Shown here: positions 1 to 64,000 of the stretch, one piece after another | Layout: the number at the start of each line of letters is the position of its first letter | How positions within the stretch are numbered: position 1 is the first letter of the stretch | IMG/VR virus record: IMGVR_UViG_3300021959_006010 | Span: 124,001-188,000 of that record | DNA: 64,000 nucleotides | Reading direction: 5' to 3' (one strand) | Notes under the pieces: model-generated | Told to the model about the DNA's origin: nothing | Seen by the model: the letters and a program-made list of their open reading frames with translations, nothing else | Databases searched by the model: none | Position numbers and translations under genes: made by a program

Positions 1-568
1 CGTTTGCGCCGCCTGTGACTTGGTTAGTAATACTAAACCAATTGAACTGATTTACTCTACTACCTCCAGTACCATCCGAGTTAACAGCATACTCAGGATG
101 CGCAGGATCAAAGTGTCCATCAATAATTACAACATCAACATCTTTGCCTGTTGTTTGAACGTTAATTGTCCCGCTTTGGTTTGAAACAAAAACTCCTCCG
201 TTCGATCCCCAGTTTCCACGTTGTGTGCCTTCGTATACTCTAAGTAATCCCCAGTTGACATCGTTTACATCTTCAATTGAACTTTTATCAAAATTAGAAC
301 TAGTCTGCTCGTAAAAACGTGTGACTACCATTCCTAATTCTTCCGGAGTAAGAGATACGCCGATTACTCGCGGATCGTTTTTAACTTGTTCTGCTTCTTC
401 TTCAGTAAGCATATAATGCGTATTTCTACTTGGAATTCTTCTGTTGGCTACGTCAACTGCACGATCAGGAATATATAAATTTCCTCCCGGAGTTTCCATA
501 TCGTTGTAGAAATCGTCCAGTTCTTCTTTACTTCTTAGTGATACTACATATTCTCTTAATTCAGACAT
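1..568 (-). CDS. S8 (subtilisin-like) serine peptidase, 5' part; runs off the window edge
   Basis: Hand translation from ATG 568 (not in ORF track): MSELREYVVSLRSKEELDDFYNDMETPGG...RNTHYMLTEEEAEQVKNDPRVIGV (propeptide-like), then GKDVDVVIIDG (catalytic Asp motif of S8). Confidence 0.7.
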   Translation of the reverse strand, partial: MSELREYVVSLRSKEELDDFYNDMETPGGNLYIPDRAVDVANRRIPSRNTHYMLTEEEAEQVKNDPRVIGVSLTPEELGMVVTRFYEQTSSNFDKSSIEDVNDVNWGLLRVYEGTQRGNWGSNGGVFVSNQSGTINVQTTGKDVDVVIIDGHFDPAHPEYAVNSDGTGGSRVNQFNWFSITNQVTGGAN

Positions 569-569
569 A

Positions 570-2636
570 TTACGCCTCTATTTGTACTACTGTTACAGTT
601 ACAGTAATTGTTCTTGTTGTTCCACTTAAATTTCTTACAATTATTGGAACATCATTTGTAACAGGTGATTCGTCATTAAAACCAATTACCCCTGGTGTTA
701 ATTTTACAGTTTGTGCGCCAACTGTTACAACTTCAGAGATTAAACCACTAACATTGATAGGATCTACATCAATGGATCTACCACTATCAGTTGATCTCGA
801 ATTAGCATCGGTATAAATTCTTACCCACGCTGCTGCGTCTGTTTCTATTTTGTATAAAATATATCCTGGGAATGTAAGTGATAAAGTTGCAAGTGCTTGA
901 CTTTGATCAGTTAAACTAGAAGTAGTAACTTGGAAAGTTGTTCTGCTTCCTAAACTGGTTCCGCCGCCGCCACCACTCGGTGTAACGTTTTGCCAGTCCG
1001 AAGTAGCTGCTTGATATGTTAAAACTTGTCCATCAGTCGGACTTGTAATTTTAACATTAGTAATATCATTGATATCAGCAACAGTTCCGCCACTTGCAGG
1101 AGCATTTGGCTCCCAGTTACCAGTGCTACTATTATACGAAATTATATCTCCGTTGTTAGCTCCAGCACCTAGGTCTACATCTGTTAACGTATCTAATGTT
1201 GTTGCGCCGCCACCGCCGCTCGGTGTTTGGAACGTAAAATTACCTGCGCCATCTGTTGTTAATACTTGCCCGGCAATTAAACCGTCTACTATTCCAAGAT
1301 CGGTTAGTACAGTCGGTACATCTGCATCATTTGCTAGTTTATTCCACGCACCTCCATGTGCAAAGTACATTGCAGCATCTGCGTGGCTATGTGCTATTGC
1401 TCCGTGCCATGTTGTTGCATTTGGAAATGCTAATTGATCTACATAGTATTGACGAACAGGTTGTGCAGCAATAGCTGAATCAGATGCAATATATCCTGTG
1501 TCGTTATCAAAATTAATTGTAAGTGTTTGTCCAGTGATAGTAGTACTTAAATCAATTCCGCCTGTTACTGTTAAAATAGTATTGGTACTATTTGCTGTTA
1601 CACTTCCGTTATCGGAACTTACTGTACTGAAAATGTTTTGTGTTCCGCCGCCTGCGGATATAGTTGTAAATATAAAATTACCACTACCGTCTGTAGAAAG
1701 CACTTGACCGTTTGAACCATCGGCAATACCAAGATCAGTAAGTGTTGTTGGAACAGTAGACGATAGCGCATAGTTAGAAAGAGTTGACGATAAGAAACTG
1801 CTAGTTACATAGTTAGCCAGTTGTCCTGATAAAAATGATCCATCTACAAAATCTTGGTCATTTGTAAATGCACTTAACACTGTTGGTCTATTTATTACAT
1901 CAGTCCATTGTCCTGTAAATGCAAGCGTACTTAAACTTCCTGGCTGTACTGCTGACGTAGCAAGAGCTCCTTGTGCTGCTGTTGCAGCATCAGTAATACC
2001 ATATCCTCCTAGTGTTGTAGGAGTATTTTGTATATTTGTCCAGTCTACTATAACTGTACCAAAGTTTTGACTGTTTACCCATTCTCTTGTTGCAAGGGTA
2101 CCATCTTCGTCTGGAATAATAACATCTCTATCTGCGGTAACTGTTGTAGCTTGCAGTTTAGCTTCAAAGTCATCTGGTGCAGTGCCTTCAAATATAAGTT
2201 TAGTTCCTGCACTAATCCAAATGTTGTCTGTAGGATACAGTACAAGGTTTGCCGGAGAGCGTATTTCTGTTTCGCCACTAGCAACAGTCATTACGTTATC
2301 TGTAAATTGGAAATTTCCAACGTTAGCTGCTTGTCTACTTACAAACTGAAATGTTCCATCTCCGTTTGCTTGAAGTATGTGTCCAGCTGTCCCGTCAGCA
2401 ATTCCTAAATCTGTTAGTGTATCTGGAATATCAGGTAAGTTTTGTAAGTCGTTATAATCACCTGTAACTGTTACACCATTTACTTCAAGTGATCCAGTAG
2501 CAATATTTCCTACTGCTGAAATATTAAGTACATTAGTAATACTACTATTTGTTAGTAATAAGTTATCACCTTCGGGCAACTCTGCAAAGTTGCCGCCGTT
2601 TGATGTATCAATTACTAGGGGATATCTATTAGCCAT
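570..2636 (-). CDS. Virion structural/fibre-like protein with repeated TLTDLGIADG...GQVL modules
   Basis: 688 aa ORF, G/T/S-rich fibre-type repeats, ATAAATA motif upstream, located in structural block. Confidence 0.65.
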   Translation of the reverse strand: MANRYPLVIDTSNGGNFAELPEGDNLLLTNSSITNVLNISAVGNIATGSLEVNGVTVTGDYNDLQNLPDIPDTLTDLGIADGTAGHILQANGDGTFQFVSRQAANVGNFQFTDNVMTVASGETEIRSPANLVLYPTDNIWISAGTKLIFEGTAPDDFEAKLQATTVTADRDVIIPDEDGTLATREWVNSQNFGTVIVDWTNIQNTPTTLGGYGITDAATAAQGALATSAVQPGSLSTLAFTGQWTDVINRPTVLSAFTNDQDFVDGSFLSGQLANYVTSSFLSSTLSNYALSSTVPTTLTDLGIADGSNGQVLSTDGSGNFIFTTISAGGGTQNIFSTVSSDNGSVTANSTNTILTVTGGIDLSTTITGQTLTINFDNDTGYIASDSAIAAQPVRQYYVDQLAFPNATTWHGAIAHSHADAAMYFAHGGAWNKLANDADVPTVLTDLGIVDGLIAGQVLTTDGAGNFTFQTPSGGGGATTLDTLTDVDLGAGANNGDIISYNSSTGNWEPNAPASGGTVADINDITNVKITSPTDGQVLTYQAATSDWQNVTPSGGGGGTSLGSRTTFQVTTSSLTDQSQALATLSLTFPGYILYKIETDAAAWVRIYTDANSRSTDSGRSIDVDPINVSGLISEVVTVGAQTVKLTPGVIGFNDESPVTNDVPIIVRNLSGTTRTITVTVTVVQIEA

Positions 2637-2676
2637 TCTCTAAATCCTATTGTTTTATATATTTATCGTAACTCAC

Positions 2677-4494
2677 TTATGCACCAATACTACCGTTAGC
2701 AAGTATCCATCCTGTGCCATTCCAAATACAACTATACATTCCTGTACTTAATTCTTCAAGTCTCCAGGTAAAGGTTGTAGCAGTAGCAGTTGTAAGAGCC
2801 CCGTTAGTCCATATAGCATTTGCTACAGTAATATCATTGAATCCGCTTCCTGGATTCCTCCAAAGTTTTAGTTCTTGTCCTATATATGTACCATCTGCTA
2901 GTGTATAATTTTGTCCCGGTACAATAAAATGATTTGTAACTGTTATATCAATTGGTCCACCTACTGGAGCATCTGCAAAACTTGTAGTTTTAATTGAAGT
3001 ACTATTAAATGTAAGCCTATTATCAGCACTCATACCTACTGGATATTCTACAGGATTTTGTGGATCACTATCATCAACAAATTTTAAACTGTTGTTGCTT
3101 AGATAGAAGTGACGCACTTTAAACTCTGCACTACCAATATCATATGTTGCATTTGCAGTAGGTATAAAGTGTCCTGCTGATGTAATATCCCAGCGAGCGG
3201 TGTTTTCAGTTTTAAATTCAATATTACCATCTGATCCTGTGTCAGTTACAGTAACAGCACTGTCGCCTTGTGTAATAGCATTAGATGTACCACCGCCACT
3301 TTGTGCGACCCAGTCATAATCAGTACCTGTCCAACTAAGTACTTGACCTGTTGTTGCTGTACTTGTGTTTAAGTGTGCGTCAATGCCGCCTTCGACATCT
3401 GCAGGTTCAAATGTAAATACCCCTGTAGAGTTATTATAAGTTAAACTACCAGTGCCGCCGATTGGCGGTGGATTATTAGTTATACTAAAACTACTCAACG
3501 TAGTATAGTTGCCTAAGTTTGTGATTTGAGATTCAGTAATTAGTATAGCACCTTGGTGTTGTGTAACTGCTGTTTCTGTAATGTTTGCAGGAGGTACGTT
3601 TGTCCAAGTAACACTTGCTGTTAGATCGTTAGTTTCTGTGTAACTTGTTAGATAAGATGATAAATCTGGAGGTGTATATGTAAACACACCTGTGCTATCT
3701 GTGTATGTTAGTGTTCCATTACCACTTGCAGGGTTTGATACAACACTAAAATTGCCTAAAACATCTGGCGGTGTATATGTAAACACACCAGTAAAAACGT
3801 CATATGCAATAGCACCGCTACCACTTGCTGCTGCTGGAGCACCTACACTTAGATCAGCTAGTTCGATGTAACTGCTTAGATCCGGTGGAGTGTATGTAAA
3901 CACACCAGTCGAATTATTGTATGCAAGTCCTCCACTTCCACTTGCTGTTGCATCTGCACTTACACTTAGATCAGCTAATGTAATGTATGATCCTAAATCA
4001 CTAATTTGTGATTCGGTGATACTTAGAGCTGCTTGGTGTTGTGTAACACTTGATTCAGTTATGTTTATATCTGGTACGTTTGCCCAAGTAACCGCACTTG
4101 TTAAATCGTTTGTTTCAGTAGTAATATACGTAGATAAGTCAGGTGGTGTATACTGAAATATTCCTGTTATATTATCGTAAGTTAGTGTTCCACTACCTGC
4201 GGCAGCAAGACTTGTAACACTTAAATCTGTAAGAGCTATTCCTGCTGCACCACTAGTAGAAAGTAAAATTTGATCGTTATCGTCATCGTATGTAGCAGTT
4301 ATGTTAGTATGATTTGCATGTGTAAACATTGCCGCAGCATAGTCTTGTGATATTTCTTCTAGTTCTGCTGCTGTTCCTCCAGTAAGGGCATATAGTTCGT
4401 CGAAGTTTGAATTAATTTTAGTAAAACTTGTACGTAACGGATCGCCATCACCTTTGTTAGGACTTGTTCCTATATTAATTGTTTGTTTTGCCAT
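2677..4494 (-). CDS. Baseplate/fibre protein with T4 gp9/gp10-like N-terminus and internal repeats
   Basis: N-term MAKQTINIGTSPNKGDGDPLRTSFTKINSNFDELY; repeated TGVFTYTPPDLSSY; duplicated TETNDLT..VTW.NVP..NITE..VTQHQ.A..ITESQI. Confidence 0.7.
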   Translation of the reverse strand: MAKQTINIGTSPNKGDGDPLRTSFTKINSNFDELYALTGGTAAELEEISQDYAAAMFTHANHTNITATYDDDNDQILLSTSGAAGIALTDLSVTSLAAAGSGTLTYDNITGIFQYTPPDLSTYITTETNDLTSAVTWANVPDINITESSVTQHQAALSITESQISDLGSYITLADLSVSADATASGSGGLAYNNSTGVFTYTPPDLSSYIELADLSVGAPAAASGSGAIAYDVFTGVFTYTPPDVLGNFSVVSNPASGNGTLTYTDSTGVFTYTPPDLSSYLTSYTETNDLTASVTWTNVPPANITETAVTQHQGAILITESQITNLGNYTTLSSFSITNNPPPIGGTGSLTYNNSTGVFTFEPADVEGGIDAHLNTSTATTGQVLSWTGTDYDWVAQSGGGTSNAITQGDSAVTVTDTGSDGNIEFKTENTARWDITSAGHFIPTANATYDIGSAEFKVRHFYLSNNSLKFVDDSDPQNPVEYPVGMSADNRLTFNSTSIKTTSFADAPVGGPIDITVTNHFIVPGQNYTLADGTYIGQELKLWRNPGSGFNDITVANAIWTNGALTTATATTFTWRLEELSTGMYSCIWNGTGWILANGSIGA

Positions 4495-4606
4495 AGACTT
4501 TACCCTCTACTTTAACTGCTAATTTTGTTCCACGATTTGTAACAACAGTGACTTTGTTGCCACTGTTGTTTGTTGAAACCGTTTTTTCTTCCGATTTTTT
4601 CGTCAT
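4475..4606 (-). CDS. Small basic hypothetical protein (43 aa)
   Basis: Hand translation MTKKSEEKTVSTNNSGNKVTVVTNRGTKLAVKVEGKVYGKTNN; TAATG stop/start coupling to the upstream gene. Confidence 0.45.
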   Translation of the reverse strand: MTKKSEEKTVSTNNSGNKVTVVTNRGTKLAVKVEGKVYGKTNN

Positions 4607-7600
4607 TATGTTCTTCCTACTAGCACTTCAACAACACCCTTGTCAGTATCGTCTTTCGTTGATATTGCTTTACCAATGACAGTACCTACGCCTGGAGTAT
4701 TGTTTACACAAGCATATCCAGGCACTGCACTAGTTACTAACATATCACCTTTTTGTACTTTACCAATTACTTTACAAGGTACTCTACCTTTTAGTGCAAC
4801 ACCTACAACATGATCACCTTCTAGCGCACTATTCATTAAGTGTGCTGGATTTGTTGTAACAATACCAGCAACTCTATGATCACCTTTGGTGTTTGTTACA
4901 GTAACTTCAGCATCGCCGCCTAGTACAAGAACTGTTCCTGCATCATAATCTGCATCACCTAAATAGTTTTCTGCTAAGTCAGCATATTGTGCTTGTGTAG
5001 CAGTACCTTCAAATGTTGTTGCATACACTGTATTAAACACACTCGAAGAACTACCTAAGTTTACATTGTCAGCAGTTGAACTCGGTAATATGTCATTATC
5101 TGTGGTATTGCCTGCGTTAGTTACTTGTTGAAGTGTTCTAGTAAGACCATTACTTGAACTAGTTACGTCTGATAATAATGCAACAGTACCACTTTCGTCT
5201 TTAAATTCAATTACTTTGTTACTAACTGTTGCGCCTGCAAATTGTACTGTCGTTGTAAAAGATCCATTTCTGTTAACAATATCTGCTGTATCAACAGTGT
5301 CAACAAAAATCTCATTATAACGTAAACTGTTGGTACCAATATCATAAGCACTGTCTGTATCAGGTTCAATACCTGTTGACTTAAATGTTGCAACTACTGG
5401 ACTTGTACTATTACCGCTGTTAGCAACAACAATAGCAACTTCGCCAGTACCTGCTTTACCACTTCCTGCACCTATTGCAATACCTGCACTTGCTGCTTCT
5501 TTCTCACCCGGTGCTTCGATAAATCCGTGATATGCCCAGTTACTTGCAACCCAAGAGCTTTCACTAAACGAAGTACTGTTGTCTTGTAGAATACTAGTAT
5601 CAAACACATCTGGATCTGTACCAGCGTCAGCACCATCCGGATCAGTTAGTCCGCCAATGTTTAGATTACCTGGAATATAAACATCTGGATTAATAGTTGA
5701 ACTACCGCCTTGTGCAGTTAACACAACACCTTCTACTGGTGTTGTAATTTTTAGTCTAGTACCGCCAGTGCCGTCTAGTTGTAGAACGGTATAGTCATTG
5801 TTTTGTCCTAGTGCTAGAGAGTTAACAGTAACTTCACCGTTTGCTTCTGTCTTAACCAAACTATCAGCTGTACCAGTAGTTGTAATAAGTTCAATGTCGT
5901 ATGTTTCTGAACCAGTTCTTACAACAGCGCCATTATTACTACCGCTAATGTCTGTGTGTAAAATGCCGCCGCCTTCGTCAACTACTGTACCAAATGATAC
6001 TTGTGCAACATTAGCGGTGTTTGCTGTTGAATTACCTAAAACACTATCAGATGCTATTGTTTGTAGTTTACTTAATGATATCCCGTTATCGGCAATAGTT
6101 GTCCAACCTCTTGCAACACTGAATATGTCTCCGTCGAATTTTGCCAATCCAAGTGTTGCTTGTACAGTTGCATCATCATCGCCGCCAACTGGAAGAGTAT
6201 CATTTTGCGGATCATAAGTGTCCGCTTCTTGCATATCTAGTTTACTTTGTAGTATTCCAGCAGTTGGAGAAACATCTGCATTGACAATGACTTCTGGATT
6301 GATTTGTAAATCAATTGTTGCTGTTGGAACATCAGGATCTACATTAGGATCATCTGAGTTATCATTGTCTGTTCTTACAATAGTTATTCCAATATCACTA
6401 CTTGCATCTTCGTCAGCATTGATTATTTCATCGTATATTCCGTCTTCAACTGTACCGCTAACACCTATGTTTGTATAAACACTTGCGTTTACAGTAATAC
6501 CTGTGTAATTTACAGTAGGAGTAAATGCAATCTCTACAACATCGCCAAGAACACTGTCTGTTCTTGCATATACACCAACTACGGTACCAAAGTCAACTGT
6601 TCCTGCTTGGTTTCTTAAAATAGCACCAATTTCAAAGTCGCCGCCTGATATAGATAGTGCATCAATTATTATTATTTTTGCACCACTCATAGCTAGCAGT
6701 TGATTTTCTGCACCGTTATAAACACTTACATCTCTTAGTAAAGAGAATTTGTTAAATGCATCAGATCTACTGTCAACATATGCTTTGTTTACTGCAACCT
6801 GTGGATCAGAGTTTAGATCAATATTAGCAAGGTCAGTAATATAATTACCGTCCATATCTAAGTTGCCTGTCATAGGCACAGATCCGTTTTGTACGATTAC
6901 ACGAGGACCAATTGGATTGCTTACAGGAATACCTGAATGATCGTAACCCAAGCGTCTGTTCACATAAGCTCTAACAGCACTTTCAACTGGAACAGTATCA
7001 ATTGCATTATCGCTCATTTCGCTGTCTGTAGAGAATTCAGTAACAACAACACCACGTTTAAATCCAATACCGTCAACATCTGAAAGCGCAATACTTGCAC
7101 TAAATGTAACAGTACCAGTACCTTGGTCAACTGTAAAGAATCTACCAACACGGAAGAAACCATCTTGGTCTGTACTTACATAGAACACACGCCCTTTGTT
7201 ACGCTCTTGAACTTCGGCGTCTTGATCTGCATTTTTTGCAGGGAAACCTAAGATAACATTTGGATAGTTAGTTTCGTTAAACGATCCTGTACCAATGTCT
7301 AAGAAGTCGTGTCCTGTTGCTCGACATGTTGAAATATTGATTGTAATTGTAGCCGGTGCACCGTCTTGCAATCCAGCTCTAAGTACAACACTTTCACCTG
7401 TTAAATCTACTGGAGAATTTAAGCCAGTAACACCTGCACTAGTAAGATCGCTGTTTGGAACTTCTGCAATATCTACTAATGCATAAGGGTGAGCATCTGA
7501 ATTATAACTATAAGTTTCTGCGCCTGTTGCAGCATCTGAAACTTCTCTATAATTATAAACATAGTGCTTTTTACCTGCCCAAGTCATAACCATTGGAAGT

Positions 7601-10600
7601 TGGTTAGTGTAATCTGCTGGTCTACCGCCTACAGGTGTTAAACTGTTGTTGTTTAAACGATTTCTATCCTTTTCTTCTGTAAGTGTTGATATAGCAATTT
7701 GGTCATCGCCAATTGTACCACCCATGCTAGTGCCTGTAACACTTGCAGGAAGGTTAGCTGTTTGTGATGCATATGTTCCGCTGACCAATAGTCTTACATA
7801 GTCATATGTTGCATCAAATGCTGTATAAACAGAACCAAATGCTAAATCATTACCTGCTGCATCAGCAGATCCAAAACTAATTGATCTGTATGTATAGTTA
7901 GGATCTTCAGCAAAGTTAACAGCAGTACTTGGACGAATAGTTAAGTTGCCAGGATTTTCTGCACCAGTAAGAATAAAGTTTTGGTTTGAACGTATGTTTA
8001 ACGGCTCGTCTTGTACTATTGCAGCTAAAAGTCCGTCATTACTAAATCCTGAATTACCTGTTGAAAAGTTTGCACGATAAACCTGTCCACTTTTTACAGG
8101 AGTTATTGCTGTTTGATTTATAGTCCCGCTAATAGTTGCCGATGTAATAGCACCAACCGCTCCAAGTTCAGGATCTGTATTAACTCCTGTAATTGTGATT
8201 GTTGCATCGTGTGTTGAAGTACTACCACCTAATTCCGTACCGTCTACTACAATTTGTTCAGTGCCAAGCCATCCTGAACCACCACCTGTTATACTTAGAG
8301 TGTATCCGTTTTGCTGACTCTTTTCGATTACAAATTCTGCATTTATACCACCCGGGCTTGTAGTAGTGTATACTGTATCATCAATTGTATAGCCGTCAAC
8401 TAATACTCCTGTAATTTTTGATATGTTTGCTACTTCGTATCTTCCGATACGATCTGCGCCTTGTATGTTGTGTACTAAATCTAACTCACCTTTGTTAGTT
8501 GGAACAAATTCTGTATCATAGAAATGTAAACTTAATTGTTCAAACTCGTTTGTAAATCCAGTTTGAATAGATAGTGGAATACTGTCAGGACCTTGTCCTG
8601 TTGCTGCAAATTCAAGTTCTTCAGCAAGGTTAAGTGTACCTGAAACGTTGTTTAAGTATACTTTTCTTCCACTTGTTGTAAATGCAATATCAGCACTAAA
8701 GTCTGAAGTAGGCTGCGTTACTGCATCACCAGCAGTTGCGTTTACTATACCTGTAGTTGTAACAATGCCGTCAACACTAAATGCTTTAGCTGCTTGAACC
8801 ATATCATTTTCAAGTGTAACTGCGTCTGGAACTTCGTTTGGATCAGCACCTTCTGCAACTAGACCAAAGTTACCGTTAGCGTTAGAGCCAGCAACTGAAC
8901 GAATCTGCGAACCGTTGTACGAGTAGTATGCAGCATGACAGTAGTATGTAAACATACTAACCATCTCTGACAAGCCACCATTCATTACAAGTAAGCCATA
9001 ACCTAAGTCGTTAATTTGTGTAAAGTCATTTCCTAGCTGTGATCTGTTACCAGCTGTTTGTAATGTAACATCATATGGTACAGGATAATCAACACTGCTA
9101 TAACCAACTGGATTTCCGTTTTGATCGTCTGGTCCAGAAGTAGAATCTAGTATAAGAGTAGCAGTTGGACTTAAAATACCATCTTTCGGATCATAGTCTA
9201 CAATATCGTTAACTTGGTATCTAGAACCGTTTATATAAAACGGAGCCGGAACTTGTGGTTTTCTAATAAACAATCCACTGTTTGGTGCGCCTTCAACTTC
9301 TAGTGTAAACGAATCAATAACATTAGTAATAGTTAAAGGAGTATTACCACAGAATGCATCTACAAGCATACCTCCACGGAATGCCTGACGGTTAATTGTT
9401 TGAGAGAAACTTGAACCAGTTTGAATATATGGAGATTTAGTTAGGATCTGTCCTTCGGGATCAAGCACACACATAAATCCGCCGTGCCCTTGTACAGTCA
9501 TATTACGCAAAATAGTTGCATCATTCATCATAAATGCATCTAATTGTGTGTTATTTCGTGCTGGGTTAAAGTCTGGATCAAAAGCAAACAACATCAAAGC
9601 AAATAGTTCGTTTATTGGACTATTAACACCTGTTTCTTTAACAATATTTGTATTAACATATTGTGTTAAAGAACTTAAACTTGTTATTGCTGTATTATCA
9701 ACAATGTCAAGAACATAAGCATTTAACTGCTGAATAGCAGCACTTGTTTGTGCTTCTTGTCCATTTACAGCACCTGCATAATAAGAACCTTGTGCAGCTA
9801 ACGAATTACTTCTACCGCCTTCTCTAAGATCTGCAACAATTGCATCTACAATAAATCCAACATCTCGAGAACACTTAGCACTGTCATAAGTAAAGCCGTT
9901 CCATATTCCTACATTATTTAGAATATTATCGTCGATCCAAGCAATGATTTCTGCTTGTAAAAATGCTCTGTTTTTCTCTAGCAAGCGAGCAGTATTTTCA
10001 TACTCTCCTGCGTTAGTAACTGTTAACTGACCATTGTTGTCTATGTTAATATCTCTTGTAGGATCGATAAGATAATGTCTACCAAAATAACCTGTTGGAT
10101 CATCAACGCCGGGAGTTAAATTTAGTAGAGGATCATAATACTCTGTGCCTCCTGTTGGCAAGTTTGTATCGGCATAACCAGTAGCACTTGTCGCTCCGTC
10201 GCCTGTCAATCCGTCAAATTCTCTATCTCTATAGAAATAAACGTTAGCCCAAGGACTTAACGATGGACGATTCTTAGGACGAATGATTACACGTCTAAAT
10301 TCGTCACCTTTGATAGAAGTATTTCCAGGTACACGAATTGGATAATCTTCGTAATATATACCAGTTTCGATTCTAATAGTTGTTTGATCTTCTTTTACTA
10401 AGTTTCCAAATTCTAATTCTTCACCGTCTACAAATTCTATAGGTCTTAAAAGATTTAGATAAAGACTATCATTATTAGTCGGTGTAGTTGTTGCAGTATC
10501 AGCTTCGTAGTCATAACGTGTAATTCTACCAATCGCACGTGATGACTTACCAACTACTACTTTACCAACTCTTAAATCACTGTTTGTTGGATTACCTTGG

Positions 10601-12519
10601 TCAACATAACCTGCACCACCGTTTGTAATGTTAACTCTAAATCTTTTCCCGTCAACTTCTTTTGGTCTAGAAAAAACGCCGTTCTCAACAATATCTAATA
10701 CAATATTAAAATTATCTTCAACGCTATCTTCGTCTTGCTGATCCGGTAACACTCCTGCATTTAATGCATCAAACTGTTGTGTGTAAATTGTTTGGTTAAC
10801 TGCTCCAGTTCTTGAATCAAAGTAAGGATCATTTGTATCATTTCTTAAAATATAATCCGTAATTAATTTTGCACGATCAACCGCAGCCAAGTATTCATAT
10901 TTCGATAATCCTTTTTCGTTATTAATTTTTAGATCTGAGTAGTAATAAACACCCGCTTGTATTGAAAGAGTATTAGCACGAATCCCTGCTACATGATCTA
11001 ATATAACACTTTTAATAACATTTGATAAATGGTCTTCTAAAGTTTTTACATCATAGAAATAGCCAGTCCAGTCAACTTGGGTTCCTCTTACGAGTGTTGT
11101 TTCTTGATTTGTAACATTATAGTCGATCCATGCAACAGTTTCTGCAACAATAAAATCGAGGTTATTGTTTACAAGTGTTTGTGCAACTAAATCATCTGCA
11201 ACAGGACTATCAATACCTGCACCTGCAACTACACTGTTAGATTCAACTCCTTGGTCAGTCCAAGTAATTGTTTGCATATAAGGACCTGGCTCAAACTTAC
11301 TTGCAATTTGTATTTCTTCTGCTTTACGTGCAGCAGCACCAACTGTTTTGAATGCATAACTTAGACTTCTTCCTTCGCTACCTGGGGGAGTAAATTCTTG
11401 GGTATCAGAACCTGTTGTACTTACAAATATATTAGTTGTACTTGAACGGCTTGCTTGGTCTACATAGTATTTTGTAACTGCTTGTAAATCTGTCGGACCG
11501 TTCGGAGTTCCTTGTCCTGCAAGATCTCCTGGATGGTCGTATAGGTATAGCGGACCCTCCATATCGTCACCTTGTCTGCGTACAACACTTTCTCTCGGAA
11601 GTGCTTCATTTTGCAGCCAGTTTCCGTAAAGTGCATCATTATAGTCATTATCAACAATAGTTTGTACACCAGATCCGCCTGACGGTCTTAAACGTACTGC
11701 ATCACGAAGTGCTTCTGTATCAGCTGTTGCATCTTGATATGTTGCGTATAGTTCAAGTTCGTCTACATTACGTACTCTTAAATAATAAGTGTTTCCACTT
11801 GTTAGTCCTGTAGCATCAGTACTACCGCTTTCATATGTCCATGCACTGCCGTTTATACTAGCATCTAATCCGTGTGCTGGAATTTCTAGATATCCTGTAG
11901 ATGTTGTATATCCGTTTATAGTAAGAGTATATTCAGAAGCGTCAGCTGGTTCAGGACGCATTCTTGCTCTATTACCCGGTGCTTGTCTTTTAATATAGTT
12001 TTCGTCAGCGTATTTTTTATCAATAACTAAGTCATCTATTGTAATATTAGGCTCATGTATAATATTGTAATCCGTAACAGCTTGCTCATTTACACTAACT
12101 CTACCAATTGCGTTATTATTAGCGTTTAACGGACCTGACAATTCCGGTGTTTGGTCTTCTGAAATTGCAATTTCTCCGATCGAAAGAATAATTTTTCCTT
12201 CTTCGGTCACATCAATATCAATAGTGTCTACAGTTTCTGGTGTTGCACCTGCTGCTTCTGTATTAGATACTATTTTTCTAATCTCAATACCTGTTCCATC
12301 TTGTTTAACAATTGGAATGTATGCAGCTAGATTGTTTCCGACATAAGCATCATAACTATCAGGTGTGTCACCTAAACTAGTAAATGTAATCTGTCCGCCT
12401 AAACCTACAACAGCATAAATCTCACGGAAGTTTTCATTTGTTTTACGAAAACTTTCGCGGACGCTATCACCTGTGCCGTCGTTACCCTCTACACCTATGT
12501 CAATAATTTGTCTTGCCAT
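4606..12519 (-). CDS. Giant baseplate/tail-fibre protein: gp9/gp10-like N-term, pectin-lyase-like beta-helix, C-terminal peptidase-G2-type autocleaving chaperone
   Basis: 2637 aa; N-term MARQIIDIGVEGNDGTGDSVRESFRKTNENF; IRIETGIYYEDYPIRVPGNTSIKGDEFRRVIIRP; C-term QYADLAENY...VALKGRVPCKVIG. Confidence 0.75.
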   Translation of the reverse strand: MARQIIDIGVEGNDGTGDSVRESFRKTNENFREIYAVVGLGGQITFTSLGDTPDSYDAYVGNNLAAYIPIVKQDGTGIEIRKIVSNTEAAGATPETVDTIDIDVTEEGKIILSIGEIAISEDQTPELSGPLNANNNAIGRVSVNEQAVTDYNIIHEPNITIDDLVIDKKYADENYIKRQAPGNRARMRPEPADASEYTLTINGYTTSTGYLEIPAHGLDASINGSAWTYESGSTDATGLTSGNTYYLRVRNVDELELYATYQDATADTEALRDAVRLRPSGGSGVQTIVDNDYNDALYGNWLQNEALPRESVVRRQGDDMEGPLYLYDHPGDLAGQGTPNGPTDLQAVTKYYVDQASRSSTTNIFVSTTGSDTQEFTPPGSEGRSLSYAFKTVGAAARKAEEIQIASKFEPGPYMQTITWTDQGVESNSVVAGAGIDSPVADDLVAQTLVNNNLDFIVAETVAWIDYNVTNQETTLVRGTQVDWTGYFYDVKTLEDHLSNVIKSVILDHVAGIRANTLSIQAGVYYYSDLKINNEKGLSKYEYLAAVDRAKLITDYILRNDTNDPYFDSRTGAVNQTIYTQQFDALNAGVLPDQQDEDSVEDNFNIVLDIVENGVFSRPKEVDGKRFRVNITNGGAGYVDQGNPTNSDLRVGKVVVGKSSRAIGRITRYDYEADTATTTPTNNDSLYLNLLRPIEFVDGEELEFGNLVKEDQTTIRIETGIYYEDYPIRVPGNTSIKGDEFRRVIIRPKNRPSLSPWANVYFYRDREFDGLTGDGATSATGYADTNLPTGGTEYYDPLLNLTPGVDDPTGYFGRHYLIDPTRDINIDNNGQLTVTNAGEYENTARLLEKNRAFLQAEIIAWIDDNILNNVGIWNGFTYDSAKCSRDVGFIVDAIVADLREGGRSNSLAAQGSYYAGAVNGQEAQTSAAIQQLNAYVLDIVDNTAITSLSSLTQYVNTNIVKETGVNSPINELFALMLFAFDPDFNPARNNTQLDAFMMNDATILRNMTVQGHGGFMCVLDPEGQILTKSPYIQTGSSFSQTINRQAFRGGMLVDAFCGNTPLTITNVIDSFTLEVEGAPNSGLFIRKPQVPAPFYINGSRYQVNDIVDYDPKDGILSPTATLILDSTSGPDDQNGNPVGYSSVDYPVPYDVTLQTAGNRSQLGNDFTQINDLGYGLLVMNGGLSEMVSMFTYYCHAAYYSYNGSQIRSVAGSNANGNFGLVAEGADPNEVPDAVTLENDMVQAAKAFSVDGIVTTTGIVNATAGDAVTQPTSDFSADIAFTTSGRKVYLNNVSGTLNLAEELEFAATGQGPDSIPLSIQTGFTNEFEQLSLHFYDTEFVPTNKGELDLVHNIQGADRIGRYEVANISKITGVLVDGYTIDDTVYTTTSPGGINAEFVIEKSQQNGYTLSITGGGSGWLGTEQIVVDGTELGGSTSTHDATITITGVNTDPELGAVGAITSATISGTINQTAITPVKSGQVYRANFSTGNSGFSNDGLLAAIVQDEPLNIRSNQNFILTGAENPGNLTIRPSTAVNFAEDPNYTYRSISFGSADAAGNDLAFGSVYTAFDATYDYVRLLVSGTYASQTANLPASVTGTSMGGTIGDDQIAISTLTEEKDRNRLNNNSLTPVGGRPADYTNQLPMVMTWAGKKHYVYNYREVSDAATGAETYSYNSDAHPYALVDIAEVPNSDLTSAGVTGLNSPVDLTGESVVLRAGLQDGAPATITINISTCRATGHDFLDIGTGSFNETNYPNVILGFPAKNADQDAEVQERNKGRVFYVSTDQDGFFRVGRFFTVDQGTGTVTFSASIALSDVDGIGFKRGVVVTEFSTDSEMSDNAIDTVPVESAVRAYVNRRLGYDHSGIPVSNPIGPRVIVQNGSVPMTGNLDMDGNYITDLANIDLNSDPQVAVNKAYVDSRSDAFNKFSLLRDVSVYNGAENQLLAMSGAKIIIIDALSISGGDFEIGAILRNQAGTVDFGTVVGVYARTDSVLGDVVEIAFTPTVNYTGITVNASVYTNIGVSGTVEDGIYDEIINADEDASSDIGITIVRTDNDNSDDPNVDPDVPTATIDLQINPEVIVNADVSPTAGILQSKLDMQEADTYDPQNDTLPVGGDDDATVQATLGLAKFDGDIFSVARGWTTIADNGISLSKLQTIASDSVLGNSTANTANVAQVSFGTVVDEGGGILHTDISGSNNGAVVRTGSETYDIELITTTGTADSLVKTEANGEVTVNSLALGQNNDYTVLQLDGTGGTRLKITTPVEGVVLTAQGGSSTINPDVYIPGNLNIGGLTDPDGADAGTDPDVFDTSILQDNSTSFSESSWVASNWAYHGFIEAPGEKEAASAGIAIGAGSGKAGTGEVAIVVANSGNSTSPVVATFKSTGIEPDTDSAYDIGTNSLRYNEIFVDTVDTADIVNRNGSFTTTVQFAGATVSNKVIEFKDESGTVALLSDVTSSSNGLTRTLQQVTNAGNTTDNDILPSSTADNVNLGSSSSVFNTVYATTFEGTATQAQYADLAENYLGDADYDAGTVLVLGGDAEVTVTNTKGDHRVAGIVTTNPAHLMNSALEGDHVVGVALKGRVPCKVIGKVQKGDMLVTSAVPGYACVNNTPGVGTVIGKAISTKDDTDKGVVEVLVGRT

Positions 12520-12531
12520 TCGTTTGCTCCG

Positions 12532-12900
12532 TTATACTGCTGGACTAGCTAAGTCCGGTAATTTTTCCATATCAAAGTTTACACTCACTCCGCAACCACA
12601 TGCAGACTGAGCATTAGGATTTTTAATCTCAAAGTTTGATCCTATAATTGATTTTGTATAGTCAATTGTTGATCCTGCTAGGAACATTAAACTATGAGCT
12701 CCAACTACAAACATCCCCATATCGCACTCAACACCAAAGTCGTGTGCTTCTATTTCGTCTACTTGTGCTGTACCCCATTCGTACTCAAATCCTGCACATC
12801 CGCCGCCTTTAATATTCAGCGTAATAGCATAACAATCGTGTTCTTGACACAACTTGCTAATTTGAACGTTGGCTGCTGGTGTTACTTTGATAAGACTCAT
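12532..12900 (-). CDS. iscA: A-type Fe-S cluster carrier (HesB/IscA/ErpA family)
   Basis: GGCAGFEY and CGCGVS motifs, 122 aa. Confidence 0.9.
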   Translation of the reverse strand: MSLIKVTPAANVQISKLCQEHDCYAITLNIKGGGCAGFEYEWGTAQVDEIEAHDFGVECDMGMFVVGAHSLMFLAGSTIDYTKSIIGSNFEIKNPNAQSACGCGVSVNFDMEKLPDLASPAV

Positions 12901-12961
12901 TTTTTGTTCCTCTTCGACTGTATTTATTCATAGATTTTATAATCTTAATGTAAATATAGTT

Positions 12962-13249
12962 ATGTATTTAAAAGAATATACAGTAACAAAAAGGTACGAA
13001 CGTGCTAGCAAACTAGGAAAAGTACATACTTATTGGCGCACATCGACTATTTGTGTTTTTAGGTGTGATAATTGTAATAAAGAGTTTGATCGTCCAAGGG
13101 GAAAGATGGATCCAAAACGACTAAGCAACAACTATTTCCATGTTTGTAAAAATTGTGATGCTAAAGTATTTGCTCAAAAAAGAGGTGTTCAAGCAAAACA
13201 AGTGTGGAGCCTGTCTGCTAGTTCTAATATTCCTATTAGTAAATTATGA
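12962..13249 (+). CDS. Zinc-ribbon hypothetical protein
   Basis: Probable start ATG 12962 just after TAAATA; CDNC...CKNC pairs. Confidence 0.6.
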   Translation: MYLKEYTVTKRYERASKLGKVHTYWRTSTICVFRCDNCNKEFDRPRGKMDPKRLSNNYFHVCKNCDAKVFAQKRGVQAKQVWSLSASSNIPISKL

Positions 13250-13477
13250 TCTACTAGGATATGCGCCTTCAATTGCAATAATTGCTTTACAGCTATTTAG
13301 ATCTTCTATTTTAGGCAAAGCAAATGTTGTTCTGCCATCGCCGCCGTAGATTGTACCTAATATGCTAAACAATGCTGTATTTGATGCAATAGCCAACATA
13401 GCTCCATTACAGAATGCCCAACCTCTTGGAGCAAAGTTACCTGCGAAGTATTTTACTTCTCCTAATAATGGCTCCAT
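13244..13477 (-). CDS. Stand-alone phage tail-collar domain protein
   Basis: LGEVKYFAGNFAPRGWAFCNG...NTALFSILGTIYGGDGRTTFALP is the tail-collar signature. Confidence 0.85.
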   Translation of the reverse strand: MEPLLGEVKYFAGNFAPRGWAFCNGAMLAIASNTALFSILGTIYGGDGRTTFALPKIEDLNSCKAIIAIEGAYPSRS

Positions 13478-13641
13478 TATTCAGCTTTCCAAATAGTCCA
13501 AGCACCGTATGCAATAGCACCGTAAGCTACTAGAGCAGCAATTGGCTTGAAGATAAGAAACGCAACGCCTGCTCCTACTAGTATAACACCGTCTAGTGTT
13601 GTACGTTCTTTAAGTCTTGCATTAATCCATTTTTGAATCAT
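13477..13641 (-). CDS. Small two-TM membrane protein (54 aa)
   Basis: Hand translation MIQKWINARLKERTTLDGVILVGAGVAFLIFKPIAALVAYGAIAYGAWTIWKAE; GGAG RBS, TATAAATA upstream, TAATG coupling. Confidence 0.7.
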   Translation of the reverse strand: MIQKWINARLKERTTLDGVILVGAGVAFLIFKPIAALVAYGAIAYGAWTIWKAE

Positions 13642-13697
13642 TTCTGTTCTCCTTGTTAAAATATTTATATAAGTAATTATTCCTATAGGAGGTAATT

Positions 13698-13943
13698 ATG
13701 TTAAAATGGTTAAAAAGAGTCTTAGGAACTGATTATCCTGAGGCACCAGTTATAGCACAGGAGCAACCAAAGCCGGCTGCAAAACCCAAGCCGCAACCCA
13801 AAAAGCCTGCAAAAAAGGCTAAAAAAGTTGATTTAGATGCTATGACTAAAAAGGATTTACTTGCTCACGCAAAGACAATTGGTGTTAAATCAAATGCTAG
13901 CATGAGCAAAGGTGCAATTCTTGATGCAATTAAGAACGGCTAA
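13698..13943 (+). CDS. Small protein with C-terminal Rho-N/HeH-like helical domain and Pro/Lys linker
   Basis: GGAGG RBS; DLDAMTKKDLLAHAKTIGVKSNASMSKGAILDAIK. Confidence 0.6.
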   Translation: MLKWLKRVLGTDYPEAPVIAQEQPKPAAKPKPQPKKPAKKAKKVDLDAMTKKDLLAHAKTIGVKSNASMSKGAILDAIKNG

Positions 13944-14217
13944 TTGCCGCTTGTAGTTGCGTTATTGCAGAATCTTGGCGAGCAAGCTTTCGTTCTAATA
14001 CATCGATAGCTGCTCGCTGTTTTTTTGACTGCTCTTCCAAACTTCTAACATACGCTAAAGACGGAACTTCTTGCTGCGAGCCATCTTCTCCAAGCATAAG
14101 AACTGTGTCAACACCTTGCGCTCGTAATCCGCCTGTTACACGATTAGGATTTTTATTAGATGATGATTGGGTCTGGTCCGGCGACTTTCTGCCGTACATC
14201 TTGTTCAAATAGCTCAT
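13930..14217 (-). CDS. Hypothetical protein with C-terminal coiled coil
   Basis: 95 aa ORF in gene train; heptad pattern. Confidence 0.55.
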   Translation of the reverse strand: MSYLNKMYGRKSPDQTQSSSNKNPNRVTGGLRAQGVDTVLMLGEDGSQQEVPSLAYVRSLEEQSKKQRAAIDVLERKLARQDSAITQLQAAISRS

Positions 14218-15238
14218 TATTCTTCTCCATATAGTATTTATATAAGCTAATACTTGCTAGATTCTTGCATTTGCTTTCGACCATAATATCTGCATAAGGC
14301 AAAAATTCTAGTGCCCAATCGTTGACTGCATCATTCCACATGTAATCGCTGTGGGCTCGTAGTTTTGCTTTTTTGTATTCGCCTGCAAGTAGTATATCCA
14401 TATCAGGTTTAACATTTGTAGGATGTCCTACAAGCAAGTCTTCTCGAGATACTGAATAGTGTATTACAGGACGTACACCACGCCACGAGTCAATTATGCG
14501 AGTAAATCTATCGTCGGTTGGGAGAATGTATTCTCCTTCACGGCACCAGTGATGGTGTATGTCAAGAACGAGTGCGCAGTGGTCGACAAGCTCGAGGCTG
14601 TGTTCAAGTCCCCACTTGTTCTCGTCGTTCTCGATCGTGATGGTGTTTCGTGCTTCGGGCGAGAGTCTCTTGAGGGCGTCTTTGATGCCTTGTGGACCTC
14701 TTCGACCCGATATGTGTACGTTGCACTTGAAGTCTTGGAAGGTACGACCGTATCCCATCCAGCGCAAGACATCGGTGTGATATTCAAATTCTTCTATGCT
14801 CCTATCTACTATATCGTCGTTATCGCTTGCAAGGACAGTAAACTGACCAGGATGCATAGACAACCTAACATCAAGCGACCGGGCAAGATCACCGACCCTT
14901 GCGAAATTGCTTTCACAATATCGGACCACATCAGGACGTTTCCAGTAATAGCACCAAGTAGGCTCAGTGTATACAGGAAGGACATCACTGCCAAGTCGAA
15001 CCATTCGTAATTCATGTGGTAAACTCCCTACGTATTCAATCAGGTTGTAGTAGCTTTCGATATTATGTACCATAATATCCCACAACCGTTGTTCAGCAAC
15101 ATCACGAGATTGTCTATTCAACCATTGTACTGTTGTGCTACGAGTATTTAGTGGACGTTGGATTTCCTCTAACAGTTTCTTTTTTTGTGTCTGATCAGGA
15201 TGCATGTATTTGCATGCAAAGCCTATACGTTGTGTCAT
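14156..15238 (-). CDS. uvsE: UV damage endonuclease (UvsE/UvdE)
   Basis: RIGFAC, RLGSDVLP, RLSMHPGQFTVLAS, ITIENDE, LVLDIHHH, HYSVSR, LRAHSDY, DIMVESKCKN motifs. Confidence 0.92.
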   Translation of the reverse strand: MTQRIGFACKYMHPDQTQKKKLLEEIQRPLNTRSTTVQWLNRQSRDVAEQRLWDIMVHNIESYYNLIEYVGSLPHELRMVRLGSDVLPVYTEPTWCYYWKRPDVVRYCESNFARVGDLARSLDVRLSMHPGQFTVLASDNDDIVDRSIEEFEYHTDVLRWMGYGRTFQDFKCNVHISGRRGPQGIKDALKRLSPEARNTITIENDENKWGLEHSLELVDHCALVLDIHHHWCREGEYILPTDDRFTRIIDSWRGVRPVIHYSVSREDLLVGHPTNVKPDMDILLAGEYKKAKLRAHSDYMWNDAVNDWALEFLPYADIMVESKCKNLASISLYKYYMEKNNELFEQDVRQKVAGPDPIII

Positions 15239-15942
15239 AATACAAATGCCTTTTCTTGTACAAAATTACCTGCTGTTCTACGATTACCTTCTACCCAACC
15301 TGAATTAGTGACAATATCTTTAAGATCGTTATTAAAGGGCATACTACCACATATCATGATTTTATCTGTATTAGGATCACCATTTGTTAATATTATACCA
15401 TCTTTAATAAGATCTGTCATCCTATTTCTTTGTTCTGGCCATTCCGGGTCTCTAGTAACAATAGGAATGTAATCTATATCCATTTCTTGCAAGAACTCAT
15501 TATATGATAGCAATTCTTTTGCTTGTCTTACACTCCATACTACATGTATTCTATTAAAAGAATCATATGTAGTTGGATCTCGTAACAGGCTTATAAAGGG
15601 CGCAATGCCTGTTCCTGTTGCAAGCATCCACAAATCGCCGCCAAGTTCTAAATTTGCTAGAGTTAATGTGCCAGTTGGTTTATCGCCTACTTCAAGTTCG
15701 TCGCCAACTTTTACATGTTGTAGTCTACTAGTAAGCGGACCGTCAGGAACCTTAATTGAATAAAATTCAAGAAAGTCGTCATATGGGCCACTTGTTATAG
15801 AATAAGCACGATTAATATCATCGTCTCCCATTCCAATCATTGTAAACTCACCAGCTGTAAACCTAAATGTATTAGGACGTTCTGTACGTATCCTAAACAA
15901 CGTATCTGTATAATGTTCTACTTCTGTTATTTTTAAAAACAC
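15235..15942 (-). CDS. fpr: Ferredoxin-NADP(H) reductase, bacterial type
   Basis: RAYSI (FAD), LATGTGIAPF, MICGS, GNFVQEKAF; GTG start 15942 with GAGG RBS preferred over the ORF-track start. Confidence 0.88.
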   Translation of the reverse strand: MFLKITEVEHYTDTLFRIRTERPNTFRFTAGEFTMIGMGDDDINRAYSITSGPYDDFLEFYSIKVPDGPLTSRLQHVKVGDELEVGDKPTGTLTLANLELGGDLWMLATGTGIAPFISLLRDPTTYDSFNRIHVVWSVRQAKELLSYNEFLQEMDIDYIPIVTRDPEWPEQRNRMTDLIKDGIILTNGDPNTDKIMICGSMPFNNDLKDIVTNSGWVEGNRRTAGNFVQEKAFVL

Positions 15943-15952
15943 AATTACCTCT

Positions 15953-16402
15953 TTAAATCGAATAAATTGCAGAGTTGGCACCGTGTTCGGCACATTCAAC
16001 TTTTACAACATAGCATCGATTGTCTGTCATATCACGAATTAGTTTATCTGCAAAGTTGAATGCATGTTCTGCAAACTTCTCTGCACCAACACCGTCAAAC
16101 ACTCTACATTCTGCTAGTCCGAATTCTTCTAGTTCTTGTAGTTTTACACGCCAAGGATCTTTTTTGTCTAAGCATAGTTTATGGTCAAAGTTATCTTCGA
16201 GCCAAGCCTTTAGTGGCTTTAGTCCTCCAAAATCTACTGCCCAGTTTTTATTATCTAGCTCGTCACATCCAAATGTAAACGTAAATGCTAAACTGTAACC
16301 GTGTAGTAGATGACAGTGCGAATGATCAGCGTTAGGCTGACGAAACACTGCTGACAGACCAATATTATGTCCGTAATGTTTTGTAGAATAATGTTTACCC
16401 AT
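15953..16402 (-). CDS. queD: 6-carboxy-tetrahydropterin synthase (QueD/PTPS family)
   Basis: CHLLHGYS, VDFGGLK, FDHK, GVGAEKFA, EHGANSA; ATG 16402 with GGAGG RBS. Confidence 0.85.
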   Translation of the reverse strand: MGKHYSTKHYGHNIGLSAVFRQPNADHSHCHLLHGYSLAFTFTFGCDELDNKNWAVDFGGLKPLKAWLEDNFDHKLCLDKKDPWRVKLQELEEFGLAECRVFDGVGAEKFAEHAFNFADKLIRDMTDNRCYVVKVECAEHGANSAIYSI

Positions 16403-16488
16403 CTCTTGCCTCCTGTGTTGAGTAAGTTTGATGCGCAGAATATTTATAGTGGGATGAGCATATAAGACCACTTTGTAACATACTATGT

Positions 16489-16517
16489 ATTATAGTATAC
16501 ATTACTTATCCTGTCAA
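16489..16517 (-). promoter_or_regulatory. Sigma70-type promoter for queD-fpr-uvsE
   Basis: TTGACA-17 nt-TATAAT exact; TATAAATA at 16441-16448 further downstream. Confidence 0.85.
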
Positions 16518-16536
16518 CCTCAACATATAAAATTTA

Positions 16537-16543
16537 ATAAATA
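16537..16543 (+). promoter_or_regulatory. T4-like late promoter motif ATAAATA
   Basis: About 30 nt before the 2798 aa gene. The same (A)TAAATA motif precedes genes at 2660-2666, 12921-12927, 13662-13669, 25274-25279, 26438-26444, 41352-41357, 47092-47098(+), 52911-52917, 52950-52957(+), 54477-54483, 56598-56604, 60649-60654, 61215-61221. Confidence 0.7.
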
Positions 16544-16573
16544 CTACAGCAAACTTAAACTATAGGATTCGAC

Positions 16574-19500
16574 ATGGCAACAGAAGCTGTATGGTATGAT
16601 ATTTTCAGAAACTTAACACTCAAAGTAAAATCAGATGGTAGTACAATTGATACTATCGTAGCTGACGAGTACAAGGACACACTTACAATTAACCAAGGAC
16701 TTGGCGTAGCATTTAATCCAAGTGCTGCTGGAGACGAGTTTGACATTGATGTAGATTATCAATTATATGTGCCTGTTGGAACTACAACTGTAAGATTACA
16801 AGATGTAAATTCAAACACAAGAGATGTAAAATTAACACCTGGTTCTGGTGTTTTTATTAGCAGACTTGCAGATGATGAGCTTGCATTTACAAGTTACGGT
16901 GTTGCTGAAAATGATAATCTACACACTGTAACCAAAAGAGGTGCAATTACTACTAATAAACTAATTATAAATGATTTAGAAATTGGTGATATTACAAGTA
17001 CTCCTGGTGTTGACGGATTTTCAGTTCTAGGTGTCGAATTTCAAGGCGACGGTACTTTAGATAACCCGGCTAGACTGTTGCCAGCATATGTAGGTATTAC
17101 TGATCCTACATATACAAAAACATACGAATTTAGCGTAGGTGCAGCAGGTATATTTGGTTACTCTGCTAGCTATCTACCTCCATTAAACTTAACAACAGGT
17201 AGTATTGTTCTTGAAAGAGAAGATCCACTAAATCCAGGAGTTTGGGCTCCTATTGCGCAACAGTCAGGTACAACAGCAGGTGTTACATATCAGCTTTCAA
17301 ATACATATGCAGAAAGTTACACCGGCGGAACTGTTAATTACAGAATTACTGTTAGCTGGACTGGTAACACTAGCCAAGTAAGAGTAGATTTAAATTTAAC
17401 TTACGAAGTTTACGATGTAGCAACTAACGTTTTACTTGAAACTGATACTGCAAACAACAGAGTGTTTTTAAGCGGCAATGTTGGTATAGACGAAGCTAAC
17501 CCTCTTGTTAGTTTAGTAATAAACAGAACAGATGCAATTGCATTACCTAAAGGTATTACAGCCGAACAGCCAACTGGCGCAGACGGATATATTAGATATA
17601 ATACACAAACTAACAAATTTGAAGGATTTTCAAATGGGTTCTGGAACGAATTAGGAAGTGTAAGTGACGTCGACTTAGACACCTACATTACAGCAGAACT
17701 AAATCCCGGAACTGACGATGATACTTTGTATTTTTACAATGCATTTGCAAATAGTTTATCGTTGTCATCAACATTATTAGATGTAAAAAATGATGTTTTA
17801 GTTAGAATTAACAATACAACAGATAGCACTAATTCAACAACAGGTGCTCTTATTGTTGACGGTGGTGCATCTATTAAGAAAAACTTAACGGTTGGATCTA
17901 GTAATACAAATACTGTTACATTTAATAGCAGAGTTGCTAGCTCTTTTGTTCCCGAAGTTACAGCAACACATGCACTTGGCGAAGATGCACTTCGTTGGAG
18001 TGAGCTATTTGTTAGTGATGCAGTAAATGTTAATGATTATACACTTCCACTAGCAGACGGTACTGTAAACCAAATTGTACAAACTGATGCACAAGGACAG
18101 TTATTCTTCGGTGATGCAGACACGTTTGGTGGTAACAGAGTTTATGTAAGTGCTGCAAAAGGTGACGATGCAAACGATGGTATAACTGCTCCAGTCGCAA
18201 CTATTGCACGAGCAGCAAGAATCGCTGCTGATCTAGCATACTCTCCAGAAACAACTGATCCAACAACTGAATCAGAAACTGCTGCACTAAGAGCAGCAGC
18301 ACAGTCTATTGCAGACGATACTATTACATATGTTAATACAACATATCCAACACTAATTTATGACCAAGCAAAGTGTAACAGAGATGTTAAAGAAATTATC
18401 GACAGTGCTATTTACGATTTACGCTTTGGCGGCAACAGCCGTTCAGTAGCAGCAGGTGAGTATTACTATGACGGTACTGGTACATTATATATTACTGGTC
18501 AAGTATCAGAAACTATAGATGCTATTAATTATGCTAAAAGCCTTGCAATAACATACTTAACAGGTACTAGAGCTACTGCAATTGGCGCAAGTTTTGATAC
18601 TGTAACAAGTATTATTACAAGTTTAGGTAACGCACCTGCAAAAACATACGGTGATTTTATTACTAACCAAATTACCATTATGGTTGCATCAGGCGATTAT
18701 GTTGAACAAAACCCGATCTTATTAGGTGATGATATTTCGATTGTAGGTGATAACTTACGTAGAACAGTTATCCGTCCAGCGAACGAAAATTTAGATATGT
18801 TCCGTGTAAGAAACAGTTCTTACATTACAGGCGTAGTTTTCCGTGACGGATTAGTAAACAGAATACCAGATTATACATTCCGCTATGCTATTAGTTTTGA
18901 TAATGTGGTAGACACTGCTACCAGCAGGGCAGGATATGTAAATCTTCCAGTTAGCCGTCCTAGGATTTTTACATCACCATACATTCAAAACTGTTCTGTG
19001 ATTTCGTTCTTAGGCGGTAACGGGGTTGAAATAGACGGTAACTTAATTGATACACCAAACATTCCAAACAGTGATATTGAAGCAGAGAATCCTATTGATT
19101 TAGCAGACGGTGTACCTGAACAAGGTAAGTCAATGGTTGCTAACGCATTTACTATTCTATCGTTTGGTGGTGTTGCGTGGCGTGTAATGAACGAAGCATA
19201 TGCACAGATTGTTAGCTGCTTCGTAATCTTTACTGGCAACGGCTGTATTGCACAAAATGGTGGTTATCTATCTATTACAAACTCGGCGTCAAACTTTGGA
19301 TTGTTTGCTCTTAGAGCAAGTGGTTATAGTCCAAATGCATTTGAGTTTGACCGAGGTATTATCAGCGGCAACGGTATATACGAAGTATATCAAACTCTTA
19401 AATTTGTAGGTTTACAACGTGCTCCATTGGAACACTTTATTGTTAGAGTTAGAAACAATTCTAACATTGATATTACTGATAACTTTAATAACAATAGTAC

Positions 19501-22500
19501 TTTTGGTAATACTGCAAGTGTTGTTCCGACAATTAGCAATGTAAGCGGTAATACTATTACTTTTGCTTCAGCACACGGTTTCCAATCAGGCGAAGAAGTT
19601 GAATATAATTCAAACGGCAATGTAGAAATTGTAGGTCTACTAAACGAAATGACTTACTTTGTAAGTGTTCCAAACACTACTCAAATACAAATTTTTAATG
19701 ATGCCGATTTTACTAAACCAGTAGTAGATTTAGATGCATCGCCTACAAGTGGTACACACGAGTTTAAGTCAGGGTATGAAGAATTTTATGTAACTGAAGT
19801 CGTTAGTTCGCATAATATCTACCAAACACTTACAATACCTGCCGGAACTTACACAATCACACCAGGTGATACTATCCAAGCAACTGATGGCGCTGATACA
19901 ATTAGTGCAACTATTTACAGCTACGACTCAGGTACTAACGAGCTAGTAGTAAGTGTTGAACTTGTACAAAGTGGACAAACAACAGTAAGAAATGAGTTTA
20001 CAACTAACAGTGTTATTGATGCAGGCGAAATAGCAGGCGGTACAGTAAATGTTCTTGGCGTAGCAAACAGAAGAGATTTGTATAGTTCAGAAGTTGCTAT
20101 TATTAGTACAGAAAACAGACCAATGCAAACTATCGGTAGTACTGCGTTTAATCAAATTTACTTACATAGACCTTCGATTGTTAACAGTTCTGCACACACA
20201 TGGGAATATGCAGGTTCAGGTACAGACTATAATGCTCTACCACAGAACGGCGGACAAACAGTTGAGTACTTTGAACAAGTAAGTACACTTCCGGGTCGTG
20301 TTTATACATCAGGTACTAACGAACTTGGCGACTTTAAAGTTGGTGATTTTGTTAGAGCGTTTAACAGAACAGGCAACATTAACTTTAAAAACAAAGTTAG
20401 TATTGGTGAGCTTGACTCACTTGCATTAAGTCTAAGTTCTGGTGTTGTAGTTGACGAAATTTCAACTGATATTGATTTAGGTGACAACGAAATTGGCGGA
20501 CCGCAGCATAGTAGACTTGTTACTCAGCTAGCTGCAAGAAGCTTTATTGACAACAGACTTGGTAACTTTATCGACCAAAACTTGTCAACCAATGCTGTGC
20601 CAAATGCTGTTGTTCAATTAAACGGACAAGGTCAAATTAATGCGGAACTTATTCCTCCGTCAAGTGGTACAAGTGCATTTAGACTAGACGAATATAATGC
20701 ACGTTTAGAACTCCACGAAGATATTCCAAGCAACGATCTAAAATCAGGCGACATTGTAATTGAAGAATATCAAGAGACAGTTATTAACTTAACTGGTAAT
20801 GTTACTGTTGTTGCAGGCGAAACTGTAACACAAGCAAATAGCGCCGCAACTGGTACTGTTAAAACAAGTGTAACAAATGGTTCTACTATTAGAGTAATTG
20901 CTCCATTTAGTGGTACATTTAATCTAACAGACGAACTTACAGGGTCAACTAGTGGAGCATTAGGTGCTAATAGTGTCCCAACTGTTGTAAGCGGACCTAA
21001 CGATGTAACAGACAACTATTTCTTAGCAACTGCAAATGCAAGTCAGTTCTTAGTATTAGATCCAGCTGACACATATGACTTTACTGATATAATTGCAAAC
21101 TCAACACCTGTTACAGGAGCACTAACAGGCGCAACAGGTACTGCTACAGAACACAGAACAGGTGTTGTTACAAGTGTTGATGTAAATAACTTACTTGCAG
21201 GTTCAGGATATTTAACCCCTGGTGCATACAATGACGTAGCTCTTACAAGTGTTACAGGCACAGGTACAGGCGCTCTAGCAGATATTGTTGTAAATGGCGC
21301 AGGTCAGGTTGACAGTATTGATATTACATTTGGCGGTAGTGGTTATGCTGTAGGAGACGAACTAAGTGCAGCCGATAACGACATAGGTGGCCAAGGCGGT
21401 GGCGGCACTGACTTTAGTGTAGATGTATTAAGCATTGAAAATAGATTGTATATTGATCTAGAACCTACTATTGGTATACAGTTTAATGCATCTGATATTA
21501 ATGTAGAATTTACAGTTGACGATAATGCTACTGATTTTACTATTAACCAAACTGCAGAAACAAACTTCGGATTTGATGCTGCTGATGTTGGAGTTGGAGG
21601 CGATGTAACTTACTCAAACAGTAGAATTACACTAACAGCACACGGCATGGCAGACGGTGATCCTGTACGTTATGATTCCGGCGCCAATCCAACAATAGGA
21701 AGTTTAACAAACGGCGATACATATTTTGTTAAAGTTATTGACGCAGACACTATCGAACTTTATACTAATTACGGCTTAAACAGCAAAGTTACATTTATTA
21801 GTTCAAGCACAGGGTCGCATCAATTAAAAATTGATTTTGTTAACTTAACTGACGAATTTTTCTATGCTCCTGCACACGGACTAACAGCAGGACAAGCAAT
21901 TCAATTTAATGCTACAACACCTGTAGTAGGTATTACAGACGGCGATTATCTGTTTGCAGGTAGTATTACTACAAATGCATTTACATTACACAGTGCAAGA
22001 GGTAGCGCATTAGATAGTGTAAACGGTATTACTGTAAATCCAGTAAATTTAACTGCTGACGGTAGTGGTAATGCAACAATTACTATTCAAAATGTTGAGA
22101 TAGTAGGCGAAGTTAACACTAGCGGAAAAGAAGAAAGCAGCTGGAGTAATCTAAGTGCGACAACAATCGATGCTGAAGATATTGTAAGTGGTATTGTTAG
22201 CACATCAAGATTGGCAACAGGTAGTGCAAATAACTTAACAGTCCTACGAGGAGACTCGACTTGGAGTTTTGCTGTACAAGGTATGGTTCCAGAGTTTCCT
22301 GTTACACTAACAGGTCAATCTTATAATGATGGTGTTAAAGATGTTTACTACAACGAAGTAGAAGTAAGTGTAGAACTAGCAAACTATGATAATCCTGTTG
22401 CACCAAGTGCAGGAACAGAAACTGTAGGTGTTGCAGCATTTGATTTTAACCACTTTAACATTGACGCAAATGGACTAGTAACAACTAAAACACCTGCTAA

Positions 22501-24970
22501 CGGCGGCGTGATTGATGCTGACAAACTAGACGGTCAACAAGGAAGTTACTATCTAAATCCAGTCAATTTGTCAAGAGCTGTTCCTATAGAAAACGGTGGT
22601 ACAAATTTAAGCAGTTATACACAAGGCGATCTACTATATGCAGCAACTAACATAGGTACTGGATCATTTACCGAAACCCTAAGTACACTAGCAATAGGTG
22701 CTGCAAATAGTGTACTACAAAGCAACGGAACAGTACCTACTTGGACTGATACACTAACACTTGCAGACTTAACTGTAGGCAACATTCAAGTTGCTGTAAC
22801 AGGTGACAACGAAATTGATACAACTAGTGGTAACTTAACACTTGATTCAGCTGGCGGTACTGTTGAGATTGATGATAACCTTACTGTTGCTGGAAACTTA
22901 ACAGTTAATGGTACAACAACGACTGTTAATAGTACAACTGTAACAATAGATGATCCGATCTTTACACTAGGCGGTGACACAGTACCTACTACTGATGATA
23001 ATAAAGACCGCGGTATTGAGTTTAGATGGTATGATACTCCTACAACAACTGCAAAGGTTGGTTTCTTTGGATTTGATGATAGCACTGGCAAATTTACATT
23101 TATTCCAGATGCAACAAACACAAATGAAGTGTTTAGTGGTACAGCAGGCGATGTAGCATTCAACGACGGTGCATTTACTAGTATTACATCAGGCAGCATA
23201 ACTGTTACCGGTGATACATCACTAGAAGGAAATGTTACACTAGGCAATGCAGCAGCAGATAGAATTACATTTACTGGTCAAATTGCTACAGATCTTGTGT
23301 TCCAAGGTGCAACCGATGACACATTTACAACAACATTAGCAATTACAGATCCAACTACACCAAGTAACACAATTACATTCCCAGATGCAAGTGGTACCGT
23401 TGCAGTAAGTGTAACTGATACCACAACAACTACACAAGGTGATTTAAATTTAGACTTTACCTTAAGTGCTGCCGGTAATGTAAGTGCAACAGGCGATGCA
23501 CACGGACTAGCAACAGGTGATAGTCCAACATTCGCTGGTTTAACAATCAATGGCTCAAGTGTAGTATTTGAAGGTGCAACTGCTAACGACTTCGAAACAA
23601 CTCTAACAGTTACAGATCCAACTGCTGACAGAACTATCACGTTCCCAAATGCAGATGGTACAGTAGTTGTAAGTGCTGGTACTAGTGCTACACAAAGCGG
23701 ATTAGATTTATCCATAAGTGCAGCAGGTCAAATCAGTGGTAGTGCCGAAGGACTTGCTGCAACAGATAGTCCAACATTTGCAGGATTGACTATTAACGGT
23801 AATACTATTGTACTCGAAGGTGCAACAGAAGATGCATTTGAGACTACACTTAACGTAGTTGATCCAACAGCAACGAGAACTATTAACATACCAAACAATA
23901 GCGGTACAATGGCTGTTGCTGTAGACAACACTACAACAACTACACAAGGTGATCTAAACGTTACTATGGGTCTAAGTGCTACCGGTGTAGTAACAGCAAG
24001 CGGTGACGCACATGGACTAGCAACAGGTGATAGTCCAACATTTGCCGGATTAACAATTAATGGTTCGAACATAGTATTCGAAGGTGCTACTGCAAATGCA
24101 TTCGAAACATCGTTTGTAATTACAGATCCTACAGCAGACAGAACTATTACTTTCCCAGATAGTAGTGGTACTGTTGCATTTATTAGCGGTAGTGACATTT
24201 TAACTATTAATGCAAACTCAGGTACTAGTACACTACAATCAGGTGACACACTAACTATCACAGGCGGAACATATTTAACTGCTGGTGTATCCGGCGACAC
24301 AGTAACTATAAATCATGATAACACTACTAGAACAGATACAACAAGTACCGATGCTCCGTCACATGGTGGTACCTTTGAAGCAGTTACAAGTGTTACAACA
24401 AATGCAACAGGTCATGTAACAGCTATTGATGTTTCTACTATTACAATACCAGCAGAAGCAGACACATTGAGTAGTGTTCTTGGTAGAGGAAATACTGCTA
24501 ATACAAACATACTTCCTGACTCAACAGCTAACAATCGAAACATCGGTAGTGCAACTGCTATTTGGAATACTGTATACGCTACAACATTTGATGGTACTGC
24601 AACACAAGCACAATACGCTGACTTAGCAGAAAAATATCTAGCAGATGACATCTATGGTCCAGGTACTGTAATAGCAGTTGGCGGCGATGCAGAAGTAACA
24701 GCAGCGCACGACGAAATTGCACACAGCGTACTAGGTGTTGTAAGTACTGCTCCTGCGTTCTTAATGAACAAGGATTTAGTAGATGGCACTGCAATTGCAC
24801 TTAAAGGTCGTGTACCAGTTAAGTGCATAGGTACTGTACGCAAAGGTGACAGACTAGCACCAAGCCACTTTGCAGGTTATGCTACTGTCGACAACAGTCG
24901 TACAGCGTGGAGTTTTGCTATTGCACTTGAAGATGGAGAAGATGGTTTAGTAGAAGCAATTATTCTTTAA
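16574..24970 (+). CDS. Giant tail-fibre/appendage protein: beta-helix, fibre repeats, C-terminal peptidase-G2-type chaperone
   Basis: 2798 aa; IMVASGDYVEQNPILLGDDISIVGDNLRRTVIRP; PYIQNCSVISF; C-term QYADLAEKY...IALKGRVPVKCIG. Confidence 0.75.
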   Translation: MATEAVWYDIFRNLTLKVKSDGSTIDTIVADEYKDTLTINQGLGVAFNPSAAGDEFDIDVDYQLYVPVGTTTVRLQDVNSNTRDVKLTPGSGVFISRLADDELAFTSYGVAENDNLHTVTKRGAITTNKLIINDLEIGDITSTPGVDGFSVLGVEFQGDGTLDNPARLLPAYVGITDPTYTKTYEFSVGAAGIFGYSASYLPPLNLTTGSIVLEREDPLNPGVWAPIAQQSGTTAGVTYQLSNTYAESYTGGTVNYRITVSWTGNTSQVRVDLNLTYEVYDVATNVLLETDTANNRVFLSGNVGIDEANPLVSLVINRTDAIALPKGITAEQPTGADGYIRYNTQTNKFEGFSNGFWNELGSVSDVDLDTYITAELNPGTDDDTLYFYNAFANSLSLSSTLLDVKNDVLVRINNTTDSTNSTTGALIVDGGASIKKNLTVGSSNTNTVTFNSRVASSFVPEVTATHALGEDALRWSELFVSDAVNVNDYTLPLADGTVNQIVQTDAQGQLFFGDADTFGGNRVYVSAAKGDDANDGITAPVATIARAARIAADLAYSPETTDPTTESETAALRAAAQSIADDTITYVNTTYPTLIYDQAKCNRDVKEIIDSAIYDLRFGGNSRSVAAGEYYYDGTGTLYITGQVSETIDAINYAKSLAITYLTGTRATAIGASFDTVTSIITSLGNAPAKTYGDFITNQITIMVASGDYVEQNPILLGDDISIVGDNLRRTVIRPANENLDMFRVRNSSYITGVVFRDGLVNRIPDYTFRYAISFDNVVDTATSRAGYVNLPVSRPRIFTSPYIQNCSVISFLGGNGVEIDGNLIDTPNIPNSDIEAENPIDLADGVPEQGKSMVANAFTILSFGGVAWRVMNEAYAQIVSCFVIFTGNGCIAQNGGYLSITNSASNFGLFALRASGYSPNAFEFDRGIISGNGIYEVYQTLKFVGLQRAPLEHFIVRVRNNSNIDITDNFNNNSTFGNTASVVPTISNVSGNTITFASAHGFQSGEEVEYNSNGNVEIVGLLNEMTYFVSVPNTTQIQIFNDADFTKPVVDLDASPTSGTHEFKSGYEEFYVTEVVSSHNIYQTLTIPAGTYTITPGDTIQATDGADTISATIYSYDSGTNELVVSVELVQSGQTTVRNEFTTNSVIDAGEIAGGTVNVLGVANRRDLYSSEVAIISTENRPMQTIGSTAFNQIYLHRPSIVNSSAHTWEYAGSGTDYNALPQNGGQTVEYFEQVSTLPGRVYTSGTNELGDFKVGDFVRAFNRTGNINFKNKVSIGELDSLALSLSSGVVVDEISTDIDLGDNEIGGPQHSRLVTQLAARSFIDNRLGNFIDQNLSTNAVPNAVVQLNGQGQINAELIPPSSGTSAFRLDEYNARLELHEDIPSNDLKSGDIVIEEYQETVINLTGNVTVVAGETVTQANSAATGTVKTSVTNGSTIRVIAPFSGTFNLTDELTGSTSGALGANSVPTVVSGPNDVTDNYFLATANASQFLVLDPADTYDFTDIIANSTPVTGALTGATGTATEHRTGVVTSVDVNNLLAGSGYLTPGAYNDVALTSVTGTGTGALADIVVNGAGQVDSIDITFGGSGYAVGDELSAADNDIGGQGGGGTDFSVDVLSIENRLYIDLEPTIGIQFNASDINVEFTVDDNATDFTINQTAETNFGFDAADVGVGGDVTYSNSRITLTAHGMADGDPVRYDSGANPTIGSLTNGDTYFVKVIDADTIELYTNYGLNSKVTFISSSTGSHQLKIDFVNLTDEFFYAPAHGLTAGQAIQFNATTPVVGITDGDYLFAGSITTNAFTLHSARGSALDSVNGITVNPVNLTADGSGNATITIQNVEIVGEVNTSGKEESSWSNLSATTIDAEDIVSGIVSTSRLATGSANNLTVLRGDSTWSFAVQGMVPEFPVTLTGQSYNDGVKDVYYNEVEVSVELANYDNPVAPSAGTETVGVAAFDFNHFNIDANGLVTTKTPANGGVIDADKLDGQQGSYYLNPVNLSRAVPIENGGTNLSSYTQGDLLYAATNIGTGSFTETLSTLAIGAANSVLQSNGTVPTWTDTLTLADLTVGNIQVAVTGDNEIDTTSGNLTLDSAGGTVEIDDNLTVAGNLTVNGTTTTVNSTTVTIDDPIFTLGGDTVPTTDDNKDRGIEFRWYDTPTTTAKVGFFGFDDSTGKFTFIPDATNTNEVFSGTAGDVAFNDGAFTSITSGSITVTGDTSLEGNVTLGNAAADRITFTGQIATDLVFQGATDDTFTTTLAITDPTTPSNTITFPDASGTVAVSVTDTTTTTQGDLNLDFTLSAAGNVSATGDAHGLATGDSPTFAGLTINGSSVVFEGATANDFETTLTVTDPTADRTITFPNADGTVVVSAGTSATQSGLDLSISAAGQISGSAEGLAATDSPTFAGLTINGNTIVLEGATEDAFETTLNVVDPTATRTINIPNNSGTMAVAVDNTTTTTQGDLNVTMGLSATGVVTASGDAHGLATGDSPTFAGLTINGSNIVFEGATANAFETSFVITDPTADRTITFPDSSGTVAFISGSDILTINANSGTSTLQSGDTLTITGGTYLTAGVSGDTVTINHDNTTRTDTTSTDAPSHGGTFEAVTSVTTNATGHVTAIDVSTITIPAEADTLSSVLGRGNTANTNILPDSTANNRNIGSATAIWNTVYATTFDGTATQAQYADLAEKYLADDIYGPGTVIAVGGDAEVTAAHDEIAHSVLGVVSTAPAFLMNKDLVDGTAIALKGRVPVKCIGTVRKGDRLAPSHFAGYATVDNSRTAWSFAIALEDGEDGLVEAIIL
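23295..24175 (+). repeat. About 3.5 tandem copies of an ~85 aa unit in the fibre
   Basis: FEGAT..FETTL..TDPTADRTITFP..SGTV...GLAT.DSPTFAGLTING recurs in A-B-A-B order; DNA ggactagcaacaggtgatagtccaacatt repeated. Confidence 0.85.
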
Positions 24971-25268
24971 GATCTTGTTTAACAGATTTTAAAATTTCTC
25001 TTAGGTCGTCTATTAAAACTATGGAGTGCGAATAAAGATTTATGAGAGACTGTACTTTTCTCATAATCCAATACCACCAAAATGCAGCTATTCCTGAAAA
25101 TAAACCTGTAACTAATATTGATAATTTGTGGTGAGTTTCAGACGTACCAAACCAATATGCTGCCAGCAGAGTTATTACACCAATTATAGGTATTACACGG
25201 GCTGCACAATGCCAGGCATCGAATTCTTGTTCTATTTTTTTTAATTTTCGCTGTTTTTCGAGATCCAT
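24960..25268 (-). CDS. Two-TM membrane protein
   Basis: 102 aa with two hydrophobic segments; TAAATA upstream. Confidence 0.6.
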   Translation of the reverse strand: MDLEKQRKLKKIEQEFDAWHCAARVIPIIGVITLLAAYWFGTSETHHKLSILVTGLFSGIAAFWWYWIMRKVQSLINLYSHSIVLIDDLREILKSVKQDLKE

Positions 25269-25307
25269 AGTAATATTTAATATCTATACATTAGTTATTA
25301 TATACTA

Positions 25308-26432
25308 TTACTTTGATATTAGTCCAAAAGATTTCCATTCGCCCGGGCTTCCAGAACGAGTGCATACCCAACCCATATAGCCGCCTGCTGTAGGATTAGA
25401 ATTCCATACTGTATCACCTTGACGATATGTTCCTGCTGTTGGAGCTCTTTCAGCTACTTCAAATTTCTTTTCTTGAAATCTTACTGGACCAGCTACTGTT
25501 AAGTCTGCATCATCTGCAAAGTTCCTAACCCCAATTCCAACACGTCTTTCGAAACTTGTTTTGCCTGAAACTACTACGTTTCCGCTCGAACTAATAGATA
25601 TTCTAGGAGTATCATCAGTTATAATATCAAGACCTGATGCTGTCCAAGTACCTGCTTTAACACTAGAAGCGTCGGGATCTATTACAAATTCTGAATTTAA
25701 TCCTTTTACACTAACAATGGCATTAGGAGTATCAGTACCTATACCCAAACGCATTGTTCCGCTGTCCCAGAATATAAATTCGTCTACTGTAAGGTTACCT
25801 GAAGTGTGTAAATCTTGTAGTGTACCTACTTTTACTAAACGACTTTCTCTAACACTTTCGCCTATTTTAGTTTTTGATAATACAGGCCTGCCGTCAATAA
25901 AGTACGCACCTTCTCCGTGTAAATCTAAACTTTCAGTACTCCATAATCTATCTGGATTTGCTTTTAAAACAAATTGTCTAGTATGACCCGATCCTATCCA
26001 AAGAAGTCCTTTTCCGTGTATTCCATTATTAGCAGCTAAAAATTCTAAACTACTTGAACGCTCAAAACGTGTGTCTTGAGTTATATGTTCAACATGTAAT
26101 TGTTCTGCCGAAATTTTACCTTTTACTGTTAGATTACCATCAACTGATGTATCTCCAACTAGTGTTTCTACATCAATTTTGTCTGTTAGTAGACCCTCGT
26201 CGTTGACCAAAACAACTAATCTGCTGCTTTTATCTTTTATTCCAACACTTTCAAAATTAGTAATTCTGCCGCCGTTAATTTTGTCGCCGGAAATACTACG
26301 ATTTGCAACTGCTTTAGGATCAAAAGGTTGAGAAGCATTTGCTGCTTCTAATAACTCGTTTAAAAGAGGTCCTACGTGTGCAAAACCCTCTTTTATAATA
26401 TCTACTTTAGCTGGATCTATTTTACTGTTCAT
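25308..26432 (-). CDS. Hypothetical, probably late/virion protein
   Basis: 374 aa; RLGIGT and RVGIG fibre-like motifs; ATAAATA upstream. Confidence 0.55.
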   Translation of the reverse strand: MNSKIDPAKVDIIKEGFAHVGPLLNELLEAANASQPFDPKAVANRSISGDKINGGRITNFESVGIKDKSSRLVVLVNDEGLLTDKIDVETLVGDTSVDGNLTVKGKISAEQLHVEHITQDTRFERSSSLEFLAANNGIHGKGLLWIGSGHTRQFVLKANPDRLWSTESLDLHGEGAYFIDGRPVLSKTKIGESVRESRLVKVGTLQDLHTSGNLTVDEFIFWDSGTMRLGIGTDTPNAIVSVKGLNSEFVIDPDASSVKAGTWTASGLDIITDDTPRISISSSGNVVVSGKTSFERRVGIGVRNFADDADLTVAGPVRFQEKKFEVAERAPTAGTYRQGDTVWNSNPTAGGYMGWVCTRSGSPGEWKSFGLISK

Positions 26433-26449
26433 AACAATATTTATCTGTA

Positions 26450-27775
26450 TTAAAGAGAAATATTATTTAAGTCCTCTAGTAAAATAGTTTCAAACGTCTT
26501 TTTGCTGTATTCTTTAATCTCTGCTTTTAGTTCTTTTGCTTTTGCATTTAGCTTTTTAATTTCTTCTGTAGTCAAACTACGCATCGGTAATCCTAAGAAC
26601 CCTTTAACACGATCTTTTAGTATTGCATCATACGCTTCGCCTTGAGCAATCACATCTGCTTCTTTAGCGTTACGTAATTCAATTGCTTCTTCTACTACAC
26701 CTTGGATAAACTTAGCACGGGCATTTGTATAATCCATTTCTTCTTGCATACTTGCAAGTAGGTATTGCTTGCGCAGATTGTTATATTCAATACGTTTAGT
26801 ATACCACGCTTCTAGTAGTTCTTTTATATTATTAAAAATAACAATTTTGTTGTTTTCGTCAATACAAGTATAATTTTCGGTTACTTTCTTAATTAATTTG
26901 AGTTTGGTCATAATCCATTCGTCTGTACGCTCGCCAAACGCACGATCTACTTGAATTTCAAATTCAAACTCGTCATTATCTGAAAAGTCTTCGTAGTCTT
27001 TGATTACTTTATCTTCTACTAGTTTTTCAAGTACGCTCTGATACTGCTTGAGTGTGTAACCCACAGGCAGTGCATCGATAGTAATACGATGTTTAGTTTT
27101 GCGTGTAAACGATCCGTGTATTTCCCACTGTCCTTCGCTTTCGCCTTTTACAACAGTACACTTCATACCTTGCCAGTATGGTGTTAGTCGAGCAGTAATC
27201 TTAGCACCTTCTGCACGTTGTTGTACCCACTTGACAATCTGTGCAGGATCACGTGGTAGAATCTTTTGTGCGTAACCAATTGATACACCGTCCGAGCCGT
27301 TAATTGCAAGCACAGGCAGTGTAGGCACATAGTAGCGTGGCTCAATCTTTGCACCTTCGAAGTTCTGATGTTCAAGGTTTACAAAGTCGTCCTTAACAAA
27401 CAACTGTTTAAGGATTGGATTCATACGAGCAAAAATGTAACGTGTTGCTGCCGCTTCGTTAATAAATGCACTACCAAAGTTACCATCGCCTTCTAGCAAG
27501 GGCACGTTGTTGCCACTACCTACATAGTCAGCAGTCATATTAACAATAGTGCCTTCTAGGCTACCGTGCAAGTATTGTGCATAGTCTTGTACCTTAGGAC
27601 CTAGATTGCTTACTTTAACAAACTTGTCAATGTTTTGCTGTAGTACAGTGTGTACAATCTTACGACTTGCGTTCTTTTGTCCGTCGATGTAACTAGACAG
27701 TTTACGCACATTGTCGTATACTGAAAAGTCAATGTATTCTTCTTTGAAGAAATCTTCTAGTTTGAGTTCTGCCAT
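26450..27775 (-). CDS. Type IIA DNA topoisomerase, breakage-reunion subunit (T4 gp52-like)
   Basis: DGQKNASRK, YLHGSL, GNFGS...AAATRY (catalytic Tyr), NGSDGVSIGY. Confidence 0.92.
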   Translation of the reverse strand: MAELKLEDFFKEEYIDFSVYDNVRKLSSYIDGQKNASRKIVHTVLQQNIDKFVKVSNLGPKVQDYAQYLHGSLEGTIVNMTADYVGSGNNVPLLEGDGNFGSAFINEAAATRYIFARMNPILKQLFVKDDFVNLEHQNFEGAKIEPRYYVPTLPVLAINGSDGVSIGYAQKILPRDPAQIVKWVQQRAEGAKITARLTPYWQGMKCTVVKGESEGQWEIHGSFTRKTKHRITIDALPVGYTLKQYQSVLEKLVEDKVIKDYEDFSDNDEFEFEIQVDRAFGERTDEWIMTKLKLIKKVTENYTCIDENNKIVIFNNIKELLEAWYTKRIEYNNLRKQYLLASMQEEMDYTNARAKFIQGVVEEAIELRNAKEADVIAQGEAYDAILKDRVKGFLGLPMRSLTTEEIKKLNAKAKELKAEIKEYSKKTFETILLEDLNNISL

Positions 27776-27776
27776 G

Positions 27777-29567
27777 TTACACCTTCATAATATCAAATGG
27801 AGCAGCCTGTAGGATTTGCTCTTTACGATAATCAATTGTACTACCACTAAACCAGTTTGTAAAGAGATCAGTGTCATCAATATTCACAGTTGGCAACATT
27901 TCATCCATTGTATCTTGATCAATAATATGTTTTAGATCCTTTTCACTCCAAGAACCAAGTCCTTTTACATAACTTACATCTAGTTTGTGATCAATTTTAT
28001 TTACATCAGCGAATGTATAAGCCCACTCTTTAACTATATTATTCTTCTTGCCGATAGCAATAGGTGTGCGCAGTATCTTTAACTTACCATTGTTTAAATG
28101 CTCAGGGAAGTACTTGTACATAAACAGCGCAACCAATCCGCGGATACGACTTCCATCTGCGTCAGCATCAGTAGCAATACAAATCTCAGCATCTGGGAAT
28201 GTAGTAATAATTGAATACAGTTCGCTCAGTTCTTTGTTCGCCATAAACTTTTGATGCGATACTTCTAGCACGTTTAGTGGAACACCTTTTAGTGCATAAA
28301 ATGCATTACCTTTGCGTCCAAGACATTTAATCAAACCACCACTTGCTGAATCACCTTCTACAACAAAGATACGGTCTGTTCTGTGTCCAATGGCAGCAAA
28401 GTATTTGTCGCTTTTAACTTTCTTTTTCTTTTCAAGTTTACCTAGTTCTTTCTTAGCCGCTAGGTCTTCTTGCATTTTAGTGTAAGCACAAATTTCGTTA
28501 ATCAAGTCATCATTTTTCATTAACTTGTTAACAATTTTCTTAGCGTCAATCTCACCAATTGCTTCGCGACATTCAGCGGCAGAATTTGTTACACGTTCTT
28601 TGGTTTGACTGTCAAATTTTAGTGCAGGAAAGCCGTTGATAATAGCGTGTACTCGCAAGTGCTGTTTCAAACGAGCAGGAGTAATATCCACCTTCTTGCG
28701 TCTTTTTAATGTATCACGGAACTCTGGAATCACAACACTTAAGAAGTGATCGATGTGAGTACCACCTTTTACACTTAGTCCGTTTACTAGTGAGTGCGAC
28801 TGATGCGAGCCGTCTGACTTAGTAATACCAAATGTTGCTTTTTCACTTGGAAAGATATCACACTCGCCAAAGTATTCGTTAAACTTAAGGCGCACAATCT
28901 TTTTGTTAAAACGAAAGCGAATCGTATCAAATGCTAGTGCAAGCGAACGAACACGTTCTTCTATCATTTGGATGTGCGCTTCGTCGATGTTCTCTAGCCC
29001 AAAAAACTCATAGTCCGGAAGGAACTTAACTGTAGTACCTTTGAGTGCAGTTTCTTTCGTCTTTACACTTTTGATCTGCTCATCTGCTCCGCGGAGATGT
29101 ACTTGCAATTTGCCGTCGCCGCTCTTTGCTTCAAACTTCTTTGAAGTTACAAATGTAATCATAGAGCCTACGCCGTTCATACCAATTGACTCACGGTTAG
29201 TGTCGTCAAAGTTTGAACCTGCTCTTGCTCTTGTAAATGCTGAAACCATTTGATACTCTTTGCCGTCTGGAGTATCAATTTCAACTGCTGGAATACCGCG
29301 ACCGTTGTCGCTTACTATAATAGTGCCATCTGGGTCAATATCTACATCAATGCGTGTAGCAAACTTGCGATCAGTTCTAACGTGTTCGTCTACTGAGTTG
29401 TCAATAATCTCGTTGATTACTTTTAGCAAGCCACCTACGATATTGACCTTTTTGAATTCTGTGTTTAGAAACGCTTCTTCTTGTTGTACAACTTGTGATC
29501 CCCCGTACATAGAAAAGCGTTTGCGAATGTGTTCTGCATCCGATAGTAGTTTAAAATTGTCAGTCAT
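27777..29567 (-). CDS. Type IIA DNA topoisomerase, ATPase/TOPRIM subunit (fused gp39+gp60-like)
   Basis: EIIDNSVDE, DNGRGIP, GMNGVG, EGDSA, LKG, TDADADG, YVKGLGS. Confidence 0.92.
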   Translation of the reverse strand: MTDNFKLLSDAEHIRKRFSMYGGSQVVQQEEAFLNTEFKKVNIVGGLLKVINEIIDNSVDEHVRTDRKFATRIDVDIDPDGTIIVSDNGRGIPAVEIDTPDGKEYQMVSAFTRARAGSNFDDTNRESIGMNGVGSMITFVTSKKFEAKSGDGKLQVHLRGADEQIKSVKTKETALKGTTVKFLPDYEFFGLENIDEAHIQMIEERVRSLALAFDTIRFRFNKKIVRLKFNEYFGECDIFPSEKATFGITKSDGSHQSHSLVNGLSVKGGTHIDHFLSVVIPEFRDTLKRRKKVDITPARLKQHLRVHAIINGFPALKFDSQTKERVTNSAAECREAIGEIDAKKIVNKLMKNDDLINEICAYTKMQEDLAAKKELGKLEKKKKVKSDKYFAAIGHRTDRIFVVEGDSASGGLIKCLGRKGNAFYALKGVPLNVLEVSHQKFMANKELSELYSIITTFPDAEICIATDADADGSRIRGLVALFMYKYFPEHLNNGKLKILRTPIAIGKKNNIVKEWAYTFADVNKIDHKLDVSYVKGLGSWSEKDLKHIIDQDTMDEMLPTVNIDDTDLFTNWFSGSTIDYRKEQILQAAPFDIMKV

Positions 29568-29596
29568 ATATTTCTCTTGTTTTGTTTTATGCGTAT

Positions 29597-29625
29597 ATTA
29601 TATAGCCAAAAGAAGATTTTTTCAA
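29597..29625 (-). promoter_or_regulatory. Sigma70-type promoter for the topoisomerase genes
   Basis: TTGAAA-17-TATAAT. Confidence 0.75.
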
Positions 29626-29667
29626 CCTTCTTTTTCTAAATTCCAAACGCAACGAACAGATTCTTGC

Positions 29668-31035
29668 TTATATTTTTTCGTGTACTTCAAATCCGCGGAA
29701 GGTTTTGAACCTTGGGAAACGAAGCGAGTAAGTACCATCTTGATTTTGTGTAATAGCATCTGCTCTAACCTCTACAAGTTGACCAACAAGAGCATCCCTG
29801 CTATTCCAAAAAGTAGTGCGGTTATCATCCGTAAATCCGCTACCGACATTAACCCTAATATCTTTCCCATCATCCACCCCAGAGCATACCAAAGCCCCGA
29901 GTCGTCCTTCGTTTCGTCCTGTTCCATGTTCGTAACCCATTACTTCCAGTGTAACTTCAATAAACGGCTTTGCTTTAAGCCATGCATGTGTACGTTTACA
30001 CTCGTATGGAGCATCAACGTCTTTAATCATTACACCTTCATAACCACCTTCTACGGCTGCTTTATTAAGCTCTACAAAACGTTCTTGGCCTTCAGGTGTG
30101 TCCAAGTCTACTTCTTCCCAGTCCAGTGCTTGTACGTGCTTTAAAACGTCTGCGTGTTCTTCTACCCATGCTTTAGTAATTGCACTACGAAAACTCTGTG
30201 GCTTATCCCAAGAACCGTTTAGGAAGTTGCCTAGCGGAATAGTATCAAACAAATGCAGTACTGCATCTCCAGCGGCTACATTATCCTTGCGATGCACTTG
30301 CTTCATAAGATCCTGGAAGTTAGCACTCATTACTTCGCCGTCAAGTACTAGTGGATAAGGCACAGGATATTCTTGTACCACAGCACGAATCTCTTCAATG
30401 ATGTGATCAAAGTTGTGGAACTGTTTGCCGTTACGGCTGTACATTTCAATCTTCTTGCCGTGACGATCGTGGATTACAACTAATACACGAACACCGTCTA
30501 GTTTGATTTCGATCTGCTTCTTGCCAATCATTTTCTTTTCGTGGTTAGCAGAATCGTGTGCAAGAGCACAAGTAAACACAGGAACAGTGCCTGGTGCGAC
30601 TTTGTTTACAGTTTTCTCACTTACGCCACAACGCAAGTCTTTGATAAGGATTCTACGATACCAATCATTCCACTGTTCTGTAGTAGCAACACTCATTGCC
30701 AATTCAATAGCATCACGAGCGGCATGTCCTGTTAGCTCGCGATCACGCAGTTGTTGTGCTAGTTTAAGGAAACTATTCCATCCAAGACCTTGTCCTTCGT
30801 CTACTTCTTTAGTAGGAACCTGCTTAACACCAAATGTTACAAGTGGATCAAGTGCCATACGCAAACCTTCAAAGAACTCTGGAAGTCCTTCGTCGTATGC
30901 TGCTTTAAGAATTGCTTCCTTATCTAAGCGACTGTTGTGTGTTTCTAGTGCGTGGATAATATAGGTAGGTTGTGTTCTCATAGACTCTAAATAATCACCT
31001 GCTGTTGTAAATTTAAGATCGCCCATTTCGCTCAT
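29668..31035 (-). CDS. ATP-dependent DNA ligase
   Basis: KLDGVR (motif I), VLDGE, EGVMIK, WLKAK, SLRFPRF; true start may be MRTQP. Confidence 0.92.
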   Translation of the reverse strand: MSEMGDLKFTTAGDYLESMRTQPTYIIHALETHNSRLDKEAILKAAYDEGLPEFFEGLRMALDPLVTFGVKQVPTKEVDEGQGLGWNSFLKLAQQLRDRELTGHAARDAIELAMSVATTEQWNDWYRRILIKDLRCGVSEKTVNKVAPGTVPVFTCALAHDSANHEKKMIGKKQIEIKLDGVRVLVVIHDRHGKKIEMYSRNGKQFHNFDHIIEEIRAVVQEYPVPYPLVLDGEVMSANFQDLMKQVHRKDNVAAGDAVLHLFDTIPLGNFLNGSWDKPQSFRSAITKAWVEEHADVLKHVQALDWEEVDLDTPEGQERFVELNKAAVEGGYEGVMIKDVDAPYECKRTHAWLKAKPFIEVTLEVMGYEHGTGRNEGRLGALVCSGVDDGKDIRVNVGSGFTDDNRTTFWNSRDALVGQLVEVRADAITQNQDGTYSLRFPRFKTFRGFEVHEKI

Positions 31036-31256
31036 GCCATTGCCCCTTCTACTTTTGCTAGCACTGCTTTTGAATGTTTACAGTAACCGTGGAATGCAAA
31101 CCCAGTACAATCACAGTTAAACCCTTTGTCGTGTAGTTCTACACTATATTCTTTGCCTTTAGAACCTTGCATAGGCCAGACAATGCCTACCATCCAATGA
31201 TCTTTAGGATCAAAGATAGTAGGCTTTAGATATCGTTCAAACTTTGACTTTTTCAT
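31032..31256 (-). CDS. SWIM zinc-finger protein
   Basis: CDC-x7-YCKH pattern. Confidence 0.7.
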   Translation of the reverse strand: MKKSKFERYLKPTIFDPKDHWMVGIVWPMQGSKGKEYSVELHDKGFNCDCTGFAFHGYCKHSKAVLAKVEGAMA

Positions 31257-31549
31257 ATTTGCCTCGGTTTTGTGCCTGTTAAAAAATACATTTTATTTAT
31301 AATAGCATCAACATCCGATTCTGTCAACCATCCTTTTATCGTATCTCCCTCTTGAGTGACACCCGGTAGTTCTTTCATATCACCATCTTTAAATACACAA
31401 ATTTCGTACAATCCTTGCTTTCCGCCGTAACCATCGTCAATTATACTCAAGTCATAGTTTCCAAAATTTAATATAATTTGTCCGCCTGCTTCTGTTACAA
31501 GGCTCTTGTGTTGTTTTTTGGTCATCCATTTAAAGTCTTTCAGTTTCAT
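31253..31549 (-). CDS. Hypothetical protein
   Basis: 98 aa, coupled ORF. Confidence 0.6.
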   Translation of the reverse strand: MKLKDFKWMTKKQHKSLVTEAGGQIILNFGNYDLSIIDDGYGGKQGLYEICVFKDGDMKELPGVTQEGDTIKGWLTESDVDAIINKMYFLTGTKPRQI

Positions 31550-31550
31550 A

Positions 31551-31781
31551 TTACCACCCTGGTGCTGAATAGTCTGTGTGTTTCTTGTACATTGCCATGC
31601 CGTCTAGGCCGTAGGCAGGGCAAACCGAAATAAATTCCGGTAAGCCCATATCATCTTTTTCTCCACCTTCGCCACAGATAAAGTAAACACCTTCAAGTTG
31701 CTCTGCTTTAGAATGCTTCAAGATAGTTTTCAGTTTCTGGAATAGTTCGTATTCCTTTTCAGTAATCTCAATCATTTTCAA
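31551..31781 (-). CDS. Hypothetical protein
   Basis: 76 aa, coupled ORF. Confidence 0.6.
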   Translation of the reverse strand: MKMIEITEKEYELFQKLKTILKHSKAEQLEGVYFICGEGGEKDDMGLPEFISVCPAYGLDGMAMYKKHTDYSAPGW

Positions 31782-31998
31782 AACATCCTCTTCCTGTTTG
31801 ATGTTCCCAAGTCAGTAGTCCTGCTCGCGGAGCATTAGGCTTGGTGCATACTCCCCAGTCTGCGTCAAGTGCCCAAAACCACTTGCATCCACAGCTACAA
31901 TCTGGATAGTCGTCTCCATCAGCCCAACGCTCCACTTCCCCACCGTAGTCTTTGTAGTCGGAAGGGAGCACCTTTACGATGCTCCAATCTATTTTCAT
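31768..31998 (-). CDS. Cys/Trp-rich hypothetical protein
   Basis: 76 aa; CSCGC...C...C. Confidence 0.55.
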   Translation of the reverse strand: MKIDWSIVKVLPSDYKDYGGEVERWADGDDYPDCSCGCKWFWALDADWGVCTKPNAPRAGLLTWEHQTGRGCFEND

Positions 31999-32534
31999 CG
32001 TACTCTCAATTCCTCTATGTTAACAGGAGTGTAGTTAATTTGCTCTACACACACGCATCTGTGGAATTCAGTTGGCGATGGATTCTGGTGGATGTGTCCG
32101 TGTACGTTTACCATACTGCCTTCGCCAAATCTGTGACTTTCGCCTAATGTACTATTGTGTACAGGAACGTGGGTCAATAACAATCCAAACTCGGGGAACA
32201 TTCTCCACATGTCAATCTTGCCCCACCAGCCTCCGGCAGCGTGGAACTTGATGTTGTCGTGGTTACCAACAATCAAACGCTTCTGTCCGTTCAACCGAGG
32301 CATGTTAGTGTCCATCCACTCTTGCTTGCGAGTGCCAAACAACACATCGCCCAAGTGGTACACTTTGTCACCTGGCTTGACTACACTGTTCCAGTTAGCG
32401 ATCATCTGCTCGTTCATATCTTCAACGTCAGTAAAACGATCGCCACGAGTAGGACGTCCGTCAATGTCAGTAAATGTCAAAATGTTAGCGTGATCAAAGT
32501 GTGTATCACTGATTACCCAAATATCTCTAGCCAT
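31995..32534 (-). CDS. Calcineurin-like metallophosphoesterase
   Basis: DTH, HLGD, GNHD, HGHIH motifs. Confidence 0.88.
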   Translation of the reverse strand: MARDIWVISDTHFDHANILTFTDIDGRPTRGDRFTDVEDMNEQMIANWNSVVKPGDKVYHLGDVLFGTRKQEWMDTNMPRLNGQKRLIVGNHDNIKFHAAGGWWGKIDMWRMFPEFGLLLTHVPVHNSTLGESHRFGEGSMVNVHGHIHQNPSPTEFHRCVCVEQINYTPVNIEELRVR

Positions 32535-32562
32535 GTCATGACCCTCTTATCTAATTTATTTT

Positions 32563-32591
32563 AGTTTAACATCTATTAGCTAGTCTGTCAA
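32563..32591 (-). promoter_or_regulatory. Sigma70-type promoter
   Basis: TTGACA-17-TAAACT. Confidence 0.7.
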
Positions 32592-33715
32592 CTTCTAAAA
32601 ATCAAGTTGTACATATCTTTGTTTACTTCTTCAAACGAAGTTCCGTAAAAGTTATCTAAATCAATTACATATTGTTTAAATTTTTCAACTTGTGCAGGAT
32701 TGTACATGCCAAAGCTATCTTCTAAAATATCTTTTACACTGTCTGTTACTAGTTTGTGTTGTATTAGCCATTGTTTAGCACTATCTTTTAGATTTCTTGC
32801 ATCTAAGAAAGAAGGATAATTTGTAACAACTTGGCTACGGTCAAACTCTTTTAGTCCTAGCGATTCAATATATTTTTCTATCTTTTTACTTTGATTGATA
32901 TTAAACATACTTAAAGTTACACTAATTCCGACATATATAGATTTGTGTTCTATAAAACTTAGAAGACTTTTTAAATTGTTTTCAAATTGATTCCATATAG
33001 AGTGTTGTCTTACATAATCATTAACTTTTCCTATTCCGTCAATACTTACATAGATATGTGTAGTTTTACACTTTTCAAATATTTCTAACCATTGTTCTGT
33101 AAAAGGTTCGTGTAAATTAGTCGGCATTTCTAGATGTATTTTTTCCAATTGTCCTATACTATCTAGATGTTCTAATAATGCTAAATGCTTTTTCTGGTAA
33201 GTAGGTTCTCCGCCCATCAATTTTAAAACTTCAAGAGATGATAAATCTAATGTGCTCCATTCAAAAAACTCTATTCGTTCTGTTCTAATATGTTCGTACT
33301 CGTTAGGTAATTTTACATTGAACCATTTGCTCGAACTCCGTGGCATACACATTCTACAAGCTAAATTACAAGCATTACCTGGAGTGATCTCTAGGAATCT
33401 TAGTTTTTGATCTAAAAAGTCCTTGTTGTCTAATAAATGACGGAACTGTTTTAGTTTATCTAATCTATAACTTGAATGTCTCAACGATTCTGCTTTCCAA
33501 CAAGCACTACATCCTTGTGGTTTTTCTCCTCGAAGAAACTGTTTTTGTAGACCTATATAATCAGTTGAATTTAATAAACCAGACTCGCCAACTGAATCTA
33601 ATGTACCGTTATATCGACAACACGGTTTAATATTATCTGTTTCGATAAGTTTATTATGTCCTGCTAGTGTAGAAGAAATAAATGGCAATACACAAAACGT
33701 ACTTGGTAAAATCAT
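32588..33715 (-). CDS. Radical SAM protein with an N-terminal auxiliary Cys cluster (twitch/SPASM-like)
   Basis: CNLACRMC; FCVLPF...PCC...GCSACW; MGGEP; VSIDG. Confidence 0.85.
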   Translation of the reverse strand: MILPSTFCVLPFISSTLAGHNKLIETDNIKPCCRYNGTLDSVGESGLLNSTDYIGLQKQFLRGEKPQGCSACWKAESLRHSSYRLDKLKQFRHLLDNKDFLDQKLRFLEITPGNACNLACRMCMPRSSSKWFNVKLPNEYEHIRTERIEFFEWSTLDLSSLEVLKLMGGEPTYQKKHLALLEHLDSIGQLEKIHLEMPTNLHEPFTEQWLEIFEKCKTTHIYVSIDGIGKVNDYVRQHSIWNQFENNLKSLLSFIEHKSIYVGISVTLSMFNINQSKKIEKYIESLGLKEFDRSQVVTNYPSFLDARNLKDSAKQWLIQHKLVTDSVKDILEDSFGMYNPAQVEKFKQYVIDLDNFYGTSFEEVNKDMYNLIFRS

Positions 33716-33736
33716 ACTATTACTTATTTTTTAGAT

Positions 33737-33811
33737 TGGAGTGAGCGGCGAGACTCGAACTCGCATGAGACAGATTTGCAATCTGTTGCCTAACCTTTCG
33801 ACCACGCTCAC
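33737..33811 (-). tRNA. trnC: tRNA-Cys(GCA)
   Basis: GTGAGCG/CGCTCAC acceptor stem, U73, CCA encoded, ACAGA-TTGCAAA-TCTGT, GTTCGAG T-loop. Confidence 0.95.
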
Positions 33812-34125
33812 ACTGTATATTCTACTTCTGGTATGCCTATTTTTTCAATTGCGTGTTGGCATACACGACACGGCTTTGCTAATCTAGGATTACCATCTCT
33901 GTCATAGCGTTCGATTACAATCTTTCTGATTGCAGTCCAATCTTTGCATTTACGCAGAGCGTCAATTTCTGCGTGTAGGAAAATTGCATCAGGCTTACCT
34001 GCTTCAACTGCAAACTTACCTTGCAGTGGATGGCTCTTTGTGTAACTGTTTGTACCAACTGCTAACTTGCGTCCTCGCTTGTCATACAGTGTTGCAGTTA
34101 AATTAAATTCGCCTCTGTTTTGCAA
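33808..34125 (-). CDS. Zinc-dependent deaminase (CDA/dCMP/TadA superfamily)
   Basis: HAE...PCRVC; TTG start with AAGGA RBS. Confidence 0.85.
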   Translation of the reverse strand: MQNRGEFNLTATLYDKRGRKLAVGTNSYTKSHPLQGKFAVEAGKPDAIFLHAEIDALRKCKDWTAIRKIVIERYDRDGNPRLAKPCRVCQHAIEKIGIPEVEYTV

Positions 34126-34144
34126 TAGTCCTATCCTTTAAAAC

Positions 34145-34222
34145 TGGTCGGGGATGCAGGATTCGAACCTGCGGCTTTTCCGCCCCAAACGGAACACTCT
34201 GACCAAACTGAGCTAATCCCCG
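34145..34222 (-). tRNA. trnP: tRNA-Pro(UGG)
   Basis: CGGGGAT acceptor stem, TTCCG-TTTGGGG-CGGAA, CCA encoded. Confidence 0.95.
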
Positions 34223-34296
34223 TGGCATAGGTGGAGGGAGTCGAACCCCCATTAACGGTTTTGGAGACCGCTGTGTTGCCATTACACCACACCCAT
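34223..34296 (-). tRNA. trnW: tRNA-Trp(CCA)
   Basis: GCGGT-CTCCAAA-ACCGT, G73, CCA encoded. Confidence 0.95.
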
Positions 34297-34332
34297 AAAA
34301 AAAGCCCCTAACATTATTAGTGCTAGGGGCTT
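34297..34332 (-). terminator. Intrinsic terminator immediately upstream of tRNA-Trp (attenuator terminator)
   Basis: GCCCCTAGCA-ctaataa-TGTTAGGGGC followed by T7. Confidence 0.88.
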
Positions 34333-34354
34333 GTCAACGTAATAAAAAGTCACG

Positions 34355-34417
34355 TCAAGACATACCCCTGCATCCTGGAGGCCAACAAGTAATGTTTGTT
34401 GTGTTAGTCTTGAACAT
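34355..34417 (-). CDS. Putative attenuator leader peptide MFKTNTTNITCWPPGCRGMS
   Basis: AAAGGA RBS 7 nt before ATG; consecutive TGT TGG CCT CCA codons; last codons overlap the antiterminator arm. Confidence 0.75.
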   Translation of the reverse strand: MFKTNTTNITCWPPGCRGMS

Positions 34418-34446
34418 GTATCTATCCTTTCATTTAGTATGCGTAT

Positions 34447-34475
34447 ACTATAACTTATTTATCTCTGTGTGTCAA
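34447..34475 (-). promoter_or_regulatory. Sigma70 promoter, with embedded ATAAATA, driving the leader and tRNA-Trp/Pro/Cys cassette
   Basis: TTGACA-17-TATAGT; ATAAATA at 34456-34462 within the spacer. Confidence 0.85.
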
Positions 34476-34645
34476 CCGTTTTTTGAATTATTTTCTTCTA
34501 TTTTACATCCGGCTTTAATACCACAATGTGGACAACTAAACTGATACCTATCAATTTTCATTTTTTCCATTGTAGCATATGTAAACCAGTTCTTGCAATT
34601 TCCGCAAGTTAGATGCCAAATAGTTTCTTTTACTGCTTTGAACAT
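34472..34645 (-). CDS. Small zinc-ribbon protein (57 aa)
   Basis: Hand translation MFKAVKETIWHLTCGNCKNWFTYATMEKMKIDRYQFSCPHCGIKAGCK...; two CxxC. Confidence 0.65.
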   Translation of the reverse strand: MFKAVKETIWHLTCGNCKNWFTYATMEKMKIDRYQFSCPHCGIKAGCKIEENNSKNG

Positions 34646-34661
34646 AGTTTACTTTCTTTTA

Positions 34662-34737
34662 TGGTGCCGGTGCACGGACTCGAACCGCGGACCTACTGAT
34701 TACAAATCAGTTGCTCTACCAGCTGAGCTACACCGGC
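34662..34737 (-). tRNA. trnT: tRNA-Thr(UGU)
   Basis: GCCGGTG acceptor stem, ACTGA-TTTGTAA-TCAGT, CCA encoded. Confidence 0.95.
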
Positions 34738-34743
34738 TAAAGT

Positions 34744-34905
34744 TTATTCTGTTACTTCCTCTACAGGTGCAACATAACCTCTTTTATTTAGTTCCGCAAC
34801 TGCTTTGCTTTTGTGTTTACGGTTGTTATTATCTTGCGATGCACGTACTAGAGCTTCGTTGCTCATTGTGCTTACTTTTACTTCGTTAATCTTTGGCGAT
34901 GCCAT
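34744..34905 (-). CDS. Small hypothetical protein (53 aa)
   Basis: MASPKINEVKVSTMSNEALVRASQDNNNRKHKSKAVAELIKRGY...; GAGGA RBS. Confidence 0.6.
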   Translation of the reverse strand: MASPKINEVKVSTMSNEALVRASQDNNNRKHKSKAVAELNKRGYVAPVEEVTE

Positions 34906-34928
34906 AAGTATTTCCTCGTTAAGTTATT

Positions 34929-35003
<75 letters not shown>

Positions 35004-35009
35004 ATTGTA

Positions 35010-35100
35010 TGGCGGAAACGGAGGGATTCGAACCCTCGGTACGCTTATCACGTACGGCTCCTTAGCAGGGAGCTGGTTTCAGCCACTCACCCACGTTTCC
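35010..35100 (-). tRNA. trnS: tRNA-Ser(GCU)
   Basis: GCTCC-CTGCTAA-GGAGC, long variable arm, CCA encoded. Confidence 0.95.
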
Positions 35101-35169
35101 TATAAAACATATCCCCGCTTTATCAGATACGTTGCATCAGCTATACTGTATGCAGGATATGTTTTAACT

Positions 35170-35245
35170 TGGCTCCCCGAGCTGGACTCGAACCAGCGAC
35201 ATACGGATTAACAGTCCGGTGTTCTACCAACTGAACTATCAGGGA
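35170..35245 (-). tRNA. trnN: tRNA-Asn(GUU)
   Basis: TCCCTGA acceptor stem, CGGA-CTGTTAA-TCCG, CCA encoded. Confidence 0.95.
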
Positions 35246-35251
35246 ATAAAC

Positions 35252-35752
35252 TTATTTTGCGTTGATGACTACATTAATAGGAATTCGATCACCAATACTG
35301 TACTGGTTGTATGTATAACTACTTCCCTGCACACCACTCCATTCGTATGTAATGCGATAGTTCTTTAGTTTTTCTACAGTTTCTTGTCTGTACTCTTTAG
35401 TACAACGTTGCTCTTGGCGATATCCGACAATGCCTTGCTGTTGTCCTTTGTCCGCCGCAATCACTCCGCCAAGAACAGCACCAGCCGCTGCACCATTATC
35501 TTTACCAGTAACTCCTTTACCAAGTAGTCCTCCGATAATCATGCCTGTTAACACATCTCCACCTGAGGCTCCGCTGCCAACATTGCCATAGATTGGCACA
35601 TCAACAGTACTACAAGACTGATACGGTGTTGTAAAAATTTGTGTTTCGTAATTAGCTTCAACTTGTGTGATAGTTGCTAATGGTGTCTTATCTGCAAGAG
35701 CGGGTGACGCCGTCGCTGCTAAGACAGATGCTGTAATAAGTAATTTTTTCAT
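35252..35752 (-). CDS. Secreted glycine-zipper (2TM) protein
   Basis: Signal peptide MKKLLITASVLAATASPALA; GMIIGGLLG...GAAAGAVLGG. Confidence 0.75.
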   Translation of the reverse strand: MKKLLITASVLAATASPALADKTPLATITQVEANYETQIFTTPYQSCSTVDVPIYGNVGSGASGGDVLTGMIIGGLLGKGVTGKDNGAAAGAVLGGVIAADKGQQQGIVGYRQEQRCTKEYRQETVEKLKNYRITYEWSGVQGSSYTYNQYSIGDRIPINVVINAK

Positions 35753-35776
35753 AGATCCCTTCCTTACCTTACGCAC

Positions 35777-35807
35777 TATTTATAACATTAATTGTAGTAC
35801 TTGTCAA
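35777..35807 (-). promoter_or_regulatory. Composite promoter: sigma70 whose -10 coincides with TATAAATA
   Basis: TTGACA-17-TATAAA(TA). Confidence 0.7.
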
Positions 35808-35973
35808 TCGGAAAAATGTGATCTTTCCAATAAATTTCCATAAATTCTTGAAGTTTATCGGGATACTCTTCTTTTTTTACAGTATCCATATACTCATTCC
35901 ATGTTTGATGTACAAGAATGTTTTTTGAAACCCATTCTTGTATATCTTCAAAAATCATTTCTTCAATTGTCAT
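35788..35973 (-). CDS. Hypothetical protein
   Basis: 61 aa ORF in gene train. Confidence 0.5.
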   Translation of the reverse strand: MTIEEMIFEDIQEWVSKNILVHQTWNEYMDTVKKEEYPDKLQEFMEIYWKDHIFPIDKYYN

Positions 35974-36205
35974 TTAAAATTTTTCTCAGTATACGTTCAG
36001 CTTCGGGATATTCTTCCATATTATCAACAATATTATCTACGTATTCCCAACGTTTCATTTCTTGTCTAGTTTTAATTTCTTCTTTAGTTATATCAGGCTG
36101 ATACGCAGGATTTAGACTTACACGGTAAGGCTGTGTCCAACTATGATAAACTTTGCCACGAAATTGATTATTCGACATTATACCACTCCTGTTTGTACTC
36201 GTCAA
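35963..36205 (-). CDS. Hypothetical protein
   Basis: 80 aa ORF; start may be MSNNQF. Confidence 0.5.
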   Translation of the reverse strand: MTSTNRSGIMSNNQFRGKVYHSWTQPYRVSLNPAYQPDITKEEIKTRQEMKRWEYVDNIVDNMEEYPEAERILRKILNDN

Positions 36206-36515
36206 TAATATCTACTGAGTTGATTCGCTCATAACGAAAGCTACGCCAACCCTTTGCATTAACATCCCAGACACCAACAACAGCATCTGATATTTCTCGA
36301 ACTTTCTTTTGACTCATTGTATCGTCTTTTGTAGCACGAGGTTTCATATCTTCGCGTAGTGTACAAGTCATTACTCGCTTGTCACCGTTGAGCTTAGTAA
36401 AATCAACCACTAGAACATTTTGCTCAAGCAGTGTCTTAAGTTCTTCCTTTACAGGAATACCCTTAAGACTTGCTACTGTTTCAGCGACTTGTGACGACTT
36501 TATCTGCGAGTCCAT
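36168..36515 (-). CDS. SH3/WYL-like beta-barrel protein (DUF2693-like)
   Basis: [17 protein letters not shown]...[13 protein letters not shown]. Confidence 0.65.
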
Positions 36516-37098
36516 TTTCTACTGCCTCTTCTGCTGTTAAAAATGTATCAAATTTCATAGTTTCGAAAAGTTCTTCGTAGGTCTTGCCTGCTGTGTTATG
36601 TTTTACATATAACTCAGTTAGACGTTTATTAACCTTCTGCGACTCTTCATAATGACGCTTTGCATCTTCAAACTGTAATTCCTGTACGTGTACACTGCCG
36701 CTAGTACCAGGAGTACCTGAGCTTACACGGTGTATCATTGTACGACTCTCTGGCAACACAATACGCTCGCCCGGTGCACCTGCTTGTGCTAAGAAACTAC
36801 CCATTGAACAGGCTTGACCCATTACAATAGTACGAACAGGTGATTTAATATATTGCATTGTGTCGTAGATAGCAAGTCCTGCTGTGACTGCGCCACCTGG
36901 ACTGTTAATATATAAATTAATAGCTTTATCAGGATTTTCGCTTTCGAGATATAACATCTGTGCAACAATAACATTTGCCATGTTGTCTTCTACTGGACCG
37001 TTAAGCATAATGATGCGATCCTTCATCAAGCGGCTGTAAATATCCCAAGAGCGTTCGCCGCGAGCTTCTTGTTCTACTACCATAGGAATAAGTGGCAT
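36481..37098 (-). CDS. clpP: Clp protease proteolytic subunit
   Basis: [26 protein letters not shown] (Ser), [19 protein letters not shown]. Confidence 0.95.
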
Positions 37099-37325
37099 TA
37101 TCGACGTCCTTCCTTAATATAACGCACTGCTGGTCCTGGACTAGTAAATTCCATACCGTGAGCGTTACCAACATAGATTTTTCCATTCCATTTCATTGGA
37201 ATTTTATTAGTGGCAACAAAAGCATCAAAACTTTGACCTTCTCTAAAGTTATCTACTTCTGCTTCTACAGCTATTTCACTACTAGTGTTAGTTAACATAG
37301 CTAATGTTTCGTGTATTGCTTTCAT
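37098..37325 (-). CDS. Hypothetical protein
   Basis: 75 aa coupled ORF. Confidence 0.6.
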
Positions 37326-37555
37326 TTTTTTCCTAGTAATTTAAGGTTTAATACAAAGTTTTCTACTAGTAGTTTAACAATAATTGCGCCATCTGTCAAG
37401 TGATTTCTTTCCATTTCTAGAACGTGCGTAGCCATCATTATATAGGCTTGTTCTTCTGTTATTGCTAATTCGCCCCAGTCAATAGGATCTACTGTTTCGC
37501 ATTCTTTGGCTAGTGCTACAAGGTTGCGAATTGCTTCGTCATCTACTTCAAACAT
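37322..37555 (-). CDS. Hypothetical protein
   Basis: ATG 37555 directly after the upstream stop, preferred to the track start 37645. Confidence 0.55.
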   Translation of the reverse strand: MFEVDDEAIRNLVALAKECETVDPIDWGELAITEEQAYIMMATHVLEMERNHLTDGAIIVKLLVENFVLNLKLLGKK

Positions 37556-37556
37556 A

Positions 37557-38276
37557 TTAGTCCCAGAGGTTTTCATAGTACTTTCCAAATAATCTAAATC
37601 CATTAGAGATACGTTCTTGATATGCCTTGCGTCCTTCCCAATCATACACTCGAGTATCGTTAGGACCTTTTACCATTTGGTAGTTGCCATCTTCTAGTTT
37701 CTTCCACTGGACGTCCCATTCACCTGACTCAAACTGTTCTTCCCAACTATTGTCCAGTTTGCTTTCGAACGCAAATATCATTTCGTCTAGTACCCAGTCC
37801 CAACGCTCAAAGTGTGTGCTATCAGTTTCGCAGTTGTCTTTCTGCTTCTTGGTCTGCTTCTTAGGCTTTAGTTCTGGCGGACATTCCTTTGGATCAATAT
37901 AAGGAGCACCGTGTTTGGTTGCCTTTAGTTGCTTGAGCATAGGCAATACAATGTGTGCTAGAGTATGATCCATGCTCCATGTATCCCAACGATCGATTCG
38001 CACTTCAATCTTTTGTTCTTGCTTACTATGTATCCAAGATAGAAACTTGTAAAGCCAAGTAGTAGGACGGCGATCGCCTCCCCAGTCACGCACTTCACCT
38101 ACTTCTGCTTCTGGCTCAATGCTACCGTGAGCAAGCCATTCGCCAAACTTGTGTACACGCTCCGCAGTGTGCGGAAAGCCGTACTCGTCCTTTTCTTTCG
38201 GCACCCAAAACATAAGTGTTTCGGCCAACTGATATGGCCCGTACCATGATTCATATTTTCCAATTTTAACTTTCAT
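37557..38276 (-). CDS. Trp-rich hypothetical protein
   Basis: 239 aa; DTWSMDHTLAHIVLPMLKQLK. Confidence 0.65.
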   Translation of the reverse strand: MKVKIGKYESWYGPYQLAETLMFWVPKEKDEYGFPHTAERVHKFGEWLAHGSIEPEAEVGEVRDWGGDRRPTTWLYKFLSWIHSKQEQKIEVRIDRWDTWSMDHTLAHIVLPMLKQLKATKHGAPYIDPKECPPELKPKKQTKKQKDNCETDSTHFERWDWVLDEMIFAFESKLDNSWEEQFESGEWDVQWKKLEDGNYQMVKGPNDTRVYDWEGRKAYQERISNGFRLFGKYYENLWD

Positions 38277-38454
38277 AACTTACCACCACTACATTATGTT
38301 CTTTGCCTGGTATGACCCAAGGTTGTGCATATTCCATTGCTGTTTCTGCATCTTCAAATAGCAAAGGTTTCAAGTCCCAACAATGATCTGTTTTCTCAGT
38401 AATAAAAATCCAATCATCTTCTACCTCGTCCAGGCATACCATTATTGCGTACAC
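38266..38454 (-). CDS. Hypothetical protein
   Basis: 62 aa ORF. Confidence 0.5.
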   Translation of the reverse strand: MYAIMVCLDEVEDDWIFITEKTDHCWDLKPLLFEDAETAMEYAQPWVIPGKEHNVVVVSYES

Positions 38455-38555
38455 GTCACAGTTTCTCTCGTGTCCTTGTTATAAAGTGTTACACCAAATG
38501 CATAAACACTTACTAATAACCAACCATCTTCTCTTTTGTAATCACTTACGGTCAT
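38442..38555 (-). CDS. Possible 37 aa ORF filling the gap
   Basis: MTVSDYKREDGWLLVSVYAFGVTLYNKDTRETVTCTQ. Confidence 0.35.
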   Translation of the reverse strand: MTVSDYKREDGWLLVSVYAFGVTLYNKDTRETVTCTQ

Positions 38556-38757
38556 AGTCTAGTTCCTCTAATGGTTCAAAGCTCTCTTCAATATACTTCA
38601 TATTATACTGCGAAGGATAATGTCTTAGCAATCGTTGTGCTTCTTCACGCACTGCACGTGGTACACGAGGGTATTTCTTAGGATCTCGCAGATCCATTAA
38701 GAAACGTTCTACTCGCAATACTGCATTTGTACGTTCTATTGGAAGTGTCATTTGCAA
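38542..38757 (-). CDS. Hypothetical protein
   Basis: 71 aa; TLPIERTNAV...LLRHYPS. Confidence 0.6.
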   Translation of the reverse strand: MQMTLPIERTNAVLRVERFLMDLRDPKKYPRVPRAVREEAQRLLRHYPSQYNMKYIEESFEPLEELDYDRK

Positions 38758-38969
38758 TCCTCAATAAAAATCTTTAGTGTGCGATCATCGTCTTGAAGCA
38801 TATAATGCATCCATTCGTCAGGTTTAAAATAACGCACGTACTCGCGCCCGTCTGACCCAATTACTTCTACACGGCTTACGTCTTTAAACTGTAAATCTTT
38901 TAAATTACTTGCCATTTCATTTAAATCGCTCATTATGATAGTCCTGTAATCAATTGATAATTGTCCCAC
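38748..38969 (-). CDS. Hypothetical protein
   Basis: 73 aa; start may be MSDLNE. Confidence 0.5.
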   Translation of the reverse strand: MGQLSIDYRTIIMSDLNEMASNLKDLQFKDVSRVEVIGSDGREYVRYFKPDEWMHYMLQDDDRTLKIFIEDCK

Positions 38970-39313
38970 GCTTTTTGTTGTGCAGGTGTCATTTCTTCAG
39001 GCGGTACAAAGCACTCTAACCAGTAGTAGGGCATACGCTGTGGATGTGCCTTAAACTGTCGTGGCTGATGTAGTTTGCCCGAGTCATATAACTCTATTAG
39101 TATGTCGTGCATTGCTTTTTGACGATCTTCTAGTCCAGCCCATTCGGGATGGCTAAGTCCGCCGTACAAGTAACCTTCCCAGATTTGACTCCAGTGGTTG
39201 TCATTGTGCGGGTTTATATCTGTCCTAGCAACAATAACTAGTACATCGCCGATGTCTACACGTTCTTCTAAAATATCCCTCATGCATCTGCTGAGGCTAA
39301 GTCCGATTTTCAT
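38933..39313 (-). CDS. Hypothetical protein
   Basis: 126 aa coupled ORF. Confidence 0.6.
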   Translation of the reverse strand: MKIGLSLSRCMRDILEERVDIGDVLVIVARTDINPHNDNHWSQIWEGYLYGGLSHPEWAGLEDRQKAMHDILIELYDSGKLHQPRQFKAHPQRMPYYWLECFVPPEEMTPAQQKAWDNYQLITGLS

Positions 39314-39540
39314 TGGTCTGCGTATTCTCCCATTGCGATCTTAAATTTTCTAGCACTTTCTTCATATTCGAAATGGAATGTATGCTCATAAACATCTGTC
39401 CATGTAGTAACACTCCATTGGTGTTGTTGACAATTCCTTTTAGCAAATGTTTTTCCACGATCAACTACATCACTGTGTAGTCTTACAGTATATCCTGGCT
39501 TCCAACGCTGTTTATATTCAAATATTTCTACAGGTGTCAT
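39310..39540 (-). CDS. Hypothetical protein
   Basis: 76 aa coupled ORF. Confidence 0.6.
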   Translation of the reverse strand: MTPVEIFEYKQRWKPGYTVRLHSDVVDRGKTFAKRNCQQHQWSVTTWTDVYEHTFHFEYEESARKFKIAMGEYADQ

Positions 39541-39782
39541 TAGTGTATAGTTCCTGTTAAAGGTTCGCCGATGCCATCGTCATCGTCTTCATCAAATTCT
39601 TTAGGATCGATACCAAATACATCTATACATAATTTTATAATGCTTTCAGGTACAGGATCTTCCTCCATATTCTTTGGAACCCATAATCCTTTTAACAATC
39701 CAGTTTTGCCGCAAATAATAAGTCCAAAGTCAGTATCTTCTAATGCTTCGCCAAATTCTAATTCGTGATTATTCTCGCTCAT
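39540..39782 (-). CDS. Acidic hypothetical protein
   Basis: 80 aa coupled ORF. Confidence 0.6.
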   Translation of the reverse strand: MSENNHELEFGEALEDTDFGLIICGKTGLLKGLWVPKNMEEDPVPESIIKLCIDVFGIDPKEFDEDDDDGIGEPLTGTIH

Positions 39783-39912
39783 TTGGTTCCATACCTTTTC
39801 TTGTAAATTCTTTAGCTCTTTTTACTTGTTCTTTCTCTGACAGTCTTGAGTTAGACAAATATGTTTTCCACATTTTAAACAGCTTCTTTTTATCAATACT
39901 GTCATCGCTCAT
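39769..39912 (-). CDS. Small basic hypothetical protein (47 aa)
   Basis: MSDDSIDKKKLFKMWKTYLSNSRLSEKEQVKRAKEFTRKGMEPNERE fills the gap and is coupled to upstream ORF. Confidence 0.5.
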   Translation of the reverse strand: MSDDSIDKKKLFKMWKTYLSNSRLSEKEQVKRAKEFTRKGMEPNERE

Positions 39913-40385
39913 ACTTGACAGTCCTTGCCCGGATACACATATTCTTCTTCTTTACGCTGTGCAAATAAATCTTCTACGTCTTTAGCAATAAATTTACCGT
40001 TAATAACTCGCATCACTAAATCGCAGCCATTGCTTTTAATATACACCCGGCCGCCGTCAATCATTTTACCATTATCTAGTGTTCGATAATCATGATGAGT
40101 TTGACTGTAATAGTACTTACCTTCTTCTTCAATCATACCAAACTCAAGTGACTCCACAACATCTGCGTTAGTAATCATAAGGTGACCTCTAACATTATCG
40201 TAATACAACCCAAAATAACGATTACCAAACTCGGGATGAGGCGTTTCTCTATAGTACACATCCACAGGGACATCACTAGCAGTAAGATCTGTAGTGCAAA
40301 CATATTTTACCTCCACTCCGTCTTTATTAGTATAGTGCTCTGTGACCTTTTCTACATCAAAGTTAGGTCTATGTTGAATATTCAT
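39909..40385 (-). CDS. Hypothetical protein
   Basis: 158 aa; HPEFGNRYFG...IDGGR. Confidence 0.6.
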   Translation of the reverse strand: MNIQHRPNFDVEKVTEHYTNKDGVEVKYVCTTDLTASDVPVDVYYRETPHPEFGNRYFGLYYDNVRGHLMITNADVVESLEFGMIEEEGKYYYSQTHHDYRTLDNGKMIDGGRVYIKSNGCDLVMRVINGKFIAKDVEDLFAQRKEEEYVYPGKDCQV

Positions 40386-40968
40386 CTTTTACCTTCTTAG
40401 CAATAGTTTTATGGATACCAGGATTTACTTGTAATACATGAGGCATCATTTCATGTCTAATATAGTTTCTAGTATAACACGTATCTGTGTTGCTGTCATC
40501 CTCTATGTACGGTACATTTTTCAAATTACACCAAAGTTCAAAATCTCTTTTACGTGTGAGGCGGAAAGGACGGATCACGTTCTTGTTGCGGTAGGGGATA
40601 ATTTTTCCTGTACCGTGCATACTGCTCCACACCCAAGTTTCTACACAATCATCTAAGTGATGGCAGGTAATAATATCTGCGTTAATTGTAGAGAAAAACT
40701 TGTAACGTTCATTGCGCCAGTATTCTTCTTGGCTTTCATTTTGATCACGCTCTCGAGTGATACGACCATACAAAAGACCTAGGCCGTGTTCGTTGCAGTA
40801 ATCGCCAATAAAATATCCTGCTTCTTTACTGTGTTCTGTGCCATGATCAAAATACATAACCGAAACAGTATGATTGTTGCGTAAAAAGTCTACAACTGCC
40901 ATCGAGTCTACGCCGCCTGAACAGGCAACGTAAACTTCTCTTGGTAACTTATTCTGTAGTTTTATCAT
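40369..40968 (-). CDS. tilS: tRNA(Ile)-lysidine synthetase-like PP-loop ATPase, short form
   Basis: CSGGVDS, EEYWRNERY, TCHHLDDCVET, IRPF, EDDSN...RNYIRH. Confidence 0.8.
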   Translation of the reverse strand: MIKLQNKLPREVYVACSGGVDSMAVVDFLRNNHTVSVMYFDHGTEHSKEAGYFIGDYCNEHGLGLLYGRITRERDQNESQEEYWRNERYKFFSTINADIITCHHLDDCVETWVWSSMHGTGKIIPYRNKNVIRPFRLTRKRDFELWCNLKNVPYIEDDSNTDTCYTRNYIRHEMMPHVLQVNPGIHKTIAKKVKDEYST

Positions 40969-41176
40969 CGTGCCACTCGGTATGTTTTAAAATTTCTACA
41001 TTATCACCTTGTCCACGAGTCTTTAAATACCCTTGTTCTATTAAACTATCAATTACTAATTCTGCTGTAAGAAGTCCTTTAGAGTTTGATCCCCATGTCC
41101 ATCCTACTGCTGTAAAAATTACTGCTGTGAGTAACAACCAAATTTCGTTTACCCATAGTTCCATGTTATCCTCCAA
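40949..41176 (-). CDS. Small single-TM protein
   Basis: 75 aa with hydrophobic N-term. Confidence 0.55.
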   Translation of the reverse strand: MEDNMELWVNEIWLLLTAVIFTAVGWTWGSNSKGLLTAELVIDSLIEQGYLKTRGQGDNVEILKHTEWHDDKTTE

Positions 41177-41333
41177 ACAACCAAACTAATGCCGCACCTA
41201 CAAAAATCCAAGGTGCTAACTGCCAACCAAGTTTAATTGCTCCTGCAACTACTGCAAGTACTACACCAAAAGTAAAACCGAATACTAATAAAGGTTGTAA
41301 TACGTCCCATGCTAAACTTAAATCGCCACCCAT
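41166..41333 (-). CDS. Small two-TM protein (55 aa)
   Basis: MGGDLSLAWDVLQPLLVFGFTFGVVLAVVAGAIKLGWQLAPWIFVGAALVWLFGG; TAAATA and GGGAG upstream. Confidence 0.6.
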   Translation of the reverse strand: MGGDLSLAWDVLQPLLVFGFTFGVVLAVVAGAIKLGWQLAPWIFVGAALVWLFGG

Positions 41334-41377
41334 TTTACTCTCCCTTTAATGTATTTAACATTACACAAATCATATTT

Positions 41378-42217
41378 TTACACCTTATACAATCTTACAT
41401 AATTTAAACGAGTTTCGTTTGCTTCAAACAAACGATTTTTAGTTTGTGACTTAACCTTTGCTTTAATACGCTTGCGGTCTCCCACCGCATATTCAAATTT
41501 ATTCATAAAAGACACAAGGTTACCGTCAGTAGTAACTGCTGTATAGTTGTATGATTCCCACTGTGTGCTGTAACGCTTGTCAAGAATTTTTACAACAGTT
41601 TCAACAATGTCTTTTTCTTTACCAAGATACTGGCTGTCGCGATACTCAACTCGAATCTCTTTCTTTAGTCCATTTTCGTGCTGATCACGTTTGATAAATT
41701 CTGGAGCATATGCAATGCGACCCATACCTACAACACGAACTTCGTCCTGTGTCAGTTCTGTTACCATATCTGCTTTAAAGTTGTCAAGCTCGCCTAAACC
41801 AAGCATCACATAACGCTTCATCCACTTGATTGCTTCTTGTACACTAGCATAATCGCCTTCGGTAGGTTCAAACATAACAAAGTCTGTAGGAAGATATTGT
41901 GCATTACTACTGTTGGTTTTCTGCTCCCAGTAGAACCGAACAAGATCTTTATTAGCAAATTGTGTCTTGTTTTCTTCTTCGCTAAATCGACGGGTATGCT
42001 TAACATAAGTTTCTTTGTTAATTCGATAGGCAGCATACGCTACTGCGAGTGCATCTGTAAGCGGAACAGTTTTCATTGGAAGTACCTTATGCTTATTTCC
42101 TGCAATAGTAATGCTAGGAGTTTCGTCAGCAAGTTCGTATTCTAGTTCCCAACGCTTAAACTCTGACTTGCTCATACTACCCCAGTCAAGGGTATCTGGA
42201 TTAGGAAGTTTTGCCAT
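41378..42217 (-). CDS. Hypothetical protein, possible C-terminal OB-fold
   Basis: 279 aa under its own sigma70 promoter (TTGACA 42277-42282, 17 nt, TATAGT). Confidence 0.6.
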   Translation of the reverse strand: MAKLPNPDTLDWGSMSKSEFKRWELEYELADETPSITIAGNKHKVLPMKTVPLTDALAVAYAAYRINKETYVKHTRRFSEEENKTQFANKDLVRFYWEQKTNSSNAQYLPTDFVMFEPTEGDYASVQEAIKWMKRYVMLGLGELDNFKADMVTELTQDEVRVVGMGRIAYAPEFIKRDQHENGLKKEIRVEYRDSQYLGKEKDIVETVVKILDKRYSTQWESYNYTAVTTDGNLVSFMNKFEYAVGDRKRIKAKVKSQTKNRLFEANETRLNYVRLYKV

Positions 42218-42268
42218 AATGTGCCTCTATGTGTTTGCCTAAGTTATGTATATACTATAACACCGAAC

Positions 42269-42748
42269 CTAATCGATGTCAACCGAATCAAAGAATTTTT
42301 CAAAAATAATTTCTAAAGTTTCTTCGTCATAAGGAAACGTTCCGTCAAAACGATAATGATATCTAAGTCCGTCAGCACATACAATATTTTTTTCTACAAT
42401 ATGACGTAGGTCCTCTCTTCCACATAATAATCTCTCACGACATAGTTCAATATTATCTTGCATAAGATCAACACCATAAATGTTACTAAGTGCGTGTTCG
42501 AACGTGCTACCATTCTCCATCTTACGTATAAGTATTTCGCCTAAAAATTGTCCATCACCGCAACTCGGTTCAAGATATGTTTTTGTAGGATCTGTAAACA
42601 ACTCTCGCGGAAGTTGATCAAGTACTTCGTTTACAAGTTCAGTTGGCGTAAAAACTTCGCCAGTTGATTTAACTCTAACTTCTTCTCGTTCTATTCCACT
42701 CATATACGATCTATTTCGTATGTGATTTTTTATCTTCTTCAGATCCAA
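42269..42748 (-). CDS. Short N6-adenine methyltransferase-like protein (motifs X, I-III only)
   Basis: STGEVFTP, YLEPSCGDGQFL, YGVDLMQDN; no NPPY motif. Confidence 0.75.
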   Translation of the reverse strand: MDLKKIKNHIRNRSYMSGIEREEVRVKSTGEVFTPTELVNEVLDQLPRELFTDPTKTYLEPSCGDGQFLGEILIRKMENGSTFEHALSNIYGVDLMQDNIELCRERLLCGREDLRHIVEKNIVCADGLRYHYRFDGTFPYDEETLEIIFEKFFDSVDID

Positions 42749-43997
42749 TTTCTTGTACCTTTTTTAATTCTTCAGGAGTTAGATTAAAAATAGTTGCAAT
42801 GTTAATATCTTGTGTGAGATCAATCTTTTTCAAGTATTTTAAAAACTTGATATTAGGAGCACGACCTTCTTGAGTAATAACTTTAAAGAATTTACAAAGA
42901 TCAGAAACACATAGTTCTTTTAGCGATTCTGCTTCTTTTGCTGTCTTTGTGCTGTAAGAAATTACCCCGTGTCCGCCCAAAGGATGCTGTTGACAACCTG
43001 ACAGCATGTTTCCGTTATAATCAATAACGTAACTAGTTCCAAGCATTGCAGTGATAAACTTTGGTCCTCTTGGATCAAATCCTTCGTTTTGTTTCTTTAA
43101 TTTTTCTAGCTTTTTTTCTGTTACTGTGACTTGATAAGTTACTGGGTTATTGCCTGCTTTGATTCCGCCAATTGCAGTAAATTCTCCATTAGGATCTTCT
43201 ACAAAATTATTTTTATCAAACTTACCAATATCGGCACTAGTACCGTTGTAATTATTAGGTCCATCGCTATCAAAACACTTGTCTACGATTGACATTACTA
43301 CTGGATCGGCAGCATACTTCTTTAGTTGTAACATTTTATAAGTATCGTGCTTTATAGTACCTTCGTCGGAAAGTTCTATATAGCTGTCTTTAAAATTTGT
43401 AGTTTTTTGTACAACTGAGTATCCGATTTCAACACCAATGTTTGGAAAATGTTTTTGTACACGATTACCTTTTGAAACCATATGCACAGTTCCAGCTCGT
43501 TCCATATTTGTACCATCTACTTTATGTCCAAACAACCCTGGAAAAAGAGTAGGAGGAGTAATTAAAGCAACATATCCTCCGTCTTTAACTAAGTTATACG
43601 ACTTATTATAAAAATGCTGATAAATTGCATTCTTGCCGTTTGGATGCTTAAATGGAGGGTTGCCTATTACTACGTCAAATTGCATATCAGTTTTCCATTC
43701 TAAAAAGTCTGATTTAATAACATTTTCAAAACCTTTGTTTTTTAAATCGTTAGTAAACACTTTGTACTTATCGGTCAAGTAAATGCTATTTTTAATGTCT
43801 TGAACCGAACGTCCAAGACGAAGCATACGTTGTGCAACTGCGTTTGCTTCAGTGGCATGTCCACTTGCAATAGATAAGATTTTTACATTGTCTTTGAGTA
43901 AGAGTGCATCAGGTATGTTTTCGAGGATTTCATCCCATAATTCTTTCGAATCAGGTTTACCTAAAATGCCTTTGGTAAGATCACGTACAAAACGCAT
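42711..43997 (-). CDS. Amino-methyltransferase/specificity protein (Eco57I-like fold) with degenerate motif I
   Basis: FDVVIGNPPF, GGYVALITP; motif I reads SIASGHAT; own promoter TTGACA-17-TATAAT at 44024-44052. Confidence 0.75.
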   Translation of the reverse strand: MRFVRDLTKGILGKPDSKELWDEILENIPDALLLKDNVKILSIASGHATEANAVAQRMLRLGRSVQDIKNSIYLTDKYKVFTNDLKNKGFENVIKSDFLEWKTDMQFDVVIGNPPFKHPNGKNAIYQHFYNKSYNLVKDGGYVALITPPTLFPGLFGHKVDGTNMERAGTVHMVSKGNRVQKHFPNIGVEIGYSVVQKTTNFKDSYIELSDEGTIKHDTYKMLQLKKYAADPVVMSIVDKCFDSDGPNNYNGTSADIGKFDKNNFVEDPNGEFTAIGGIKAGNNPVTYQVTVTEKKLEKLKKQNEGFDPRGPKFITAMLGTSYVIDYNGNMLSGCQQHPLGGHGVISYSTKTAKEAESLKELCVSDLCKFFKVITQEGRAPNIKFLKYLKKIDLTQDINIATIFNLTPEELKKVQEIGSEEDKKSHTK

Positions 43998-44029
43998 AAC
44001 GCCCTCGTTTATTAACTATGTATATTATA

Positions 44030-45370
44030 CTATACAATAAATGGACTGTCAACTGTATTCTTAGAGTTTTGTACAATTACATCTAGGATAGGTTCGTTCA
44101 AAAGATTTCTATCAAGAATCACTTCTACAAAGTCGGGCGAAACACCAAACAAGTCTTCAAACTCTTCTGCATCTTCTGTGTCATTACCGATTATTTGAAT
44201 ACATTCTCTATAGGTATTTCCTGCGTTAGCAAGATTGTAAACACTAGTTGCACTCATATTGAGAGATCTAACTGCATCATTGATAAGTTTTTCAAGAGCA
44301 ATTTTTTCGTTATCGGTTAATTTTGTTCTTTCAGTATCACCTTCTGTTATTCTATTTTTAGCCTTATTGATAGCGTTTCGTTTTTGCTTCTCAGAAGCAG
44401 ATGCTTTAACATTTGCAATGTCTTCAATGATATCTAAAACACTTTCAACGTCAACAGATACATCTGCAATACGTAATAGGTTTTCGTTATCTCCAAGTAT
44501 TTTAAACAAGTCTTCTTCGGTAACTTCAACGGCTGTACCGTAACGTACCTTAAAACAATCAATGCTAGATAGTACAAAACTTTGCGCACTTGGAAAGTCT
44601 AAATTTTCGCTTTTTTGAACCATTACAATTTCGTCAACAAGCAAACGCTCGATGTTCTCTGAACGGTTAGGATCAAAGCTCAAATCTAAAATATGTCCAT
44701 ACTCTTTAAAATTGCCGGAGTAAGTTTTGCCCGGAGTAAGACAACGGCTTACTTTTTGTTGTGTGGAATCTACACTTCCGCGATCATATGCAACGACAGT
44801 TGCTTGAATTTCCGAAATGCTGTAGCTACGTGAGCCCATTTGATTAGCAATAATAATTACACCTTCTTTGCCTGCCATACGTGCTTCGTTAATTTCTTTA
44901 GTAGTTTCGTATTGTGCTTGCTTATTGCTAGTGTAGTCGCCGTTAAGAATCTTAATATGATAATTAGGAATTGCACGTTCTGCAATTTCTTTAATCTGTT
45001 TCATCTCACGCTTGTTTGCACTTACTAACATCATAAAACAATCAATGCTTTCGCCAGTAAGATTGCTCAAGTTAATCTCTTGACGCAAGGGCTCTTCGCC
45101 AGTTAGACTAAGAAACAGTTTAGTAATAAATGCCTTGTTGCCGTTAGGCTTTCCCCAAATTTTAATCCAACTTGGTTGCACAACCTCATCAAACTCTTCA
45201 ACGTCTTTTTTAAGATTGTCTACTTCTAACATATAAAACTTACGTTTAACAATGTTTTCTTCAGTTTGTTCTAGTTGCGAGTATGCAGTATAGATAACAC
45301 CGTCAGCACGACCTGATCCTTTTGCAAGACGTTGTACATTTGTGCCGCTTGCGAAAACTTTAATTAACAT
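44030..45370 (-). CDS. SF2 helicase-like protein, C-terminal part (motifs III-VI)
   Basis: ASGT, IIIANQMGSRSYSI, QQKVSRCLT. Confidence 0.7.
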   Translation of the reverse strand: MLIKVFASGTNVQRLAKGSGRADGVIYTAYSQLEQTEENIVKRKFYMLEVDNLKKDVEEFDEVVQPSWIKIWGKPNGNKAFITKLFLSLTGEEPLRQEINLSNLTGESIDCFMMLVSANKREMKQIKEIAERAIPNYHIKILNGDYTSNKQAQYETTKEINEARMAGKEGVIIIANQMGSRSYSISEIQATVVAYDRGSVDSTQQKVSRCLTPGKTYSGNFKEYGHILDLSFDPNRSENIERLLVDEIVMVQKSENLDFPSAQSFVLSSIDCFKVRYGTAVEVTEEDLFKILGDNENLLRIADVSVDVESVLDIIEDIANVKASASEKQKRNAINKAKNRITEGDTERTKLTDNEKIALEKLINDAVRSLNMSATSVYNLANAGNTYRECIQIIGNDTEDAEEFEDLFGVSPDFVEVILDRNLLNEPILDVIVQNSKNTVDSPFIV

Positions 45371-46188
45371 GTTAAAAACTCCATCTTCTTAACTTGGTTG
45401 TCTGCATGTGTTCCGAAGTCACCTTCGTCTGCAAATACGAAAATGTCATCATTATTAATATTTGCAATCCACTTGTGTTTAGTAGACCATTCGTCAAAGT
45501 CGCCGTGCAATGATACAGGAATAATAATACGTTGGTTGTTGTCAAGTGCATGTATAGCACTCAACTCGTCTTGCACAAGTGCAATATCTAAAAAGTCATC
45601 GAACTGATCAAGCTCATCAATAAAACTACTGTGTACACTAAGCCAGTAAGCAGGTAATAGCATTACACGATTTCCATACTTTTTAGATATCTCATTAAAC
45701 AACATAAGAGCCCAAATAGTTTTACCAAATCGAGGACATAAATTTGCAATTACTGTAGCAATGTCGCCGCATTTCTCAATAATGTCCATTGCTTCGTCTA
45801 ATGCTTTCTTTTGCAACTTACGCAATTTTACTTTGTTACGAATTCGTTTACCTTCAAGTTCTGCAATTAAAGCGTCAATGTATGTATATGCATCTTCAAC
45901 GTTGTTGCCGGGAATCTTAAACCATTCTGTGCCTTTGCCGTCAGTATGGTGCAGTCCTCTTTTAGTAAGAACTTTGTGTAGTTCGTAATCTCGTTTGATT
46001 TTTTGCAAGTTATTCCATGCACCTACGTGTACTTTCGATTCGTACTCGGCTGCGCCGCCTTGTTCGTTCATACGAACTTCAACATCTCGAATACTATCAC
46101 CTACTTTTGTAAGTACATAGCCGTCGAAAAGTTTAATTGCACTTGGATAAGTGTAAGAATATATGTTAATCATGTGTCCCATGTCCAT
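45364..46188 (-). CDS. T5orf172/GIY-YIG-like nuclease fused to SF2 helicase N-terminal part (motifs I-II)
   Basis: TKVGDSIRDVEVRMNEQ...DYELHKVL...GTEWF; CPRFGKT; FADEGDFG; ends 7 nt into the next ORF. Confidence 0.7.
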   Translation of the reverse strand: MDMGHMINIYSYTYPSAIKLFDGYVLTKVGDSIRDVEVRMNEQGGAAEYESKVHVGAWNNLQKIKRDYELHKVLTKRGLHHTDGKGTEWFKIPGNNVEDAYTYIDALIAELEGKRIRNKVKLRKLQKKALDEAMDIIEKCGDIATVIANLCPRFGKTIWALMLFNEISKKYGNRVMLLPAYWLSVHSSFIDELDQFDDFLDIALVQDELSAIHALDNNQRIIIPVSLHGDFDEWSTKHKWIANINNDDIFVFADEGDFGTHADNQVKKMEFLTC

Positions 46189-46598
46189 TTTTTATTGCCA
46201 AGACCTTCTTGCTCTGCCCATCGTACAAATAGTCCGCACTCTCTTCCATGTGCTTCTATTTCCCACGGCTGATCCCAATAATCAGTAGTTGGGCTGATCA
46301 GTTTACCTTGCCATACGTTTTCAGATTTTAGTTCTTTACGGGCATACTGTTTTACATGCACCATTTCGTGTGCAACAGTTTCTAACAGTCTGCGTAATTT
46401 CAACGTGCGATCTACTTCAATTTCAAATGTACGTGTAGTTTCGCTTAAACAATAACCATACGCACCTTTAGGAGATGTTAGCTTAACGGTTATGTCTAGT
46501 GTACGCATACGCGGCATTAACTTCTTAATACAAAAGTTAACAATGCTTTCTACATACTTTTTTTGTGACTGTGTTCCGCCAATTATCGTAAGTTCCAT
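46170..46598 (-). CDS. HExxH zinc metallopeptidase-like protein (SprT-like)
   Basis: AHEMVHVKQY...PWEIEAH; promoter TTGACA-17-TATAAT at 46631-46659. Confidence 0.75.
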   Translation of the reverse strand: MELTIIGGTQSQKKYVESIVNFCIKKLMPRMRTLDITVKLTSPKGAYGYCLSETTRTFEIEVDRTLKLRRLLETVAHEMVHVKQYARKELKSENVWQGKLISPTTDYWDQPWEIEAHGRECGLFVRWAEQEGLGNKKWTWDT

Positions 46599-46667
46599 AG
46601 GAAGGTGCCCGTTTTTGTTAATATAGTATTATTATACGATCAAAAACAGTAAGTGTCAACCAAAGAT

Positions 46668-46886
46668 TTATGTTCTATATATAACGCGGCCTTTAGAAAG
46701 ATCATATGGAGACATTTCTACTGTAACTTTGTCTCCTTGTACTAGACGAATTTTGAATTTTCTCATTTTTCCTCCAGTATATGCAGTTATGATATGCTCA
46801 TTGTCTAATTTTACTTTGAACATTTGATTTGGTAATACTTCAACAATAGTACCGCTTAATTCGAACAAATCTTTGTCTTTGGCCAC
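46668..46886 (-). CDS. infA: Translation initiation factor IF-1
   Basis: [18 protein letters not shown]...[33 protein letters not shown]. Confidence 0.95.
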
Positions 46887-46888
46887 TT

Positions 46889-47077
46889 TTACTCCTCTTT
46901 GTTGATTTTTTCTAAAATCAATGTACCTTGATCGCCCACAGAAATTTTGAGAGTATCTCCCTCTTTTAAGTTTGCTGCTTCAAGAACTTCTGGCGGAATA
47001 TTCATTAGCACATTTTCGTCATCGCCAGGAATGTCTTCAAAAATATCTTCTACTTTATAAACAATTGGTTTTTCCAT
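46889..47077 (-). CDS. AbrB/MazE-like swapped-hairpin DNA-binding protein
   Basis: [23 protein letters not shown]; start MEKPIV. Confidence 0.7.
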
Positions 47078-47103
47078 AGGGTTCTCCTCTGATAAATATT
47101 TAT

Positions 47104-47538
47104 ATGATCGATGCGTATCGTTTAGCATTTTACGATGTAATAAAAGAAACGCAAGCCAAAACAGGATACGAATTACCGGAACACCTTGAGGCTTACGTTG
47201 TTATGCTTTTGGCTCATCATATAGATCATCCTAATTTTTTACCTGAAAAATCATTTGCAGAAGCATACTTAAAACTAGAACGTCCTGGCGATATGAGTGC
47301 AAAAGAACTAGGCGATATTTGTTTGTTTGTTACAGGTGTTTTTCCTACATATGGACGTAAACACGGACTTAATCGTAAATACTATCAAGATATCGGAATT
47401 GGATCTTACGAAATAGTAGCAGAGGTAATGAGTCCTGATTTGTTCTCACAACTTGCTACACATTTCAATTTTTTGTCAGACTTTATAGAAATATCTACTA
47501 GTTCTTCCAAACAGATGCATAGTATCCTTTTCCATTAG
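47104..47538 (+). CDS. Hypothetical helical protein
   Basis: 144 aa; ATAAATA directly upstream. Confidence 0.65.
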   Translation: MIDAYRLAFYDVIKETQAKTGYELPEHLEAYVVMLLAHHIDHPNFLPEKSFAEAYLKLERPGDMSAKELGDICLFVTGVFPTYGRKHGLNRKYYQDIGIGSYEIVAEVMSPDLFSQLATHFNFLSDFIEISTSSSKQMHSILFH

Positions 47539-48223
47539 TATCGCCGCCTCCGTTATCAACTTCAACGCCGTCATACTCTACACTAGTAATAGTGTCTTCA
47601 CCGTTTAAAAATTCTGTAGTTACAATAGTAAGTTTCTTAGGATCAAAGTCGCCGTAAGTAGTAATAACACCATCAAAGAATGTACCCTTTTCACTACTGT
47701 AAAGTTGAGCAATGTATTCAGTACCTTCTGGTGTTTCGTCTGACACTCCCATTTGAACTATTTCAACTTCGTAGTCGCTTTCTTCACCTAGTCGATCATT
47801 CAATTCGTCGATGCGTTCGTCTAGCACTTCTGCAATTACTCTTGAACTATATTCGTCACTATCAACCTCATCAATGCAAATATGACAACTATCCCATGTG
47901 CCGCCATAGCTGTGTTCAAACTCTGTGTGAGATTCGTACCAAGGACGCTTATAATTGTCATCGTCTTTGTCGTGTAAGAACTGTGCTTCTTCAGGCACAC
48001 CGTCGATATCATCATATTCTGGTTCTTCGTCGTCGTCAGAAGCCATATATGATACAAGATCGTTATCGCCGTGCTCATCTAAGACAGGCTTCCAAAAATC
48101 ATGTGCTTCTTTTGAAATACTCATGTAGGCTGCTTCGCCGCCGTATCCGCTAATCAATACACGAAAATAGCGTTCGCCTTTAAGTGTATCGATAGTTTCT
48201 TGCTTTTCTTCGCTAGTTGCCAT
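47498..48223 (-). CDS. Acidic hypothetical protein
   Basis: 241 aa; promoter TTGACA-18-TATAGT at 48256-48285. Confidence 0.7.
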   Translation of the reverse strand: MATSEEKQETIDTLKGERYFRVLISGYGGEAAYMSISKEAHDFWKPVLDEHGDNDLVSYMASDDDEEPEYDDIDGVPEEAQFLHDKDDDNYKRPWYESHTEFEHSYGGTWDSCHICIDEVDSDEYSSRVIAEVLDERIDELNDRLGEESDYEVEIVQMGVSDETPEGTEYIAQLYSSEKGTFFDGVITTYGDFDPKKLTIVTTEFLNGEDTITSVEYDGVEVDNGGGDTNGKGYYASVWKN

Positions 48224-48281
48224 TTTATAACCTCGTTAACATCTAAGTTATAATAACTATACTACACTTATGGCAGAGCTG

Positions 48282-48575
48282 TCAACCTTTTTTTCGCATA
48301 AGTTTTGCTTTTAAATCATCTAGCTCTTTTTCGTGTTTAGCTCTTTGAGTATTTTCTTCTCGTGTTCTCTCCAAACTTCTCGGCGGCTGTCGTTTTGCTT
48401 CATCCACCAATTGCTTGGGTTGTGTCTGTGTATTTTTATTGGGTCTGTTATCGATCTCAAGGCTGCTTTTAATAGCGGCGATTCTTCTCTTGATGTCAAC
48501 AATTCTTTGATAGAGCTCATCCTCAGGTTGCTCGGCATCTATAACTTTCCTTTCTAGTCTTAACCATTTAAGCAT
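48282..48575 (-). CDS. Hypothetical basic coiled-coil protein
   Basis: Start MLKWL. Confidence 0.55.
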   Translation of the reverse strand: MLKWLRLERKVIDAEQPEDELYQRIVDIKRRIAAIKSSLEIDNRPNKNTQTQPKQLVDEAKRQPPRSLERTREENTQRAKHEKELDDLKAKLMRKKG

Positions 48576-48579
48576 ACTG

Positions 48580-48936
48580 TTATTTAACCAAAAATTCAAC
48601 TCCTAGAAGCAAACCGAAATTATGATCACTATTTACATATTCACCAGTTGGAGCAATAAAATATCTAGTATTTTCGGAGGCATCATAAGTAAATCTTGCA
48701 AAAGGTGCAAGCTTTGAAATTTCTGGATATCCTGTTGCTAATGCAGCTTCGAAACTAAGATTCTCTGTAAGATCTTGTCTATATCCTACGTAAAAACTTA
48801 TTTTATCTACACTATTGTAATAAAATCCAGATATTAACTGTTCGTTTTGATAACGTATATGAGGATGTACTCCGTTGTAATTGTGTTCTAATCCTGCGTG
48901 TAAACTTAATCCTAAAGCTAATGTTATTGGATCCAT
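48580..48936 (-). CDS. Small putative outer-membrane beta-barrel-like protein
   Basis: Alternating aromatic/hydrophobic strands with terminal VEF; start MDPIT. Confidence 0.5.
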   Translation of the reverse strand: MDPITLALGLSLHAGLEHNYNGVHPHIRYQNEQLISGFYYNSVDKISFYVGYRQDLTENLSFEAALATGYPEISKLAPFARFTYDASENTRYFIAPTGEYVNSDHNFGLLLGVEFLVK

Positions 48937-48949
48937 TGTTTTCCTTCCT

Positions 48950-49048
48950 TCAAGAAAATACAACTACTACCGCAAAACCTACTATGGCTATGAGAATAAC
49001 ACATAGCCATACATATTGCATTGGTGTTGTATCTCTATGACTCCACAT
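48950..49048 (-). CDS. Possible 32 aa single-TM peptide
   Basis: MWSHRDTTPMQYVWLCVILIAIVGFAVVVVFS; TAATG coupling. Confidence 0.4.
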   Translation of the reverse strand: MWSHRDTTPMQYVWLCVILIAIVGFAVVVVFS

Positions 49049-49686
49049 TATTTCATATCATTTAGAGGATTATCCAGTGCCTCCTGTAGCAATTCTCTAA
49101 TGTCCTTGTCTAGCTTGTCCATGTTTTCGTCTATTCTCGATTCAGTAGCTCTCATTGTGTCACGCACATCTTTTTCAGTTTCTCTATTGAGTGACTCAAC
49201 TTCACGTATGCTTTGTGCTACATCTTTTTCAACTTGATTTATATCAGCACGTACACCTTCGAGGGTTGCTTCAATACTTGCTTGTGCGTCCTTAACACGT
49301 TTCTCTGATTCGTCTACTTTATCTTCCATTCTATCAACTGCTTGTTCAGTTTTTAGAATGTCTTCACGTAGTCCGTCTTTGATATCACGAGTATAGTCTA
49401 CTGCTTCTTCAAGTTTAACTTCTATAATGTCCATACGTTCACTGTAGGATGCCATAAGCTCTTGGTACTCTTGTTGTTGATCTACAAACGCTATAGCTTC
49501 TTCTATCTTTTGATACATTAAGAAACCTCCGTATAAAGAACCTATTACAGTACCTATTACAGTTAATAATGCAGTTACACTCATAAATGTAACTTTTATT
49601 CCAAGGACACGGAACTCTTTATTCTTTAGATTTTCTATGCCCTCTTCCATGTTTTCTAGGCTTTCACCTAAGTCTTTGTTAGCCAT
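49048..49686 (-). CDS. TM-anchored coiled-coil protein
   Basis: One TM then long acidic heptads. Confidence 0.7.
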   Translation of the reverse strand: MANKDLGESLENMEEGIENLKNKEFRVLGIKVTFMSVTALLTVIGTVIGSLYGGFLMYQKIEEAIAFVDQQQEYQELMASYSERMDIIEVKLEEAVDYTRDIKDGLREDILKTEQAVDRMEDKVDESEKRVKDAQASIEATLEGVRADINQVEKDVAQSIREVESLNRETEKDVRDTMRATESRIDENMDKLDKDIRELLQEALDNPLNDMK

Positions 49687-49697
49687 TGCCCTCTCCT

Positions 49698-51758
49698 TTA
49701 TTCGTATTGCGATCTAACCATATCTCTATGTAGTTGATCGCTTGCTCCGTTAAACAATCTTGCATTAGGATTGTCATAATTCTTTTGCCCTTCGTATATT
49801 TCTTTAGGTGCATAAAAATTAGCATCTGCTAAACCTTGTGATTGATATGCTCTAAAGTTTGGATTGTAACCTAGTAGTGCAGCATTTGCATCTTCGTTAT
49901 CTGTACCTGCTAATGCTTCTGCTACAAGTGCATCTTCTTTTGCATTTTGATCTTCCACACTTTCTGTACTTTCTTCAATTGAGTTTTCAACAGTTTCTGC
50001 TTCTAAACTTTGCACTTTAGCAAATGCTAAACTTATTGCACTGTCTACGGCTGCAATGTCAAAGTTAGAATCAACAACTAGCTCAATTGCTAGTCCGCCT
50101 GTGTCGCCTGTATCGTCCGACTGTCCTGGTGTTGACGATATAACAACATTCATTGTACCAGACTCGCCAAAGCTGCTGGGTAATCCAGTTGAGTCTGTAT
50201 TTTCGTCTGTTGTTGTGCCCATTGCAACTGCTTGACTTCCTGTTGTGCTAGAACCGTCATCGCTGCCGTCCATTGACTGTGATCCAAAGTTTTGTGATCC
50301 TGTAGAACCTGAACCAGTTGTATTTGTGCTTGAATTGCTTGCTACACTGTTGCTTGTGCTTGTTGCTTCTGTGCTACTGCCTGCGACAACTGCTGTTGCT
50401 GTTGCAGTTTGTTCTAAATTAGCAACACTTTGTTCTGCAATATCTGATTGTATATCTGCGCTTGTTTGTTCTGCGGCTGCTACACTTGCTTGTGAGTTTG
50501 CAACTGCTCCCGAGCTTGCTGCGCCTGCTACATTGTCTGCTGCTGCAACTGCGGCTGCTGCTACACTCAACGGATTTGCACTAGGTGCATTAGACGCTGA
50601 TGATTCTTCTTGTGCTACTTCTTCTGTAGCTTCTTCTACCGCAGCTACTTCTTCAACTGCTGCTGTTGTTTCTTCTGCAACTGCCTCAGATGGTGTAGGA
50701 TCACTTGCAGCGGCGACTTGTGTACTTTCTTGTGTTTGAACAGGTTCAAAAGTTTGCGTTTGAGTTTCTGTAATTGGTTCACTCGTAATTTCCTCCAATG
50801 CTCCTGATCCGTCATCTAATGATGCTGTTGATGTTTCTTGTACTGACTGTAGGAACGCTTGATCGTCTGTTGTTCCTGCAGGATCTGCTGTGGTTGACTG
50901 TGCAATCATTTCTAATAGTGCATCTTGTTCTGCTGCCAGTGCATCTGCATAACCAGGACAAGTAGGACTGCTTAATGGATCTAAGTCACAACTGTTATCT
51001 TCTTCTGGTGGACGGTAAACATACAGTCCGTATATTTGTCCTTCTCTAAATTCTGGTCCCCACCATCCTGCCCAGTAGCCTGCATCTTGTCCGTATACTT
51101 CAATTGTAACAGTGTCAACACCTGTTGCGTCTGTGCCAAATGCTTGCGGGAATAACTGTTGTCCACTCTTTAGTTCCCAGTTAGCAATACGATAAGAATA
51201 GTCATATTCTTTAGAATACAGTTCGTTGCCTGCTGTGTCTTTGAATGTTATGGTTACAGTTAGTGGATCTTGGTTAGCCATTTGGTTTGTGCTTGTGTCG
51301 TTAGCATTAGCGTTTTTAACTTTCCACTGATACAAGTAACCTACAACATCAATACCTACTTCTCTTAGTGCCTGTGCAATTACATCTTGTGTTTGACTAA
51401 TAGTTGCTGCTGTATAACCAAAGCGTATAGCACCATCTCCATTAATACCAATGTTAGCACAACTACCTCCTGATGTCCCTGCCCACGAACCGTCACCTCC
51501 ATTGTCTTGACTTTGTTGTAAGCAGCCTGAGGTTGCACTCCAACTGCCTGCACTATTGTTTAACAGTGGATCAAAGTAGGTTATGTCTTCTTCAAGATAG
51601 CTTGAATCGCCAGGAATGCCATAGATAGTTCCAGTATCTACTGTACCAGTAGTCCCATCACTAAACGTAGTTTCCTGTGCTAAACTATTAGAGGCCCAAA
51701 AGCAGAACCATAAGCCCAGCGCCGAGGATGCCTTTAACAGCCCCTTCCATTTGGTCAT
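49698..51758 (-). CDS. Secreted protein with globular N-domain, Ser/Thr/Ala/Glu-rich stalk and C-terminal domain
   Basis: Signal peptide ending SLA-Q; CDLDPLSSPTCPGY; low-complexity middle. Confidence 0.7.
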   Translation of the reverse strand: MTKWKGLLKASSALGLWFCFWASNSLAQETTFSDGTTGTVDTGTIYGIPGDSSYLEEDITYFDPLLNNSAGSWSATSGCLQQSQDNGGDGSWAGTSGGSCANIGINGDGAIRFGYTAATISQTQDVIAQALREVGIDVVGYLYQWKVKNANANDTSTNQMANQDPLTVTITFKDTAGNELYSKEYDYSYRIANWELKSGQQLFPQAFGTDATGVDTVTIEVYGQDAGYWAGWWGPEFREGQIYGLYVYRPPEEDNSCDLDPLSSPTCPGYADALAAEQDALLEMIAQSTTADPAGTTDDQAFLQSVQETSTASLDDGSGALEEITSEPITETQTQTFEPVQTQESTQVAAASDPTPSEAVAEETTAAVEEVAAVEEATEEVAQEESSASNAPSANPLSVAAAAVAAADNVAGAASSGAVANSQASVAAAEQTSADIQSDIAEQSVANLEQTATATAVVAGSSTEATSTSNSVASNSSTNTTGSGSTGSQNFGSQSMDGSDDGSSTTGSQAVAMGTTTDENTDSTGLPSSFGESGTMNVVISSTPGQSDDTGDTGGLAIELVVDSNFDIAAVDSAISLAFAKVQSLEAETVENSIEESTESVEDQNAKEDALVAEALAGTDNEDANAALLGYNPNFRAYQSQGLADANFYAPKEIYEGQKNYDNPNARLFNGASDQLHRDMVRSQYE

Positions 51759-52869
51759 TACGTCTTGTCTCCTGTTCTATGTTTGTTGGTTGTAGCTCAG
51801 GATTTAGTTCCCACTTTGCTTTTGCCTCTGTACCAATTGAACCATCAAACGGGCAAGGAGTACCTGCCATTTCCATTGCACGATATACACTTGGGTCTTG
51901 ACACATAAGAGCAACTGCTGCAACCTTCATCCCCATATTGTAGAGTGTTTTTGAATTTTTGAGTCTTTCACAATTTAAATCACGAACGTGGCCACCGCCT
52001 GATGCGCCAAGTATTTGTGTTTGCACAGCCGCAGAGTATGTTACAGTACAAGTGTCGTTACCACCTAACATCACAGTAGGTGCAATAGCACTTGGAGGAG
52101 GAGACTCGATCTTTTGTGTAATAGTGCTATCGTTTTTGTTTACATTATTATTGTTGTTTGTATTGTTGTTGGTATTTGTGTTTGTATTTGTACTTGTACT
52201 AGTGTTTACGTTTGTATTATTGTTTGTATTAGTATTGGTATTATTACTAGTAACATTACTTGTGCTATTAACTGTTTGGTTGATATTGGAATCTGTAGTT
52301 TGATTTACATTTTGGTTGATTGTTGAATCACTAGTTTGGTTAATAGTTGTGTTATTAGTATTTGTATTAGTGTTTGTATTGTTTGTACCACCACTTAGAA
52401 TATTATTGTTTGTATTAGTAGTTGTACTATTGATAGTAGTGTCATTAGTATTAACGTTTGTATTAGTGTTTGTATTGTTAGAGGTAGTTGTACTATCAAT
52501 TGTAGTGTTGTTAGTATTCAAATTAGTATTTGTATTAGTTGTGCCGCCACTCAACACATTGTTATTTGTATTAGTACTAGTAATTGTAGTATTATTAGTA
52601 TTCAAATTGGTGTTGGTGTTTGTACTATCAATTGTTGTATTGTTAGTATTGGTGTTGGTATTCGTGCTAGTACTAGTACTATCAATAGTACTTGTATTAG
52701 TGTTGGTGTTGTCTGTTGTTACATTGCTATTTGTTGTAGTTGTTGAGTCATTGTTTGTAGTAACATAACTAGTAGAATCATAACTAGTTCCGTCAATTAC
52801 TGTTTGTGCATAAATTCCTGAAGATAACAACAGTGATACTCCAGAAGCCAACAAAAGTTTTTTAGTCAT
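51688..52869 (-). CDS. Secreted Asn/Thr-repeat protein with Cys domain and C-terminal TM
   Basis: Signal MTKKLLLASGVSLLLSSGIYA; about 230 aa of TNTNTNxNTNNTTIDST repeats; PPPSAIAP...C..C..C..CP; terminal hydrophobic helix. Confidence 0.75.
   Translation of the reverse strand: MTKKLLLASGVSLLLSSGIYAQTVIDGTSYDSTSYVTTNNDSTTTTNSNVTTDNTNTNTSTIDSTSTSTNTNTNTNNTTIDSTNTNTNLNTNNTTITSTNTNNNVLSGGTTNTNTNLNTNNTTIDSTTTSNNTNTNTNVNTNDTTINSTTTNTNNNILSGGTNNTNTNTNTNNTTINQTSDSTINQNVNQTTDSNINQTVNSTSNVTSNNTNTNTNNNTNVNTSTSTNTNTNTNNNTNNNNNVNKNDSTITQKIESPPPSAIAPTVMLGGNDTCTVTYSAAVQTQILGASGGGHVRDLNCERLKNSKTLYNMGMKVAAVALMCQDPSVYRAMEMAGTPCPFDGSIGTEAKAKWELNPELQPTNIEQETRRNDQMEGAVKGILGAGLMVLLLGL
52100..52800 (-). repeat. Asn/Thr-coding low-complexity tandem repeats
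   Basis: aatactaatacaaac-type units repeated. Confidence 0.85.
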
Positions 52870-52961
52870 TCTCGTGCCCTCTTTATAAGTGCCCTCACAC
52901 TCATATAATGTATTTATCTTGTACACTGTAAGATATTTTACACCTACTTTATAAATACGTT

Positions 52962-53207
52962 ATGAGCAAAACAGAAAATGATATATGGTGGGATCTATTT
53001 GACGATATGAGAGATCAGTTATATTCTAGTAGTTCAGTTGAAGAGAATAAAACCAATATGCTATCTAATATCGAGCACTATATGATCGACTGTATTAAAG
53101 AAGCTCTAAAAGAAGAAAATAATAATCAAACTCGAGCCGCAAAAAAATTAGGCATCAGTCGAGAATGCCTAATTTATAAAATTAAAAAGTATACAATAAA
53201 CTTCTAA
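52962..53207 (+). CDS. Fis/NtrC-type helix-turn-helix protein
   Basis: ALKEENNNQTRAAKKLGISRECLIYKIKKY; TATAAATA upstream. Confidence 0.8.
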   Translation: MSKTENDIWWDLFDDMRDQLYSSSSVEENKTNMLSNIEHYMIDCIKEALKEENNNQTRAAKKLGISRECLIYKIKKYTINF

Positions 53208-54452
53208 TTATCCAACGGTAGCTGATTTTTTGTATCCTGGTCCGGTTTCTACATACATTTTATAACGTAATAATTCGTACCCGCTAGGTGCTTCTTTTCC
53301 ATCTTTTACAGATTTCTTTTTCAACGCCTTTCTGTATGTGCTACCGCTAAAACGCCCGCCACTGCAAACAAATCTCATTTTAAAAATTAAATCGCTTCCG
53401 CCTTCTTCGTAGTCTGCCATAATTCTTAATTCGGATTTTTTTGTATCAGCTACTGCACTTATTGTTAGATTAGGAACGTTTTTTTCAAATTCTTGTACGG
53501 TTGTAGTATATGCTCCGTTTTTATCAAAAGTAAGAAGTTTAATATTGTCATCGTCTTTATTGATATGTTTCTTTAAGAATACAACTATATCGTTTAAAAA
53601 TGCTGCTTCTTCTCCATCTTTTTCAATTTGAGTGTTAATTTGTTCTGCTGCTTTAACTATGTTTTTATTAAATGCTTGAACGCCTTCGTTTTCACGTCTG
53701 ATAGCACGAAGTTCTTTTTCGTATTCTTTTTCAAGTTTACCGTCTTTTGCATTTTTGTTTACAAGATCTCTCAATTTAGCATCAAGCTCATTATATGCAT
53801 CTAAAGATGCATCGTCAATATCATCAACAATACCAATATCAGCAAAGAATTCAACTTGTCCGCCTGATCCTTTATCAACTCCTGGATGCTGACTAACCGG
53901 CATAACACCCTTACCTGAAGTATCTGTTTTTAAACTATAACCTAAACGTGTTACTTCTCTGTTACCTTCAGTATCAGTATGTACAATACTTACATCAACT
54001 TTAGTACCTTTTTGATCTGCGCCGCCTTCAGCACCTACTGCAATACTATCAGCTATACCATTTGCAAAAATATCCTTTAATTGAAGTCCGGCAGTTTTTA
54101 CTTGAGCATTTGCATCATTAATAATTCCAGGTAATTCAGCAGAAATATTTTCAATAGATGTTTCAATACGTCTTAGATCAGCTATGTGATCCTTCATATT
54201 AATAATATTTTTAAAAACAACTTTGTCAGTAATCTCACTCTTCATACCGTCTTCTCTAGTATCAAGATATGTCAACGACTGATCAAGCCCTTTAATAACT
54301 CTAATTACATCAGCTTTGTCTACTGGATTTGGGAATTTTGCAAAGGCAGCAGTAACGGCTGCTCCCCATACTGTTTCTGCAAGATCGCCTTTTGTATAAC
54401 CCTCTGTTAGTACAGTTGGTTGGTGGTATAATTTAAATTCTCTAAAACGCAT
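53208..54452 (-). CDS. Hypothetical late protein, possible PD-(D/E)xK-like nuclease
   Basis: 414 aa; KVDVSI...GYSLK weak motif; ATAAATA upstream. Confidence 0.5.
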   Translation of the reverse strand: MRFREFKLYHQPTVLTEGYTKGDLAETVWGAAVTAAFAKFPNPVDKADVIRVIKGLDQSLTYLDTREDGMKSEITDKVVFKNIINMKDHIADLRRIETSIENISAELPGIINDANAQVKTAGLQLKDIFANGIADSIAVGAEGGADQKGTKVDVSIVHTDTEGNREVTRLGYSLKTDTSGKGVMPVSQHPGVDKGSGGQVEFFADIGIVDDIDDASLDAYNELDAKLRDLVNKNAKDGKLEKEYEKELRAIRRENEGVQAFNKNIVKAAEQINTQIEKDGEEAAFLNDIVVFLKKHINKDDDNIKLLTFDKNGAYTTTVQEFEKNVPNLTISAVADTKKSELRIMADYEEGGSDLIFKMRFVCSGGRFSGSTYRKALKKKSVKDGKEAPSGYELLRYKMYVETGPGYKKSATVG

Positions 54453-54479
54453 TGATAGTTTCCTAAATATTTTTAGTAT

Positions 54480-55172
54480 TTATGTAATCTTAGGAAACAA
54501 CATGTCACGACAGAATACTTCTACATCTTCTTCAGGTAAACCTAAACTTTTCATAACTGCCGGGGTGTGCGGATTTTGTTGCTGATTATGACAATAATAA
54601 TCTTGGCATGCTGCTACGATATCAGGACTTCCTTCTCCCTTTGATTCTCCAACTTCGTCAAAGTATGCATGTAAGTTGTCTAGTGCAATTCTTATAATTT
54701 CTGTTGCTTCGTCTTCTGTCTTAACATTGCCAGCTGCTAACATTTTACCTGTAAATATATTTCTCGCCCATTCTGGTAGTTCACGCTGTTTCTCTGGAAT
54801 AAAGTGTTCAACACTATCGTAGTAACCTTGTATCATAGGATGATCAACCTCTGAACTAGGCGAAAAATCATGGAATGCTCCTGTTATTTTATTCTTACCA
54901 GCAATAACATCAAAGCCATAAATTGGAGCAGAATTATCTAAGGTAGGAAAAATACATACGTGCATCATCCAGAGGCCTTTTGTATCTCGAGCGTCAACAA
55001 CATCAATATGTGCCCGACGAATGCTATCGTTAGCCCAGACACGATTAATCCAACCATTGTCTGGCTGATTAAAAGCATCAAGTCCTTCTTCGTTGATTTC
55101 CGTTGCACGTTCATCAAACGTTTTAATAATTTCATCTTTACAATCGATTAGTTTATCCCAGATAAAACTCAT
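54480..55172 (-). CDS. pcyX: Ferredoxin-dependent bilin reductase, PcyX-type
   Basis: RRAHIDVVDAR..KGLWMMHVCIFP, GFDVIAGKNKITGAFHDFSP, RELPEWARNIF, NPHTPAVMKSLG. Confidence 0.85.
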   Translation of the reverse strand: MSFIWDKLIDCKDEIIKTFDERATEINEEGLDAFNQPDNGWINRVWANDSIRRAHIDVVDARDTKGLWMMHVCIFPTLDNSAPIYGFDVIAGKNKITGAFHDFSPSSEVDHPMIQGYYDSVEHFIPEKQRELPEWARNIFTGKMLAAGNVKTEDEATEIIRIALDNLHAYFDEVGESKGEGSPDIVAACQDYYCHNQQQNPHTPAVMKSLGLPEEDVEVFCRDMLFPKIT

Positions 55173-55705
55173 TCTTCTCCTAACTCCTCAAATAGTTGCA
55201 TAGCAAATTCAAAACAACGATTGGCTTCGTCTGCCATCTCATCGTGTAGCATTGCACGTACTGTTGTTTTTAAATTTTCTACGTCTTCAAACTCATACAT
55301 TTTACCTGAGCCTGGATTACGTTTAGCAATCATTTGACCGCCATACATATCACCAAAGTGACGTACATAAATGTGTGCAAGCAATTCGTCACTATTCAAA
55401 GTTACTACATGACTTGCATATTGATCCACTACAGGACACAATAAATCTGTGTTTCTTTGAATATCATATTCTGATTCTAATTCTTCGAGATCTTTTAATA
55501 TGTTGTCTACTCTACAAATATTTTCAATACCTTCTAGAACACTACGTTGTTTTGCAATCGATTCTAAAACTGCATATTGTACATATTGATTGTAAATGTA
55601 TCTGTGATATTCTTGCGGAGTCATGCCTTTTAACAATTTACGGGCATGTTCGGTACGTTCTGCTTTTTGATGGTTAGCCCATGTAAGCTCTTTAAGTTTG
55701 CTCAT
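55169..55705 (-). CDS. hemO: Heme oxygenase
   Basis: LKELTWANHQKAE (proximal His), LAHIYVRHFGDMYGGQMI. Confidence 0.88.
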   Translation of the reverse strand: MSKLKELTWANHQKAERTEHARKLLKGMTPQEYHRYIYNQYVQYAVLESIAKQRSVLEGIENICRVDNILKDLEELESEYDIQRNTDLLCPVVDQYASHVVTLNSDELLAHIYVRHFGDMYGGQMIAKRNPGSGKMYEFEDVENLKTTVRAMLHDEMADEANRCFEFAMQLFEELGEE

Positions 55706-56007
55706 TCTGCCTCTACTGTAACTTGTAATGGAAAGCCGTTTGTTCTACTTAAATTAACTGTTTCGATTGCTTTTTGCTCTGCAATTTCAAAAAGATAAGT
55801 TCCAACAACTCCACTTCCTTCGTTGTGGATTGTCATTGTAATACTCTCTGCAGATTCGCGACTGTGTTTAAAGATTTCTGTTAGAACTTTGTAAACCCAT
55901 TCCATTGGTGTTTGGTCGTCGTTTAAGAAAATAACATTGTATTTTAAAGGTTCAGTTATTTGTTCTTCAATTTTTTCATCTAGTTTAATTTCAATATCTG
56001 TACTCAT
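55702..56007 (-). CDS. clpS: ClpAP adaptor ClpS
   Basis: YNVIFLNDDQTPMEWV...IHNEGSGVVG...FPLQVTVE; start MSTDI with GGAG RBS. Confidence 0.9.
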   Translation of the reverse strand: MSTDIEIKLDEKIEEQITEPLKYNVIFLNDDQTPMEWVYKVLTEIFKHSRESAESITMTIHNEGSGVVGTYLFEIAEQKAIETVNLSRTNGFPLQVTVEAE

Positions 56008-56028
56008 ATTATCTCCTAGTAAGTAAAT

Positions 56029-56048
56029 GGGGGAGTCTGAGCTCCCCC
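56029..56048 (-). terminator. GC-rich hairpin between hsp20 and clpS
   Basis: GGGGGAG-6 nt-CTCCCCC; weak U tail. Confidence 0.55.
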
Positions 56049-56055
56049 TAGACAA

Positions 56056-56541
56056 TTACTTGCCTACTTCTCCTTCGAACTCTCCTTCGATTGCTTCTTG
56101 TACATGACCGTTCCAGTCTGTAATAGCAATCTTTTTAGGCTGTAGTTCTTCAGGTATTTCACGCTTTAGATATATGTTAAGCATACCTAGTTCAAGGCCT
56201 GCGCTTTCTACTTCAACGTGATCAGCAAGTGTAAACTCTCTACGGAAGTTGCGTCCGCCGATTCCTTTGTGTAGGTAGTTTACTTCTTCGCCTCCCTTAG
56301 GAGCGTTACCTTCAATTGTTAGAATATTTTTATCCTTAGTAATTTCTAAGTTATCCATACCAAAGCCAGCAACTGCAAGTGAGATCATATACTCATCTTC
56401 GTTGATTTGCACAATATTGTATGGAGGATATCCTGTTGTCTTACTATTAGCAAATTCTCTTTCAAGTTGATTGAAAATTCTATCAAATCCAATAGTAGCT
56501 CTGTGGAATTGAGGTAGGTCTAGAGTTGTTAGTCTTGTCAT
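56056..56541 (-). CDS. hsp20: Small heat-shock protein (IbpA-like)
   Basis: IGFDRIF, YPPYNI, LAVAGF, YLHKGIGGRNFRREF, GMLNI. Confidence 0.95.
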   Translation of the reverse strand: MTRLTTLDLPQFHRATIGFDRIFNQLEREFANSKTTGYPPYNIVQINEDEYMISLAVAGFGMDNLEITKDKNILTIEGNAPKGGEEVNYLHKGIGGRNFRREFTLADHVEVESAGLELGMLNIYLKREIPEELQPKKIAITDWNGHVQEAIEGEFEGEVGK

Positions 56542-56548
56542 GTTTTTT

Positions 56549-56592
56549 CTCCTTTAATAAGCAAGTTAACATTGTAACCCTTTCGGCGTTAC
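56549..56592 (-). promoter_or_regulatory. ROSE-like RNA thermometer plus upstream GAAA hairpin in hsp20 5' UTR
   Basis: CUUGCUU-AUUA-AAGGAG pairs with a bulged G over the SD; upstream GUAAC-G-CC-GAAA-GG-GUUAC. Confidence 0.7.
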
Positions 56593-56610
56593 GACTTTAT
56601 TTATCAACTA

Positions 56611-57774
56611 TCAATTACCGATAGTTGACGATTCGTACACAGAATTGTGTGTCTGTGTACATCGAACAAATGTGGTACATTTGCTCAAATGCTTTAATCT
56701 GACTGCGCCAGCATAAGTGCAAGTAGAGCGCACCCCACCAAGTATATCTTGAATGCTACCTTCCACTGCTCCTCGGTAAGGAACAAGAACCGTTCTTCCT
56801 TCACTACTGCGATACTCCTTTAGTCCGCCAAAATGTTTTTCGTTCGCGGCCTTCGAACTCATTCCGTAGAATTGTACAAACTTTTTTTCTTTATAAATGC
56901 ATTCAACATCGTTTGGTTCTTCATTTGAAATCAAAACATACTCGTCTGTTTTATACAATTTGGTAATTACTTCGCCGCCACCTTCATCGTGTCCGGCTAA
57001 CATACCACCAAGCATTACAAAATCTGCACCAGCTGCGAAAGCCTTGGCAACATCTCCGGGGCAAGTACAGCCGCCGTCAGCAATAATATGTCCGCCAAGC
57101 CCATGAGCAGCATCAGCACACTCAATGACAGCGGAAAGTTGTGGGTATCCGACTCCAGTTTGAATCCTAGTAGTACAAACGCTACCAGGTCCAATACCAA
57201 CTTTAATAATATCAGCTCCAGCAAGAATAAGTTCCTCCGTCATTTCGCCTGTTACTACATTTCCGGCGATGATTACAATATGTGGATAGCGTTGTCTAAA
57301 CTCACGCACAAATGTTGCAAAGCGTTCTGAGTAGCCATTCGCAACATCAATACACACATATTTTAGATTACCGTCTGCTTGTTCGTATACATTGCGAAAC
57401 TTCATTTCGTCTCGATCAGTAATACCGATACTCATAGCAACATAGTTAGTGCGACTATAGTCATCAGTATCAAAGAAACTTACAAGTTCTTGTACACTAT
57501 AAGTTTTAACTAAACAAGTAAAGATACTTTGTTTAGCCAGTGTGTCGGCCATTTCAAACGTTCCAACACCGTCCATGTTAGAAGCCATAATAGGAACGCC
57601 TCGCCAGTGACGTGTGTCAGGACGTAACTGTTCCATACTCATATCTTCCGGAGTCCAGTTACGCCAAGTATAGCCTCTTTGTAAATCTACTTCTTTTCGA
57701 GATCCTAGAGTTGATCGTTTAGGACGAATTAGTACATCCTTATAATCAAGTTTCATGTCTTCTTCGAGACGCAT
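56611..57774 (-). CDS. guaC: GMP reductase
   Basis: [46 protein letters not shown]. Confidence 0.92.
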
Positions 57775-57783
57775 AATAACCTC

Positions 57784-58044
57784 TTAGTAACCTAATTCTC
57801 TTTTACGTTTTGCTAGTGCTTTTAGATGTCTGTTGCGAGCTTGTTTTTTCTTTCTGTTTTTTACAATACTCGGCTTTTCATAAAATTCTCGATTTCTTAG
57901 TTCTTGTAAAACACCATCTTCTTGAACTAATTTCTTGAAGCGTCTCATAGCTTTATTAAAATCGCCATTGCGTACTTCTACACGAAGTCCTTGAACTTCA
58001 ACTTCGTTTTTTCTATTTTGATTCCTGCGCAAAATTGCCTCCAT
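57784..58044 (-). CDS. rpsU: Ribosomal protein bS21
   Basis: VEVRNGDFNKAMRRFKK...REFYEKPS. Confidence 0.9.
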   Translation of the reverse strand: MEAILRRNQNRKNEVEVQGLRVEVRNGDFNKAMRRFKKLVQEDGVLQELRNREFYEKPSIVKNRKKKQARNRHLKALAKRKRELGY

Positions 58045-58411
58045 CTTCTATCAAAAAATCGAGTGTATAAACTCTTTTAACACTTATATTAGTATATACT
58101 GGATTGGTATCATTTGTCAACCAATAAGTGTTTGTGTTTGCAACAATAAAACTTGCTAAATCTCTTACACGTCTTGGGCTATTGTCAATGTCAAAGATTA
58201 CTATATCTGCTATGTGTGCAACACTAAGCAACCAATCTATATTTTCTTCTTCTTCGGGATTATCGTATATGTAAATATTAAGAGGTGCATTCCAAGATTC
58301 TAGATGATTTTGAAACTCTTCTTTTATAGAATCTCTACAACCGATTAATAAAAAACTACGATTATTATTAAACAATTTATCCGGTGCGGTAATCAAGTTA
58401 ATTGTGTGCAT
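58013..58411 (-). CDS. Hypothetical protein
   Basis: 132 aa ORF. Confidence 0.6.
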   Translation of the reverse strand: MHTINLITAPDKLFNNNRSFLLIGCRDSIKEEFQNHLESWNAPLNIYIYDNPEEEENIDWLLSVAHIADIVIFDIDNSPRRVRDLASFIVANTNTYWLTNDTNPVYTNISVKRVYTLDFLIEDGGNFAQESK

Positions 58412-58433
58412 ACTTTATATATTCAAACCTTGA

Positions 58434-60641
58434 TTATTTTTTGTCGTTTTTGGTAGGTTTCTTTTTTTGAATTTCCTCAATTTCTTCTGTATAAAACATT
58501 TTATTTACAGTTGGAGGAATAGGCTGCTGTACTTTATTCCAAAGACTATCGGGACTTTGTTCAGCGTTTTGTACGTATCCTGTTTTGTATACTACTTCGT
58601 CGGAAGGTAAAGGAATCGGTCTTGTAATGTTCGCCACTCTCTGCCCTGTTTGAATACTTGACTCATGGCTAGTTTCCCCATCTCGTTCATTGTCCACCAC
58701 ATCGTTTTCTTGTAATTCTGTTGCATCTGTGTCCCGAACATTTTGTCCATCATCTCTAGATTCGCTAGGTGTATCGTCAGTAGGTTGTGTATCATCTACT
58801 TCTCCTTGTTGTATTCCAGTGTCTTCTGGATTATCTTGTTGCGTGTCTTCTGTGCTTTCAGATTCTTCTTCTGTGCCCACTGGCGTAACATCTTCCTGCG
58901 CAACTTCTGCATCTTCTTCAAGTGCTGTTCTTTGTTCAACTTCTTCATCTAGCTGTCTCTCTTCTTCTGTGGCCACAGCCATTCCTTTGGCAGTGTCTCC
59001 TCTCGTACCTCCGGTTCCAGTGGTATGTTCGCTAGTAATTGTTTCAACAGTTCCTCCGTTGTCATCTACTTCCTCCTCTTTAGTAGGCGGCGTAGAATCG
59101 TCAATATTAAAACTAGAGTTGTCAACTATAGTATGTTCTCGCTGGCGTTCGTGATCTTTCCATTCTGCTTGCCGAAGTAACTCCTTCTGATCGTCTTTAC
59201 GTTTTTTATTAAATTCAAACGTATATTGACTTGCGATCAAAAGTAACACAGCTAACGGGTCAAAAACAAAGATGATAATAAGTATCACCCAACGAACGGC
59301 TTCTTCCAGCATATCAGTATCAGTTTGCTCACCGTAAACAAATTCTGCAATATACTTTACTGGGCCTACTTCTGCTTCTAGTTTGCGATATTCTGCTTCT
59401 AGAGCATATTTTTCTTCTGTGAGTGTGTCTATTTCTGCATTTGCAGTTCTAATGCGATCATTTTGTTCTTCAATAGCCGCATCTATTTCGGCGGCTTTGT
59501 CTTCTTGCGCAAGTTGCGCTCGTAGACGTTCAATTAATGCCTGTGATTGTGCAACCTGAGTTTCTGCACTCTCACGCAATCTCTGTATCTCGTCTCTTGC
59601 TGTTGCAATTATAGGAGACTCAGTTTGACGCACTTCGTCAATCTTACCCAGCATTGTAAGCTCTCTGTCTTTTAATGCTGGTATTTGAGATGTTCTAATA
59701 TCTTTTACTATTCCTGCAAGACGCTCGCGTTCGCTATCTACTGTGCTTGTAGCAGATACACGTAATTGTGATACTTCGCCTTGTATTTGTGTAATACGCT
59801 CACGCTGTGCCGCTACCCAAGCAACAAGAGCCTTACGTGTGTTACTCCCAAATGCGCCATCACTTGTTACACCAATAATTGCTTGTCCTGCTCTAATTTG
59901 ATCTCGTTCGCCACTATTGACTTGATTAGTAACACGAATAATTTCTTGTTCAATTGCATCTATTTGCTCAAGCAAAGGATCTACTGCACTTGTGTCAGCA
60001 CTAAGATTTGCAATCTTATCTTCGTATTCTCTTGCGGTAGTTTCTAAACGTGATATTTCATCTAGGATATTTGTTAATTGAGTTTCAAATGGCTTAGTTC
60101 TATTATTATCATTTTCTCTAGCATCTGCAATAATTTGATTTTGCTGACCAATAGCTGGCTGAATACGTTCAAATGCAAGATCAATACGTTCTTGCTCTTT
60201 GTCAATTTGATTTTGTATGTTTGCATCAGAACCTGTACCTGTAGACTGTAAGTTTTCAATACGTTCTTGTGCTCTTACTACAATGCCTTCTTGACGTGCA
60301 ATTTCTGTAGTCAGACGTTCAACTTGTGCAACACTTTCTTGACTAGCACTTGTTTGTTCGATGTGTGCTTTAGATAAGAATCCAAAGATACCCATACTTG
60401 TAATAAGCATAAGAACTATTACTGCAAGTGTCAGATATCCTTTAAGCCACCAAACAGTTTGTTTCCAATATCGGTGTAACCAAACTGCTGTTACTAGTTT
60501 AGCAATCTCTAGTGTGCCGCCCATAATCATAATAGGCACAGCAGCCGCGGCAAAAATAGCCACAAGGCCAGCGACTGAGTAGTATATAGCAACGGCGCTT
60601 ATTGACAGCGCCGTTATTAATGTTAAAATTCCTAAGAGCAT
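58434..60641 (-). CDS. Multi-TM coiled-coil protein with a peptidoglycan-binding-like motif and acidic tail
   Basis: 3 N-terminal TMs, long heptads, QAIIGVTSDGAFGSNTRKAL, TM at DPLAVLLL. Confidence 0.65.
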   Translation of the reverse strand: MLLGILTLITALSISAVAIYYSVAGLVAIFAAAAVPIMIMGGTLEIAKLVTAVWLHRYWKQTVWWLKGYLTLAVIVLMLITSMGIFGFLSKAHIEQTSASQESVAQVERLTTEIARQEGIVVRAQERIENLQSTGTGSDANIQNQIDKEQERIDLAFERIQPAIGQQNQIIADARENDNNRTKPFETQLTNILDEISRLETTAREYEDKIANLSADTSAVDPLLEQIDAIEQEIIRVTNQVNSGERDQIRAGQAIIGVTSDGAFGSNTRKALVAWVAAQRERITQIQGEVSQLRVSATSTVDSERERLAGIVKDIRTSQIPALKDRELTMLGKIDEVRQTESPIIATARDEIQRLRESAETQVAQSQALIERLRAQLAQEDKAAEIDAAIEEQNDRIRTANAEIDTLTEEKYALEAEYRKLEAEVGPVKYIAEFVYGEQTDTDMLEEAVRWVILIIIFVFDPLAVLLLIASQYTFEFNKKRKDDQKELLRQAEWKDHERQREHTIVDNSSFNIDDSTPPTKEEEVDDNGGTVETITSEHTTGTGGTRGDTAKGMAVATEEERQLDEEVEQRTALEEDAEVAQEDVTPVGTEEESESTEDTQQDNPEDTGIQQGEVDDTQPTDDTPSESRDDGQNVRDTDATELQENDVVDNERDGETSHESSIQTGQRVANITRPIPLPSDEVVYKTGYVQNAEQSPDSLWNKVQQPIPPTVNKMFYTEEIEEIQKKKPTKNDKK

Positions 60642-60686
60642 AGTCTTGTATTTAAGTCAAAAATAGCCTCGAATTAAGCTATCTTA

Positions 60687-61196
60687 TTACTTCTCCCATC
60701 GATAAAAAACGTGTACACCGATTCTTCCAACTAAATCAAAGTTTCGAGCCCATCTAGGTTGTACATAATTAGCATGATAGTGAGTAGCACCTTCGGAGAT
60801 TCCTCTAAAATCTCCGTGTACCATCATCATATATGCTCTTTGTTGTGCATTTACCCACGCATCTTTGTCTGTAGGATAATCACTTTTGCCATCACAATAC
60901 CAGCTGAATTGGCATTGGTTACGTTTCATTTGTCCGTTAGGATGTTTAAGTCCTTGTTTTACAACTCCGCAAATTGTATTTGGATAGCGTGTATCTTGTA
61001 CACGATTAAGAACTACATCAGCAACAGCTAATTGATCTGCTAGATTTGATCCTCGTGCTTCGTAGTAAATATTCTGTGCAAGACACCATTCTTCTTCATT
61101 TCCTGCATGTGGAAATAAAATGTCCATGCCAGTTTCTTTTGCTTGTGCCGTGCTGGATACTGCCAGCAGAACTGCTGCGATTAGATATTTTTTCAT
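60687..61196 (-). CDS. Cell-wall hydrolase (SleB/CwlJ, Hydrolase_2)
   Basis: CLAQNIYYEARG, VVLNRV, YPNTICGVV, CQFSWYCDG, ATHYHA. Confidence 0.9.
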   Translation of the reverse strand: MKKYLIAAVLLAVSSTAQAKETGMDILFPHAGNEEEWCLAQNIYYEARGSNLADQLAVADVVLNRVQDTRYPNTICGVVKQGLKHPNGQMKRNQCQFSWYCDGKSDYPTDKDAWVNAQQRAYMMMVHGDFRGISEGATHYHANYVQPRWARNFDLVGRIGVHVFYRWEK

Positions 61197-61217
61197 GTTT
61201 TCTTGCCCTTTTTGTAT

Positions 61218-61646
61218 TTATCGACGCATTTGTGCTATTTCTTTTGCTTGTTTAGTACCACGCATAATAGGTACAGCATTGGATTTATGCATTGTGCCAA
61301 TTCCAACAATAAGGTCTCCTGTATATTGGGGTGATTCTTTCTTTGCTGCAAAACCATCAATAGTGTTAGAAAGACTTGGATAGTTTTTTGTTTCTCGCTG
61401 ATATGTTTCTTTAGGAACATATGGTTCGAATTCTTTTTTAACTACCTTATGTTCGCCGCGAATGTAAGAAAGGTACTGTTCGAGCGTGTCGAACTGTGCC
61501 GAATGGCAATTTGTTTGGCGCATACGTTTGTTATATGCTCGCCATTCTTGCTCTAGTTTGAGCATTTGATTGTCAGTTAGATTCTTCTTCTTACGCTTCT
61601 TGTAGTTTGTTGTGGTCATATAAGGACCTACTAGATGCATAGTCAT
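61218..61646 (-). CDS. Hypothetical basic protein
   Basis: 142 aa; IGTMHKSNAVP. Confidence 0.65.
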   Translation of the reverse strand: MTMHLVGPYMTTTNYKKRKKKNLTDNQMLKLEQEWRAYNKRMRQTNCHSAQFDTLEQYLSYIRGEHKVVKKEFEPYVPKETYQRETKNYPSLSNTIDGFAAKKESPQYTGDLIVGIGTMHKSNAVPIMRGTKQAKEIAQMRR

Positions 61647-61651
61647 AAAAA

Positions 61652-61708
61652 ACTCCTGCTATTTTGTTACTGTCTAAACAGTATAGCAGGAGTCTATTAT
61701 CTTGTCAA
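61652..61708 (-). promoter_or_regulatory. Sigma70 promoter overlapping an 11 bp hairpin that contains the RBS
   Basis: TTGACA-17-TATACT; ACTCCTGCTAT/ATAGCAGGAGT then TTTTT-ATG. Confidence 0.75.
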
Positions 61709-61714
61709 GTCTTT

Positions 61715-61969
61715 TTATTGGATGTTGTTTTCACGCTTCCAAACACGATGTTTTGCTTCGCTCCAAACAACCATTGCAAAGCTATAAACAACAAACGGAA
61801 TACCAATTGTTAGCCAAGCAAAGAATTGACTTTGAAAGTCTGCGTAACCAAATGCAACATAGCCTTGAGTAATAACATACCATACTGCCATTATTCCTAC
61901 AAAGCCTGCAATAAGTTTTGCAACAATCTTTACAGATTCGATTAGTGTATTTTTAGTAGTTGAATTCAT
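61715..61969 (-). CDS. Two-TM membrane protein
   Basis: Start MNSTTK; promoter TTGACA-17-TATGTT at 62033-62061. Confidence 0.6.
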   Translation of the reverse strand: MNSTTKNTLIESVKIVAKLIAGFVGIMAVWYVITQGYVAFGYADFQSQFFAWLTIGIPFVVYSFAMVVWSEAKHRVWKRENNIQ

Positions 61970-62065
61970 GATGTTTTTCTCCTTTATCATGTTGGGCATT
62001 TGCCTCCCGACTACCAAATGCGCTATGTGTATAACATAGCACAACACTACATCTATGTCAACAGT

Positions 62066-62206
62066 TTATTTGTCAAGTTTTTTCTTTATCCAAAGAACAC
62101 TTGCATAAACAGCAAGAGCCCACACTGTTGCGAGTAATATATCGCTCCAGTGTTCTCGCATATTGTAGATAAACTCTATGCCTACTCTTGCTGTATCTGC
62201 GTCCAT
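62066..62206 (-). CDS. Small single-TM protein (46 aa)
   Basis: MDADTARVGIEFIYNMREHWSDILLATVWALAVYASVLWIKKKLDK; TAATG coupling. Confidence 0.55.
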   Translation of the reverse strand: MDADTARVGIEFIYNMREHWSDILLATVWALAVYASVLWIKKKLDK

Positions 62207-63945
62207 TAGTGTATACTTGGCAATTTATTATAGTCTACTTGATAGTAGCCTGACTCGTGTATACTCACTGCGTCAGCGTACTCAGTGTCTAATAGCTCTT
62301 GTGCCATTACACCCGTATGCTGCTCGTTGCTCCATACATAATTGTATGTGTAAGTGTTAAGTCCTGCAACTACACCTGCAAACTCTACATTCTCTTTTAG
62401 ACGCACATCTGAAAACCATTTCTTAGGATTGCTAATGGTTTTCCAGGCTTTGTTAGCCGCGTCTTCAATTGCCTTTTCAGCACTGTTGATTGCATTGTTG
62501 CATTGATTAATTGCTGAGTTACAAGCATTGATAGTTGAATTAGCTGCGTTCATCATATTTTGTGCAGACAATGCTTGTTTTGTCCAATTAGCAGCTTCAC
62601 TGCCCCAATGTGCTACTGAGTTAGCTGCATTGGTTACTGCGCTAGTTGCATCGTTTACTGCTTTCTCTGTCGCATTTACTGCACTGTTAGCACCTGCTAG
62701 TGCTTTTTGTGCGCCTACTTGTGCTTCTTGTGCAACGCCTAGGCTGTAGTTTGCAACTTTAACTGCTTCGTCTTGTGCTGCATCAAGTTGATCAGTCATA
62801 TACTTCTGTGCTTTGTCAACTGTGCCGCCTGCATCTAGGATTGCTTGTGCGCCGTCAATGATAGGATTCATATCAATGTCTAGATCAAAGTCTGCGTCTA
62901 GTCCAATTAGACAAGCAACCTTACCGTCTACACCAATTGATAGTTTGTTGTCTTCGTATGTTGCGTGAGCACCACCACTTACACCAATTTGTGCACCAGC
63001 ACTTACACCTGCTGAACCACCTGCTTCTACATTACCTACGTGAGCTGAACCACTTGCATCTGCACTAACACTTGCGCCTGCAATGGCACCACCTTCAACA
63101 CTTGCACCGTGTTCGCCAACACTTGCACTTCCGCCTGCTTGTGCATATGCTTCTGCGTGTACACCTGCTTCGCCTTCTGCGCCTGCGTCAACGCTTACAT
63201 CACCAATAGGCGTATCTAGTCCAATGCTTGCATCTGCACTTCCACCTACTGTTGCATCAGCACTTGCACTTGCACCTACTTCTGCGGCTGCACTTGCATC
63301 ACTACCATCCCAGCCGCCACTTGCGTTTGCGTGGGCTTCTACTTCTGCACCTGCTTGAGCGTTTGCTTCTGCACTTGCATCTTCGTGTAGTGTACCAATG
63401 TTACCTAGGTCTTGTTGTGCGTGTGCTTCTGCGCCTGCTTCTGCATCAGCACTAACACCTGCGTGAGCTTCTGCACCTGCTGCAAACGAACTGTCTGTAG
63501 TTTCTACACCAGCACTTGCTCCCGCTTCTGCACTTGCGTGAGCACCTGCACTTGCACTTGCTCCAGCATTTTCGTTGCCTACACTTGTGCTTGTGTCAAC
63601 ACCTGCACTTGCATCTACAACTACTGCGTATTGCGGTTCGCTTACTTTGTCAACATTAGCTTGTGCATCTAGTACAGCAGCGTGAGCAGCATCATATTCT
63701 TCTTGTTTTTTCTTTTGATCTTCAACAGCCGCATCGTGATCTTTTTGCGCTTGATCCAACTGTGCCTGAGCATCTTTTTGTTGTTGCTCTGCTTTTGCTT
63801 TTTCTTGATCAGCGTGTGCTTTATTTGAATCAGCAGTGTTTTTTTGTTGTGTAGCACTGCTTAGTTGATTCTGTGCCTGAGATTTTTCTGCTTCTTTTTG
63901 GTTCTTTTCGTTCTGCGCATTGCGCTTGTCGTCTTCTGCACTCAT
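62206..63945 (-). CDS. Coiled-coil/Ala-Gly-repeat protein with C-terminal peptidase S74 intramolecular chaperone
   Basis: FSDVRLKENV...YTYNY...GVMAQEL...GYYQVDY; central ASAEAGAS-type repeats; GGAG RBS. Confidence 0.75.
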   Translation of the reverse strand: MSAEDDKRNAQNEKNQKEAEKSQAQNQLSSATQQKNTADSNKAHADQEKAKAEQQQKDAQAQLDQAQKDHDAAVEDQKKKQEEYDAAHAAVLDAQANVDKVSEPQYAVVVDASAGVDTSTSVGNENAGASASAGAHASAEAGASAGVETTDSSFAAGAEAHAGVSADAEAGAEAHAQQDLGNIGTLHEDASAEANAQAGAEVEAHANASGGWDGSDASAAAEVGASASADATVGGSADASIGLDTPIGDVSVDAGAEGEAGVHAEAYAQAGGSASVGEHGASVEGGAIAGASVSADASGSAHVGNVEAGGSAGVSAGAQIGVSGGAHATYEDNKLSIGVDGKVACLIGLDADFDLDIDMNPIIDGAQAILDAGGTVDKAQKYMTDQLDAAQDEAVKVANYSLGVAQEAQVGAQKALAGANSAVNATEKAVNDATSAVTNAANSVAHWGSEAANWTKQALSAQNMMNAANSTINACNSAINQCNNAINSAEKAIEDAANKAWKTISNPKKWFSDVRLKENVEFAGVVAGLNTYTYNYVWSNEQHTGVMAQELLDTEYADAVSIHESGYYQVDYNKLPSIH

Positions 63946-63978
63946 TGAGTATCTCCTATTGGTTACATAATAGTTATT

Positions 63979-64000
63979 AAAAAAGGACCCTTTCGGATCC
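63979..64000 (-). terminator. Intrinsic terminator at window edge
   Basis: GGATCC-GAAA-GGGTCC-T6. Confidence 0.75.

Follow-up and report, generated by a model that had tools for sequence, protein, structure and literature searches.

[quoted passage not shown] This thermosensing hairpin is preceded by one or more stable 5' hairpins, for a total of two to four. The short ROSE-like elements of Pseudomonas ibpA (Rfam ROSE_3, RF02523) have only two hairpins, of which hairpin II alone confers thermoregulation whereas hairpin I is G+C-rich and does not melt, and a variant that combines deletion of the unpaired G with a second change to pair the SD perfectly locks the structure (PMC3669281). The classical ROSE elements of Alphaproteobacteria (RF00435; Bradyrhizobium hspA type) have three to four hairpins, are about 90–100 nt long and G+C-rich, and end with a long 3' hairpin. 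The cyanobacterial hsp17 thermometer, a minimal zipper-type element on an sHSP gene, consists of a single short hairpin (mentioned in PMC3669281), with no UUGCU motif and no bulged-G hairpin I. RNA thermometers are described almost only in bacteria, the classic phage exception being the bacteriophage lambda cIII switch (Rfam Lambda_thermo), an mRNA of unrelated sequence that alternates between two structures, is translated more at physiological than at high temperature, and encodes a lysis-lysogeny regulator rather than a chaperone. A 2024 review only speculates that viral RNAs might respond to temperature in this way (PMC10884466).

A leader with the sequence and structure signature of ROSE was identified on the minus strand of a 64,000-nt stretch (hereafter, the window; positions 124,001 to 188,000 of IMG/VR record IMGVR_UViG_3300021959_006010). 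The record, 275 kb long and estimated to be 77% complete, represents a large marine T4-like phage that encodes T4-type topoisomerase II subunits, DNA ligase, and baseplate and tail-fibre proteins, and it shares sequence words with estuary and marine metagenomes. The element (Table 1) is entirely intergenic, located between an upstream gene of the IMPDH/GMP-reductase family and an HSP20 gene. The initial annotation had listed an ATAAATA motif, a first hairpin, CUUGCUU facing AAGGAG across a short loop, and a pairing with a bulged G, and each of these features was found on re-examination of the sequence, so that the observation is correct to the base.

Table 1. Features of the sHSP leader and its surroundings (window coordinates)
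Feature	Position	Strand	Sequence or content	Remarks
Stop codon of the upstream IMPDH/GMP-reductase family gene	56613-56611
T4-type late-promoter-like motif	56598..56605	-	GATAAATA (NATAAATA); ATAAATA at 56604-56598	Promoter function inferred; followed by five bases
Predicted transcription start	about 56592	-	First base of hairpin I	If T4 spacing holds
Hairpin I	56574..56592	-	GUAAC / bulged G / CC / GAAA loop / GG / GUUAC	Bulged G at 56587; stable, not expected to respond to temperature
A/U-rich linker	56566..56573	-	AAUGUUAA	AUGUU (56572-56568) can pair with AACAU (56544-56540)
Anti-SD	56559..56565	-	CUUGCUU	Contains the ROSE motif UUGCU; G56562 has no partner
Loop of hairpin II	56555..56558	-	AUUA
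Shine-Dalgarno, 3' strand of hairpin II	56549..56554	-	AAGGAG	7 nt before the AUG
Spacer		-	AAAAAAC	7 nt
Start codon	56541-56539	-	AUG
sHSP gene	56056..56541	-	161 aa, HSP20/alpha-crystallin	Pfam PF00011, E 3e-14
Terminator-like G+C-rich hairpin	56029..56048	-		Just after the sHSP stop codon; consensus scan only; weak U-tract
Second match of covariance model R1	63966-64001			Intrinsic terminator, not a second element

The proposed pairing of hairpin II (C-G, U-A, U-G, bulged G, C-G, U-A, U-A) is sterically possible and is the minimum-free-energy fold of the isolated hairpin at 5–10 C, whereas at 37 C ViennaRNA prefers a register with a 1x1 G.G internal loop; in neither register does G56562 have a Watson-Crick partner. 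An outer helix formed by the linker would enclose hairpin II and the first two bases of the start codon, but this helix, which is shared with the related leader L019, is not conserved as such in other leaders and hence is optional. The hairpin that follows the sHSP stop codon suggests a monocistronic unit, although its function was not tested. Two further readings were rejected, namely, a CsrA-type site, because the GGA is in the stem and not in a loop, and an overlapping ORF on the opposite strand, because none of at least 40 aa is present.

For this single sequence, the evidence against chance is modest: the fold z-score is -2.1, and 4 of 200 shuffles fold as well. The strict pattern CTTGCTT-N2-8-AAGGAG was found once, at the sHSP leader, in each of four 180–290 kb relatives, whereas the reversed control pattern occurred once in total among them. 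A blastn search of isolate phages with the locus yielded nothing, and relatives were found through the protein instead. The protein-based search of IMG/VR returned 80 loci whose sHSP is 61–85% identical to that of the window, and all 80, giving 53–54 distinct leaders, carry CTTGCTT, a short variable loop and the SD, although the flanking non-coding bases vary. The loop of hairpin II varies in sequence and in length (mostly 3–6 nt, 1–6 overall) while both stem strands stay fixed. In all 54 distinct leaders, RNAfold predicts a hairpin I with a single bulged G on the 5' side, two to four pairs below the loop, and some relatives have a third hairpin between the promoter-like motif and hairpin I.

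A plain MAFFT alignment analysed with RNAalifold recovered only 4 pairs, of hairpin II, because hairpin I was misaligned; accordingly, a covariance model (R1) was built from a subset of 12 cleanly alignable leaders and used for realignment. R1 found the expected site in all 54 sources (30–83 bits). In the resulting alignment, 99.2% of the cells form standard pairs, compared with 53–64% when the partners are slid by 1–3 columns, all 7 pairs of hairpin I have compensatory changes, with 109 cells changed on both sides, none of 500 shuffles reached the observed covariation score, and RNAalifold returned the same 13 pairs. This alignment was fitted to the model, which favours the structure, but the raw sequences show the same compensation directly. 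In the 275-kb record of the window itself, R1 matches strongly only at this leader. The possibilities that the complementarity near a strong SD is fortuitous, or that hairpin I is simply the terminator of the upstream GMP-reductase-like gene, which might be suggested by the modest z-score and by a similar GGAUCC-GAAA-GGGUCC hairpin elsewhere in the window that is a true terminator, are excluded by these comparative data: hairpin I has no U-tract and lies downstream of the promoter-like motif, and the whole module is conserved, covaries and moves with the chaperone genes whatever gene lies upstream.

Within the clade of the window, both strands of hairpin II are invariant and so give no covariation, for or against; conservation of the SD is expected, and it is the invariance of the seven upstream bases that needs explaining. 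More distant phages supply the test. In the S-TIM5 group, a U-A pair becomes A-U (CACGCUU with AAGGUG), in the locus L311 of another distant phage the outer C-G becomes A-U (AUCGCUU with AAGGAU), and U and C alternate opposite the same G, which is the U(U/C)GCU variation. Because MAFFT left-justified the isolated hairpin II segments, the pairs were counted by script: six core pairs are kept in 18 of 18 diverse phage leaders, except for the loop-closing pair, kept in 16 of 18, and the G is invariant and unpaired in 18 of 18. Thus, the pairing is selected, not just the sequence. This observation bears on the possibility that CUUGCUU and the A-rich spacer form an operator for a trans-acting factor, such as a phage RegA-like translational repressor, another RNA-binding protein or a small RNA, that would control SD access in place of temperature. 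The strict invariance of seven unpaired-looking bases could reflect sequence-specific recognition, and in phage S-T4 a regA gene lies next to hsp20, but this adjacency was seen in one genome only, no complementary RNA or factor was identified, and the motif is the known ROSE anti-SD, so that this alternative appears improbable.

The phage leader shares with the Pseudomonas ibpA elements the location in the 5' UTR of an sHSP gene, the length of about 55–60 nt, the two-hairpin architecture, the stable hairpin I with a bulged G in a GAUGCC..GGGUC-type stem, also present in the ROSE_3 consensus, and the U(U/C)GCU motif imperfectly paired to the SD. The differences are that the phage element is viral and A/U-rich, is probably transcribed from a phage late promoter rather than by sigma-32, is also found on groES and dnaK, and has a hairpin II of 6 pairs that lacks the flanking G-C clamps reported for Pseudomonas and hence is much less stable. 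A search with the Rfam ROSE covariance models, which had been put forward with the initial annotation as one way to check it, gave only sub-threshold scores. ROSE_3 is the best family at exactly this site, with 21.3 bits (E 0.18 in a 2-kb search) against a gathering score of 43; it is again the best hit at the homologous site in 9 of 15 relatives tested, with 22–32.5 bits (E 0.008–0.03 for five of them in a 65-kb search), and reaches 34.1 bits (E 3.5e-4) in Methylophilales phage Melnitz. None of the ROSE families (RF00435, RF01832, RF02523) appears at the gathering threshold in 20 related loci, and no RF00435 hit was obtained on the phage leaders. Rfam freshwater-2 hits (22–27 bits) rest mostly on the shared A-rich SD region and were not pursued.

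The nearest cellular homologues of the phage sHSP are alphaproteobacterial, at 39–49% identity (Azospirillum, Bradyrhizobium, Roseibium, Methylobacterium and others). Of 20 such loci scanned, five (three Bradyrhizobium, Roseibium and Methylobacterium) carry the classical ROSE family RF00435 above threshold at the same position, ending at the start codon. Their leaders show the same GAUGCC..GGGUC bulged-G hairpin and a U(U/C)GCU-SD hairpin, and several Acetobacteraceae have a two-hairpin short form. In the reciprocal test, the phage model R1 detects two alphaproteobacterial sHSP leaders, L152 and L156 (24.5 bits, E 0.002). The phage element is concluded to be a diverged relative of ROSE that most likely travelled with the sHSP gene and whose A/U-rich composition keeps it below the curated thresholds.

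Searches with R1 and with sequence patterns found further copies in related phage contigs, each with an NATAAATA motif, a bulged-G hairpin I and CUUGCUU-loop-AAGGAG, in front of groES (loci L164, L172 and L173) and dnaK (L169/L175, L191, L226 and L243). In the four large relatives examined, the element is otherwise unique to the sHSP gene, and in the genome of the window the GroES-like gene has no such leader and no dnaK is present. A very specific sub-pattern (GCCGAAAGG, gap, CTTGCTT, gap, AAAGGAG-type SD) hit more than 120 IMG/VR stretches; of the 80 that were read, nearly all precede ORFs of about 120–160 aa with sHSP-like N-termini of many different types, and three precede dnaK. Among cultured phages, the leader precedes hsp20 in Synechococcus phage Syn9 (R1 score of 29.7 bits) and S-T4, the OM43 phage Melnitz (46.9 bits) and the Sinorhizobium jumbo phage Phosso (35.4 bits), and is found with a variant anti-SD in the S-TIM5 group; Pelagibacter (SAR11) phage HTVC115P has a CUCGCUU-AAGGAG hairpin but a different hairpin I. 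The leader that precedes hsp20 in HTVC115P and in Phosso is of a related, CUCGCUU type. UCGCU variants occur in Syn9, S-T4, HTVC115P and Phosso. The cyanophage hsp20 leaders (Syn9, S-T4) follow the proteobacterial ROSE design rather than that of the hsp17 thermometer found in the hosts of some of these phages. A blastn search with the Syn9 hsp20 leader finds it in 318 cultured cyanophage records, and hsp20 is a core gene of T4-like cyanophages (PMC3037559).

The motif upstream of hairpin I resembles the T4 late promoter TATAAATA, which occupies positions -13 to -6 and which GATAAATA matches in 7 of 8 positions. An [A/C/T]TAAATA motif (mostly GATAAATA or TATAAATA) lies upstream in 89 of 114 distinct leaders (78%), at two preferred distances to CUUGCUU, about 32–36 nt in the two-hairpin form, as here, and about 59–70 nt in forms with an extra hairpin. 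Six leaders instead have a TTGAC-N-TAnnnT promoter-like pattern. The gp55/gp33 genes, the transcript 5' end and the temporal class of Syn9 hsp20 (Syn9 transcriptome, PMC5029184) were not examined. Late-promoter use is plausible but inferred, and the observations do not settle it in either direction. In the window, 12 of 18 NATAAATA sites lie within 120 nt upstream of an ORF start, including those of structural genes such as a tail-fibre gene, the sHSP leader being the longest of these at 56 nt. Metatranscriptome contigs from salt-marsh samples cover the sHSP coding region of relatives at 10–100 times the depth of the neighbouring genes and run on into leader variants that contain hairpin I, but mix many phages and define no 5' end.

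By analogy with the tested ROSE-like elements, hairpin II should occlude the SD in the cold and melt on warming. The isolated hairpin has a predicted stability of -4.1 kcal/mol at 5 C, -2.2 at 20 C and about 0 at 37–43 C, and across 27 distinct members of the clade the zero-stability temperature is 43–59 C. Deletion of the unpaired G, which had been named as a test in the initial annotation, was performed in silico and lowers predicted SD accessibility from about 0.3 to 0.04. However, the partition function predicts only partial occlusion of the SD that changes little with temperature (unpaired probability of 0.29 to 0.42 from 5 to 42 C), and with a wider context the sHSP SD ranks 25th of 37 genes in the window for occlusion. 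The hairpin is far weaker than the bacterial ROSE 3' hairpins (about -0.6 compared with -12 to -16 kcal/mol at 37 C) and could be open at all host temperatures unless non-canonical pairs stabilize it; nearest-neighbour models give no credit for such pairs, which stabilize ROSE hairpins, and so neither prove nor disprove the switch. These results make a constitutive translational attenuator and 5' mRNA stabilizer, which would set a fixed, low or late level of chaperone synthesis without a physiologically relevant temperature switch, the main alternative, and the location of hairpin I at the predicted 5' end is the classic position for a stabilizer (discussed in PMC3669281). This alternative is nevertheless considered unlikely because a plain attenuator does not need an invariant UUGCU with an unpaired G and a U.G pair, as any complement of the SD would do, yet 80 of 80 leaders keep exactly the thermometer-type imperfect pairing, and the element is restricted to heat-shock chaperone genes (sHSP, groES, dnaK).

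The best explanation, with a probability of roughly 0.7, is that the leader is a viral, minimal member of the ROSE-like class of RNA thermometers. In this model, the sHSP mRNA is probably made from a T4-type late promoter and begins at or near hairpin I, which most likely helps hairpin II fold and protects the 5' end from decay; a few bases downstream, CUUGCUU would fold back on the SD to form a short, imperfect, A/U-rich hairpin that hides the ribosome-binding site at low temperature and melts like a zipper as temperature rises, so that 30S subunits bind and the phage chaperone is translated. The same module is placed in front of hsp20 in many aquatic phages and in some of them also precedes groES and dnaK, which would form a phage-encoded, RNA-controlled heat-shock regulon. 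The anatomy of the element, its conservation and covariation, its specificity for chaperone genes, and its similarity to ROSE_3 and to the ROSE-controlled alphaproteobacterial sHSP genes come directly from the sequence comparisons, whereas promoter use, the transcription start, SD occlusion in vivo and the temperature response, for which no data exist, are inferences. The interpretation in the initial annotation, a ROSE-like thermometer gating translation of a phage chaperone under a phage late promoter, is supported in its checkable parts, and understated the finding in three respects: hairpin I is itself a ROSE signature, the element also precedes groES and dnaK in related phages, and it is present in cultured cyanophages.

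In the literature searched, which does not cover subscription journals so that a prior description is not excluded, no paper combines cyanophage, hsp20 and thermometer, papers on viral sHSPs and on cyanomyovirus genomics (PMC3037559) do not mention such a leader, and nothing relevant links ROSE-like elements with phages. What is already known is the ROSE class itself; what appears to be new is a viral, minimal version that precedes several chaperone genes. The finding gives a concrete mechanism, directly testable in cultured systems (Syn9 with Synechococcus, Melnitz with OM43), that would link temperature to phage gene expression in the ocean, and a function-related clue for the long-enigmatic cyanophage core gene hsp20. 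It also points to a cis-regulatory RNA that was most likely transferred together with its gene and then spread to other chaperone genes, and would offer a family of very short, low-temperature thermosensors for synthetic biology. In a broader reading, which is about as likely as not, large aquatic T4-like phages, including the globally abundant cyanomyoviruses, may carry their own RNA-based temperature sensor, a captured and miniaturized proteobacterial ROSE module deployed as a cassette in front of up to three chaperone classes (sHSP, GroES/EL, DnaK). Phage proteostasis and virion assembly would then be tuned to ambient temperature independently of the host heat-shock regulon, with hairpin stabilities adapted to cool marine hosts.

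In the window, the sHSP gene lies within a cluster of auxiliary genes that encode a ferredoxin-dependent bilin reductase, a heme oxygenase, a ClpS adaptor, the sHSP itself and an IMPDH/GMP-reductase family enzyme, an arrangement that resembles the PcyX/heme-oxygenase phages discussed in PMC11480375. The G+C-rich hairpin that directly follows the sHSP stop codon is located inside the annotated TTG-start extension of the ClpS ORF, and the true ClpS start is probably the downstream ATG. On the other side of the sHSP gene, an 8-bp inverted repeat, CAACUAUC / GAUAGUUG, spans the stop codon of the upstream gene and ends on the G of GATAAATA; this repeat is also present in the related locus L067 and underlies a weak hit (22 bits) to the Rfam freshwater-2 family. 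A weak hit to the model of the ROSE-like element at the end of the window does not represent a second copy but rather an intrinsic terminator, GGAUCC-GAAA-GGGUCC followed by U6. The window also contains two giant ORFs of 2637 and 2798 aa that were not analysed here. Salt-marsh metatranscriptome contigs of relatives (runs X19-X22) cover the sHSP coding region far more deeply than the neighbouring genes and continue upstream into variants of the bulged-G hairpin (hairpin I).

Coordinates of the additional features in the window, in related phage contigs and in cultured phages.
Sequence	Position	Strand	Feature
Window	54480-57774	-	Auxiliary gene cluster
Window	56605-56627	-	Inverted repeat
Window	56029-56048	-	G+C-rich hairpin
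Window	55700-57200		Region compared with metatranscriptome contigs
Window	63966-64000 and beyond	-	Intrinsic terminator
Window	4606-12519	-	Giant ORF, 2637 aa
Window	16574-24970	+	Giant ORF, 2798 aa
L164 (related phage)	1410-1526		Element in front of groES
L172, L173 (related phages)			Element in front of groES
L169 (related phage)	1410-1530		Element in front of dnaK
L175, L191, L226, L243 (related phages)			Element in front of dnaK
L300 (Syn9)	339-394		ROSE-like hsp20 leader
L305 (S-T4)			ROSE-like hsp20 leader
L303 (Melnitz)	299-355		ROSE-like hsp20 leader
L304 (Phosso)	331-385		ROSE-like hsp20 leader
L302 (HTVC115P)	343-403		ROSE-like hsp20 leader
L301 (S-TIM5)			ROSE-like hsp20 leader
L068 (related phage contig)	3585-3887		Permuted tmRNA

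The phage-type leader, together with an sHSP at 64–78% identity, was also detected in contigs assigned to Pirellulales, Marinimicrobia, Coraliomargarita and Rhodobacteraceae MAGs (loci L083-L086, including a 335-kb contig binned as Neomarinimicrobiota), which are probably mis-binned phage DNA. Among cultured phages, ROSE-like hsp20 leaders are carried by phages of cyanobacteria, OM43, SAR11 and Sinorhizobium, and a blastn search finds the Syn9 leader in 318 cyanophage records. One related phage contig encodes a permuted (two-piece) tmRNA that matches the alphaproteobacterial model (71.7 and 79.8 bits), which hints at an alphaproteobacterial host for at least that relative. Bacterial ROSE is essentially confined to sHSP operons; related phages, however, encode GroES/GroEL and DnaK, and place the same promoter-like motif, bulged-G hairpin and CUUGCUU-SD hairpin in front of groES and dnaK.
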